A DNA stretch of 64,000 bases from Bugula neritina. Lineage: Eukaryota; Animalia; Bryozoa. Location of the stretch: positions 2,356,001-2,420,000 of the forward strand of contig OZ037772.1 in the NCBI GenBank assembly GCA_964035545.1. The letters run 5' to 3'. Each line of letters opens with the position of its first letter. Position 1 is the stretch's first letter. Shown in pieces: positions 1 through 64,000 of the stretch. The notes beneath the pieces are model-generated. The model ran no database searches. It was not told the DNA's origin and saw only the letters and a list, made by a program, of their open reading frames with translations. The translations under genes and the position numbers were made by a program.

Positions 1-494
1 AAATATTACTTCTCAGCAGTTTGAAAGAAATCAACTAAAATACGCCTGAAATCAATACGGCGACGCTTATCGTACTTCCAGCTTTGCGGTCAAGTTAAAA
101 GTTGTAGTGTGCTGGTTTACATGAGTACTCTTAGCGAGTCAATATCGATCATTAAATTCTATCTAGCCTTGCCAGTGTGGTATATTTAAGAGTGTTGACT
201 TTAAACCATAAAAAATCATTATGTCGCTAAGGGTACCGCGAGTTTATATAAGTTATAAAGGAAAAATTTTGCCACTTTTGTGATTTTATTTTTTTTTTAT
301 ATTATGTGTTCACTTTTTTTAGTTTTGTTTATTGGTAAAGTTTTTAAACATATTTTCAATACATATAAAATCTTAAAAAAAATTAAAACCTAATCATGCA
401 CGTAAATACAAAGCTATAGAGTTTAAGCTTCGCTGTGATTACAATGTGAATATGAATTGAATAATGCTTGCAATAACCATTTTACACAAAATAC

Positions 495-799
495 TGTTAT
501 GTTTTTCAGATTTAGGGTCGATGTGCAACCAAGAGAGTCTATTTATCACTAGAGAAACTTCACCGAGATAAGTCGAGTAGATATCGTTATATTTTAATAC
601 AAGAACACATAATAAAAATCTAATATACAACAGTTATAATGCACACGTCTAATTAATTTACAGCACTGTCCTCAACTGAGCTAGTAGCGCGAAGCTGCTA
701 CTATTACTCATAACAGCCTAGCTAATTGGCTAATACATTGTTCCGGGTCAATACGCAACCTTGCGTATAGTGTTGCTGGTAGCTCCACGAGCCATCACA
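495..799 (-). repeat. 3' LTR of element 1
   Basis: About 3 substitutions versus 7500-7804. Preceded on the minus strand by the purine-rich tract CTGCTGGAGGGGGCAG (800-815). Confidence 0.95.
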
Positions 800-1063
800 C
801 TGCCCCCTCCAGCAGAAAGCCCTCTTTCTGATAAAAATATAATTCACATAAAAATGTATACTTCGTTGTGGAGAGAGAGAACAGTATAAAAGTATATACA
901 AAAAAACAACCGATAAAATATACAGGTATATATATAAAACGTGCACAATGTGTAATATGTAAGAAAAGGTCCTATTTACATGTAGAGTATGTGCCACCAT
1001 AACGGTAGGGAATGCCACAGAGAGGTAGGGGAAGAGTAGTATGGAGTTGGAGATAGACTCATG

Positions 1064-1857
1064 TTAACTGCGGGCCGCACGCTTCATGCTCTTAATAGAC
1101 TCCTGTAGATATTTGAGTTCACTGGATGCAGCCTGCACCCGCGGGGCCAGTCTGTACACTTCTTGCTCTAGGTCGTGTGCCCTAGCTTCTACTTCACGTA
1201 GGTTGCGGGCCAGGGGGGACGAACGAGAGGAAGTCTGCTGTCTGTGTCTTTTCCGTTCTGAGGATGGAAGGGGAGGAGGGAGTGTATACGCCTTCGTGTC
1301 TACCCTCTGTAGTACGACACGGGGGAAGGTATGCGGGTGGCGTAGATGACTGTGAGGTGGAGAGTTAGTTGACTGTATAGGTTTATCTGCGGCTCCAGAG
1401 ATGATGGGTCGCGGGGAAGGAAAGCCTTGCTCCAGGCGAGATAGCCGAGCTGCGTCAGTGATGAGGGGTTTGATGGCGTTGAGAAATGCGGGATATGATG
1501 ATTCGTCTACTTCATAGACGTGTCCTTGATAACACTGCATAGTGCGTTGGTGACGCAGTAGGTAATCACGATTGTAACTATTTTCTCCGCAGGGGCAGAA
1601 CGTGGTGATGTAATGCTGCGGCAAGTGTACTTTCAGCCTGCGGTGGGTTGTAAATCAATGCTGGCAGAGGTTGCATTCGCGGTTACCATCACCTCCTTGA
1701 TGAGTCTTAATCTCTCTCTCTGTGGCAGGGGTAATCCAGTTGGAGGTTGCTTCCAACTGGGGTGGCAGTTGTCTGGTTGTAGAAGTTGTTGGGGCCGGCT
1801 CTGGGTCCCACGCCATCTCTAGAGAAGGCATGCCCGGGGAGACGGGCGCGAGTGTGT
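1064..1857 (-). pseudogene. Element 1 third gene, exon 2 (C2H2 + C2HC zinc fingers, basic region, coiled coil); in-frame TGA at 1655-1657
   Basis: ORFs 1655-2137 and 1064-1624 are the same frame: CNLCQH*FTTHRRLKVHLPQH, then CPCGENSYNRDYLLRHQRTMQC. Acceptor ctaac..ttctacttttgtag ends at 1858. Homologous to 15594-16381. Confidence 0.8.
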
Positions 1858-2154
1858 CTACAAAAGTAGAATTATTGTTAGATCGCGGTGGATCTTTACA
1901 ACATAATTCTAGTGACTGTCGACTGTTACTAGCCTGAGAGTCACAGCTTTTGGAATGCACTCGAGGAACCGATGAATCATGTGTGGACTGACCAAGAACA
2001 GTGTCTAGCTCCAGGTCTAACAGACCGTCGGCCATTACAGTGTCCTCATCGTCATTCACATGAAACGTGGTTCCCAGTAATTCTGATTCAATCTGCTGAA
2101 TTAGTTCAGAATTTACTGGCATCGAGCTCGTTTCCATGAATAGGAATACAAGAC

Positions 2155-5100
2155 TTATACTGGCTTACCTGTGAACTCGGTATTAAGGTCCATACTCAAC
2201 GTTCTTGGTAAGATTGGAGCTGGTTGTGATATACGTCTGCCTCTGGCGATGTCAGCATAAGAAAAGGCTGAGCATCGTTTCTGAGGCACAAAGTCGGAAC
2301 TATTTGCTTTACGGGCATTAATTCCTCCCACTATTCCCGCCCTCGCAAAAGTTGATATTTGCGTGGGGTTCACAACTCCAACATTTTATCGTACGGTTTT
2401 CCCCTAGACTTTCATGCGTGCCGCTTCTAATGCAGTCACATACGAAGTCTTTTAAATACGGTGGGGGTTTCCTCGTACGCTGTCCCCGCTCTAGGGGGGG
2501 TGACACGCTCGCCGGTTCGTTGGTAGGGGCCTCTAATGGCGTCTCTACTTCACCGTTAGCGGTCACCTTTTCTTGTTCTCCGGATGGAGCCCCTCCCTCC
2601 GTGGGGATTTGCACTTCCGGAACCGGCTCGGTTTCTGGAAGTGATGGAATTAGACTTGGCGGTGGCGGACACGCGTCTGTTGACAAAAGCTGCCGCTCCT
2701 CTCTCACCAAGTTTTCTTCCCGCGGTATGACTACTTCGTATTCAGGTCCATGCCGCCGTCGCCCGCGCGTTGTTGTCTGCCTCCTGGGCTCCAACAACGG
2801 GGGGGCTTCTCCCACTGCGTCGGGGCTAGCCCAATACGGTTTCAAGCGAGACTCATTCTGGATAGACACCTGTCCTGAGCGCTCAATCTTGTACGTATGG
2901 TTGGGCATAGCCTCGACGATCACGTAGGGTCCTACGAACTTAGGCTTTAGTTTATCAGCCTGTCCGCGGCGCCTACGGTAATTGACCATCCACACCTTAT
3001 CTCCCGTTTGGTAGAGAGGTGGTTCATCGGAATCTTCGTGCCGCACCTTCTACTGCTGTTTGCGCAGTATATCGTGTGCGGCCTTCATCCGTTCCACTAG
3101 TTCACTGGCATACTCGTGAACCGAGTTGTCTTGCTCTGGAACGTGGTAGGTGAGATGGTCAGGGACACGAGTCTCTCTCCCGAGCATCAAGAGGTTTGGG
3201 GTCTCACCAGTACTGGTGTGTGGGGTGCTACGGTATGCACGCATGGATTGCGGCAACACCGTATCCCATTCCTCTTGGCCTCGTCCAAGGAGGAGACTCC
3301 GGAGCGCATCACCTAGCATCCGGTTGTTGCGCTCCACCACCCCGTTACCTTGAGGGTGGTAGGGGGTTGTATGGCTCTGATTTACTCCCCAGAGGTGGCA
3401 AAGGTCGCTCATCAGTTGAGACTGGAATTGAGCGCCTTGATCAGAGTGTATCTGTTCGGGAAGCCCAAAATAACAGAATACATGTTGGTCTAGTGCCCTG
3501 GCCACTGTTGGGGCTGACGCATCTGGGATAGCCAGAGCATCCGCCCACCTAGTAAAGTGGTCGGTTAGTACTAGGATCCAATTATTGCCTCTGGGGGTTA
3601 GGGGCATGGGTCCGACCAGGTCTACAGCGACTACTTGCCAGGACCTACCGGCATATAGCCTCCGCCGTCCTGTTTCACCAGGGGGGCGGCTATGCTTACT
3701 GGCCTGGCAGATCTCACACTGCTTGACTCTGAGTCGGACGTCACGCTCCATTTGTGGCCAATACCACCGGAGTCGTAATTTGGATATCACTCTATTGACC
3801 CCTGCGTGGGCCTGTTTGTGAGTATCCCAAATCAACTCACGGCGGATGGCCGTGGGGCAGACTACCCTCTCCTTCTCCGGGTGTCTGCCGCTGGCGGCTA
3901 GAGAGATGGTTAGTAACCCATCCTGCCCGATCCGCAGCGAGTCCCAACGCTGACAGTATAGCCGGAACTCGGCGCATACCTGTCGTATGCGTTCCTCGCT
4001 GGGTCGTCGCCCTTCCCTTTTGGCCCGATATATGTCTGCCACGACTCCAGGCAGCTCTTCTTGGAGCTTCTTCAGCTCTCGAACATTACCGGCCAGTACA
4101 GGGTTGGCGCGGAGGTTTTGTCCACCCTCCGGGGACTCATCAACTCCCTGCCTGAGTTGACCCTGGTCCCAGTCAAACGGTGCTTCGTGGTGAGCCAGCG
4201 TCTCCAACTCGCATCGCGGGGGACCTCCATCCCTCCTCTCGATGTTGAGACACTGTTTGCAACCTCCGTCAGGTCGGCGACTCAACCCATCCGCATTGCT
4301 GTGTCTCTTGCCCGGTCGATGTTCGATCCGGTATGAGAATTCAGTTAGGAGTTCGAGCCACCAGGCGACCTGACTAGAGGGCTCTGCTTTCTTGCACAAC
4401 CAGATCAGCGAGGCATGATCCGTACGCAGCCGGAACTTCCTGCCATATAAGTATGGTCTGAAGTGCTTCACTGATTTGATTACTGCCAGCAGCTCCTTGC
4501 GGGTAGTGCAGTAATTCCGTTCAGCAGGTGAGAGAGACTTGCTGTAGTAGGCTACTACTACCTCTCGGCCTTCCTGCACTTGAGACAACACAGCGCCAAC
4601 ATTTTGGTCACTAGCGTCCGTGTCGAGGATGTACTCCAGAGTGGGGTCTGGGTAGGCCAAGATTGGCGCCGTTAGTAGGCAACCCTTGAGGCGGTCGAAC
4701 GCTCCTTGTTCGACTGGGGTCCACTGCCACGTCACTCCCTTTGCGGTGAGCCGGTTTAACGGCTGGGCTATGCCCGCAAAGTCCGGTATGTATTGCCTGT
4801 AATACCCTACCAGCCCCAAGAAAGCCCGGAGTCCGGTCAAGTCTTGGGGGGTGACCCAGTCTTCTATCGCCCGTACCTTTTCGGGATCCGTTGCCACGCC
4901 GTTTCGACCGACAACGTGCCCCAGGTACTTGACCTCCGACTGCAATAGAGCGCACTTGGAAGGTTTGAGCTTAAGACCGGCACCTCGGAGTCTCTCGAAA
5001 ACTTCCTGCAGATGACTGACATGTGTCTCGAAGTCTGGAGAGATTACGATGACATCATCGAGGTAGACCAGCAGTGTCTTCCAATGGAGCCCGCTAAGGA

Positions 5101-6651
5101 CTTGTTCCATCAGCCTCTGGAAGGTGGCTGGGGCGGAGGTTAACCCGAAGGGCAGCACCTTCCACTTCCACAGCCCGTCCCGTGTGATAAACGCCGCTTT
5201 CTCCTAGGCGTCGGGACTCAGAGGGACTTGCCAATAGCCACTCAGCAAGTCTAATGTACTGAAGTAATTGCTGCCGGCTAGGGCGTCCAAGGACTCGTCA
5301 ATACGAGGTAGAGGGTAGGCGTCCTGTATGGTTACGTTATTGAGTTTACGGTAATGCACACAGAACCGCCAACTGCCGTCTTTCTTCCGGACCAGTACGA
5401 CCGGTGAGCTCCACGCACTATGGGCGGGCTCTATGAGGCCGCGGTCCAGAAGATCCCGTATTTGTCGGCTAACCTCCTTCTCTTTTTCCGGCCCCAGCCT
5501 GCGTGTGGGTTGCCGGACAGGGACTGTCCCTGCAGTCAGCGGTATTTCGTGCCTGACAACTCCAGTCAGCCCCACGTCATGATCTCCGCTACTGAACACA
5601 TCACCGTAGTCGCGTAGCAACTTCGCCATAGCTTGGCGTTCCTTGTTGCTCGCGCAGCCGCCACAGGCTGTTTCATATAACTCCCGGAGATGTGTTGGGA
5701 CTGCCCCTCGTCCCTGAATAGGGTGTCGAGGGGGTGCCTCCCCCGCGTCACCCAGCGACGGGCCCACGTCCTCTTCCTGGACGGAGTGGAACCGGCCCAG
5801 CATTGACCCAGCTGGGAGCTCAATGGGCTCGGTAAAGGGGTTGAAACACTGCACTAAGACCTCCCCTCGCTCAGTTAGTCGGTTTAAACTACTGGCGAGT
5901 TGGATCCTTTCGTGCGCGCCTTCAACGACCCCGAGCCTGGCTATCCGGTTGCTGTTCACTCGGCAGTGGATAGTAGCTCTGGAGCGTCCGGGTACGGTGC
6001 AGTTTCGAGGATAGCGTCTGCCTCTAGTTGGCTTATGACAAAGGTCTCCTGTACAGCCTGGTCTCGGACACGCCCAGGGAGCTCGATAATACCATAAAGG
6101 GGATACATGACCCGTCTGCCAGGGTGCCATGTTCCCCAGTATGCGGTCGTACTCTATCCCTGTCCCGGCGGGGCAGTGCCTCAAAGACTCTACGACTGAG
6201 AAGGTTGGTAGTACAACCGGAGTCGAGCAGGAAAGTGACGGCGTTGCCGGCCACCTTTCCGGGTAGGAAATAGCTCTCTCCATGTGGTTGTACTTTCACC
6301 CCGCCCCGCATGTGCTGTCCTAGATTGGTAGGACGGCGGGGGTTTCACCCGTGGTTTACGGGGTTTCCGGCGGCGAGGTTGGTGCCGGCGGGGTTTGGGG
6401 CTCTCCACTGGGCCTTCTGGCTCCATTTCAGTGGCGGGCTCCTCTTCCCGAGGTAACCGGTGGAACCGGTTGGCGAGTGGCAGGGAGAAGGTACTCGGCC
6501 GTTGTGCGGGCCTACTAGTCCTGCGTGGTACCTGCCACTCGGGGGGAGTGTTCCGTCGTGTCCGTACGAACAGACGACGGCTTGTCCCACCATACTCCTT
6601 CAGTTGCGGCCCGCGGGGAGGGAGAGTGTCCGCGGGCCGTGACAGTTTAAC
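2155..6651 (-). pseudogene. pol: Element 1 pol (aspartic protease, RT, RNase H, integrase), disrupted
   Basis: LLDSG protease, YLDD RT, DAS RNase H, HHCC + DDE integrase with GPY motif. Stops at 5204 and 3050, a frameshift near 6095, and a ~130-nt deletion at ~6006 relative to element 2. Confidence 0.93.
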
Positions 6652-7466
6652 GCCCCCTGGTATTGGGGTCGTCCTTTCTGTCCCTGGTCTTGACCAGCAC
6701 TACTCCAGCCCTGCCCCACAGGCGTTGGGGGCACCCGCAGGGCCTGACCGGGGCCAGCACCGGCCAGAATGGTTACCAGTTGTCCCAGCATCTCTACCAT
6801 ACGGTCCACTTCGGCTTCCAGCGGGAGGGCTTCGGGACCTGTCGTAGCCATGGCAGCGCTGACTCCAACTACTGGTGGGTTCCGTTGCGCTCGATGCATT
6901 TGGGTAGCCAACAGGTAAGCTTCTCCAGCCTTCAGAGCATCCTCTATTCTGGTTATCCCTTTAGCTCGCAGTTGATGGTGTAGGCCCAGGTCGTTTAGTG
7001 ACTGGACAAAGGCGTCATAGGTGTAACGCTCTTGGTGTTGTGCTGGCAGATCGCTATACGCAATCTGCGCCAGCTTCTTCACCGTCGCGGCATGTTCTTG
7101 CAGCGAGGTCCGCGGGGTGCGGCACAATCTCTCTAGCTTGGTCCTAGCGTCTATTGCGGAGATGCCAAAACGGGCCCGCAGCGCAGCCAGTATCCCGTTT
7201 ACGTCCGTTCCCACTCCGTACGGCTTGGCTTGTTCCGTCACCGCTCTCCGCAATTGGATAAGGGCCACTCTATGCGGCCATTGAGCAATCTCCATTACTT
7301 CTCTAAATTCTTGTATAAACTGTTCGACATCCTCTGACCCAGTAAACGTGGGAGCTTTCAAGCAATATCTATAAGCTTCTTCTCCCTCACGATTCACAGG
7401 ATTAACATCATTTCTACGCTCACCTTCTACTGGGGGTGGTTGCATTCTAGCATTTTCAGTTTCCAT
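6600..7466 (-). CDS. gag: Element 1 Gag (288 aa; no intact zinc knuckle)
   Basis: ORF directly after the PBS. APTFTG..DVEQFI capsid-like motif. Homologous to element 2 Gag. Confidence 0.88.
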   Translation of the reverse strand: METENARMQPPPVEGERRNDVNPVNREGEEAYRYCLKAPTFTGSEDVEQFIQEFREVMEIAQWPHRVALIQLRRAVTEQAKPYGVGTDVNGILAALRARFGISAIDARTKLERLCRTPRTSLQEHAATVKKLAQIAYSDLPAQHQERYTYDAFVQSLNDLGLHHQLRAKGITRIEDALKAGEAYLLATQMHRAQRNPPVVGVSAAMATTGPEALPLEAEVDRMVEMLGQLVTILAGAGPGQALRVPPTPVGQGWSSAGQDQGQKGRPQYQGALNCHGPRTLSLPAGRN

Positions 7467-7480
7467 CTTTGATGTACACT

Positions 7481-7498
7481 ATCCCACCGCTGCCACCA
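7481..7498 (-). promoter_or_regulatory. Primer-binding site, tRNA-Leu
   Basis: TGGTGGCAGCGGTGGGAT, 1 nt from the LTR, complementary to the metazoan tRNA-Leu(AAG/TAG) 3' end ATCCCACCGCTGCCA-CCA. Confidence 0.85.
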
Positions 7499-7499
7499 C

Positions 7500-7804
7500 T
7501 GTTATGTTTTTCAGATTTAGGGTCGATGTGCAACCAAGAGAGTCTATTTATCACTAGAGAAACTTCACCGAGATAAGTCGAGTAGATATCGTTGTATTTT
7601 AATACAAGAACACATAATAAAAATCTAATATACAACAGTAATAATGCACACGTCTAATTAATTTACAGCACTGTCCTCAACTGAGCTAGTAGCGCGAAGC
7701 TGCTACTATTACTCATAACAGCCTAGCTAATTGGCTAATACATTGTTCCGGGTCAATACGCAACCTTGCGTATAGTGTTGCTGGTAGCTCCACGAGCCAC
7801 CACA
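7500..7804 (-). repeat. 5' LTR of element 1
   Basis: Direct repeat of 495-799, adjacent to the PBS. Confidence 0.95.
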
Positions 7805-7914
7805 ATACCTTACAGTTGCTATAAATGTAAGACTAGTAAATTGGATGCAAATAGGCACGGTAATACTATTTAATTTATGCTATTTTTGAAATTTGTAGTA
7901 AATATTCGGCATGT

Positions 7915-7934
7915 ATTATATATATATATATATG

Positions 7935-8016
<82 letters not shown>

Positions 8017-8573
8017 TATTATATATATATTATACATTATATATATATTATATTATATATATTATACAAGTATAATAATATTATATATAATATATATATA
8101 TTATAATAATATATATATATTATAATAATATATTATATATTATTATATTATATATTATATTATATATATATTATATATATAATATCATATATAATATATT
8201 ATTATATTATATATTATATTATATATGATATATATATATTATAATAATATATTATACATTAATATATTATATATGATATATATCTAATAATATCATATAT
8301 AATATATATATATACACATATATATATAATATAATATTATATTATATATTATATTATATATATACTATATATATATTATATATATATAATAATGTCATAT
8401 ATAATATATAAAATATATTATTATATTATATATTATATTATATATATAATAATATCATATATAATATATTATTATATTATATATTAAATTATATACATTA
8501 TACATATATAATGATATTATATATAATGTATATATATACATATAATAATATTATATATTATATATATATATAA

Positions 8574-8670
<97 letters not shown>
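7915..8670. repeat. (TA)n / TATTA low-complexity spacer of the foldback element
   Basis: Almost pure A/T. A second copy lies at ~16988-17750. Confidence 0.9.
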
Positions 8671-8671
<1 letters not shown>

Positions 8672-9469
8672 GCCAAATATTTACTACAAAATTCAAAAAT
8701 AGCATAAATTAAGTAGTATTACCGTGCCTATTTGCATCCAATTAACTAGTCTTACATTTATAGCAACTGTAACGTATTTTGTGTATAATGGTTATTGCAA
8801 GCATTATTCAATTCATATTCACATTGTAATCACAGCGAAGCTTTAACTTTATAGCTTTGTATTTATGTGCATGATTGAGTTTTAATTTTTCTTTTAACTT
8901 TATGTGCATTAAAAATATGTTTAAAAATTTTACCAATAAACAAAATTAAAAAAAATGTACACATGAAATAGAAAAAAAATAAAATAACAAAAGTGGCAAA
9001 ATTTTTCCTTTATAACTTATATAAACTCGCGGTACCAATCTCGGCATAATGGCGCCCATATGATTCCGTAAGATTTGCTAATGGCAACACTCTTAAATAT
9101 ACCACACTGAGCCTTGCTTCTCAAAAACGGATTTTAAAGTCATGAAAACCATACAATTGGATATTGCTTAAGTACAATGAGAGGCGTAAGCGCACCGTCT
9201 AGATAATCTTGTCGCATTGTAAAATAATTTATGCTATATGCTTGCTGTACCCACTAGGATTAGTGATGACTTTGCTTTATACTTGTGACTTATAAGTTGT
9301 AGTTTTTAACTCAATTTGACGAAACTTAGTATCCTTATTTTGCTTGAAAAGGATGCTACGCTTTAAAGATTTAATTCTCTTGCATAAGCAAGTTGTAAGT
9401 AATAGTAATACTAATACTCTAATTGAGTAAGTTGTAGTGTTAATATAATTTTTTATTCATTCTTAATAT

Positions 9470-9774
9470 TGTGGTGGTTCGTGGAACTACCAGCAGCACA
9501 ACATGTAGGGTCGCGTAATTGACCCGGAACAATGGATAGCCAATTAGCGTAGTTGATAGTTAGCAGCAATTGTAGTTTCCCGCTGCTAACTCAGTCGAAG
9601 CTAGAGTGTGAAATAGATTAGATGTATAACTTGTTTGAAGATAATGTATCGTTTTTATAATGTATAATTGTGTGTAAAATATACTCGTTCACTCGACTTA
9701 TCCTGGTGCAGTTCTATAGCAAATAAATAGACTCTCTGGATAGCACATCAACCCTAAATCTGAAAATCTTAACA
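9470..9774 (+). repeat. 5' LTR of element 2
   Basis: Direct repeat of 16669-16975, followed by a tRNA-Leu-type PBS. Confidence 0.95.
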
Positions 9775-9805
9775 GTGGTGGCAGCAGTGGGATAGTGCAT
9801 CCAAG

Positions 9806-10759
9806 ATGGAGACTGAAAATGCTGGAACTCAACCACCGGCAATCGAAGGTGAGCGTAGAGACAATGCTGTAGAGACAATGCCTGTTAACCATGTAGTAGA
9901 AGAGCGAAGGGTTCCGCGAGAATTAGCTGAGGACCGCTACAGGTTATAGGCGCCCACCTTCACGGGTGAAGAGGAGGTGGAACAATTTATCCAAGAGTTC
10001 AGCGACGTAATGGACGTCGCTCAGTGGCTCCCTAGGGTGGCCTTGTTGAAGCTTAGAATGGCATTGATGGACAAAGCCAAGCCCTATGGGCTGGGCGTAG
10101 ACATTGATAATATCTTTGCTTCTCTGCGGGCCCGCTTTGGCCTCTCTGCTACAGATACCAGGGCCCGATTGCAGAGGTTGCGGCGTGATCCCCGCACCCC
10201 GCTGCGGGAGCATGCCGCCGCAGTCATGAAGCTGGCACAGATCGCGTACAGCGACTTGCCCCCAGTCAACCGCGAGATGTACACCCTCGACGCTTTCATA
10301 GCATCTGTCGACGATCTGGGTCTCCACCACCAGTTTCTAGCTAGGGGAGTCACCACCGTTGAAGATGCTCTGACTGAGGGGGAAGCTTACCTCCTAGCTA
10401 ATCAAATGCATAAAAGTCGCGGAAGCTCCCGCCAAGTGGAGATAGACCGCGCAGACACGGCCGCGGGACAAGGGGAGGAAACCCCCGCCGCGGCTGCCGT
10501 GTCCCAGTTGGCGACGGCATCAAAAGTCACTCAACTGACATACATGCTAGCCAAGCTGATAGCAACACTGACACCACAAAACCCAGTGAGTACCGCCCCT
10601 GAGCCCATGCGGCCATCGGCGCCGCCACAGGGAGAAACAGTCAGTTTTTGCTGGGAGTGCGGAAATCAAGGACATTTCCGCCGATATTGTCCCTTCCTAA
10701 ATCAGGGGTTAAACTACCGCGGCCCGCAGATGTTCCCACCTTCCGCAGGCCGACGATGA
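9806..10759 (+). pseudogene. gag: Element 2 gag with premature TAG at 9947-9949; C-terminal CCHC zinc knuckle
   Basis: METENAGTQPP start matches element 1. RL*APTFTG versus LKAPTFTG. Knuckle CWECGNQGHFRRYC. Confidence 0.9.
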
Positions 10760-13700
10760 AACCTCCAGGGAAGAAGAAACGCAGGTCACCCAGACGGGTA
10801 CCGCGTACTGGCAACCAACAGTGGCAACAGCCACGACGGACCAGCAAGGGGCTTCGCCCCGCGGCTGCCTTTTCTATGCCCCTTCACAACAGATTCACAG
10901 GGCTACAAGTCCAAGAATCTGGATGGGAGCACACAAAGGTAGCTGAGAATCTAGCCTCGGCACCCCCGAGGCCTACCTACCACCGCCCCAAGAGACCTCC
11001 TTCGCGACCCAAAGCGAGGGAGGTACTCCCTGCGAGAGTAAGGCCTGAAGGGAGAGTTCAGGTGCAGCCCCATGGGAACAGCTATTTCTTGCCCGGTAAA
11101 CTGGAAGGCAAAGCTGTTACTTTTCTCATTGATTCGGGCTGTACCACAAACCTCTTAAGCCGCTAACTCTTCGACACCCTCAGCGCTAGGGTCAGGGGCG
11201 AGATGGAAGCATACGAAGGGGAATACGGCACCCTAGCTGACGGGTCGTGCCTTCCCTTCTATGGTATAATTGAGCTGACGGGACGAGTCCGTGATCAAAC
11301 GATCCAAGAGACGTTCATCGTCAGTCAGCTCAAGGAGGATGCTATCCTCGGGATGCCGTTCCTTAAACAGCACGGATGTCACATAGATTTTAGCAGATCT
11401 GCAATGATGATGTCCGGGCGGGAACTCGCCTGCGTCGACAAGTTCGGCCGCCCTTTAGTGGGAGGTGTGCAAGTAGTACGCAACCGTACCATACCAGGCC
11501 GCTCCCGGGCTACCATTCACTGCAGGGTGAATAGTAGCCGGATCTCTGGACTCGGGGTGGTTGAAGGCGCGCACGAAAAAATCCAACTTGCCAGCAGTCT
11601 GAATCAGCTGACTGAGCAAGGGGAGATCTTAGTGCGGTGCGTCAACCCCTTTACCGAGCCTATCAAGCTCCCGGCTGGGTCGATGCTGGGCCGTTTTCAC
11701 TCTGTTCAGGAGGGAGACGTAGGCCCGTCGCTGGGTGATGCGACAGAGGCACTCCCTCGACACCCGATTCAGGGACGAGGGGCAGTCCCAACACATCTCC
11801 GGGAGTTATATGAAACAGCCAGTGGCGGCTGCGCGAGTAACAGGGAACGCCAAGCTATGGCTAAGTTACTACGCGACTACGGTGATGTGTTCAGCAGCGG
11901 AGAGCATGACGTGGGACTGACTGGAATTGTCAGACACGAAATACCGCTGACTGCAGGGACAGTCCCTGTCCGGCAGCCCACACGCAGGTTGGGGTCGGAG
12001 AAAGAGAAGGAGGTTAGCCGACAAGTACGGGATCTTCTGGACCGGGGACTGATAGAGCCCGCCCATAGTGCGTGGAGCTCGCCAGTCGTACTGGTCCGGA
12101 AGAAAGACGGCAGTTGGCGGTTCTGTGTGGACTACCGCAAACTCAATAGCGTAACCATACAGGACGCCTACCCTCTACCTCGTATTGACGAGTCATTGGA
12201 CGCCCTAGCCGGCAGCAAGTACTTCAGTACGTTAGACTTGCTAAGCGGCTATTGGCAAGTTCCTCTGAGTCCCGACGCCCAGGAGAAAGCGGCGTTTATC
12301 ACACGGGACGGTTTGTGGAAGTGGAAGGTACTGCCCTTCGGGTTAACCTCCGCCCCAGCCACCTTCCAGAGGCTGATGGAACAAGTCCTTAGCGGACTCC
12401 ATTGGAAGACACTGCTAGTCTACCTCGATGATGTCATCGTAATCTCTCCAGACTTCGAGACACATGTCAGTCGTCTGCAGGAGGTTTTCGAGAGACTCCG
12501 AGGCGCCGGTCTTAAGCTCAAACCTTCCAAGTGCGCTCTATTGCAGCCGGAGGTCAAGTACCTGGGGCACGTTGTCGGTCGAAACGGCGTGGCAACGGAT
12601 CCCGAAAAGGTACGGGCAGTAGAAGACTGGGTCACCCCCCAAGACTTGACCGGACTCCGGGCTTTCTTGGGGCTGGTAGGGTATTACAGGCAATACATAC
12701 CAGACTTTGCGGGCATAGCCCAGCCGTTGAACCGGCTCACCGCAAAGGGAGTGACGTGGCAGTGGACTCCAGTCGAACAAGAAGCGTTCGACCGCCTCAA
12801 GGGCTGCCTACTAACGGCGCCCATCTTGGCCTACCCAGACCCCACTCTGGAGTACATCCTTGACACGGATGCCAGTGACCAGAATGTTGGCGCTGTGCTG
12901 TCACAAGTGCAGGAAGGCCGAGAGGTAGTAGTAGCCTACTACAGCAAGTCTCTCTCACCCGCTGAACGAAATTACTGCACTACCCGCAAGGAGCTGCTGG
13001 CAGTAATCAAGTCAGTGAAGCACTTCAGACCATACCTATATGGCAGGAAGTTCCGGCTGCGTACGGATCATGCCTCGCTGATCTGGTTGTGCAGGAGAGC
13101 AGAGCCCTCTAGTCAGGTCGCCCGGTGGCTCGAAATCCTAGCTGAATTCTCGTACCGGATCGAACACCGACCGGGCAAGAGACACAGCAATGCGGATGGG
13201 TTGAGTCGCCGACCTGACGGAGGTTGCAAACAGTGTCTCAACATCGAGAGGAGGGATGGAGGTCCCCCACGATGCGAGTTGGAGACGCTGGCTCATCACG
13301 GAGCACCGTTTGACTGGGATCAAGGTCAACTCAGGCAAAGAGTTGATGAGTCCCCGGAGGATGTACAAAACCTCCGCGCCAACCCTGTACTGGCCGGTAA
13401 TGTTCGAGAGCTGAAGAAGCTCCAAGAAGAGCTGCCTGGAGTCGTGGCAGACATATACCGGGCCAAAAGGGAAGGGCGACGACCCAGCGAGGAACGCATA
13501 CGACAGGGATGCGCCGAGTTCCGGCTATACTGTCAGCGTTGGGACTCGCTGCGGATCGGGCAGGATGGGTTGCTAACCGTCTCTCTAGCTGCCAGCGGCA
13601 GACACCCGGAAAGGAAGAGGGTAGTTTGCCCCACAGCCATCCGCCGTGAGTTGATTTGGGATACTCACAAGCAGGCCCACGCAGGGGTCAAGCGAGTGAT

Positions 13701-15279
13701 GTCCAAATTACGACTTCGGTGGTATTGGCCACAAATGGAGCGTGATGTCCGGCTCAGAGTCAAACAGTGTGAGATCTGCCAGGCCAGTAAGCATAGCCGC
13801 CCCCCTGGTGAAGCAGGACGGCGGAGGCTATACGCTGGTAGGCCCTGGCAAGTAGTCGCTGTAGACCTGGTCGGACCCATGCCCCTGACCCCCAGAGGCA
13901 ATAATTGGATCCTAGTACTAACCGACCACTTTACTAGGTGGGCAGATGCTCTGGCTATCCCAGATGCATCAGCCCCAACAGTGGCCAGGGCACTAGACCA
14001 ACATGTATTCTGTTATTTTGGGCTTCCCGAACAGATACACTCTGATCAAGGCGCTCAATTCCAGTCTCAACTGATGAGCGACCTTTGCCGCCTCTGGGGA
14101 GTAAATCAGAGCAGGACCACCCCCTACCACCCTCAAGGTAATGGGGTGGTGGAGCGCAACAACCGGATGCTGGGTGATGCGCTCCGGAGTCTCCTCCTTG
14201 GACGAGGTCAAGAGGAATGGGATACGGTGTTGCCGCAAGTCATGCGTGCATACCGTAGCACCCCACACACCAGTACTGGTGAGACCCCAAACCTCTTGAT
14301 GCTCGGGAGAGAGACTCGTGTCCCCGACCATCTCACCTATCACGTTCCAGAGCAAGATAACTCAGTCCATGAGTATGCCAGTGAACTAGTGGAACGGATG
14401 AAGGCCGCACACGATATACTGCGCCAACAGCAGTGGAAGGTGCGGCACGAAGATTCCGATGAACCACCTCTCTATCAAAGGGGAGATAAGGTGTGGATGG
14501 TCAATTACCGTAGGCGCCGCGGACAGGCTGATAAGCTGAAGCCTAAGTTCGTAGGCCCCTACGTGGTCGTCGAGGCTATGCCCAATCATACGTACAAGAT
14601 TGAGCGCTCAGGACAGGTGTCTATCCAGAATGAGTCTCGCTTGAAACCGTATTGGGCTAGCCCCGGCGGAGTGGGAGAAGCCCCCCCCGTTGTTAGAGCC
14701 CAGGAGGCAGACAACAACGCGCGGGCGACGGCGGCATGGACCTGAATACGAAGTGGTCATACCGCGGGAAGAAAACTTGGTGAGAGAGGAGCGGCAGCTT
14801 TTGTCAACAGAAGCGTGTCCGCCACCGCCAAGTCTAATTCCATCACTTCCAGAAACCGAGCCGGTTCCGGAAGTGCAAACCCCCACGGAGGGAGGGGCTC
14901 CATCCGGAGAACAAGAAGAGGTGACCGCTGACGGTGAAGTAGAGACGCCATTAGAGGCCCCTACTAACGAACCGGCAAGCGTGTCACCCCCCCTAGAAAG
15001 GGGACAGCGTACGAGGCAACCCCCGCATACTTGAAGGACTTCGTATGTGACTGCGTTAAAAGCGGCACACATGAAAGTCTAGGGGAAAACCGTACGAGAA
15101 AAGAATCGAGCAAATGTGGGAGTTGTCAACACCACGGAAATATCAACTTTTGTATCGGCGGAAATAGAAACAAAATTCATCCGCCGGGTGCACAAAGTCT
15201 TAATCACGCACCCCAACCACGTTGCACGATCTTTTCATACGCTGATGCAGTCAGGAGTAGACGTGTTTCTAAGCAGTAG
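10708..15279 (+). pseudogene. pol: Element 2 pol (PR-RT-RH-IN), in the -1 frame to gag; stop at 11164 and frameshifts near 14690 and 15030
   Basis: LIDSG protease, LPFGL/YLDD RT, RNase H, integrase HHCC/DDE/GPY. 1180-aa open stretch at 11203-14745. Confidence 0.95.
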
Positions 15280-15593
15280 TTCAAACCATTTCACATATTC
15301 AGTATGTCTTACGACAACAGATCGTGGGGTGAGTTAACTATATCTTAATACGAAACTAGATTGCATCGCTCAGCTCTGACTCACTGAGTCAATCGAGCTG
15401 GAGATAGGTTAGTGAAATACCGTAGTAAGAACTCAGTTTGACTTAGAGATTTTTATAATCTCATTGCAATACGTGTTCTATCTGACTATTCACTACCATT
15501 AATCTCTACGAGGTAACTGAATTAGGAGTTGCCAAGCTGTTCAAGCTGACAACACAGCAGTGTACTGTATTAACACTGTTGAAACTTTTTCAG

Positions 15594-16381
15594 ATTACAC
15601 TCGACCCGCTACAACCAGGGTACGGGATAGAACACTTCCCGCTCCGTATCCGGAGGAGTATGCTAGTGGTGACCGGCCTGAGCCACTACGCCGCCGTTGG
15701 CGGTGGGTGTCTCCACAAACAGAGGAAGAAAAAGAAACGGCCTGGGGGTCCAGAGGACGGACGAGATGCCAGATCTGTGGTGAAGATTGCGCCTCTCACC
15801 GTTCCCTTAAACTACACGTCAATGCTCATCTCCTACTGACATTCTGCCCCTGCGGGTACAATGATGTGTATCCCTACCCCGTCACCAGACACAGAGCGGT
15901 GGGCTGTTTCCCTGGAGAAAACTATGTGGTCGACGCTAAGCTGTACCCGGAGTTCCTCGCACTTATACGACCTCTGGTGAAGAAGGCCATGCTATTAGCC
16001 GTTCTGTCCTCGGGGTTCCAACGCGTGTTAGACAACGCCCGCCAGCAATCCCCGTTGGTGTCTGACCGTCCTCAAATTACATACACCCCCGAGGAAACTA
16101 CATATCCAGAAGAAGGAGAGATCTCCCCCACACCAGCGAAGAGACGAACCAGGTCCCCCAGTCCACCCTTGCGCCGCAGACGGACACCGTCCCCAGACCC
16201 AGTACGCCTGGCTACAGTAGAAGAACGCCTCCTACGATTACAAGAAGAGTTCACCCAGCTGGCACCAGATCTACTTAACACTACAACAGGACTCTTCCAG
16301 CTAAAGGGATCCGTATGCCGTATGAAACGGAAACTGCGTACATGCCAAGCCAAGCACCGGCGTGCCCAACAAGGACTCTAG
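15594..16381 (+). CDS. Element 2 third gene, exon 2 (zinc-finger/coiled-coil protein; predicted exon 1 = 9806-9848; 276 aa)
   Basis: CQIC-x12-HVNAH and CPC-x12-H-x4-C motifs, RS/basic tract, heptad C-terminus. No usable ATG. Acceptor tttttcag at 15593 is in phase with the gag donor AAG|GTGAGC. Confidence 0.8.
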
Positions 16382-16668
16382 TTAGGCTACCCAGAATACT
16401 CCGCAACTCCACATTTTGTGAGGAACCAAAATCGTGCAAATGCTTAACTGCTAGACAGGTTACTCCTTGTCTAATACCACAGCTAGCTAGTATTCCTCGT
16501 CTATCTACAGCTGGCCAATTGTATGCAACGGATCGTTATAATGACTCTGCCTATTATTATGTCTCTTCTTGTATATTATGTATCATTTTGTCCACTGATG
16601 TATGCAATTACTATTGAACGTTTTTTTATATATATATCAGAAAGATGGCTTTCTGCTGGTGGGGGCGG

Positions 16669-16975
16669 TGTGGTGGTTCGTGGAACTACCAGCAGCACAG
16701 CGTGTAGGGTCGCGTACTTGACCCGGAACAATGGATAGCCAATTAGCGTAGTTGATAGTTAGCAGCAATTGTAGTTTCCCGCTGCTAACTCAGTCGAAGC
16801 TAGAGTGTGAAATAGATTAGATGTGTAACTTGTTTGGAAATAATGTATCGTGTTTTTATAATGTATAGTTGTGTATAAAATATACTCGTTCACTCGACTT
16901 ATCCTGGTGCAGTTCTATAGTAGATAAATAGACTCTCTGGATAGCACATCAACCCTAAATCTGAAAATCTTAACA
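16669..16975 (+). repeat. 3' LTR of element 2
   Basis: Direct repeat of 9470-9774. Confidence 0.95.
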
Positions 16976-16990
16976 ATATTCGGCATGTAT

Positions 16991-17023
<33 letters not shown>

Positions 17024-17714
17024 TATAATAATATATTATATATTTTTATATTATATATTGTTATATTATATATATATATATTATATAAGTATATTAATAT
17101 TATATATAATATATATATTATAATAATATATTATATAATATAATAATATAATATATTATTATATTATATATTATATTATATATATATTATATATATATAA
17201 TATCATATAATATATATTATTATATTATATTATTTATATTATATATATTATAATAATATATTATATATTAATATATATTATATTATATTATATATAATAT
17301 ATTATACAAGTATAATAATATTATATATAATATATATATATTATAATAATATATATATTATAATAATATATTATATATTATTATATTATATATTATATTA
17401 TATATATTATATATATAATATCATATATAATATATTATTATATTATAATATTATATTATATATTATATTATATATATTATATATATATAATAATATCATA
17501 TATAATATATAAAATATATTAATAAATTATATATTATATATATAATAATATCATATATAATATATTATTATATTATATATTAAATTATATACATTATATA
17601 TATATAATGATATTATATATAATATATATATATACATATAATAATATTATATATTATATATATATAATAATATTATATATTCATATATATATATATATAT
17701 ATAATAATATATAT

Positions 17715-17752
<38 letters not shown>

Positions 17753-18552
17753 GCCAAATATTTACTACAAAATTCAAAAATAGCATAAATTAAGTAGTAT
17801 TACCGTGCCTATTTGCATCCAATTAACTAGTCTTACATTTATAGCAACTGTAGCGTATTTTGTGTATAATGGTTATTGCAAGCATTATTCAATTCATATT
17901 CACATTGTGATCACAGCGAAGCTTTAACTTTATAGCTTTGTATTTATTTGCATGATTGAGTTTTAATTTTTCTTTTAATTTTATGTGCATTAAAAATGTG
18001 TTTGAAAACTTTACCAATAAACAAAATTAAAAAAATGTACACATAAAATAGAAAAAAATAAAATAACAAAAGTGGCAAAATTTTTCCTTTATAACTTATA
18101 TAAACTCGCGGTACCAATCTCGGCATAATGGCGCCCATATGATTCCGTAAGATTTGCTAATGGCAACACTCTTAATATACCACACTGGCCTCGCTTCTCA
18201 AAAACGGATTTTAAAGTCATGGAAACCATACAATTGGATATTGCTTAAGTACAATGAGAGGCGTAAGCGCACCGTCTAGATAATCTTGTCGCATTGTAAA
18301 ATAAATTATGCTATATGCTTGCTGTACCCACTAGGATTAGTGATGACTTTGCTTTATACTTGTGACTTATAAGTTGTAGTTTTTAACTCAATTTGACGAA
18401 ACTTATTATCCTTATTTTGCTTGAAAAGGATGCTACGCTTTAAAGATTTAATTCTCTTGCATAAGCAAGTTGTAAGTAATAGTAATAGTAATACTAATAC
18501 TCTAATTGAGTAAGTTGTAGTGTTAATATAATTTTTTATTCATTATCAATAT
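16976..18552 (+). repeat. Direct duplication of 7902-9469 (AT spacer, right arm of the hAT foldback element and flank)
   Basis: Starts atattcggcatgtatta as at 7902. Colinear through the TIR end (18187) to ttcatt..aatat, with scattered substitutions. Confidence 0.9.
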
Positions 18553-19059
18553 GAATAAGAATCAATCAGTCATAATTATTGAATAAGTATAACATGATAT
18601 TGATATTCATATTGATTATGATCAAGATTATCATCATGATTATGATTATCACTGATAAGCGATAAATGATAATAATAATCATTATGATTATCATTATGGG
18701 TTTATCACTTTTCATTTTTTTAAGTGATTATCATTATCGTTATGAATATGATTTATGAATTTCATTAATCATAATGAAAGGTGATGAACCTAAATAAAAT
18801 GATATAAATAAATTTAAAAATTATTATAAAATAAAAATATAAATATTTATAATGCATATTTCATTTTGATTTTGTAGTAATTATATTTATTATTTTTTAA
18901 TTTATGTTAACTCACCTTCAATTAGTTATACTCAAGTTATAGTTTTTTATATTCCTAGTGATAGTCTCAGCCCTCACGGCTTACAGTTACTGATTGGGAT
19001 AGACTTTCTACAGCTACTATGTCTACTGGTACTTGGGGACTCCTAGTCATATTGATAGT

Positions 19060-19575
19060 CCTCTTACCTCTTACACGCATTAGAGCATGTAGCAAGAGGC
19101 ACACCTCTACAGTTGCTGATTACAGGCTAGCAAGTATTTTCAGTATGTTGCACATATACAACTCTGGTGTATTGACTAATTATTTAGCATAGACTTAAGC
19201 TTTCGGGCTGTTTTTGGAAAGAAGCTGCTGTAGTAGGCTGCTGATTTTGCAAAAATGGTTGGGGGATCGTCCCTGCTTGATGCCTTAGTAAACCTAGTAT
19301 TTTAGGTTTTACTGTTCATCAGTTCATAGAAGTTGGTTAGATATGCCTGATTTCCCTCATTAGATAGAAGTCGCAACAGTAACTTGTGCCTCAGCTTGAA
19401 GCGTCTGTCGGGGAGAGATTCTAGGTTTAGTTTGTCACGTGCCACAGTGATACTGTCTCTGCCTTTCAATTTAGCAATGAATCTGATTGCATTATTTTGC
19501 ACCTGTTCTATATCTTTGATGAGGTATTGCAAACGGGGATCTCAAATTGCTGCTGCACTTTCTAGTTGTGGCCTA
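19060..19575 (-). mobile_element. 5'-truncated CR1/L2-type LINE fragment (C-terminus of ORF2 and 3' UTR)
   Basis: Minus-strand translation AAAI*DPRLQYLIKDIEQVQNNAIRFI...LNLESLPDRR...SFFPKTAR matches the typical CR1/L2 RT tail. Confidence 0.7.
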
Positions 19576-22500
19576 CTCATACTCATGTCGATAATTCATT
19601 TAGTTTACCTTACTGTTTTAGTTTCAATAAATACAATTATATTAATCATATTTATAATAATATCAACTATAATAATTATTTAGTTCTATACCATGATTTG
19701 ATAATTATTATTGTAGTCTAAAAATTAAAAATATGCCTAATAATATTAATTTCATAGTTATGATAATAAAAGTGTGAAATTAAATCATTTTTAATGTTCA
19801 TTCAATGATTTAAGTTTTTATCATTAAAAATAAATGGTTAATTATCGTAATTGATAAGTTAAAGTTGAGATAATCATAATGGTAGACATAATGATAATCG
19901 TGAATAGTATAATTATCACCTAAAGTAAAAGGTAAACCGTTATCATGTTCATAATGACTACATAAAGTTGAATGTTGTTATGATAGTCAGTTATACTTGT
20001 ATAATTAAATAAAAATAATATTATTTAATTTTACATTTCAAGCTGCAATTACAAAGTTTGACCTTTGATGGTGAAAAGCAATCATCACCATCATCATGCT
20101 GATCACTTGCAATCTATTCATATTACTAATTAATCATTAAGCATAATTGTCAGTCATCAGACTGAGTCATTTATGGTTGACCTTGTGATTAACATTGGCA
20201 TTTCGATTTTAGCAGAATCTTTCAAATGACAATGATTATTATCATGTGATAGTCACAAAGTTGAAATGTAGTATCGTTTGTCTGAAAATTTCGTGATTTT
20301 CCATTAGAATCAGAGATGAGATGTCTGTTCGTGAAAAGTCACAGTCTTTCATTATTGAACTGTGTGGTTTATAGGCGTGTTATCACTGAACCCCCACGCA
20401 TAACTAACGCAATACTGAGCCATTAGTTTATATTATTAGTATTGAGATATCTGTCTATAACTATACTGGGTCAGTAGTTTGTATGTTTAGTATTGAGATA
20501 TCTATTAGTTCCATGCCGGCTGATTGTGTTTTAAGGAAAGTCTCACAATAAACGAACATGTCGGAAGTGAACTCTGGTGATGCGCCAACTGGCGAGGTCA
20601 AGGTGAAATCTGAGAAAGAGTTATAGAAAGAAGCTGCTAAACTAGCCAAGTTTCAAGCTAAGCAGGCTAAACAGAAGGCAGAGTCTGCCACGACTACTGA
20701 GGTGTCTGTTTAGTTAGTTACAGGTTCTATATATACTAAGGTAGGTGCAGTAATGGAGAAATTGAGAAAGCCTGTGTTCTAGATTAGAAATGTAGCATAA
20801 GAAGTTGTGTTTTTGTAAGAATTTCAACCCAAACCCCAAACCAAAATTTGATAATAAGATTAAAGAACCTAGGCTATCTCGATTTCTACACTACTGCTCC
20901 TAAATGTATATATTTGTGTTACTTTCTATTCAGATTTATGGTTGTACTTCTACATGAAAGTGTTACTTGAATTACATATTCGTATTGCGACTGTATGGCT
21001 GTACTTTTACCTGGAAGTTGTCTGTATCTGCAGCTAACAATTTCCATTTTATTTTCTTCAAATTTGATTTTTTTTTTCTAGAAAAAAGTGAAAGAGAAAA
21101 AGGAGAAGGCTGTAGTAACGTATGTCGATGACACACCAGTTGGCCATAAGAAGGTTCAGTTCAATTATTCTCTACATTTTATACTCAATTGAGCTCTTCA
21201 TTCCTTTACTTACAAGTTTCAGTTGAAGCGCTGATTTATCAGTGTACACTGCTCGGTAGTGAACACACAGTTATGTGTGTAAGCAGTCTTACTTAAAATT
21301 GTTGAAATCATATTAATAAGGAAGCTCACTCTGTAATACTCAAATATAACTCGCTTAATCACTATTTGATGCCCTTTGAAAACGTAATAAATTAAGTTGA
21401 CAGCATAAAAGTGATAATTGAAAAAGACAGCCGATGTAATTATAAACATGAATACCCCATATCTAAAGGAGTTATCATTCCCTTTGATTGTTACTCTAAA
21501 ATTATTTGATTAAGCATGTACAAAGCAAAAATTTTGATAATTGGCTTTTAAAATGAAATGCGACTCGGCAAAATTGAATTTCTGACTGAAAATCAAGAAG
21601 GTATAAACACTGCTTTAGACTGAAGTAATAAGACATCGTATTCCAATATCCTACATTTAGGGCTGCCCTACTCATACATTGGATAGCCTCAGATTCAAAT
21701 ACTCCTAACAATCTGTTGTGTGTAAGTTATATAAGTTGTAGTAGTAGTGTCAGGCCACAGTCTTATTTATTCGTCCTGGTTGGTGGTTAGACTATGGGCC
21801 ATGAATAGATTATTGTATTTATACATGTGTTTATCATATTTGAACTGTATGGACCAGTAGAAGACAAGTCTCAACTTAGTATATCTAGATATCAGTGTAT
21901 AGTCACCATCCTTGTGAGAGACTCCTGGTGGAAAGCATTTTTGTTAAAACAGGCTGAGGACTTATTTAGATGTGGCGCAGGAGCAATTATGACTGGATGC
22001 TCTTCTTAACATCACCAGTGGCCTTTGTCAAACAATGGCTTCATGTTCACTAGACAAACGCTCTAACCCCTAGACCACAGCTGCTCCCCTATACTTCATA
22101 GTTTTCTGTTATTCTAGACACGACGTGTCCCATGCCTGACTCTTACTCCCCGTCCTATGTGGAAGCTGCCTGGTACTCTTGGTGGGAGAAGGAAGGATTC
22201 TTCAAACCTGAGTATAATCTCAAAGGTACACTTCTCATCATAGTAAAGTCTATAATGTGTGATTGGTTACTTCTAACACGTAGAGGTGTGATTTGTTACT
22301 CTGTTGTAACAGGTACTGTGATTGGTTGCTTTTTACTTTGTAACCAAGAGAGATGTGATTGGTTGCTTTGTAACAGGTAGAGATGTGCTGAAACTCACAC
22401 CTGAAGAGAAGTTTATCATCATGATCCCTCCCCCTAATGTGACCGGGACTCTTCACCTAGGACACGCCCTCACGGGGGCAGTTGAGGATGCGATAGTTCG

Positions 22501-24677
22501 GTGGTGAGATGTTCATTCATATAAATGAGACAACTCCGTACTTACCTAGTCACTAAACTGGTGGTGTATGTAGCTTATAGCATGTAACAGTAGACACCAT
22601 TCCTCTGGTGGTGACTACATGACATTTCGGCATTTTGCCAAGTCACTTTGAGATATTCCACAGACAGGCTATGAACATCCCCCTGTTAATTCTTTTTTGA
22701 ATGCTGAGAAAATTTGTGTTAAGTACCGGTTGGCATAAGTCATTCATCTATTATATTGATGTTGTTTCAACCACAGATATTTCTCTCAGCACCTTTCCAG
22801 AAAATCTGCAGGTGTCTGATATGCTTGCATTATCAGGTGTCTGCAGGTGTCAGTTCTGTTGTATTGTCAGGCACCGGATGAATTGAAAGGTGACACTGTT
22901 TGTACCCGGATGTGACCACGCAGGAATAGCCACTCAAGTTGTCGTCGAGAAAAAACTCGCTAGAGAAGAGAATAAAACTCGACACGATTTGGGACGAAAT
23001 GAGTTTGTGAGACGAGTGTGGGACTGGAAGAACCAGTAAGGGAATATTTTATCTTGAAAATGCATTTCATAGCGACTTAGTATTCGGGTTTGAGTTCTTA
23101 TTTTATCTTATTGGTGTGCAGTTGCTACAGTTTGATATAAGATAATATAATAGCGTTAATACGATAAAATTCTTATATATAATTGAATATACAAAAAGTT
23201 AAATATAGGTTTACTTCATCACACTCTATCATTGGTCTCATTATTTAAGTTGCTAATATAACTAAGTTTTGCAGCACAACGATTGGTCAGTGTTATTATA
23301 TAATTTCTATAGAAAAGGAGACAGAATCTACCATCAGTTGAGGAAAGTGGGCGGGTCTTATGACTGGGACAGAACTACGTTCACTATGGATGAGGTGAGG
23401 AGTTATCCTCTCTATACATGTATTATGTTTGAGTAGTGGAGTCTATATGCCGTGTCGACTGTTTACTGACTCAGTGTGTTATCCTCTCTATGATTGGTTA
23501 ATCATGAGGCCTGGTCTCCAATCAGCTCACACTTGACACATGACTCATATATACTTGTTTATTAGAAATCTTTAAAAGCGGTGAACGAAGCGTTTATCAG
23601 AATGCACGAGAAAGGTGTGATCTACAGAGCTAACCGACTGGTCAACTGGTCCTGTACTCTCAACTCTGCCATCTCTGATATTGAGGTATACCGTACAGTA
23701 TAAGTCTGACTCCCGGCTGTGTGTATGTCAACTGGTTATTCACTGCGAGACTTGTGTGTTGGTGGTAACTAACCTAATAGTAGTATTCAGACACAGCCTG
23801 ATATATTACATTATGACTATCTTCGAATGAATACATCAATGAGACCACAGCCAGATATTCATTCGTACGAGCATCCATTTACACAATGTGAACTAATAGA
23901 AAAGAATGAGAACGCAGTGACTCAGAAACACACACTACAGTTTAACCTTTGACCTGTATAGTCTGAGAGAGTTGTATCACTGATTGCAGGTAGACAAAGT
24001 AGAGTTGACAGGAAGGACTATGCTCTCTGTGCCGGGCTACAAAGAGAAAGTGGAGTTCGGAGTTCTCCTTTCCTTTGCATATAAAGTGGAAGACTCTGTC
24101 GAAGAGATCATTGTGGCCACAACTAGATTAGAAACTATGTTGGGTTAGTAGACATCAATGTCACTAATAGCTTTGTTGCTTAGCAACGTAATAATGGCTG
24201 ACTCTTGCTGCCAGTTGAAGTAAGTCCAGTAGATCTCTCTAACTATTCTCACTTTCTCACTTAGGAGCAGTAGTGGAGAACTTGAGATAGCCTAAGTTCT
24301 TTAATTTTATTATTCCATTTTGGTTTAAGGTGCGGGTTGAAGTTTTCAAAGTCCGCTATTAGGTACGATCTATGACGCTGCATTAGACATTTATATCCAA
24401 TGAATTAACGCAAAAGTTTTTCTATCCAATAGGAGTCCGCCGCAACTTATTTGAATCAAGCAGTGCTTGATCCTACCGTACCGCAACACCGGACAGGAAG
24501 CTCTGACATTTATAAAAATGGCTGATATTTGCTGTTACGGCGTACGATACGGTAAGTGTGAATAGGGGGTTAGTGGTTAATTAGCTTGATACTAACTTAC
24601 TGGGAGTTGTGTACTCTGAGTATAGTGACTGTGAAGTTGGATCTGGTAAACACTCAGTAAATATATAATTGTATATC

Positions 24678-24840
24678 AGTAGTATAATAAGCGCCTCTAC
24701 GGCTATGGAAGTAAGCATCTCGTATCGGCCAATTTGTCAACATAGTGTAGACTCTATGGCTATGGAAATTAGCATCTCGTTAACTATGTGAGCATTGTAA
24801 GCCTTAAAGTTGACAGGTGGTAGCTATTAAATTTAGCTTA
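24678..24840 (+). repeat. Polinton left TIR
   Basis: Inverted copy of 40665-40827 with ~3 mismatches. Contains an internal ~29-bp direct repeat ctctayggctatggaartwagcatctcgt. Confidence 0.95.
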
Positions 24841-25057
24841 CAGTGAATACACCTTTTAAGCAATTACTGGAAGGTGGATCAATGATTAGTTTAGCTGTAT
24901 ATCCTTGTCACTAACTTTATAAGTAACAAAATTTACTCACTGAGCTGAGAGTTACACAGTTTGCGAGTCAAAATTTGTGTGTTTTTTGGTATAAAACATC
25001 ACCATTCTGAAATTTACATCATTCATCGTTATATGTTTTGAGCGCAAAGGTTAATCA

Positions 25058-25573
25058 ATGATGACAGAAGTAGAAAATTTTCCCTTGCAAAATAAAGATC
25101 CTATATTTAATGAACAAGATGCAAATGTGGCTGAAGACGAGTTAGATGTGGCGAGAAAAGTTGTACATAATCGGAATACACTCATTAATAAAGTTTCGAC
25201 CAGGAGAGATAATGCAAAGAATGACTGGAGCTTTTCAGAACTAAAAAAGAAACCTATCGCTATTATCCTGGTAGCACTATTTTTATCAATGAATGTAATC
25301 AACATAGTTATGAGCGGTAATGGTAGCTTTTCTGGAAAGATGTTTTCAACTAATTATACTTTAGACAGAATGTTCAATAACTGCACAAAACACTTCGAAA
25401 TGACTGACAATTTAAAACTAGCTGTTTGCAACACTAAAGTTCACGGGGATTTTATAACTATACAATATTTTTTCTTGAATGGTAATATGTCTCAGAGTGA
25501 TGCGTCTTCACCATCTAAGCTGTTAACAGTTTTGACTAAACACATTTTAGAAAATAATTATTACGGAATGTAA
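25058..25573 (+). CDS. Polinton accessory protein with one transmembrane helix
   Basis: KKKP followed by the hydrophobic helix IAIILVALFLSMNVINIVM. Sequons NGS/NYT/NCT/NMS. AATAAA ~30 nt after the stop. Confidence 0.7.
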   Translation: MMTEVENFPLQNKDPIFNEQDANVAEDELDVARKVVHNRNTLINKVSTRRDNAKNDWSFSELKKKPIAIILVALFLSMNVINIVMSGNGSFSGKMFSTNYTLDRMFNNCTKHFEMTDNLKLAVCNTKVHGDFITIQYFFLNGNMSQSDASSPSKLLTVLTKHILENNYYGM

Positions 25574-26269
25574 TGTTTTTCTGTATACAACTCATAGTTT
25601 ATAATAAAATGTTAAACGGAAACAAAAAACATGTCTTATGGTCCAACTCTATTTGCAACTCCATTTTTAAACTTATAACTTGACACAATTTTTCTGAAAC
25701 TCAAAAAGCAGAAAAAAGATAATTAACCTTATGCTAATGATGTCTGAAACTTTGACAAAGTAAAAATTAATATTAGCAAAAATTAGGAGGTGACACAGCG
25801 GTTTCCAATTTAATCAATGGGAAGTAAAACATAATAAAATCTTGTATAACCTACGTAAACTGATATAATATCGCCCAGTAATTAAACCCTAGATGGGTGG
25901 ATTGTATTTAAAATTTAACAACTCAATTCCTCATTATAGTTAGAAATCGGAAAATTTTTCAGCTAAGATGGATGACACGGCAATTTCTAATTTACGGATG
26001 GGAAGTGTCCTAGTTGAAATTTAAATACATATGCAACTGTTAAAACACGTATCACCTACGTAAACTGATATAATATTGCTTACGTGAGTAAACCTTAAAC
26101 CGGCAGATTACAATTAAAATGTTACCACCCAACTCCCTATAATAAAAAAAGGAAAACTTTTAGTTAAGATAAATTTCATTTACGTAGGAATAAATTACAA
26201 AATCTCAGTATATAAAAGCCTCGAAAAACTTCTATGTTTCATCGCATCTCAAACCATACAGCAAACACC

Positions 26270-27660
26270 ATGGGAGATTTAGTAAAGAAGTTAGAAGCTG
26301 AACTACTACAACTTAGAAGAAAAGTGGGAGAAACGAGTACTAGTTCCAGTACAGTTGAACCACTCAAAGCCTTAAAGCCTTCTAAAAGAAAAAAGTAAGT
26401 AATAATATATTTCTTTTGGATATCTCACCACTAACCTGTTAGAATATTATTAACATGAGAATGATTTTAGTTTACTATAGTGTTAGCTTTCTATAACTAT
26501 GCTAACCACTAACCTGTTAGAATATTATTAACATGAGAATGATTTTAGTTTACTATAGTGTTAGCTTTCTATAACTATGCTAACCACTAACCTGTTAGAA
26601 TATTATTAACACGAGAATGATTTTAGTTTACTATAGTGTTAGCTTTCTATAATTATGCTAACCTTTTTTATCAGCTAAAAGTAGCATCTTATTCATTACA
26701 ATAATATTATTTTAGTGAATCTAAGTCTGGTGAATCAAAGCGTAAGAAACCTGCATCAATTCCAAAGGTGGATGAGTCGACTAGCGAGCCATCTGTATCT
26801 ACCAGCGTGAGGTTAGTAGAATATCGTAAATCATCAATCATCTGTAAGACTCACAATTAATTATATTCACTTGACAAACTATAAACAAATAAACAGACGT
26901 TTGTCGTGTAATAAATTATATTACGTAGAATAAGTTACATATTATAAAACATAGTAATAGATCCCTCTTTTTTAGCGCTACTACCACTCCTTCCTCTATG
27001 ACGTCGTCTATTCCATCCGCTAGTTCCTCTACTGGTACAACTGTTACTACAAGTGATGATGCTGCCACTGCTGCTACCGCTGTCGATCAGAGCAAAACAC
27101 CTGCAAATGAAGAAGGTTGCTATCTAGTCCCTCTTAATTATGATCAATCACAATTATCCTACTACACTGACAATGACAAGATAATACCTACATTTAATCA
27201 TTCGCGTAAATTCTTTTTTAAATCCGATGAATTTATAGGTGAATTAAAAATATACGAGTCGAAAATTCCCAACAGTGGGCCATGTTTATATGTGAAAAAA
27301 TCTAAAAATCTAGAACTTTTTAAAACAAAGCTAGCTAAAATTTTTGAAAAAAAAGTTAAGTTTTACGGTAAAAGTGAAAATGCATCATTGCTGGGATGTT
27401 ATGTTGACGTGGTCAGAAACATGGAAGACGAAATTTGCGTAAATGCTGTAGTCAATGGACAACCTGTGTTATTAAATGTACAACAACTGTATGGAAAAGT
27501 GGGAAAATTGACATGCGTATTGAGAAGCGGTGTGATAAAAAAAGTAAACGAGGACTTATTTTGGTCACTAAATGTGACCGAAATCAAACTAGACGACATA
27601 TCACCGGATGAATATAATTATTTTAAACGATCGGAGCCGATCATAAAATTTTTAGGCTGA
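26270..27660 (+). CDS. Polinton 3-exon gene (26270-26394, 26716-26811, 26976-27660; 301 aa), putative ssDNA-binding protein
   Basis: TATAAAA at 26211 and ATG in acc context. Two phase-2 GT-AG introns join in frame without stops. NLS-like KRKK, S/T-rich linker, beta-rich C-terminal domain. The function is an inference. Confidence 0.72.
26427..26662. repeat. 78-bp tandem repeat x3 within the first intron of the 3-exon gene
   Basis: accactaacctgttagaatatt recurs at 26427, 26505 and 26583. Confidence 0.9.
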
Positions 27661-27777
27661 CGGACTGACACTGACTCTCTAATATAAATATGTTGTATTT
27701 TTTGGTGATGGGGAAATATTTTATGTTGGTGAATGGAATACTTTTATGCGTATTATTGTTTAAAATATTGTTACAAT

Positions 27778-29260
27778 ATATCTCAATATATAATTAGTGA
27801 AAAGAAATTCAATACTATCTCTGCCACTATTAAACACAAAATGTATAAAAGCGAGTTGTTAATACACAACATCTATATATTACAATCTATCTCAATATAT
27901 ACTCAATGAAAAAAAATTCAATACTATCTCTGCCACTATTAAACACAAAATGTATAAAAGCGAGTTGTTAATATACAACATCTATATATTACAATCTATC
28001 TCAATATATACTCAATGAAAAGAAATTCAATACTAGCACCGCTACTATTGAATGTATAAAAGCGAGTTAATATACAACATCTATATATTACAATCTATCT
28101 CAATATATACTCAATGAAAAGAAATTCAATACTAGCACCGCTACTATTGAATGTATAAAAGCGAGTTAATATACAACATCTATATATTACAATCTATCTC
28201 AATATATACTCAATGAAAAGAAATTCAATACTATCTCTGCCACTATTAAACCTAAAATGTATAAAAACGAGTTGTTAATATACAATATCTATATACTTCA
28301 ATCTATCTCAATATATACTCGATGAAAAGAAATTCAATACTATCTCTGCCACTATTAAACACAAAATGTATAAAAGCGAGTTGTTAATACACAACATCTA
28401 TATATTACAATCTATCTCAATATATACTCGATGAAAAGAAATTCAATACTATCTCTGCCACTATTAAACCCAAAATGTATAAAAGCGAGTTGTTAATATA
28501 CAACTTCTATATATTACAATCTATCTCAATATATACTCGATGAAAAGAAATTCAATACTATCTCTGCCACTATTAAACACAAAATGTATAAAAGCGAGTT
28601 GTTAATATACAATATCTATATACTTCAATCTATTTCAATATATACTCGATGAAAAGAAATTCAATACTATCTCTGCCACTATTAAACACAAAATGTATAA
28701 AAGCGAGTTGTTAATATACAATATCTATATACTTCAATCTATCTCAATATATACTCGATGAAAAGAAATTCAATACTATCTCTGCCACTATTAAACACAA
28801 AATGTATAAAAGCGAGTTGTTAATATACAATATCTATATACTTCAATCTATTTCAATCTATTTCAATATATCTTAATATATACTCGATGAAAAGAAATTC
28901 AATACTATCTCTGCCACTATTAAACACAAAATGTATAAAAGCGAGTTGTTAATATACAATATCTATATACTTCAATCTATCTCAATATATACTCGATGAA
29001 AAGAAATTCAATACTATCTCTGCCACTATTAAACACAAAATGTATAAAAGCGAGTTGTTAATATACAATATCTATATACTTCAATCTATTTCAATCTATT
29101 TCAATATATCTTAATATATACTCGATGAAAAGAAATTCAATACTATCTCTGCCACTATTAAACACAAAATGTATAAAAGCGAGTTGTTAATATACAATAT
29201 CTATATACTTCAATCTATTTCAATCTATTTCAATATATCTTAATATATACTCGATGAAAA
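27778..29260 (+). repeat. ~109-bp tandem array (13 units, each with a TATAAAA box) upstream of pPolB
   Basis: gtataaaa(g)cgagtt recurs at ~27843, 27952, 28054, 28153, 28259, 28368, 28477, 28586, 28695, 28804, 28933, 29042 and 29171. Confidence 0.92.
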
Positions 29261-29471
29261 AGTTTAAAACACTGTTCTTCTGGCTCTGATGAAGAGTGTA
29301 GTAAACCTGACAATTCTATCTGATAATGCCACTATATGTCAAGTATATACATTTATGAGTGTATCTATTTACATATTATTAAACAATATCTCTATTTGAA
29401 GTAATTTTCTTTGATCCTTGCATCTCTATCAAGGTGGTTAAAAGAATAATTTATACTTCAATGTTTTAGAG

Positions 29472-32400
29472 AAATTCAAGTGCCACATATGTGGAAAAAG
29501 TTATAAACACAGGCAAAGTTTGAGCAGGCACCAAAGTATCCACAAAAAAAGATGTGATCAATGTAAACGGTTGTATGCACCGTGGAAAACAAATCACCGA
29601 TGTCATAACACGGTAATTTATCTACTGAGTGATACGATACGATATGAATATGATCATACTACATATACTATCACAACAAATTCAAAGCTAACTAATCAAT
29701 GGTAATCTTGGTAAATTTTAGAATACAAACTCAAACGGAGCAGAGAGAAGGTCAAACAAAAAGCCTCAAACCACATTCAGTGATGATATTGAACGCTATC
29801 AGTACAAAGGCATTTACGAAGAGGAAACAAATGCTCTATTGAGAAAAAACTGGTCAGCTATAAGAACGTACAACAGAAAAGGGAAATATTGTAGTGTCTA
29901 CAATCGATTGATAAAAGACAATGACATTATTTCAACTTTAAACAATAAAGAAGTGAAATTAATATTTCATGAACAAACATTGAAATTCAAATGCAATGCT
30001 TCAATTGGTTTTATCCTTTTGAATCAAAATGAGGAAAAGTTGAGATACTTTCATGCTAGCATGGGTGTTGATAAACTTTTTGCCTCGCCAAAGCTAATAG
30101 AGAATTTACGAGATTTCAATCAACTTGTGAAAGAAATGACAGAAAAAGATTTCATAGAGAAAGCAACTCAAAACAGGCCAAACACTTCGTGGAGTGTTCA
30201 CAAAATAACAAATATTACATTGTATGTATTTCCTATACCAGATCACAATATCGGATGCCCTATATCTCCATCTGAGAGAACAAAACAAAACAAAGCAATT
30301 ATAACAGCTAGCACTGATACAACTGGAAGACTGTATGAAGACAACTTATGTCTATTTAGAGCTCTAGCTTACTCAAAGGGGCAGCAGAGTACTTTAACAC
30401 AGTCTACGAAACATTATTATGAAATGTACTTGAATGGTATGAACAAACTGAATCAAGATTTTACAGGAGTGCCTTTATCAGACCTCAGATTTGCCGAGCG
30501 AATACTGAACTGTTCTATTAATGTGTACACCTTGGAATACAATACAGGGAAAGAAGCTAATGCAAAGCTTATGTACAGAGCCACTACCAATTACAAACAC
30601 AAACTAAACTTACATCTAGAGGAATCACATTTCAGTTGGATAAAAAACATCTCTCTTTACACAAAGTCATACAAATGTACATTTTGTAACAAGCTAATGA
30701 AATCAGTCAGAGCGTTGAATAGTCATAACACAGTATGTACAGCTGGTGAAACAAACCTTGTGTATCCCTACGGGGTGTATACTCCGTCTCGATCTATTTT
30801 CGAAAAGCTTGAAGATGTTCACATCACAGTTGATGAAAATAGACGACATTATCCGTACTTTGCTGTGTTTGATTGCGAAACGATGATGTCTTCGATTGAT
30901 TTACCTGCAAACACAAATACAATACACTATGAAAACAAACACAAGTTGGCTTGTATAAGTTTATGCTCAAACGTATCTGGCTATACACAACCAGTGAATT
31001 TCATGAATTCTGGAAATGAATACGAGCTGGTTGTGAAAATGATGGATTTCCTTACAAAGCTGTCTGAAGTATGCTACCAGAGATTGCTTGTTAGATACAA
31101 TGATGTGTTTAAAAAACTACGTGAAAAAGCTGACGAGTGTATCAAGAAAGAAATTGAAGCTAGTTGTAATAACAAAGCAGTGAACAATGTCAAAAAAAAG
31201 TTTGAATCACTAGAAAGTCAACTCCACTGTTATTTGAAAGACTTGATGGTCTTGTCTTTCAACGGCGCTGTCTATGACATTCCATTGATTCGACAACATA
31301 TGCTACGGTATCTATTAGAACAAAACCAAAAAGTTTTGTTTACAGCTAAAAAAGGAAACAAATACATGTGTATTCAAACGGAAAAATTAAGATTTCTAGA
31401 CGTGCTCAATTTCCTTGCTCCAGGGTTTTCGTACTCTGATTATCTAAAAGCTATGGGAGTTGAAGGGGAAAAATTCTTCTGGCCTTATGACATATTTACA
31501 TCTATGGAAGTGCTAGACAGAACAGAGTTCCCCGCTCATGAAGAGTTTTACAGTAAACTGAAAGGTAAAAACATATCCGTTCAGGAGTATGAAAAATGCA
31601 AAGAAATATGGGTACAGAAAGGAATGAAAACATTAAAAGACTTACTAGAGTACTACAATAACGAAGATGTCAGACACTTTATACCAGCATTAGAAAAGCA
31701 AAATGAATTTTACAAATCATGCAATCTTGATTTCAAGTCAGCTATATCTATACCAGGACTAGCGATTCAATATTTATTTCAATTAAAAGACCCAGAAGCG
31801 CCAATCTTTCTGTTTGGTGATAAGTTTAAAGACATTCACCAACTTATCAAATCAAACATTAGAGGTGGTTTATCAATTGTGTTCTCAAGGTATCAAGAAG
31901 CTGGCGCAACAAAGATTAAACCTGAATACTTTGGTGATCAAGCCAAAACTACACAAACATGTGTAGGGTATGATGCGACAAGTTTATATTTGAGTTGCCT
32001 AGTGAAAGATATGCCCACAGGAGCCTTTGTAAGAAGGCGGAGAGAAAATAGCTTTAGAATAGAAAAAAGCTACTATTCGGGTGAAAAAGCTACAGTATGG
32101 CTAAAATACATGTCAAAGCTGCTCGGAGTCAAAATTCAACACAAGTTTAATAGCACCGAACGTCGAATAGGTGGACGAAACATACCAGTCGATGGATACG
32201 CTCTGGCGAGTGATGGTAGTGAACTAGTGTTCAACTACTCAGGATGCTGGTTTCACGGACATCTATGCGACTATTGTCCAAATGGAAAGTTTAATAACAA
32301 AGAAAAAGATTTACAAAATCAAATAGACACATACAATACGCTGAAATATTTCCAAGATTTGGGTTACAGAGTCTACCATACTTGGGAGTGTGAATTTGAT

Positions 32401-33872
32401 AATTTGAAAAAGGAAAACAGTGATGTCAGTGAGTTCTGCTCAAATCTGGACTTCATTGTTGATTCAAGATACGTAATATCAGAAAGCAAAATACTAGAAG
32501 AAATCAAAAATGGTTCAATGTTTGGAATGGCTGAAGTTGATATAGAAACACCTGAAGACTTGAAAACAATATTTGCTGAATATCAACCTATACAAAAAAA
32601 TGTACTGATATCAAGGGATGACATAGGCCCACACATGAAACAATTTGCAGAACGAAATGGTTTACTAAAAAAGCCATCACGTACTTTAATCAGTAGCTAT
32701 TTCGGGAACAAAATCCTTTTGTCCACCCCGCTACTGCAATGGTACCTACAACACGGCTTAGTGGTTACAAAAGTATATCAAGTAATTCAATACAAGCCAT
32801 CAAAATGCTTCAAGATGTTTGGTGAAAAGGTAATGGAGGCTAGGAGAGCTGGTGACCTCGATTCCTCAAAGAAGATTATATCGGATTCATGCAAACTAAT
32901 AGGTATTTAGTAAATATTGACATGTTTAAACATAGCACTTATTCAATGGTTATTAATATGCAAATCACTTAAGCATCTAGCAAGAGCGATAACTTTTGCA
33001 TTGAATAATTACTCAATATATTTCAAAATAATCCACTTCGCTATATTTCAGGAAACTCTGCGTATGGCCGAACACTAGTCAACCTAGAGAGTCACACTGA
33101 TATCATATATTGTGATGCTGAAGAGACAAACATCTCAAGACTGGTAAACAATCCTAGATTTAACAGCTTACAAGAAATTGATTCTCAACTAGTTGAAATT
33201 GAATCACGAAAAGCTAAGATTAGACTCAATGTACCAGTACAAATTGGCTTTCAAGTATTAGAGTATGCAAAGCTAGCCATGTTGAAATTCTATTACGATT
33301 TCTTGTTAAAGTTTCTATCTCTAGACAGTTTTGCTTTGATTCAAATGGACACTGACTCAATGTATTTAGCTCTAAGTGAAAAAACTTTGTACCTAGCGGT
33401 TAAAAGTGATATGAGAAATGAATTTGAACAAGAACACACTAGTTGGATGTGTAGAGAATATTGCGATGAACACAAGTCACAATATTTTCAATGTATGTTT
33501 AACGGGCAAACCTGGAATCCATTAGACTGTTGTAAAGCTAGTGCCAAGTTCCACAAAAGATCTTTGGGGTTGTTTCACTGCGAAAATGTCTCCCGAGGTG
33601 TTGTAGCGCTTTGCTCCAAATGTTACTATTGTTTCGGGGAAGAACCTAAATACAGTTCAAAAGGTGTCAGTAAATTGCACAACAACTATACCGAAAAAGA
33701 TTACTTCGATGTATTGATAAATCAGAAAATTGCTTACGGTACGAACAAGGGTTTTCGAGTAAAAGGTGAAGAAATATTCACGTACGTTCAAAATCGAAAA
33801 GCTTTAAATTATTTTTACGGAAAGAGAATTGTGTCACAAGATCACGTGACAACCAAACCTACTTTACTGTAA
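29472..33872 (+). CDS. pPolB: Protein-primed family B DNA polymerase, spliced (exons ~29472-29612, 29722-32902, 33052-33872; first exon/ATG uncertain)
   Basis: ExoI FDCET, ExoII FNGAVYD, ExoIII YNNED, motif A YDATSLY, motif B KLIG|NSAYG restored by splicing, motif C DTDS. N-terminal C2H2 finger exon, OTU-like C..H region and a Vsr-like insert. Confidence 0.93.
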
Positions 33873-33953
33873 AAAAACTGTGTTCAGTTAGCGCGTTCAG
33901 TTAATTGGTATTTCACTGTTCGGTTGATAGGTCGCATCAATCAATATTCTACG

Positions 33954-34352
33954 ATGGAAAATTTATACCTATTACAGAAAAACGCTTATAATTATATATG
34001 GTACAAGCTTTTGAAAATGAGTAGACAACATTACGTTAACTATTGTATAACGCAAACCGTTTTGGACATGTACAATAAACATCAAAATTGGAGTGAGGAA
34101 GAAATAAATGAATTGGTCGAACTAGCCGAGGATATGTACGAGACTAACGGTTACGTTCAGTTTTGTAAAGTGGCAAAAGATTTGACTGATCCAAATATCT
34201 CAGCTATTCGCTTAGAAACAATATTTTTCTTGTGCGTGCAAATTTGCAAAATGTATATCGAGGCTGGAGAACACTTCGCAGTGAAATATTTTATTCAACA
34301 GATCCAATGGAACTTGGGAATAGCTCTCGAGAAACAAAACAATGTACAATAG
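33954..34352 (+). CDS. Polinton small all-helical protein, candidate viral Bcl-2-like
   Basis: FCKVAKDLTDPNISAIRLETIFFLCVQIC resembles the BH1 pattern, and ELVELAEDM is BH3-like. Judged by eye only. Confidence 0.5.
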   Translation: MENLYLLQKNAYNYIWYKLLKMSRQHYVNYCITQTVLDMYNKHQNWSEEEINELVELAEDMYETNGYVQFCKVAKDLTDPNISAIRLETIFFLCVQICKMYIEAGEHFAVKYFIQQIQWNLGIALEKQNNVQ

Positions 34353-34378
34353 TTTATTTTGTATATAATTGTGTATAT

Positions 34379-34457
34379 TTGCCTAAACTTGCCTAAACAT
34401 GCCTAAACATGCCTAAACATGCCTGAACTTGCCTAAACATGCCTGAACTTGCCTAAA
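34379..34457. repeat. 10-bp tandem repeat (tgcctaaaca) x~8
   Basis: Directly visible between the Bcl-2-like ORF and the ATPase. Confidence 0.9.
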
Positions 34458-34549
34458 TCTATTTATACTTTTTTATGCCTATTAATATTTTTGTACATTA
34501 CTTGATACAATTATTTGGGAATAAACTCTCGGAATATACAGTTAACATC

Positions 34550-35200
34550 ATGAGCTTACCTTTCTACCATACATTTTCAGCGATTGTAGCTGGTCCTTCA
34601 AGGGCTGGTAAAACTCAGTGGGTAAGGAAATTGATTACCAACAGTCATACAATGATATCACCTCCACCTGAAAAAATAATATATTGTTATAGTGAGTGGC
34701 AGCCACTGTTTAGCTCATACAACAACGTTGAGTTTCATCAAGGTGTTATCGATATACAAGAATTAAACAAAAATATAAAAAACTTGATAATATTTGATGA
34801 TTTAATGAGTGAAATAGATCAGAATATTGAAAACATATTTACTAAGCACAGTCACCATCGCAACATAAGCGTAATATTTATAACACAGAATCTGTTTCAA
34901 GACAACTCTCACATGAGAACAATGTCTCGAAGCGCTTCTTATGTTGTTGTATTTAAAAACCCTAGAGACGTGAACCAGATATCCTATTTGGCAAGACAAA
35001 TGTTTCCTAAAAACCAGAGTAATTTTGTTGTTGAAGCGTTTCGAGACGCCACTTCTGTCCCCTTTGGGTACTTGGTTATAGACTACAGGCAAGAGACAGA
35101 AGACTATTTGCGCATTAGAACAGGTGTATTTCCGGGTGAGAAAACCTATATCTATTTGTCAAACAGAAACGCTACTTCATTACAAAGAAATGCAGCTTGA
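34550..35200 (+). CDS. A32/FtsK-like genome-packaging ATPase
   Basis: Walker A GPSRAGKT, Walker B LIIFDD, HHRNISVIFITQ. Likely start at ATG 34550. Confidence 0.93.
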   Translation: MSLPFYHTFSAIVAGPSRAGKTQWVRKLITNSHTMISPPPEKIIYCYSEWQPLFSSYNNVEFHQGVIDIQELNKNIKNLIIFDDLMSEIDQNIENIFTKHSHHRNISVIFITQNLFQDNSHMRTMSRSASYVVVFKNPRDVNQISYLARQMFPKNQSNFVVEAFRDATSVPFGYLVIDYRQETEDYLRIRTGVFPGEKTYIYLSNRNATSLQRNAA

Positions 35201-35214
35201 AGCTAACATAAATC

Positions 35215-35565
35215 ATGACCGCTAGAATTAAAAAACACGCCAAGACTCTAAGTTATTTAGCTGAATGTGACAAACACAACTGTAAAGCAATCATCAACGC
35301 AGCGGGTAGTGAACTGTTGAACTGTTTCTCAGATATTTGCTACAACGTATTAAAAGGCAAGGTGTCATTGTCACCTACTGAAGAAAACAACTTACGTAAA
35401 TACAAAAATATTTTAAGAAAGATTGCTGATAAAAAGAGTACACTGAAAACTAAAAAAACACTGGTACAGAAAGGAGGGTTTCTCTTGGCTCTTTTAGGAC
35501 CACTAATAGGAAGTGTTCTAGCACTACTAGCGAAAGGAATATTCAGCGGTTTTAGAAAAAGATGA
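35215..35565 (+). CDS. Conserved Polinton virion protein with QKGG|FL protease site and hydrophobic C-terminal helix
   Basis: ICYNVLKGKVSLS...LVQKGGFLLALLGPLIGSVL, typical of Polinton small core proteins. Confidence 0.75.
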   Translation: MTARIKKHAKTLSYLAECDKHNCKAIINAAGSELLNCFSDICYNVLKGKVSLSPTEENNLRKYKNILRKIADKKSTLKTKKTLVQKGGFLLALLGPLIGSVLALLAKGIFSGFRKR

Positions 35566-36287
35566 ATTCGCAAAGCGCTAGAAAATTCTTATTAGTGGAT
35601 GCCGCGGATCTAAAACACAACTCATTTGTAAATGCTGATGTCAGCAAAAATAATGATTATCAACAAGTCGAGAGAAACAAACCTTTGATTACTAAAGAAC
35701 TATTTGCCGTAGATAAGCTAATGAGTGAAATCTTAAATGACAACACGCTATCAGAAAATGAGAAAGTAACTGCTTATAACAACGCGTTAACTAATTATCA
35801 AGAGTTGAAAACTACTACTTATAAAAAAATATCTAGCACAAGGTTGCCTACTTTATCAAAGAATAATGAACCACAACTAAAAGAAACAGAAAGTCTTACA
35901 TCTTATAACCCACTACTAGCTATCCCTCAAAGATTTAAAACAAAGGCGAGTCAACTTTGGGATATACTGAAAAAAGATGGTAAAGTTTCTGTAAATGATG
36001 CGGGGCAGGTAACTATTAACGGCAACCAACTACGCGGAAGCAATTTATCTGATCTATTAAATCTTGCGGTTAATAGTCAACTGAAAGGTAAAACATTGGA
36101 AGGGTGGAAAGAATTTAGACAAGTATTAATTGATTACAATGTACCCAAACTACTCATTAATCAAAACGTTATCGAAGAGAAATCTAAAAATAGAAGAGAG
36201 TCTAGTAAATTGTCATCAGGCGAGTGGGATCCATACGATGGCAAGGCGAAAACGAAAAAAGCAAAATCCAGACTCCAGCTATACTGA
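35562..36287 (+). CDS. Conserved Polinton hypothetical protein
   Basis: 241-aa ORF with ATGA overlap. GQVTING..GSNLSDLL..GW motif, in the usual position before the integrase. Confidence 0.75.
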   Translation: MNSQSARKFLLVDAADLKHNSFVNADVSKNNDYQQVERNKPLITKELFAVDKLMSEILNDNTLSENEKVTAYNNALTNYQELKTTTYKKISSTRLPTLSKNNEPQLKETESLTSYNPLLAIPQRFKTKASQLWDILKKDGKVSVNDAGQVTINGNQLRGSNLSDLLNLAVNSQLKGKTLEGWKEFRQVLIDYNVPKLLINQNVIEEKSKNRRESSKLSSGEWDPYDGKAKTKKAKSRLQLY

Positions 36288-37365
36288 TAAACTAATTCGA
36301 GACACCTATTTCAATATTTCTAAACCAGCCGGATTTGGTAGTAAAGCAAAATTATACAAATCATTAAAAGGCAAAGTAAGCAAGGGTGCAATTGATAGAT
36401 GGCTTGAAAAAACTGACAGCTATAACCTACATAAACCTTTGCGAAAAAACTTTCCCAGACGAAAGTATATTGTATCAGGTATTAATGCCATGTGGCAAAT
36501 TGATTTAACAGATCTCCAACAGTTTTCATCCGAAAATAATGGATTCAAGTATATACTATTAAGCATTGACACATTCAGTCGTAAAGCCTACGGTGTACCA
36601 CTCAAAACTAAATCTGGTTTAGAAGTGAGTAGAGCTATGAGGGAGATTATAGAAAACGAAAACAACAACACTCCACCAGAAATGATTTTATCAGATAGAG
36701 GCAAAGAATTCTTTAACCCTCAATTTAAAGCATTAATGAAAGAATATAACATAAACCACTTTTCATCCAACAATCAAGAAATTAAAGCATCCATGGTTGA
36801 AAGACTGCAAAGAACACTAAAGGCTAAATTGTTTAAATATTTTACTCATCAAAACAGTCACAGATATCTTGACATTCTCAATGATCTAATATCATCATAC
36901 AATAACTCGAAACACTCGGCTCATAACTCAACACCTAACGATGTGACAGTTAACAATCAAGAAGAAATTTGGCATAGACTATACACAGATAGTCAGAGTG
37001 GTCAAACTAACAAACTAAAATACAATGTTGGAGATCTCGTTAGAATATCAAAATATAGTACAGTATTTAAAAAAGGATACCTTCCTTCTTGGAGCGAAGA
37101 AATCTTTACCATAGCGAAAATCCACACTACTAATCCTCCAGTGTATTCTCTCGCGGATGACAGCGGTGATCAGCTAGAAGGAACATGGTATGAACCGGAA
37201 TTACAGAAAGTAAACACCAAGAGCAACACCTATAAAATAGAGTCAATTGTTGGTCAGCGTACTGTAAATGGTAAAAAACAATTTCTTGTAAGGTGGGCTG
37301 GATATCCGCCAAGTTTTGACTCGTATGTTGATAAAAGAGATGTAATTTTTAACTATAAGAATTAG
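36238..37365 (+). CDS. int: Retroviral-type (rve) integrase with C-terminal chromodomain
   Basis: WQIDLTD, SDRGKEF and VERLQRT form the DDE triad. Chromo-like tail YKIESIV...FLVRWAGYPPSFDSYV. Likely start MARRKRKK at 36238. Confidence 0.95.
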   Translation: MARRKRKKQNPDSSYTDKLIRDTYFNISKPAGFGSKAKLYKSLKGKVSKGAIDRWLEKTDSYNLHKPLRKNFPRRKYIVSGINAMWQIDLTDLQQFSSENNGFKYILLSIDTFSRKAYGVPLKTKSGLEVSRAMREIIENENNNTPPEMILSDRGKEFFNPQFKALMKEYNINHFSSNNQEIKASMVERLQRTLKAKLFKYFTHQNSHRYLDILNDLISSYNNSKHSAHNSTPNDVTVNNQEEIWHRLYTDSQSGQTNKLKYNVGDLVRISKYSTVFKKGYLPSWSEEIFTIAKIHTTNPPVYSLADDSGDQLEGTWYEPELQKVNTKSNTYKIESIVGQRTVNGKKQFLVRWAGYPPSFDSYVDKRDVIFNYKN

Positions 37366-37398
37366 ATAATAAACTTATATGTTGTCACTCTTACAAAG

Positions 37399-38169
37399 AT
37401 GCGCGTTGTTTTACCTAGTAATGCTTCGTTGAAGCATTTTCCAAAAAATAGTCTTTCAGTATACACAGTTCAATTGCCTCAAAGTTTAGATTTTACGGAT
37501 GGCTCTTACGAGATCGGATTGAGTGAGATACAATTTTATAAATCATGGTTCAATGTGAAACAGTGCAGCATAACCTTAAAAGTAAATGAAGCTGAAGAAA
37601 CAGTGCATCTAGATGACGGTTACTACAAATCAGATAAAAAGCTAATACAATCTATCAATCAAGCAATAAATGACCAGTGTTTAAATCTGAAAGTAAAATT
37701 TAATTTCTATTACAACGATGTCAATAAAAATTTTTATGTCATTGCTGAAGATGTTAGAGGTTGCTCTATAGACATCACATACTCACCATCTCTTGAGAAA
37801 ATACTTAATGTGCAGGAAGAAAAAATGGAGATAAAATCAATGACCGATGGCACAATTTTGGTCAAGTACAATACTCCAATAAGATTACATACAATATTTA
37901 ACCTGATGGTGTATACAGATGTAGCAGAATCTAGTATTGTTGGAGATACTCAGGCTCAACTACTAAGAGTTGTAGGAGTCGAGGATGGTCATTGGAGGTT
38001 GCAGTCCACTAACTTTAACAATGTACAGTACTGCAAAATAAATAAAACGCATGTTTCGAGTGTATCAATTTATATATACACGGATTACGGTGAAAGAGTA
38101 CCATTCACGCATGGACGTACAGTGGTAACGGTAGATATTCGAAAAGTTAAACCTATAAACCTAATATGA
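37399..38169 (+). CDS. Minor capsid (penton-like) protein
   Basis: LPSNAS..YTVQLP..YEIGLSEI N-terminus and VYTDVAESSIVGD..LLR C-terminus, typical of Polinton mCP. Confidence 0.85.
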   Translation: MRVVLPSNASLKHFPKNSLSVYTVQLPQSLDFTDGSYEIGLSEIQFYKSWFNVKQCSITLKVNEAEETVHLDDGYYKSDKKLIQSINQAINDQCLNLKVKFNFYYNDVNKNFYVIAEDVRGCSIDITYSPSLEKILNVQEEKMEIKSMTDGTILVKYNTPIRLHTIFNLMVYTDVAESSIVGDTQAQLLRVVGVEDGHWRLQSTNFNNVQYCKINKTHVSSVSIYIYTDYGERVPFTHGRTVVTVDIRKVKPINLI

Positions 38170-38597
38170 GAATAATTCCATTCGATTGTGATGCCGCATC
38201 AAATAGCTATAGACAGTTATATGAACAATCAGGAAATGGAATGATTCCAATATTTTCAGGAGAAAAATATCAAACAGGATACGGTTTAGGGAGCATATTT
38301 GGTAACATACTCAAAGCAGCATTGCCTGTTGTAAAACAAGGTGTAAAAAGTTTAGGAAAGACAGCAATAAATACTGGTCTAAACATTGCCAGAGATAGTT
38401 TATCCGGTAAACCATTCAGAGAGTCAATCAAAGATAACGTCAACAGCGCGGCTGGAGAGGTTATTACTAAAGGTATTACATACGTCACCAACAGAAATCG
38501 AAATAAAAAAAGGAAGCGTCAGACTAACAGAGTTACTTCTTCCAAGTCTTCAAAGGTGAAAAGACGTAGGGTTACTAAACGCGATATCTTTTCATAG
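38166..38597 (+). CDS. Basic core / membrane-active virion protein
   Basis: QSGNG and QTGYG|LGSIFGNILKAALP amphipathic helix. K/R-rich tail ending RDIFS. Confidence 0.75.
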   Translation: MRIIPFDCDAASNSYRQLYEQSGNGMIPIFSGEKYQTGYGLGSIFGNILKAALPVVKQGVKSLGKTAINTGLNIARDSLSGKPFRESIKDNVNSAAGEVITKGITYVTNRNRNKKRKRQTNRVTSSKSSKVKRRRVTKRDIFS

Positions 38598-38608
38598 AAT
38601 ACTATACT

Positions 38609-39919
38609 ATGAGTTTCATAATGGAACATAGCTGCCTCGCTGGCAAACCCGAATTAGATTTATTTTCTACACTACCTACTCAAGCATCAATCGAAGAAGG
38701 ATATCACGTAGAACATATGCCCACAACCTCATTGAATGATGAGGGACCTATAAAGTTCTCAATCTCTGGTGATTCGAACAACTACCTTGACCTCAATTCA
38801 AGCTATCTATTATTAGAGGTGAAAATAACAAAAGCTGACGGTACGGATCTTGATGCTCAAGGTGATGCGGCTCCTATAAACCTTTTGGGTCACACATTAT
38901 TTCAACAAGTAGAAATTATGCTAAATGATGTAGTTATTTCCAACGCTTCTAATCTCTACCACTACAGAGCTCTTATAGAAACTTTACTAAGTTACTCCGA
39001 TGAAGCTAAAAAGTCACAACTATCAATGTCACTCTACTCAAAGGATACACCCGGAAAAATGGATCACATTGGTGGTGATAATGAAGGCTTGGAAGCTAGA
39101 AGACGAATTACGGGGCAGAGTAAAACTGTGCAGTTAATTGTTAGACCGCACGCTGACATATTCTTTCAAAGACGATTCATTTTAAACGGAGTAGACATGA
39201 AATTAAAGTTTGTGAGGAATCACAACAGCTTAGTGCTAATGGCTGGTGAAAACTCTACTTGCAAACTAAAAATCCTAAACGCATCTTTTTTCCTTCGAAA
39301 AGTTAAAATCAATAGCGGAATACAATTAAAGCACATTGAAAATTTAGACAAGAAACTATTGCCAGCCGTTTATCCTATCAGAAGAGTTGATATGAAGTCA
39401 TTCAATATCGCATTGGGTTCATTGTCTTGGAACGAAGAAAATTTATTTCACGGTATTCTGCCTAAGAGAATAGTTATAGGTATTGTAAACGCTGGTGCAT
39501 TCGAAGGCGCTTACAATTTGAATCCTTTCAACTTTCAGCACAAACATTTAAAATATACAAACCTAGTCGTTGACGGGAAACAAGTACCTCAGAAGGCATT
39601 GGTTTCAGACTACACAAATCATAATACTCTAAGAAACTATTTTACGCTCTTGGAATCAACGGGAAAGGTGTTCAACAATGGCGGAATAGATATAAATAGA
39701 GAGGAATACGAGAAAGGTTACAGTCTATTGGCCTTTGATTTAACTCCTGACCTAGATTTGAGCACTTGCTTTCATTTGATGAAGCGAGGAACAATAAGAT
39801 TAGAGCTAAAGTTTTCTCAGGCTCTTGACACACCCGTTAATGTGATTGTCTACTCCGAATTTGATTCTGGTATAAAAATTGATAAGAATAGAGCGGTACT
39901 TACAAATTTCTACGCGTGA
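38609..39919 (+). CDS. Double jelly-roll major capsid protein
   Basis: 436 aa. ELDLF..PTQ, YLDLNSSYL, HTLFQQV, NPFNFQH and AFDLTPD motifs of Polinton MCP. Confidence 0.93.
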   Translation: MSFIMEHSCLAGKPELDLFSTLPTQASIEEGYHVEHMPTTSLNDEGPIKFSISGDSNNYLDLNSSYLLLEVKITKADGTDLDAQGDAAPINLLGHTLFQQVEIMLNDVVISNASNLYHYRALIETLLSYSDEAKKSQLSMSLYSKDTPGKMDHIGGDNEGLEARRRITGQSKTVQLIVRPHADIFFQRRFILNGVDMKLKFVRNHNSLVLMAGENSTCKLKILNASFFLRKVKINSGIQLKHIENLDKKLLPAVYPIRRVDMKSFNIALGSLSWNEENLFHGILPKRIVIGIVNAGAFEGAYNLNPFNFQHKHLKYTNLVVDGKQVPQKALVSDYTNHNTLRNYFTLLESTGKVFNNGGIDINREEYEKGYSLLAFDLTPDLDLSTCFHLMKRGTIRLELKFSQALDTPVNVIVYSEFDSGIKIDKNRAVLTNFYA

Positions 39920-40458
39920 TGAATTCTAAAGAAATATATTCCATTCTTGAGAACGATGAGTGGGTGAAAAAGATGAACTTCATCGGTGTATTTCCAGTCG
40001 ATAGAATACCTAGTAGTAGTTTGACGGATTATCCTTGCTGTGGAGTTGTAAACACTAAACCTCACAATCATCCGGGAGAGCACTGGGTGATGTTTCTAAA
40101 GACAGAAAATAACACAGGAGTTTATTTCGACTCTTTTGGAAGTGGTCTTTACAACATGCCAGAGGTTGCTGCTATATTTGATTCAGTAGACTCTTGGCAA
40201 TTTAGTAGCACTCAGCTACAATCTGTATTTTCTACAGTTTGCGGACAATACTGTATTTTTGTGTTAACGCATTTAGCCAGAGGTTTCTCACTAGAACACA
40301 TTATATCTTTAATAAATGATTGTTGTGATACATACGCGAATGATGCTTTTATATTTAATTACATTAATCAAAAATATAGTAATTTTTTAAATAAAGAACT
40401 AGAAATTGTAGACCTACCTTTTATTTTTGAACAAGCTTCTTATCCTGTTAAAATTTAA
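39919..40458 (+). CDS. Adenain-like cysteine maturation protease
   Basis: GEHW, YFDSFG, LQ...CGQYC catalytic motifs. The ATG overlaps the MCP stop (TGATG). Confidence 0.93.
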   Translation: MNSKEIYSILENDEWVKKMNFIGVFPVDRIPSSSLTDYPCCGVVNTKPHNHPGEHWVMFLKTENNTGVYFDSFGSGLYNMPEVAAIFDSVDSWQFSSTQLQSVFSTVCGQYCIFVLTHLARGFSLEHIISLINDCCDTYANDAFIFNYINQKYSNFLNKELEIVDLPFIFEQASYPVKI

Positions 40459-40664
40459 AGCTGTAATATTCTATTATGACATTTTTTCAAGAAAATAAAC
40501 TCATGGTGAAAAGAAATCTCTTTCTGGTTATTGAATATTATACGGAGTGTAGAATTTACCAAAGTGACAACAGTGATATAACGAGGCTAACTAATCATAG
40601 ATCAATGTTTTAGTACGTGAGATTCTGACTACGTAGTTAGTTAAAAGGTGTAATTTATTCACCA

Positions 40665-40827
40665 TAAGCTAAATTTAATAGCTACCACCTGTCAACTTTA
40701 AGGCTTACAATGCTCACATAGTTAACGAGATGCTAATTTCCATAGCCATAGAGTCTACACTACGTTGACAAATTGGTCGATGCGAGATGCTTACTTCCAT
40801 AGCCGTAGAGGCGCTTATTATACTACT
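40665..40827 (-). repeat. Polinton right TIR
   Basis: Reverse complement of 24678-24840. Confidence 0.95.
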
Positions 40828-41025
40828 TATATCAATACTCAATACTGTGAGAGACTATAAAGTCTGGTAACTATTGTAGGTGACACTGCAGTGGCTGTCC
40901 ACCCTGAAGACGGCCGATACAAACACTTACACGGGAAATTCGTGAGACATCTTTTTGCTGACAGGAGAATACCTATTGTGGCTGACGACTTTGTGGAGAT
41001 GGAGTTTGGGACAGGTGCTCTGTTT

Positions 41026-41310
41026 CCTGTATATTCATAGCCTGTTGTCCTGTATATTCATAGCCTGTTGTCCTGTATATTCATAGCCTGTTGTCCTGTA
41101 TATTCATAGCCTGTTGTCCTGTATATTAATAGCCCGTTGTCCTGTATATTCATAGCCTGTTGTCCTGTATATTCATAGCCTGTTGTCCCGTATATTCATA
41201 GCCTATTGTCCTGTATATTCATAGCCTGTTGTCCTGTATATTCATAGCCTGTTGTTCTGTATATTCATAGCCCGTTGTCCTGTATATTCATAGCCTGTTG
41301 TCCTGTATTT
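41026..41310. repeat. 23-bp minisatellite (cctgtatattcatagcctgttgt) x~12
   Basis: Directly visible. Confidence 0.92.
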
Positions 41311-42004
41311 TCCAAGCCTTTTGTGTGTAGGGACAAAATAATTTAACAGATCCGTGTGTTAAATATGGTATTCTGCTAAGGTAAGAATTCTACTGTGTCA
41401 TGAATTGAGGTGTCAGGTCCCTCAGCCTACTGAGATACGGAGGGAGAACTAAATTGGAGTCTATTCGTATAGCAACGAGTACTGTTTGGTGTGTGAATCT
41501 AGTATTACGTGTTTTTGACAAAGAGGTGGCATAACTCCTAATTGTGTGACATATTTCTAAGTTGAAATGGTTTTTTCTTGCATTATATATTATATAATAA
41601 GCTATATTATATATAAGCTCCATTAAAATATCCATTATATTTTACAGGTCCCTCAGCTTACTGAGATACGGAATTAGCAGCTCAACTGTGAACAATAGCT
41701 AAAAGCTAGAGGTATATGGCTCTGTGTGCTAAATCAAGTAAAATGACTCATAGTTACAGATCTCAATGTAATAGAAGTTGTCCTCTCTTGTTCTCCTAAA
41801 GAATAGCTCCATTAACATATCCATTATATTTTACAATGCTGTTGAGTTGAACTGTTACTATGTGTGTCTGTCTGTTAACAATGACCTCCACACCGTGGTC
41901 TCTTGTGTTATAGTCGATCTAAAGATATCATTGAGCCGATACCCAAACCACAGTGGTATGTGGCGTGTGACGATATGGCAGCCAAGGCTGTAGAGGTACT
42001 TGTA

Positions 42005-42500
42005 TTATATATTATGTATAGTATATAATATATTAGTACTGTATAGTATATAATATATTAGTACTGTATAGTATGTATATTAGTATTGTATAGTATATAT
42101 ATTAGTACTGTGTATAGTATATAATATATTAGTACTGTAAAGTATACCTATAGTATAGTATATCTATAGCATAGTATGTCTATAGTATAGTATGTCTATA
42201 GTATAGTATATCTATAGCATAGTATATCTATAGCATAGTATATCTATAGTATAGTATATCTATAGTATAGTATATCTATAGCATAGTATATCTATAGTAT
42301 AGTATATCTATAGCATAGTATATCTATAGCATAGTATATCTATAGCATAGTATATCTATAGTATAGTATATCTATAGCATAGTATATCTATAGTATAGTA
42401 TATCTATAGCATAGTATATCTATAGCATAGTATATCTATAGCATAGTATATCTATAGCATAGTATATCTATAGCATAGTATATCTATAGCATAGTATGTA
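42005..42500. repeat. AT-rich minisatellite, mainly 16-bp (gcatagtatatctata)n, filling an intron
   Basis: Directly visible. Confidence 0.9.
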
Positions 42501-42879
42501 TACTGCAGGTAGTAGAATCAGGCAAGCTAAAGATCATACCAGACTATCACACAGTCACTTGGTACAAATGGCTGAGGAACTCCAGGGACTGGTGTATCTC
42601 CAGACAGCTATGGTGGGGGCACAGAATACCAGCCTACTTTGTGCAGATCCAGGGGCAACCTAAGGCTGAGGTATGACTCATTCTTCATCTTGTCTTGTGT
42701 TATTTACAGAAAGCAAGCGGGTTTAGCACACACCTAATATTTACCACAGACTATGTTTATGTTGATAAACTATGAATTCCCTTTAATGTGGCCTTTTCTG
42801 GAGTAGGTGTGGCCTTTCTAGAGTGGGTGTGGCTCTTTCCGGAGTGGGTGTGGCCATTTCTGGAGTGGGTGTGACCCTT

Positions 42880-42979
42880 TCACTGGCTTTCCATGGATCG
42901 ATCTCAGATCTATATTGGTGAGATCGCTCCATGAAAAGACATCAAAGATCGATCTCAGTCGTCCATGGAAAGCCTGTGA
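42880..42979. mobile_element. ~100-bp MITE-like element
   Basis: tcactggctttccatgga ... tccatggaaagcctgtga, 17/18-bp inverted termini. Confidence 0.55.
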
Positions 42980-43208
42980 TTATATTGTACATTGTTCATC
43001 ATAGCTCAGTGACCTCTTGACATCTGTATATTTTACATAGTCTAGTGACCTTTTAACCTCTATATATTTTACATAGTCTAGTGACAACAACTACTGGGTG
43101 ACTGGCAGATCCTATCATGAAGCGCTGTCAAAGGCAGCAATGATGTTTAACGTACATCCAAATGTCATCAGTCTTAGCCAGGGTAATTCTCTTTCATCTG
43201 ACAGCTCA

Positions 43209-43545
43209 AGTATATATTGAGTATGTATTGAGTATGTATTGAGTATGTATTGAGTATGTATTGAGTATATATTGAGTATGTATTGAGTACATATTGAGTA
43301 TGTACTGAGTATGTATTGAGTATATATTGAGTATGTATTGAGTATGTATTAAGTATGTATTGAGTATATATTGAGTATATATTGAGTATATATTGAGTAT
43401 GTATTGAGTATATATTGAGTATGTACTGAGTATATATTGAGTATGTATTGAGTATGTATTGAGTAGGTGTTGAGTATATATTGAGTATATATTGAGTATG
43501 TATTGAGTATGTATTGAGTATATATTGAGTATGTATTGAGTATGT
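43209..43545. repeat. 11-bp minisatellite (gagtatgtatt)n
   Basis: Directly visible. Confidence 0.92.
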
Positions 43546-43974
43546 ACACACCTCCAACTTTCTCTTCTCCTTTATAGTAAAGCAGCGAGCTACATTACTC
43601 TAACTACTTATTGATAATTTACTTTCTTTTCTTCACGGACTAGACATTTTCCTTGAGTAAATTAACCCCAGTTTCAGTTTGTCAGAGAAGACAACTCTGA
43701 ACATTGTTCCATTTCCTGCCTTTTATACAGATGAGGATGTGCTGGACACTTGGTTTAGTTCCGGAATATTTCCTTTCTCAACTATGGGGTGGCCAGATAA
43801 CACCCCCGACCTGCAAGCCTACTACCCGGGTATTCTGCTAGAGACTGGATATCCTCTTCTTCTGGGTGGCCCGCATGGTCATGATGGGACAATTCCTACT
43901 CGGGGAGCTTCCCTGCAAAGAGGTACGTCTGGTGGTAGAAAGTGTCTTCTGCTTCTTCTGATGTCTGTGGTTAC

Positions 43975-44910
43975 CATTCTATATCTATACCCTTTAGATG
44001 ACTCTATTCTATATACTTATTCTATATCTATACCCTTTAGATGATTCTATTCATTATACTTATTCTATATCTATACCCTTTAGATGACTCTATTCAATAT
44101 ACTTATTCTATATCTATACCCTTTAGATGACTCTATTCAATATACTTATTCTATATCTATACCCTTTAGATGACTCTATTCAATATACTTATTCTATATC
44201 TATACCCTTTAGATGACTCTATTCAATATACTTATTCTATATCTATACCCTTTAGATGATTCTATTCATTATACTTATTCTATATCTATACCCTTTAGAT
44301 GACTCTATTCAATATACTTATTCTATATCTATACCCTTTAGATGACTCTATTCAATATACTTACTCTATATCTATACCCTTTAGATGACTCTATTCAATA
44401 TACTTATTCTATATCTATACCCTTTAGATGACTCTATTCAATATACTTACTCTATATCTATACCCTTTAGATGACTCTATTCAATATACTTATTCTATAT
44501 CTATACCCTTTAGATGACTCTATTCAATATACTTATTCTATATCTATACCCTTTAGATGACTCTATTCAATATACTTATTCTATATCTATACCCTTTAGA
44601 TGATTCTATTCAATATACTTATTCTATATCTATATCCTTTAGATGACTCTATTCAATATACTTATTCTATATCTATACCCTTTAGATGATTCTATTCAAT
44701 ATACTTATTCTATATCTATACCCTTTAGATGATTCTATTCTATTTACTTATTCTATATCTATATCCTTTAGATGACTCTATTCAATTAACTTATTCTATA
44801 TCTATACCCTTTAGATGACTCTATTCAATATTTCTTATTCTATATCTATACTCTTTAGATGACTCTATTCAACATACTTATTCTATATCTATACCCTTTA
44901 GATGACTCTG
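43975..44910. repeat. 43-bp minisatellite x~22
   Basis: Unit ttattctatatctataccctttagatgactctattcaatatac. Confidence 0.93.
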
Positions 44911-45147
44911 TTTAATTAGCTGATAACTTTATAGTTTTTTTTTCAATTTAGAGTAACGCTGCTATTATTGGGGAAATAATCTCTTGTATAACCAATGAAT
45001 GTGAAATGTGTTGTTTTGACAGTCATGGGACTGAAGATCAAATGCATTCTGTGTCTAAATTGATAAACTTAAACTAAATGGCAAGAGGTTTTATTGGCTG
45101 TATGTGTATACAAGATTATACATAATAGAAAGAGTATATAATTATTG

Positions 45148-45572
45148 TGTAATATATCTTATATTATGTAATATATCTTATATCATGTAATATATCTTAT
45201 ATTATGTAATATATCTTATATCATGTAATATATCTTATATCATGTAATATATCTTATATTATGTAATATATCTTATATTATGTAATATATCTTATATTAT
45301 GTAATATATCTTATATTATGTAATATATCTTATATTATGTAATATATCTTATTATTATGTAATACATCTTATATCATGTAATATATCTTATATTATGTAA
45401 TATATCTTATATTATGTAATATATCTTATAATATGTAATATATCTTATATTATGTAATATATCTTATATTATGTAATATATCTTATATCATGTAATATAT
45501 CTTATATTATGTAATATATCTTATATTATGTAATATATCTTATATCATGTAATATATCTTATAATATGTAAC
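45148..45572. repeat. 19-bp minisatellite (tgtaatatatcttatatta)n
   Basis: Directly visible. Confidence 0.92.
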
Positions 45573-46210
45573 ATAACTTATGTTATGTAATTATTGCTGA
45601 GACTAGTGTAATTTGATGATGGCTGGTAGAGCAGTGTTTGCTGGTGGGACTCAGGTGGCCGTGGTTGGTTCTTGTCAAGTATTTAATATGTGATAATGTT
45701 GGAGTAGCTGCAGTAGCAGTATTATTAGAAGTAGACATGTGGGTGTGTTCTATATAAGAGCCACAGGCTAAGTTTGTGGGTCAAGGTCAATACAGTTGTA
45801 TAATGAGACACTATTTTCTGTTAGAATATTTACTTCATGTATGTAATACTTATATTATATATCTTCTCTCCTGTATAATCATATTTGCTGAGGGGGTAAA
45901 TTTCTATGTCGAGTCTCTCCATGTTGTCATTTATTATGAAGTAAACAGTAGAGCAGCTCATTGAATTATTCAATACTGACTGGTAGAACTTTATTATCTT
46001 CAACATAATCTGCTTAGTTGCATCTTTAAAGGAAGTCTTTCTGAGTGAGAAATATATTTGAAATTTATTGTATTATTATCGAATATATTTCAGTTACTAT
46101 ATTATACAAAAAAGTAGAAACTTGCTTGTAGTGGTGTCAGCTGTTGTGATATCACCGTAGTCTGTCTGTTTGTCTCAAACTGATTCAATCTGACATTATA
46201 TTTTTTAAAG

Positions 46211-46344
46211 GTGAACTGATGGTAACAATTCCCAAAGAAAGTCTTGGTGTTAGTGGCTGGGTGTGGGACATTGCTGTGTATAACAGAGACACAGTGTTTC
46301 TAGCATGTGGAGATGGACTGAGGAGATACACAATAAAATACTAA
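46211..46344 (+). pseudogene. Orphan terminal exon of a TRIM paralog (inverted copy of 49948-50081)
   Basis: aag|GELMVTIPKESLGVSGWVWDIAVYNRDTVFLACGDGLRRYTIKY* versus GQLVLTVPRESLGVSDWVRDIAVCNRDTVFLACDDGLRRYTIKY*. Intron homology between 45596-45830 and 50190-50414. Confidence 0.8.
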
Positions 46345-46433
46345 ACTTATCAGCTACAGTTTACTAATAATCAGCTCAGTGAGGTCATCAATAGTACATG
46401 TCAAATATAATATATTGTGTTCTACTCACAGTA

Positions 46434-47746
46434 GGGGTAACGGGGGCACAACGGGCCGAATTTTGCATTTGTTGCTCTCATTTGTCTGTTTTTCAAGTTA
46501 CTAGTTCAATAATCTCTAGTCTTAATGCTGCATATGTTGTCTATTACAGGTATCAGTTTGTTGTGTCTATCTCTCTCACAACTTTCAGAATAATGAAATG
46601 TTCACGACAAAAAAATCGGCCCATTGTGCCCCGGTACCGGGGTACAATGGGACACAACAAATATATTGAAATTTTGCGTATATTTTGTTACATCTGATCT
46701 TTATTTGTTTAATATTACAAATAAATAAAGATTCTCTTTCAGATCTAAAGCAAAATTCATGTTTTAGCTGTACAGTTTGTGTTACTACGGTTAGCAGAGG
46801 AAGGCAAAATCAAACGCACGTCACTCGGTTCTGCAGTGCCATTATCATTACTGTTTAGAACTAAAAATGTTCTGTTATTTTCACTTCAGAGCAACATTTA
46901 TCCAAAAAAAACTTTAGTAACGTGTACTACAAAAATCCGAGTAGACTTTTTTCTATGAGCTCTAGCTAAGGTGCATGGCTGAGGTTTGTGACTGGAGTAC
47001 GGAGGGGAGAGGGGAAGCAAATGAGCAAATCACAATTTATTTCAGTCAAATACATGTATATTCCCTCAATGGTGTAATATATAATGATTATTATGACTAT
47101 CTACTAGTAGCAACAGCAGAGTGTTATGTATTATGTATAAAATTGCAAAGCTATAACCTCACCAGATGTATATATTAGGGGAGCTTCAACTTGTAGTTCT
47201 GTAGTCTTACCATGATGTCTTTGATATTTTACAAAAAGGTCAGAAATGGCTATATCTATAGATTTTAGTAACAGTTCAACTAACTTTTTAGGCAAACAAA
47301 CTAATAACAGTGATCAGGGTGCAATAATCAGGTGGCTCATTGTGCCCCGGTCAGCGTGGCCCATTGTGCCCCGTGTGGTCAAATTGAGAATAAATGTGCC
47401 TCAAGGAAAATTTATTTCAGTGTTTGCTGTTATACTAGTTAAGCATTGTAGAGGCAAGCAATGGCAACAATATTAGTAAAATCTAGGCTTCTTGCCTTTG
47501 AGTGTAAAAAGTTATGAGGCTTCAACGACGTCCTAAAAAATTTACAAAAAGTAGGTAAAAACAGTTTTTTACTCGCCTTTTCAACACGTATGTTCCGCAA
47601 GTGTTGAAACTACAAAAGCTGAATAATTATGTCAATATCTTTTTATGAAAAAAAAATCACAACTCTAAGTTAATAAGTTCTCTCATAATTTGGCCGGCTT
47701 TTTGTACCCCTATGACCGTTGTGCCCCCCCCCCTCCCCGTTACCCC
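46434..47746. mobile_element. Non-autonomous TIR DNA transposon, probably Tc1/mariner-pogo class
   Basis: TA|GGGGTAACGGGG..CACAACGG ... CCGTTGTG..CCCCGTTACCCC|TA. Internal cattgtgccccg repeats. No transposase ORF. Confidence 0.75.
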
Positions 47747-48534
47747 TATAATATTATATATTCCACAGGACTTGCACTGTTTATATGCAGTATTTGATGT
47801 TGATTAGTAATGATTATGTAACATATTTACTCTGCTGTGTTGTCAAGACTCTGTAGTCACATTTACTCAATAAAGTTTGTTTGTAGAAATTATTTTTTGA
47901 CTGGTTTATGACTCATCCACTTACTTAGTCATCACAAATTAAATATTATTTACTTTTTCATGTCAATAACTCTGTTAGTGTAAGTCTATTACTTCCTTAT
48001 CAAGTAGTAGCTGTATATAACTTGTGTGTAAGTTAGTTTACATGATACAGGGTAGATCAAGTATTCCACAGATATGCATTTCATAAGTAATGTTTATACA
48101 AAGATTCACTGCAGTAAATTCTTAGCAATTTTCTCCTGCATTAGCTTAATAAAAGCCTCAGATACTACAAATCTTAAGGCCATGTTCCAATATGTGAGAC
48201 TACAACAAAACTCTACTTTTAGCACAATGGCTGGTATTTTATGTAATGAATGTGCAAAAGCAAATAATTATACACATTGTATGAGCTATGTACCATGGAG
48301 GGAGAGTAGACAGTTTTCTATGTAGACAGTAAGTTGGGGGTTAATGGGGTTGACCAGCAGTGAGCAACACCTTGAATGGCAATAAAGACTGTAGATCAAA
48401 GCATATTGATAGGTTATAAACATAGAAATATATCAGAGGTTATAAATGTCAACATATTAACATCATAATATGAACCAAGTTAAATTAGTTAAATCTTGCA
48501 AGTTGTGCTGTTAATTTTATATTAGCAAGACTAA

Positions 48535-48682
48535 TGAGGCCAAACAAGGTAGTGTACCATCAATGCTGTTGAGGCCAAACAAGGTAGTGGACCATCAATA
48601 CTATTGAGGCCAAACAAGGTAGTCTACCATCAATACTATTGAGGCCAAACAAGGTGGCGTATCATCAATAATATTGAGGCCA
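48535..48682. repeat. 35-bp tandem repeat x~4
   Basis: Unit tgaggccaaacaaggtagtgtaccatcaatactat. Confidence 0.85.
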
Positions 48683-49947
48683 AATGACAAAAAGATGTAC
48701 TATATTCAAGATGAACTGAAACCTAATGAGAAAGTTTCTGTTAGAGTCATTACAACTTATCTGTGCACACAGAAACACCAAAATGGTCCACATATCATGA
48801 AGATATGTCAACTGCATGTAGTTGTAAAATATCTTAGCTTAGCCTGCAGTGTTCTCTGGAATATTCCTTAGGATATTGAGGATATTTATTTTTTATGTTT
48901 TATTGTTGAGCTTATATACTCTGATTTGTATCAACACTACATTGTTAGATTGAAACTGTTTCTGTGAGCCAACTAAAAAAAACAGTATAGCAACAAGAAA
49001 GTATTGTTATTCCGAATACTATATATATAAGTTGTAGTAGTCGAATCCAAGATGAGTTGAATTAACCAATTTATAATGTAGTCAGCCCTGCAGGTAAAAG
49101 TAATACAAACCCATCAGTACTATAATAACTATACCTGAAAGAGTTGAGTTTACATGTAAATGTTACCATCACCATTTGGCAACTAGTTGCAATTTACTCA
49201 AGAGCTCTAAGCTTATATTTTATGAGGACATAATTGTCCAATCAGATGGTAGCATTGCAATATATGGTTTACTAAAAGGATGCCTTTAGACATGATTAGG
49301 AGTTGTCTTCTATTATACCTCATGGAATTTCTCCCAGGTGAATGGGGAACATGTCATAATTAAACTGTAACCAATTGAACTAAACTCATCAAATTACACA
49401 CAGTTTACCAAGCAGCTGTATCACAGACAGCTCATGTGTAGAGTAAAACAGTGTTTATATCTAGCTGATTGTCTTATATATTATTTATCAGATCCCTGAT
49501 TGCATGACAAGAAACAATTTGATTGGCTACTCATTGCTATTGTTTGCACAGCAATGGAATGTATATTATTATGAATGGTTGTAATAAATTTACTTAGTCA
49601 TGTTGGAGTTACTTGCACCTGCATGTCAATTCAGTGTATAAATTCTCTCACAAACAAGTCATTTACAGTTACTGCTCCAGTATAGATTATTGTTACTAAC
49701 CGAACTCAACTTGAACTAAAGCTAATGAGACATGAAAACAGACTATGTTTTCACTAACAAATAAACTTTATTAGATGGTAAATTGGCAACACATATTTGA
49801 TACAGTAAAACATCTCATATCTAACTATAAATACAGAGTGTGTATTGATGAATTGTAATGAATATAATTATGTTGATGACAAATATTATCCGTTTTATCT
49901 CTCAGCACCTCACTGAGCTGATTATTAGTAAAGTGTAGCTGATAAGT

Positions 49948-52900
49948 TTAGTATTTTATTGTGTATCTTCTCAGTCCATCATCACATGCTAGAAACACAG
50001 TGTCTCTGTTACACACAGCAATGTCCCTCACCCAGTCACTCACACCAAGACTTTCTCTGGGAACAGTAAGCACCAGTTGACCTGTAAATAATAGCATCAT
50101 ATTGTATGAGTTGGTGTATTGAGAGAAACAGACAGACTGCCTTTAAAGATGCAACTAAGCAGGTTATATGCATTAAGTAAATATTCAAACAGAGCAGAAA
50201 ATAGTGTCTCATTATACAACTGTATTGACCTTGACCCACAAACTTAGCCTGTGGCTCTGAGCAAGAACACACCCACATGTCTACTTCTAATACCACTGCA
50301 GCTACTCCAACATTATCACATATTAAATACTTGACAAGAACCAACCACAGCCACCTGAGTCCCACCAGCAAACACTGCTCTACCAGCCATCATCAAATTA
50401 CAATAGTCTCAGTAATGGCAGTCAGAAAGTATAAAATTATTTACATTTAAATTATCTGATGGTCAAAACAACAGCAGCACTAGACTGAAATCAAACTACA
50501 ACTCATAACTCATGTGTAGCTGGCAGTCTGTACAGTTGTTAGACTGAGCACTTCTAAAATTACTGTAAAACACTTGCATAGCATACTAACTAGACACGCT
50601 GATAGGTGGGTTTGAACCCCTTGCAGCACCAACTCACTTAGCAGTGTGGAGTCCCTATTCTCTACACTACCAGGTGAACCCTTGGAAAGGAAGACTGAAT
50701 AGAGAGTTTACTAAGAGCTCACTGCACACTACACAGAGTACACCTTAAACCTATACAATATAATATACAATTTTACCTGTGCTTACATCCTGCATGTTAC
50801 TGCAGCTGGAAATAAACTTATTGCAGGGAGGCAGTATTATTCACTAATCTTATTATTAGCTACAAGTCATGTGATGAAGAATATAACATCTACTATCAGC
50901 ATGTTACAGTCTTTATTACATAACTTTTAGCTAAAAATAACATCAGTGAGTTGATAAATACTAACAATATCATAATATATCTTATGAGTGGAAGTTGTTT
51001 ACTGTTGATTATTAAAATATATTATTTACTACAACATAATTATATATAAAATAACTAAACTTACTATAATAAACAGAGTATTTACCTTCAAGTGAGAGGA
51101 TGAGGAGAGGTCCTCTCACTGTACAGATGTGAATCAGTTCAGATGTTGGATCAAAGGAAATACCAGTTGGATATGAGATGTGAGGAAACTCCCACATCAG
51201 AGTGAGAGTTGTGTTTTCCACTTTATATCTTCTCACTTTACCATCTGGAGCACAGTCTCCTATGAGGAGAGTTGAGTCTGGGATGATGCATACAGGACGA
51301 GGGTTCTTCATCTCAGGAAGTGGGAACTTCTGTATTTTATTGTCAACTAGATTACATACTACCAGCTGTTTCTCTCTCCTGTCTACAATATAGAGCAGTG
51401 AGAGGTGCTGAGCTATTCTATAGTGAGTGAAGGGTCTATCTACTAACTGCTTGTAGAGGGAGCGAGTCTTCTCAAAGGAGTTCGGATCAAGAAGCGAGAG
51501 TTCAACTGTTTCCTCCTCTTCGTTATACGAGCTGCCAACCATCACCCCTTCAGGTTGGATTATCTCCCACCACCCTGTAGTGTTGGTGTTTTTCACTGAG
51601 CTGATAGTATCCAGAGTGTCTCTATTTATTACTTTTACACCTCCTGGTGTCGGACACATGAGATGTCCATCAGCTGAGATGTTTACTGTGTAACACGAGT
51701 CACGTACAGGAAGTCCATCAGACTGGAGTGAAGATGGTGGCTGCAGCAGCTTCAGTCCCAGACTGTCTTCACTGTCTGCAACAACAAAATAACAATTCTA
51801 TAACTTGAGAATCTCATCACCTGAGGAGGTGGGAACAGCTTTTCAAACTTAAAATGAAAAGATGTTTAAATACAAGCAGTCTGTAGTTACTACAAGTTGC
51901 TACGTGATGCACAGGTCTAAGTGAGAATATCTTGTTGATACTGACAGCAGGTAGTCAGCATAACACAGTTTAGCAGCTCACTTATACATCATAAACTCTG
52001 AAACACTGCAGAAATGTCTCATAATGTGAGAGTAGAACAAAACTCAATTCTCTAATAAATAAACTCTATCTACTTATTCTACTATTAAATATTCAGTGAA
52101 AGCAACTCACATGATTACAAGCAGAGTTATTTATAGTTAGTGTTACTATTTATAGACTCCACCTACATGTTGGTACCAAGAAGCTGTCTGGGAGTACACA
52201 CTTCTCTATTACACCAATATCTGTAGACTTTTCCATCTTCTCACTCATCTCTTTGTAGTCTCTCACAATCCCTGCATCATTGAACTTATCAACTGCATGT
52301 TGTACTGTGTCCAGCAGAGACTGTCTGCCCTCTGTCTTACTCAAGGCCAGCTCTATTCTATAATTATCCACTATCTGTGTGCAGCTTTTCAAATATCCAT
52401 ATATTTCTAGCCTCAGGTTTGTAGCTCTCTTTCTAATCTCTTCTATCTAATAAATAGTAACACAGTGTAACCACATCTGCACCTCACAACCTCTGCACTC
52501 GAAATGAAAGTGACAGATCACCCACTGAGTGGACAATGACTCAGTCACGTGACACTCTTTACACAGCAGAGAGCTAGTACACCACGTGACTAATCTCCTC
52601 CTCCTGACACCTGTCAATCACTCAGACAGCCAACCTCTCTGTGTGAGTGATTGACAGTTGCAGAAGGATGAGTGAGTCATCTGTATTAACAGGTTCCTCT
52701 GCACTGAGTAACATGTGATGTATGACTACTGCTACTTGTACACAGAATGATAAAACTTTAATGGCCAGTTGATTCTAGTAGCAAATGGAATTCATTTCTG
52801 ATTACAACTCAAAGACCAAATGCAAAACCTAATTTCAGACAAACAGAAATACATTAGATGACATCACCATGTCAGCATACCTGAGCATCAGCCACAGCGT

Positions 52901-55900
52901 TTACTCTGGCAACCATCTTCTTCACTTCATCTTCTATTTTACTCAGTTCTTTCCAGGCATCCTTTGAGATGTCATTCAACTCTGCAACTTTCTCAGACAG
53001 AGTCTCTATTCCACCAGTCAGACTTTCTCGTAACTCACAAGACAAATCACTCAAAGATGCCAAGTCATGGGATGCTACTGTCTCCTCTGTATACATAAAA
53101 TCACACGATTCGTAAAAAATTTGTTATAGATATGACATTGTACTTATTCTACACCTACTACCTGTACCTACAGGTAGATGATGTATCACTATACACATAC
53201 TATGTAATTACTAGACAGTTGGTTGGACTAGAAATATTTCACAGGTTAGCTCATTAATCACTGCACTTGGAATAATATAATTGAAAAAGTTAGAGCAGTG
53301 GCTCCCAACCTTTGGGGGGGGGATTCCCCTTGCAGGGAATTTGGGCTTTTCAGGGGTTTCATTTCGAAAAAATTCACACAGTTTACCAGCTCTTTGAGCT
53401 CTTTCCTTGTTTTCCAGGTTACATGTATATGTATAACTATAACTAAACTGAAGTTGTGGCAGACACTGGTCCATGTCAAACACAAAGTGCCTTTTCCTTT
53501 TCTACTCTAGCTGCTACCCTTTCTACTACGAATGGAGGTTAAAAAGTTTCTTGAAAGCAAAAACTAACAGGAGTTTGTTGCAGCCAGTCAAACTGATCTC
53601 CATAAACTATAATATACTGCATACCTAGTAGTTATATTTGCTGTACTAAAACACCTGAAGCTAAAATGAATGAGTATAATCATCAACTCCTTGCTTTTAA
53701 TAGCAGCATCAATGCTTTCAAAGCTGAACTGAAGTTGCGGCAGACACTGGTCCATGTCAAACACACTGGCCTTTACCTAAACTCAATAAATTATTAGGAA
53801 AACAACCCATGTCTCAGATTTTCTTCACAAATAAAAATTACAATTTTATCAAAAGGCGGAAACTTAATAGAAAACATTTATAAAATAAGGGGATGGTATG
53901 AAGAAGGCGGGACCCCATTGAGTTAAAGCTATGCCTATACCATCTTATCAAGGAAACAGACACTTGAAGGATGAAATATACTAAATATTCCACATAATAG
54001 TGAGAATATCAACTCCTGCACTATCCACTTCTGTCTCACACAAACCTTAATGCTGACAAACTTACTTCCTCTTATACTGTTACATAACTCACTTTAATAA
54101 TAAAATAATAAATAACAGGTGCTTGTAACATTTCTCGGTTTCTCTCTACAGAAATAGAAACAGCAAGTAAATACCTGTCTTATCCTTACAGCCAGTCCTC
54201 ATATCACATCTCATACAGAATATCTGGTGACACTTGGAACACACTTCTGTCAGCTGTTCCTGTTTATGATGTTCACATTCAGTTATAGTATATCTTTGAG
54301 GAGAAGCTCTGTAGACCTTAATGTCAATAAACTGATGTCTATCTCCCATCAGCTCTCTGTGATTCTGTATAATAAAGGTCAACAGTTTAGTTGGTTGTAT
54401 TTTCACCAACAAGTCTGTCATAGTTGACTCACTGCACTGTGAAACTGTGTGTTTAGTATAAAAAGTCACACAGACTCAACATTTCTTTTCAATAATATTC
54501 TACACACAAACCAGAACTGGTTTAGTAACTAATCTTGAGAAATTATATAAGAAAGACTCACTTCTTGATGCTGCTGACATAATTTCTTTTGAATCTCTAC
54601 ACAAAACACAGCAGCTTGCGTTCCACCTTTACAAACATCGCAGGGAATGGGTGCAGGTTTGGGTGGAGACTTGTATTCTAAGGGGTCTCCATGCTGAGCT
54701 ACTGGTAGTGTTGTGGGATCCGTGATGTCATAGTGATCTTTCTTACAATATATAGCAATCAGTATGTTACTTGTGTTAGCTGTGTTTAGTATATCTCAAG
54801 TAATGAAATACTCCATCCACACACACAGCTATGTCCTTGACAAATACTCAAATAAATACTCATCACTCATCAACACACATTCATTATATAGACCACAGGC
54901 TATCACACAAACACACTTGACTATATTATGTACTAATATGCTGGAAAATAGTCACTCATGACAAAGAACTGCTACTCAACAAATAGACTCAACTGTAACT
55001 TGTATTGTAAAATGACAAGACAAATTACTAGTTAACTACTGAGTGGAGGCCATATTGTCAATAATTATTCACTATTGTTGCAAGTTTGTGCAATGCAACT
55101 AATTACTGTAGTGTGAATTCTGAGGAGCCAATACTACAACATACTACAACTATTCCCTACCACTCTAACTGCTAGGAGTGGCGCGAAACTGTCATTTCAT
55201 CATCCTTGGCAATGTGTCAAGAGCTAGTGCACTGTGAGTGCGTGTCACGTGTGAGTGTTGTCTATCGCGTGCAGCTAGGTAAGAAGAGTGAGTCACAGGA
55301 TAAGTTGTAGTTAGTAATCCATTACTAGTAGGATGACACATACACATGTTAACTATTTTCAGTGTAGTACTACTATGTATGTGCAGCAGGTTGGGTCACA
55401 GTCTAAGTCAGAGGGGGGGGTGGCATAATATAGGCCCAAATCTTCAACACTATTCATCACTCAATACAGAGTAACACTCAATACAACTGACTGGTGGTAG
55501 AAGAAGTAACCAACTAAAGTAGACACTCAATTCACAGATTATATTAGACACTGATTGACACCCCATAATATTATATTGTACAACTCACCACCAAATAAAA
55601 TTGTGATGGCTATCTAATAATCAATCAAAAGGTCAGCATTGGATTTAACTAAATAGGTCACAGAATCACTGATTCCTGTCTAATTGTCATAAGACCTGCT
55701 CTTTAGTCAAATAATTTCCCAGTGACTGCTTGGCCTTGTCAATGGCTATTACACTTTGGCAGCCCGGATGTTGGCCGAATTTTGAACAGCTGGTGGTAAT
55801 AGTAACAGCTGCTAGACTCCAGAGCTATGAATCTATCGCATTAGAACTAAAGCTATTGAGCAAACTGCCATTATAAAAGTACCTCAACATTATATTAAAA

Positions 55901-57085
55901 TAATATACATCTACTCCTTACAGATTACACATAACCATGGACAATAACCAGACACTCCACTCTCACTACACAATCACTACATACTAGTAAACTGTACTTT
56001 GTGCCACAGCAACTGTGTTGTCATGACAACATCATACATGTTTATAATCACAGGAAAGAAGATAGTAAACACAAGTCAATTCAACACAGTGATTCCCAAC
56101 CTGGGAGAATCCCCTATAAGAGGGAATTTGGGCTTTTTAGGGGGAACTGGGATTTTGATTAAAAAATTTCAAGCAGTTTGTTGAAGGCTTTTGAGCTCTT
56201 GCAAGTTTCATGCGCATGTATATCTATAAGCATTCATCTTGGCTTATCTATTTAACCAATTTTGTCATCTCAGTCTACTTCAACATGAATGTGTTTTTAA
56301 TTACAATATTGGGGTTGGAGTTTAGGGGTTGGGGTGGGAGGTTTGAAAGCAAGCTGGTACACTGTCATCAGCTGCAGCCATAATAATAATAATTGAACTG
56401 CTCTGTGTTTTATACATGCATAATATAATTATCAGAAATAATTATATTATATTCAAATGTAATAGGAAAAATATTGCATAGTAATCTATATTATCATTAT
56501 GACAGTCATAAAAATTTCCGATTGACGAAAGGGAGGGGACTTAATAGTAAACATGTATAAAAATGGGAATGGTATAAACAAGGTTGGGAACCACTGCTCT
56601 AACAAGTATTGTACTGTATGAGAACAAAATAATATAATGGGGAGACAACCCGACTCCCATGACATCCAACAGCACCACAAATCAACAAGAGAGGACAGCT
56701 GATGATGCAATCTACATAACAGTTACTTTCTCTACCTAATGAAAAGATATCCTTACACTTCACAAGTTAGTAACCAGAGTTCACATAGAATATACAGTAT
56801 TGTTTGCTTTTCATAGACACAGATCAGACAACTCCTAGATGATAGTGAGAAAATCATATGCAAGCCTACGACATGATATATTGTGTTATGTACTGTAACT
56901 CACCTACAATAAGCACATCTGATATGATCCTTCCTACCACCAATGTCAGTCTTCAAACATCTCATGCAGTACACATGCAGACAGGGCAGAGTTCTGGGAT
57001 CTTCAAGTTTGTTGAAGTACTGCGAGCAGTACCCACAGCGATAGGAATTGTTGAGTCTCTTTTTCACGACTCTGGATTCTGCCAT
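49948..57085 (-). CDS. TRIM-family protein (RING, B-box1, B-box2, coiled coil, NHL/SGL-like beta-propeller). Exons 57085-56904, 54741-54562, 54364-54175, 53086-52881, 52446-52167, 51775-51086, 50081-49948
   Basis: C3HC4 RING CGYC..LPCLHVYCMRC..CAYC. B-boxes CDVC..FCVE..LCQQH and CEHH..CSKC..CMRC. Helical exons and propeller blades (NPRPVCI, YPTGISFD). All splice phases fit except a 1-nt mismatch at exon 1/2. Confidence 0.82.
56087..56596. mobile_element. hAT/Charlie-like MITE; related partial copies at 53296-53435 and 60584-60922 (inverted)
   Basis: CAGTGATTCCCAACCT ... AGGTTGGGAACCACTG termini. Shared internal agggaatttgggctttt. TSD degenerate (5/8). Confidence 0.7.
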
Positions 57086-58839
57086 CTTGGTTATATAATA
57101 AGGAAATCCTGTAAAAGATACACATACTCTTAGCATAATATTTTACGCTGCATATGTGAAGGTTTCCAAATCAAAGACTTAACCATTAACAATAAACCAT
57201 ACAAAATAAAGACATGAAAAATAATGTTAAACAAAGGCAGTTAATAACACTGGTATACATGATAGTCAGCTACAACATGCTGAGCTCACAGCTTTAACTG
57301 TCTAACAAAGGCTGTATTGTTTCCACTGAATAGGTTTTTGCTGGTGACTCAAACTCCATATACAGTAAATATGAAGCAATGTTGTGTGCTTCAGTGAACA
57401 CTTTTATTCTACTTCTATTGAACATCACTAATCAAGTGTTTCCAATATATAGAGGAGAAGTGAAACATGAATACCAGTGAGTTATGTATTACTTTTATGA
57501 ACAAACAGCACAATTGGGCTCAGCTGCTTATCCCCTCATTCAAAGATATCAGCCAGTTTTACAATGTTACCTGCCCATTTTTGGGCTAGATACATTGCGT
57601 GGGCTCACGCTAAGACACAAAATAGGGGGAAACATAGCAGTGGGAGAAAACATAGTATCATGAAATATTTTGTGCTGGGTGTTAAAAATTATTTGTTATC
57701 TTAATAATCTAAATTAAAAAACTTATTTTAACATCTCTGGAATATTGGTGATGCATTGGTTAATATGTTACTTAGATTCACCCTTCCACCACCTTTGCTA
57801 TTCAAATCATCTAATAGAAACTATGGTGGTGTGAAACATACTAATTTAACATGTTTGTGCTTCTGTTAGGTCAGGTGTAGTTGTTTCATGAGTTGGCAGC
57901 TTCTACACTCATCTCTAGTCAATTATTTATTCTACACTCTTACCTAGCAAATGATTTATTAACACTAACCTCATATTTTATGTCTACAACAAGAGTACAT
58001 CATATAAATGTGGCTAACCATATATTCTCAGTAATTTATAGAATAGTCAAATTCCAATTATGTAATTATTATGTAAATATGTTAGTTTTTGAATGACAGA
58101 AATTTAGAGGTAAAGATAGCAGCAACTAGCAAGCATTGTTACATAAATTAGAGCAGTGTAGTACATGTTAGTTGTATAATCAACGCTGAGTAAAATAATA
58201 TAAGCCAACCGAATACGCTATTCACAATGAATCCAGAAGGGCAGTGCATTGGAATGTGCAGGGTGTGACAATGTATCACATGCAGTGATCACTATGCACT
58301 GTCATTAATTAATAACTGACTAGTGCCAGTGCTAAGATATTCTGATATTCAAATTGAGTAAGTGTAACATTAATTCAAAAATTCGCAATAAATATTATAA
58401 GTATGATAATGTTACAATCATAAATTCACAAAGTAAAAATAAGCGACTCACTGGTTATAATAAACCTATTAGTATTAGTATTATAAAACCAACTTGTTAA
58501 ATATTGACTTAACAAAGTCGAGCTATGTCGATAATCAATAATATTGGGTGATAATCACCAATGGCAATATTATCATTATAAATAAATTTAATGATGTTGG
58601 TAGCAGACCTGGCACTGGCAGTAAGACCAACTGCAACGCTAAAAGTAATACTGACAGTTATAGTAGTGCAGTAATATTAATGTAGTAACTTACACTTTAA
58701 GTTTATAGTTATAATTGTACTTATACTTATAGTTATACTCATATAGTAAATGCAGTGCAATGAGTGAAAGAATGGTAATACTAATTAGTAATTACTCATA
58801 CAACAATACATATTATAATAGTTACAGTAATACTAATAC

Positions 58840-59738
58840 CAGGGTTGGGGTCAATTACATGTAAATGTAATTAATTACAATTACAATTACATGAAGATTT
58901 GTCAATTACAATTACAATTATAATTACAGTTAAAAGGTAATGTAATTAATTACAATTACAATTACATGGTAATGTAATTAATTACAATTACAATTACTTT
59001 TGTTCTCACAAGGGATAACTAAAAGTTATACAATGTCACTTCTGGGGTCCAACTACCAGGGGCAATGTTGACAGTGGTGAACCTCCTTTGTTCCCAATAG
59101 TGACACTATGGGGTCAATCCATGCCAAATAAACCGAATTTTAAGGGGTCCCACGCCTTTGCTTCTCAGATTTTGCTTATATTTACACATGTCCGGTGTAC
59201 TATTCATGAATATTTCCGACATGACACGAAAACTTTTTGAGAAATTACTACATTTGTGGACAAAGGTTGGGAAAAACTTTAAGGAAAATTGGTGAAGTAA
59301 AAATCACCAATTTTCCTTAAAGTTTTTCCCAACCTTTGTCCACAAATGTAGTCATTTCTCAAAGAATTTTCTGTGAGGCCAAAAATATTTAAGAAAAGTA
59401 CTCAGGACATACTTTGGTGTAAATATGAACAAACTCTGAGACACAAAGGCACCGGCCATGTGGTGAGTTAGCATGGAATGACCCTATACTATATTGACTT
59501 AATCTGAACTTGTTATTTAACAGTAGATATGGTAGGAAAAGAATGATTTTTTTAAGATTTAAAAGTTTGAAGTAATTGACATGTAATTATAAAGTAATTG
59601 TAAAATTCAATTACATTAGCAATGTAATTAATTACAATTACAATTACATTTTTATACATCAATTACAAATTACATTCAATTACTTGAAAAAATGTAATTA
59701 ATTACAACCAATTACAAATTACAATTACCCCAACCCTG
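58840..59738. mobile_element. hAT-type MITE with (caatta)n subterminal arrays
   Basis: CAGGGTTGGGGT ... ACCCCAACCCTG termini. Perfect 8-bp TSD ACTAATAC at 58832-58839 and 59739-59746. Confidence 0.9.
59111..59484. mobile_element. Palindromic MITE nested in the hAT MITE
   Basis: GGGTCAATCCATGC ... GCATGGAATGACCC termini. Central 60-bp near-perfect inverted repeat. Confidence 0.7.
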
Positions 59739-61106
59739 ACTAATACTAATAGTAATACTAATACTAATAGTAATACTAATACTAATAGTAATACTAATAC
59801 TAATAGTAATAGTATACACTATAGTCTTAGTCTATACTCATAGTCATACTCATACTCATACTGATACTGTATAGTGTATTGTACTTGTAGTACTCTAAGT
59901 CTAAAAGACAAAGTAATTAGTAAATCTAACGGAAACTGTAAGTAGTAAAGTACCTGATTAATTTGAGAAATGATGAGATGACTCAAAATGCTCTCACCTC
60001 ACGAGAGTCAATAGTGTTAGTCAGTAAACTGGTCGGACACTTGGTAACTAGTAACTGAGATGAGGCACATTAAAACCAAAATAACGAGGAAGTTCTACGC
60101 GCAGAAGGATTATAACACGTCACTCAACTACAAAGGTCGGCTCTATAATAATCACGTGAAAGAAATGTTGCGTTCAGTGAGCGGAGCGCTATATTGTAGT
60201 GTCGAAGAGAGACAACTCTTAAGTTGAATTTTGAAAAATTATACAGGGCACCAAGTGTACATGTTTTTCAATTGAGCTATTTTAGAATATCTAATTCCGG
60301 CCTGTATATTTTCAAATTACAAAAATACCTATAACATCTATGTCCTTTTTAGTAGCAAAATCTTTACAAGGACTTTGTCTCTTGTTAGTAGCCTTCAGTG
60401 TCAGCTGGAAATTGCATTTTTCTGTTGGCACTTTAATTGTGTGAAATATTTTCATTATGTTTAAGTTGAGCTGTTTAGTACTAGCATATTCAGCAACATC
60501 ACTGAATCTCTAGTTAATCTTGAATTTTCTTAACTGGCAGGCTACAATGAAGATGGCAGAGGAATGTGATGCTAGGGTAGAGGTATGGTGGTTCCAAACC
60601 TTTTCATATACCATATCATCTCCCCTTCCATAACTGTTTACTTATAGTATTAATTTCCCTTAATCTTTCTAAAAATGAAATTTATATAATTATGATGAAA
60701 ATAATAATATACAGTATAGGTCTATATACTTGTTCTAGTATATTTGATTATATAATATAAGATTATGATTATGGAGGAGTTGCAGTTATACATATATGCA
60801 GTATATGTAATCTTCAAAACAAAGCAAGAGCTCAAAGAGCTGGTAACAAACTGTGTGAAACGAAACCCCCTGAAAAGCCCAAATTCCCTGCAAGGGGAAT
60901 TTCCCCAAGGTTGGAGCCACTGCTTTAACTTTTTCAATTATATTATTCCGATGAAAATGGAAAAGAAAATCTCCCCCAAACTCATCACTTGGGAAGATCT
61001 GGTCCAGCTGTGCTAAGGTGGGGGGAGGTGAGAGAGTAACCCAGTTCCAGTGTATAATATTCATCATAATAGACTGACAAGAGCATCTCATTTGTATGTT
61101 GATTAA

Positions 61107-64000
61107 TATATAACATAATATACTGTATAACATAGTATACTGTATGACATAGTATACTGTATAACATAGTATATACTGTATAACATAATATACTGTATAA
61201 CATAGTATACTGTATAACATAGTATATACTGTATAACATAATATACTGTATAACATAGTATACTGTATAACATAGTATACTGTATAACGTAGTATACTGT
61301 ATAACATAATGTACTGTATAACATAATATACTGTATAACATAGTATACTGCATAACATAATATACTGTATAACATAGTATACTGTAGAGCATAATATACT
61401 GTATAACATAGTATACTGTATAACATAATATACTGTATAACATAGTATACTGTATAACATAGTATATACTGTATAACATAATATACTGTATAACATAGTA
61501 TGCTGTATAACATAGTATACTGTATAATGTAGTATACTGTATAACATAATGTACTGTATAACATAATATACTGTATAACATAGTATACTGCATAACATAA
61601 TATACTGTATAACATAGTATACTGTATAACATAATATACTGTATAACATAGTATACTGTATAACATAATATACTGTATAACATAATATACTGTATAACAT
61701 AGTATACTGCATAACCTAATATACTGTATAACATAGTATACTGTATAGCATAGTATACTGTATAACATAGTATACTGTATAACATAATATACTGTGTAAC
61801 ATAGTATACTGTATAACATAGTATATACTGTATAACATAATATACTGTATAACATAGTATACTGTATAACATAGTATACTGTATAACGTAGTATACTGTA
61901 TAACATAATGTACTGTATAACATAATATACTGTATAACATAGTATACTGCATAACATAATATACTGTATAACATAGTATACTGTATAGCATAATATACTG
62001 TATAACATAGTATACTGTATAACATAATATACTGTATAACATAGTCTACTGTATAACATAGTATATACTGTATAACATAATATACTGTATAACATAGTAT
62101 ACTGTATAACATAGTATACTGTATAACGTAGTATACTGTATAACATATTGTACTGTATAACATAATATACTGTATAACATAGTATACTGCATAACATAAT
62201 ATACTGTATAACATAATATACTGTATAACATAATATACTGTATAACATAATATACTGTATAACATAATATACTGTATAACATAGTATATACTGTATAACA
62301 TAATATACTGTATAACATAGTATACTGTATAACAAAGTATATACTGTATAACATAATATACTGTATAACATAGTATACTGTATAACGTAGTATACTGTAT
62401 AACGTAGTATACTGTATAACATAATGTACTGTATAACATAATATACTGTATAACATAGTATACTGCATAACATAATATACTGTATAACATAGTATACTGT
62501 ATAGCATAATATACTGTATAACATAGTATACTGTACAACATAATATACTGTATAACATAGTATACTGTATAACATAACATACTGTATAACATAGTATACT
62601 GTATAACATAATATACTATATAACGTAGTATACCGTATAACATAGTATACTGTATGACATAATATACTGTATAACATAGTACACTGTATAACATAGTATA
62701 TACTGTATAACATAATATACTGTATAACATAGTATACTGTTTAACATAATATACTGTATAACATAGTATACTGTATGACATAGTATACTGTATAACAAAA
62801 TATACTGTATAACATATTATACAGTATAACATAGTATACTGTATAACATAATATACTGTATAACATAGTATATACTGTATAACATAATATACTGTATAAC
62901 ATAATATACTGTATAACATAGTATACTGTATAACATAATATACTATATAACGTAGTATACCGTAAGACATAGTATACTGTATGACATAATATACTGTATA
63001 ACATAATATATACTCTACAACATAGTATACTGTATAACATAGTATACTGTATGACATAATATACTGTATAACATAGTATATCGTATAACATAGTATACTG
63101 TATAACATAGTATACTGTATAACATAATATACTGTATAACATAATATGCTGTATAACATAATATACTGTATAACATAGTATACTGTATAACATAATATAC
63201 TGTATAACATAGTATACCGTATAACATAGTATACTGTATAACATAGTATACTGTATAACATAATATACTGTATAACATAATATAGGTACTGTATAACATA
63301 ATATACTGTATAACATAGTATACTGTATAACATAGTATACTGTATGACATAATATACTGTATAACATAATATACTGTATAACATAATATACTGTATAACA
63401 TAGTATGCTGTATAACATAATATGCTGTATAACATAATATACTGTATAACATAATATACTGTATAACATAGTATACTGTATAACATAGTATACTGTATAA
63501 CATAGTATACTGTATAACATAATATACTGTATGACATAATATACTGTATAACATAATATACTGTATAACATAATATACTGTATAACATAATATACTGTAT
63601 AACCTAATACACTGTATAACATAATATATTGTATAACATAGTATACTGTATAACATAGTATACTGTATAACATAATATACTGTATAACATAATATGCTGT
63701 ATAACATAGTATACTGTATAACATAGTATACTGTATAACATAATATATTGTATAACATAATACACTGTATAACATAATATGCTGTATAACATAATATACT
63801 TTATAACATAGTATACTGTATAACATAGTATACTGTATAACGTAGTATACTGTATAACATAATGTACTGTATAACATAATATACTGTATAACATAGTATA
63901 CTGCATAACATAATATACTGTCTAACATAGTATACTGTATAGCATAATATACTGTATAACACAGTATACTGTATAACATAGTATACTGTATAACATAGTC
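61107..64000. repeat. 17-bp satellite (tactgtataacatarta)n running off the window
   Basis: Directly visible. It generates the spurious YSILCYTV ORFs. Confidence 0.96.

Follow-up and report, generated by a model that had tools for sequence, protein, structure and literature searches.

Elements A and B, which lie within the window analysed here (the whole 64,000-nucleotide stretch of Bugula neritina DNA), are by their sequence Ty3/Gypsy (Metaviridae) LTR retrotransposons, and carry a third gene 3' of pol, in the place that env takes in retroviruses, which we call ORF3. Its pattern of conservation indicates that ORF3 is a real, conserved gene under selection, and its product is very likely made by joining the first 14 codons of gag to an exon 2 downstream of pol. 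By analogy, our leading but still tentative reading is that this product may be a nuclear DNA-binding regulator that turns on the promoters of the element itself, much as Tas does in foamy viruses.

Elements A and B

Both elements have LTRs with TG...CA ends, a target duplication, a PBS and a PPT. Their pol genes run in the order RT, RNase H, integrase, as in Ty3/Gypsy (Metaviridae), and the closest solved relative of pol is Ty3 Pol (E 4e-128), behind which caulimovirus, foamy and MLV enzymes rank. The parts of element A are as follows:

9470..9774, + strand: 5' LTR, with TG...CA ends and a 4-base target duplication, ATAT
9776..9793, + strand: primer-binding site, read from the sequence, which we take to be of the tRNA-Leu type
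9806..9848, + strand: exon 1, with its ATG at 9806; 43 bases (14 gag codons plus 1 base), donor GTGAGC at 9849
9806..10759, + strand: gag, with a CCHC knuckle; a stop at 9947 breaks the frame
10708..14745, + strand: pol (protease region, RT, RNase H, integrase); a stop at 11164 breaks the frame
15259..15266, + strand: AGAYGTRT motif, 5' of the mini-exon, with LTR copies at 9620 and 16819
15304..15328, + strand: internal mini-exon, with an ATG; 8 codons plus 1 base, donor GTGAGT at 15329, in the same phase as exon 1
15329..15593, + strand: short intron, 265 bases, with no open frame in any of the three, ending in the common acceptor
15594..16381, + strand: exon 2 (ORF3), intact, with its stop at 16379-16381
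16669..16975, + strand: 3' LTR, with a purine-rich tract just 5' of it

The LTRs of element A differ from one another by 10 mismatches and one 2-base indel, and G TTA AAC at 10708-10714 is the probable -1 frameshift heptamer leading from gag to pol. Element B is made up of the following parts:

7500..7804, - strand: 5' LTR, with target duplication GTAT and 3 mismatches against its own 3' LTR
7424..7466, - strand: exon 1, with its ATG at 7466; 43 bases (14 gag codons plus 1 base), donor GTGAGC at 7423
6600..7466, - strand: gag, open, 288 aa, without a CCHC knuckle
2318..6599, - strand: pol, interrupted by stops at 5206 and 3052, with some of the protease region deleted
2169..2193, - strand: internal mini-exon, with an ATG; 8 codons plus 1 base, donor GTAAGC at 2168; aligns with the mini-exon of element A
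1858..2137, - strand: acidic in-frame extension within the short intron, 93 codons with an ATG at 2137; candidate long form
1064..1857, - strand: exon 2 (ORF3), with an in-frame TGA at 1657-1655, inside the first finger
495..799, - strand: 3' LTR

Since both copies are broken in gag or pol, element A could supply ORF3 only in trans, and element B could not supply even ORF3. The pol genes of the two elements are 93-98% identical across most of their length. The gag-start region, including exon 1, is 76% identical in a binned comparison, the mini-exon region about 46%, and the exon-2 proteins are homologous at 30% identity (E 3e-30). The idea that ORF3 travels together with the LTR and gag while pol has been swapped proved weak, physical linkage alone being sufficient.

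The ORF3 protein and its relatives

A search for members of the ORF3 family recovered 104 close homologs (72 + 32). An alignment of 61 proteins shows near-invariant zinc ligands, with C84 present in 61/61 and H78 in 60/61, and in read set X2 five of the six ORF3 differences listed are synonymous (pol, 19/23). The motifs attributed to ORF3 in the first-pass annotation are present in both elements, whose exon-2 proteins are homologous as described above, save that the basic RS tract did not hold up as a family-wide feature: a basic cluster N-terminal to the coiled coil was found in 6 of 66 family-A proteins scored, as against 15 of 16 in family B. A basic C-terminal tail is present in 54 of 63 family-A proteins.

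The predicted model of element A ORF3 (mean pLDDT 81.3) has two finger-like units and a 57-residue helix (202-258), the order of domains being C2H2 finger, C2HC finger, helical extension, Pro/Ser/Arg linker and 57-residue helix. Finger 1 of family B fits the spacing C-x2-C-x3-F-x5-L-x2-H-x3-H, with the classical Phe in 23 and the Leu in 24 of 26 proteins, while family A lacks the Phe. Finger 2 is atypical (C-x-C...H-x4/5-C), and with finger 2 of this C-x-C...H...C form ORF3 lacks tandem C2H2 fingers with the usual linker; atypical fingers of this kind also bind RNA or protein. Searches of Pfam gave no C2H2 match above the cut-off (9/61 members reach zf-C2H2_4, at E 0.025 or worse), all Foldseek matches of the ORF3 model were insignificant (E at least 1.9 in the PDB and at least 0.15 among viral structures), and the leads in the ESM Atlas were all below 0.9 and mostly C2H2 clusters. 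The best sequence-profile match in the PDB, to the fingers of SALL3, is weak (E 0.0097), and SALL3/4 fingers lead the weak profile matches, the title of one SALL4 structure mentioning AT-rich DNA. With no significant Pfam or fold match, the view that ORF3 falls in no catalogued family is supported. From the two predicted zinc fingers and the basic tracts it is plausible that the product is a nucleic-acid-binding regulator, and from the heptad pattern and the predicted long helix we infer that it may dimerise; a homodimer prediction, with a score of 0.03, did not speak either way.

Errantivirus env is also a third ORF 3' of pol, typically expressed from spliced messages. ORF3, however, has neither the glycoprotein signal peptide nor the TM anchor of errantiviruses and env-bearing elements. 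The best 19-residue hydropathy is 1.64 in element A ORF3, which is borderline, and 0.59-0.88 in three relatives, and in the model the most hydrophobic stretch of element A ORF3 forms short helices of a globular domain. Hydropathy and the predicted model, which reveal no transmembrane segment, therefore agree with the proposal that ORF3 is not Env.

Profile matches indicate that distant relatives of ORF3 occur in bryozoan gene models. The zinc-core profile itself picks out two Watersipora subatra proteins, XP_067940964.1 (E 3.5e-65) and XP_067944745.1 (E 4.4e-16), and KAF6040922.1 and KAF6040923.1 of Bugula neritina are cluster members of matches. The related, uncharacterised host gene models, which may be element-borne, domesticated or ancestral, are 416-596 aa long, one of them with the domain twice, and the bryozoan gene models P0238 and P0318 each contain the ORF3-related domain twice. 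ORF3 queries of viral, metagenome and prokaryote contigs found no related DNA, and a search with the integrase drew a blank in viral contigs and reached two metagenome loci, both of which lack a match to ORF3. A literature search, which covered papers and not Repbase-type annotations, found no description of the ORF3 protein family, and the terms 'orf' and 'zinc' are absent from PMC8556966.

The occurrence of related domains in bryozoan gene models, doubled in P0238 and P0318, an architecture that suits a DNA-binding adaptor, and the lack of an acidic extension in family A (see below) would all be in keeping with ORF3 countering silencing, acting on chromatin or repressing its own element to limit copy number, by binding element DNA or a host silencing protein with no direct activation. 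We judge this quite improbable, as no enzyme or chromatin-reader domain was found in ORF3 and an early, LTR-independent exon would better suit an activator.

Probable joining of the gag start to ORF3

In elements A and B the donor and acceptor coordinates, the phase and the Asp junction codon are all as first claimed, the last base of the acceptor being 15593 in element A (TTTTTCAG) and 1858 in element B (TTTTGTAG). Product lengths of 276 and 278 aa had been given. The spliced product of element A (exon 1 plus exon 2) is indeed 276 aa, with the frame open throughout; element B has the 278 codons but no 278-aa product, because the in-frame TGA at 1657-1655 interrupts its first finger. The donor found after 14 codons in both elements does not amount to two independent observations, because the gag-start region is homologous (76% identity in the bin).

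The case for splicing draws on other homologs. In the database homolog P0026 the joint is already made: its first 14 residues are identical to those of the Gag protein P0182, after which it continues with Asp and exon 2 where P0182 goes on G-E. It is the sole Gag-like start among 113 ORF3 proteins compared, and is one protein on one contig. A donor-shaped E-G-E motif ([EG]-G-[ED]) is found at residue 10, 14 or 15 in 44 of 54 Gag N-termini, and a YAG acceptor is compatible with the residues ahead of the junction in all 42 unspliced homologs in which they could be read. P0026 and the Gag motif support the earlier proposal that ORF3 is spliced from the gag start and, taken together with the conservation of the family, argue that the arrangement goes beyond chance. 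The 20 contigs of RNA read set X1 that could be placed, a small share, cover neither splice site; in read set X2, in which the kind of contig is uncertain, there is no gag-ORF3 joint among the 15 of 52 joints listed, and no donor loose end. The lack of a junction in these sets carries no weight as proof.

That no RNA junction is seen in these contigs and listed joints, and that element B ORF3 is broken by a stop, might be taken to mean that ORF3 is a captured host zinc-finger fragment without function, its splice signals coincidental. This is barely credible and already largely refuted, since the zinc ligands are kept across families that are 30% identical, the differences are mostly synonymous and the joined form P0026 exists, while the pol of element B is broken too, as in decayed copies.

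The spliced-out part folds better than shuffles, with 18/37 and 16/36 windows at z <= -2, compared with 0/12 windows below z -1.3 on the 3' side of the acceptor. The short intron (z -2.65 and -4.79) was rejected as a special RNA element because windows across gag-pol match its z. This difference in folding is what might be seen if ORF3 were a Rev/CERV-like exporter, made from fully spliced RNA and returning to the nucleus, where it would bind the structured gag-pol intron and free the unspliced genome. The strong donor in gag means that the element must protect its unspliced RNA, and there is a precedent in CERV of Cer1, likewise an accessory protein of a Gypsy-type element, which is made from a spliced RNA, starts with the Gag N-terminus, has a leucine zipper and a cysteine-rich loop that may be a finger, and is essential for export (PMC10309623). 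Even so, we think export somewhat unlikely: windowed folding against shuffles gave no discrete response element that stands out in the gag-pol intron, a second promoter and an acidic extension would be superfluous for export, and the fingers weakly resemble DNA-binding C2H2 fingers, not the C4-type loop described for CERV.

CERV, from the Ty3/Gypsy element Cer1 of C. elegans, is described as a 517-aa protein that is encoded by 5 exons and comprises H, M and G-protein-like domains, and the authors found no homologs of it outside nematodes (PMC10309623). Measured against that description, ORF3 differs in having two exons, the second 3' of pol, C2H2 and C2HC fingers and a C-terminal coiled coil; the H, M and G-like domains were not found in ORF3, whose model shows nothing G-like beside the fingers and the long helix. 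Because CERV came first, the 'complex retrotransposon' of the first-pass annotation is an already known kind.

The internal mini-exon and the possible function of ORF3

Both copies have a mini-exon in which an ATG and a phase-1 donor stand at aligned positions while the codons between them differ, and in both its donor fits the same acceptor as exon 1. We rejected it as a middle exon read in frame, since by hand count the exons that begin at the two nearest AG sites would be 26 and 68 bases long and shift the frame. Neither the mini-exon nor the acidic extension figured in the first-pass annotation. The acidic extension also stands in frame in 5 proteins (E 4e-21 to 0.08) from families whose cores are only 42-57% identical, and of 29 distant ORF3 members 25 are net acidic N-terminal to the core. 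In family B the extension is 70% identical, as high as the core; its mismatches look neutral, with a mean BLOSUM62 of -0.52 (core, 0.0; code-only expectation, -0.51 to -0.62). Family A, in which the short intron is closed in all three frames, has no long form and is therefore without the proposed activation part. AGAYGTRT is a candidate shared cis element, picked post hoc: read on the sense strand, each element has it in both LTRs and a third time some 45 bases 5' of the mini-exon.

In foamy viruses, the Tas/Bet regulatory gene at the 3' end is expressed mainly from an internal promoter. Its product binds DNA at that promoter and at the LTR, and the balance of activator and damper depends on alternative splicing (PMC13220597). 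The mini-exon and the acidic extension suggest, by analogy, long and short ORF3 forms from two promoters, following the same logic, although the promoter and the activation are candidates here, foamy viruses are vertebrate retroviruses with env, and no sequence or fold link to ORF3 was found. Under the activator reading that we favour, the mini-exon would open an RNA transcribed from a promoter that lies between pol and ORF3, and some ORF3 protein would then be made even with the LTR inactive. The two fingers, paired via the coiled coil, would then bind a site in the LTR and near the mini-exon. The long form with its acidic N-terminus, in family B and more distant families, would be a strong activator, and the spliced short form, which skips the acidic part, would tune or damp it.

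Elements A and B are both inserted in copies of one AT-rich repeat. Along with the 14 residues common to the ORF3 product and Gag, and the weak SALL3/4 matches with their one title naming AT-rich DNA, this would fit an ORF3 that is taken into the particle or integration complex by way of the Gag-derived N-terminus and directs insertion, for instance to that repeat. There are two insertions only, and the mini-exon form would be without the Gag leader, which therefore seems dispensable, making such a role very unlikely.

Third genes expressed by similar routes have been described elsewhere. In Oikopleura Tor elements, the third gene is spliced from a donor near the gag start (Tor3a) or transcribed from an internal promoter within pol or downstream of it (Tor3b/4b); it encodes a membrane glycoprotein with one route per element, whereas here both routes apparently occur in one element and the protein is soluble, with zinc fingers (PMC4402516). 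The ORF3s of bdelloid rotifer LTR elements also lie 3' of pol and typically have spliced messages, but are fusion proteins, GDSL esterases, DEDDy exonucleases and coiled-coil/TM proteins, and 'zinc finger' has 0 occurrences in that paper (PMC5408684).

In its broadest form, the activator reading would mean that an invertebrate Gypsy lineage independently evolved a foamy-virus-like circuit. An internal promoter would supply the zinc-finger trans-activator while the LTR is still silent, the activator would bind a motif common to both promoters, and a long activating and a short damping form would be balanced by alternative splicing to one acceptor. The domain itself would represent a widespread, hitherto undescribed family, perhaps domesticated by bryozoans as host genes; this whole scenario we hold to be rather unlikely. 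The general view is that retrotransposons rely on host factors to be transcribed. The question of whether such an element has a transcription factor of its own is directly testable here, because ORF3 is small and confidently modelled and has an obvious target in the 305-base LTR. CERV is the only functionally proven regulatory accessory protein that our literature search found for an animal Gypsy element, and a zinc-finger gene that is conserved, spliced and entered through either of two exons would mean that retrovirus-like self-regulation exists in a second, unrelated form, while the uncatalogued ORF3 domain ties these mobile elements to unannotated bryozoan host genes.

Two defective Gypsy elements and their surroundings

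The two Gypsy LTR elements, A and B, lie in divergent orientation:

9470-16975, plus strand: LTR element A
7804-495, minus strand: LTR element B

Both have 305-base LTRs, a 4-base target duplication, a PBS and a PPT, and a Pfam domain search placed RT, RNase H and integrase within pol in Gypsy order, with Ty3 as the closest solved relative of pol. Both are defective: A has stops at 9947 (gag) and 11164 (pol), and in B, pol has stops at 5206 and 3052 and a deletion in the protease region, and ORF3, the third gene, after pol, also contains a stop. At the gag-pol overlap of each, G TTA AAC precedes a GC-rich stretch (10708-10714, plus strand, in A; ~6652-6646, minus strand, in B), which is likely to function as a -1 frameshift signal. 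The Gag of B (6603-7466, minus strand) is open and has no CCHC knuckle; that of A has one.

A and B are inserted in copies of one AT-rich repeat, adjoining TA microsatellites, and A sits between two 1.6-kb copies that are 91% identical; this siting possibly reflects an insertion preference. Elsewhere in the window is a stop-fragmented gene set, for which the Polinton/Maverick-like label is inferred and which also includes a long polymerase-like ORF. Long ORFs at 61109-63997 were rejected, since a 17-base tandem repeat (168 copies) produces them artefactually.

7901-9469, 16975-18552, also 1-494 and 7805-8781: AT-rich repeat copies flanking A and B
29722-40458, plus strand: Polinton/Maverick-like gene set, with the four features below
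34457-35200, plus strand: packaging-ATPase-like ORF
36130-37365, plus strand: integrase with chromodomain
38579-39919, plus strand: major capsid N-terminus (weak match)
39892-40458, plus strand: adenovirus-type protease (weak match)

The predicted splice from gag to ORF3

The first-pass annotation had joined exon 1, the first 14 gag codons plus one base, to ORF3 as exon 2, and a sequence check bore out its donor, acceptor, phase and Asp junction codon in A and B. Its product lengths of 276 and 278 hold as codon counts, with the B frame interrupted by a TGA at 1657-1655. The N-terminus of P0026, a database ORF3 homologue, is MAEEGTELPIPRNE, followed by an Asp into exon 2, while P0182, a Gag homologue from a separate search, has the identical first 14 residues and then G-E, the translated donor. 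Since P0026 equals the P0182 leader plus Asp plus exon 2, the joined form exists in nature, whether in an RNA or in a copy made by reverse transcription; P0026 itself is known from protein alone. In a comparison of 113 ORF3 proteins against 122 Gags, P0026 alone started like a Gag; the first 6-11 residues of the P0026/P0182 leader are common to 11 further Gags. The Gag N-terminus was reached in 54 of the 120 Gags listed, and 44 of these 54 carry [EG]-G-[ED] at residue 10, 14 or 15, their leaders otherwise differing. All 42 unspliced ORF3 homologues with a readable site have flanking residues that permit YAG at the junction, as judged from protein, not DNA. The junction did not appear in RNA run X1, of which 20 contigs aligned to the window and none at either splice site, nor among the 15 of 52 joints listed for run X2. 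From the protein comparisons we predict with high confidence that exon 1 of gag is spliced to ORF3.

Conservation and fold of ORF3

The search with A identified 72 homologues of ORF3 out of 1472 candidates and that with B 32 out of 496, every one unnamed. Across these relatives (families A and B; alignment of 61), the C2H2 and C2HC finger ligands, a Trp upstream and a VD motif downstream are near-fixed. The RS tract, previously described as kept in both proteins, is a subfamily trait, found in 15/16 family-B proteins and only 6/66 of family A. Alignment of contigs from sequencing run X2 to the window gave 265 differences, of which 40 were listed and 34, those inside three tested frames, were classed; among those listed, synonymous differences were 4/5 in gag, 19/23 in pol and 5/6 in ORF3, the last with a chance of ~0.005-0.02 by hand if 1/4-1/3 of changes are silent, in a small sample picked by support. 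On sequence grounds, ORF3 is a real gene.

When 1.84 billion representatives were searched with a profile, 289 proteins matched at E ≤0.001 and 48 at 1e-30; among 20 of the more distant proteins examined, four clusters carried organism names, all bryozoan gene models. Some of the distant relatives P0238, P0275 and P0318 contain two copies of the zinc-core domain, and the locus tags of two Bugula cluster members follow one another, which points to possible domestication or tandem host genes.

A Pfam search of ORF3 gave zero matches above cut-off. Structure prediction yielded a confident model (pLDDT 81.3, pTM 0.58) with a compact unit (~25-151), a disordered linker and a single helix (202-258); no Foldseek match to it reached significance, and the weak PDB matches were mostly C2H2 finger-DNA complexes. 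With its fingers, basic tracts, coiled coil and optional acidic N-terminus, the predicted soluble product looks like a transcription factor. LTR elements are already known to carry accessory ORFs (PMC10309623, PMC4402516 and PMC5408684); our literature search, with supplements and repeat databases outside it, found no published account of this protein family or of the two-exon-entry layout.

A probable second entry to ORF3 and its predicted role

Between pol and ORF3, each element has a candidate internal short exon (mini-exon):

15304-15328, plus strand: mini-exon of A, AGTATG context, donor GTGAGT
2193-2169, minus strand: mini-exon of B, AGTATG context, donor GTAAGC

Each shows AGTATG, followed by eight unrelated codons, a single base and then a strong donor, and the two share aligned positions and the phase of exon 1 within a region ~46% identical. 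The simplest reading, from two copies only, is that the mini-exon probably serves as the first exon of an RNA that starts internally. AGAYGTRT is a motif picked post hoc, with 12 matches in the window on both strands; within A and B its sense-strand occurrences are limited to each LTR and a site upstream of each mini-exon.

The short intron of A is closed in all frames; that of B contains a 93-codon acidic frame (ATG 2137) continuous into ORF3. This extension is ~70% identical across 11 full-length proteins selected for carrying it, with neutral-looking substitutions. Its LLD...PYK-like motif is in frame in five proteins whose families are 42-57% identical in the core, which favours a coding extension, and the region upstream of the core is net acidic in 25/29 distant members.

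An LTR-bypassing route would supply an ORF3 activator, which would then act on its own LTR. Such a route would favour an activator, because an LTR activator needs one and an RNA exporter does not. The main rival, a CERV-like RNA exporter (by analogy with PMC10309623), would suit the strong gag donor and the confinement of structured RNA to the spliced-out part, where 10470-15600 of A and the matching part of B fold better than shuffles along nearly their whole length, unlike exon 2 and the 3' end; the exporter has no need of an LTR-bypassing route, however, and we consider it unlikely. We predict an anti-silencing factor or repressor with still less confidence; integration targeting seems improbable and a passenger ORF3 very improbable.

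Pol is 93-98% identical between A (11720-14970) and B (2331-6007), whereas identity in the LTR, gag and ORF3 bins is 38-76%, so pol has been swapped between the families while ORF3 stayed with its own LTR. This co-retention fits a cognate LTR-regulator pair, as it does plain linkage. The working analogy is foamy-virus Tas, with its internal promoter and splice-controlled damper Bet (PMC13220597), and both expression routes occur within a related class, the Tor elements (PMC4402516). By that analogy, we tentatively predict that ORF3 may be an activator of the elements' promoters.
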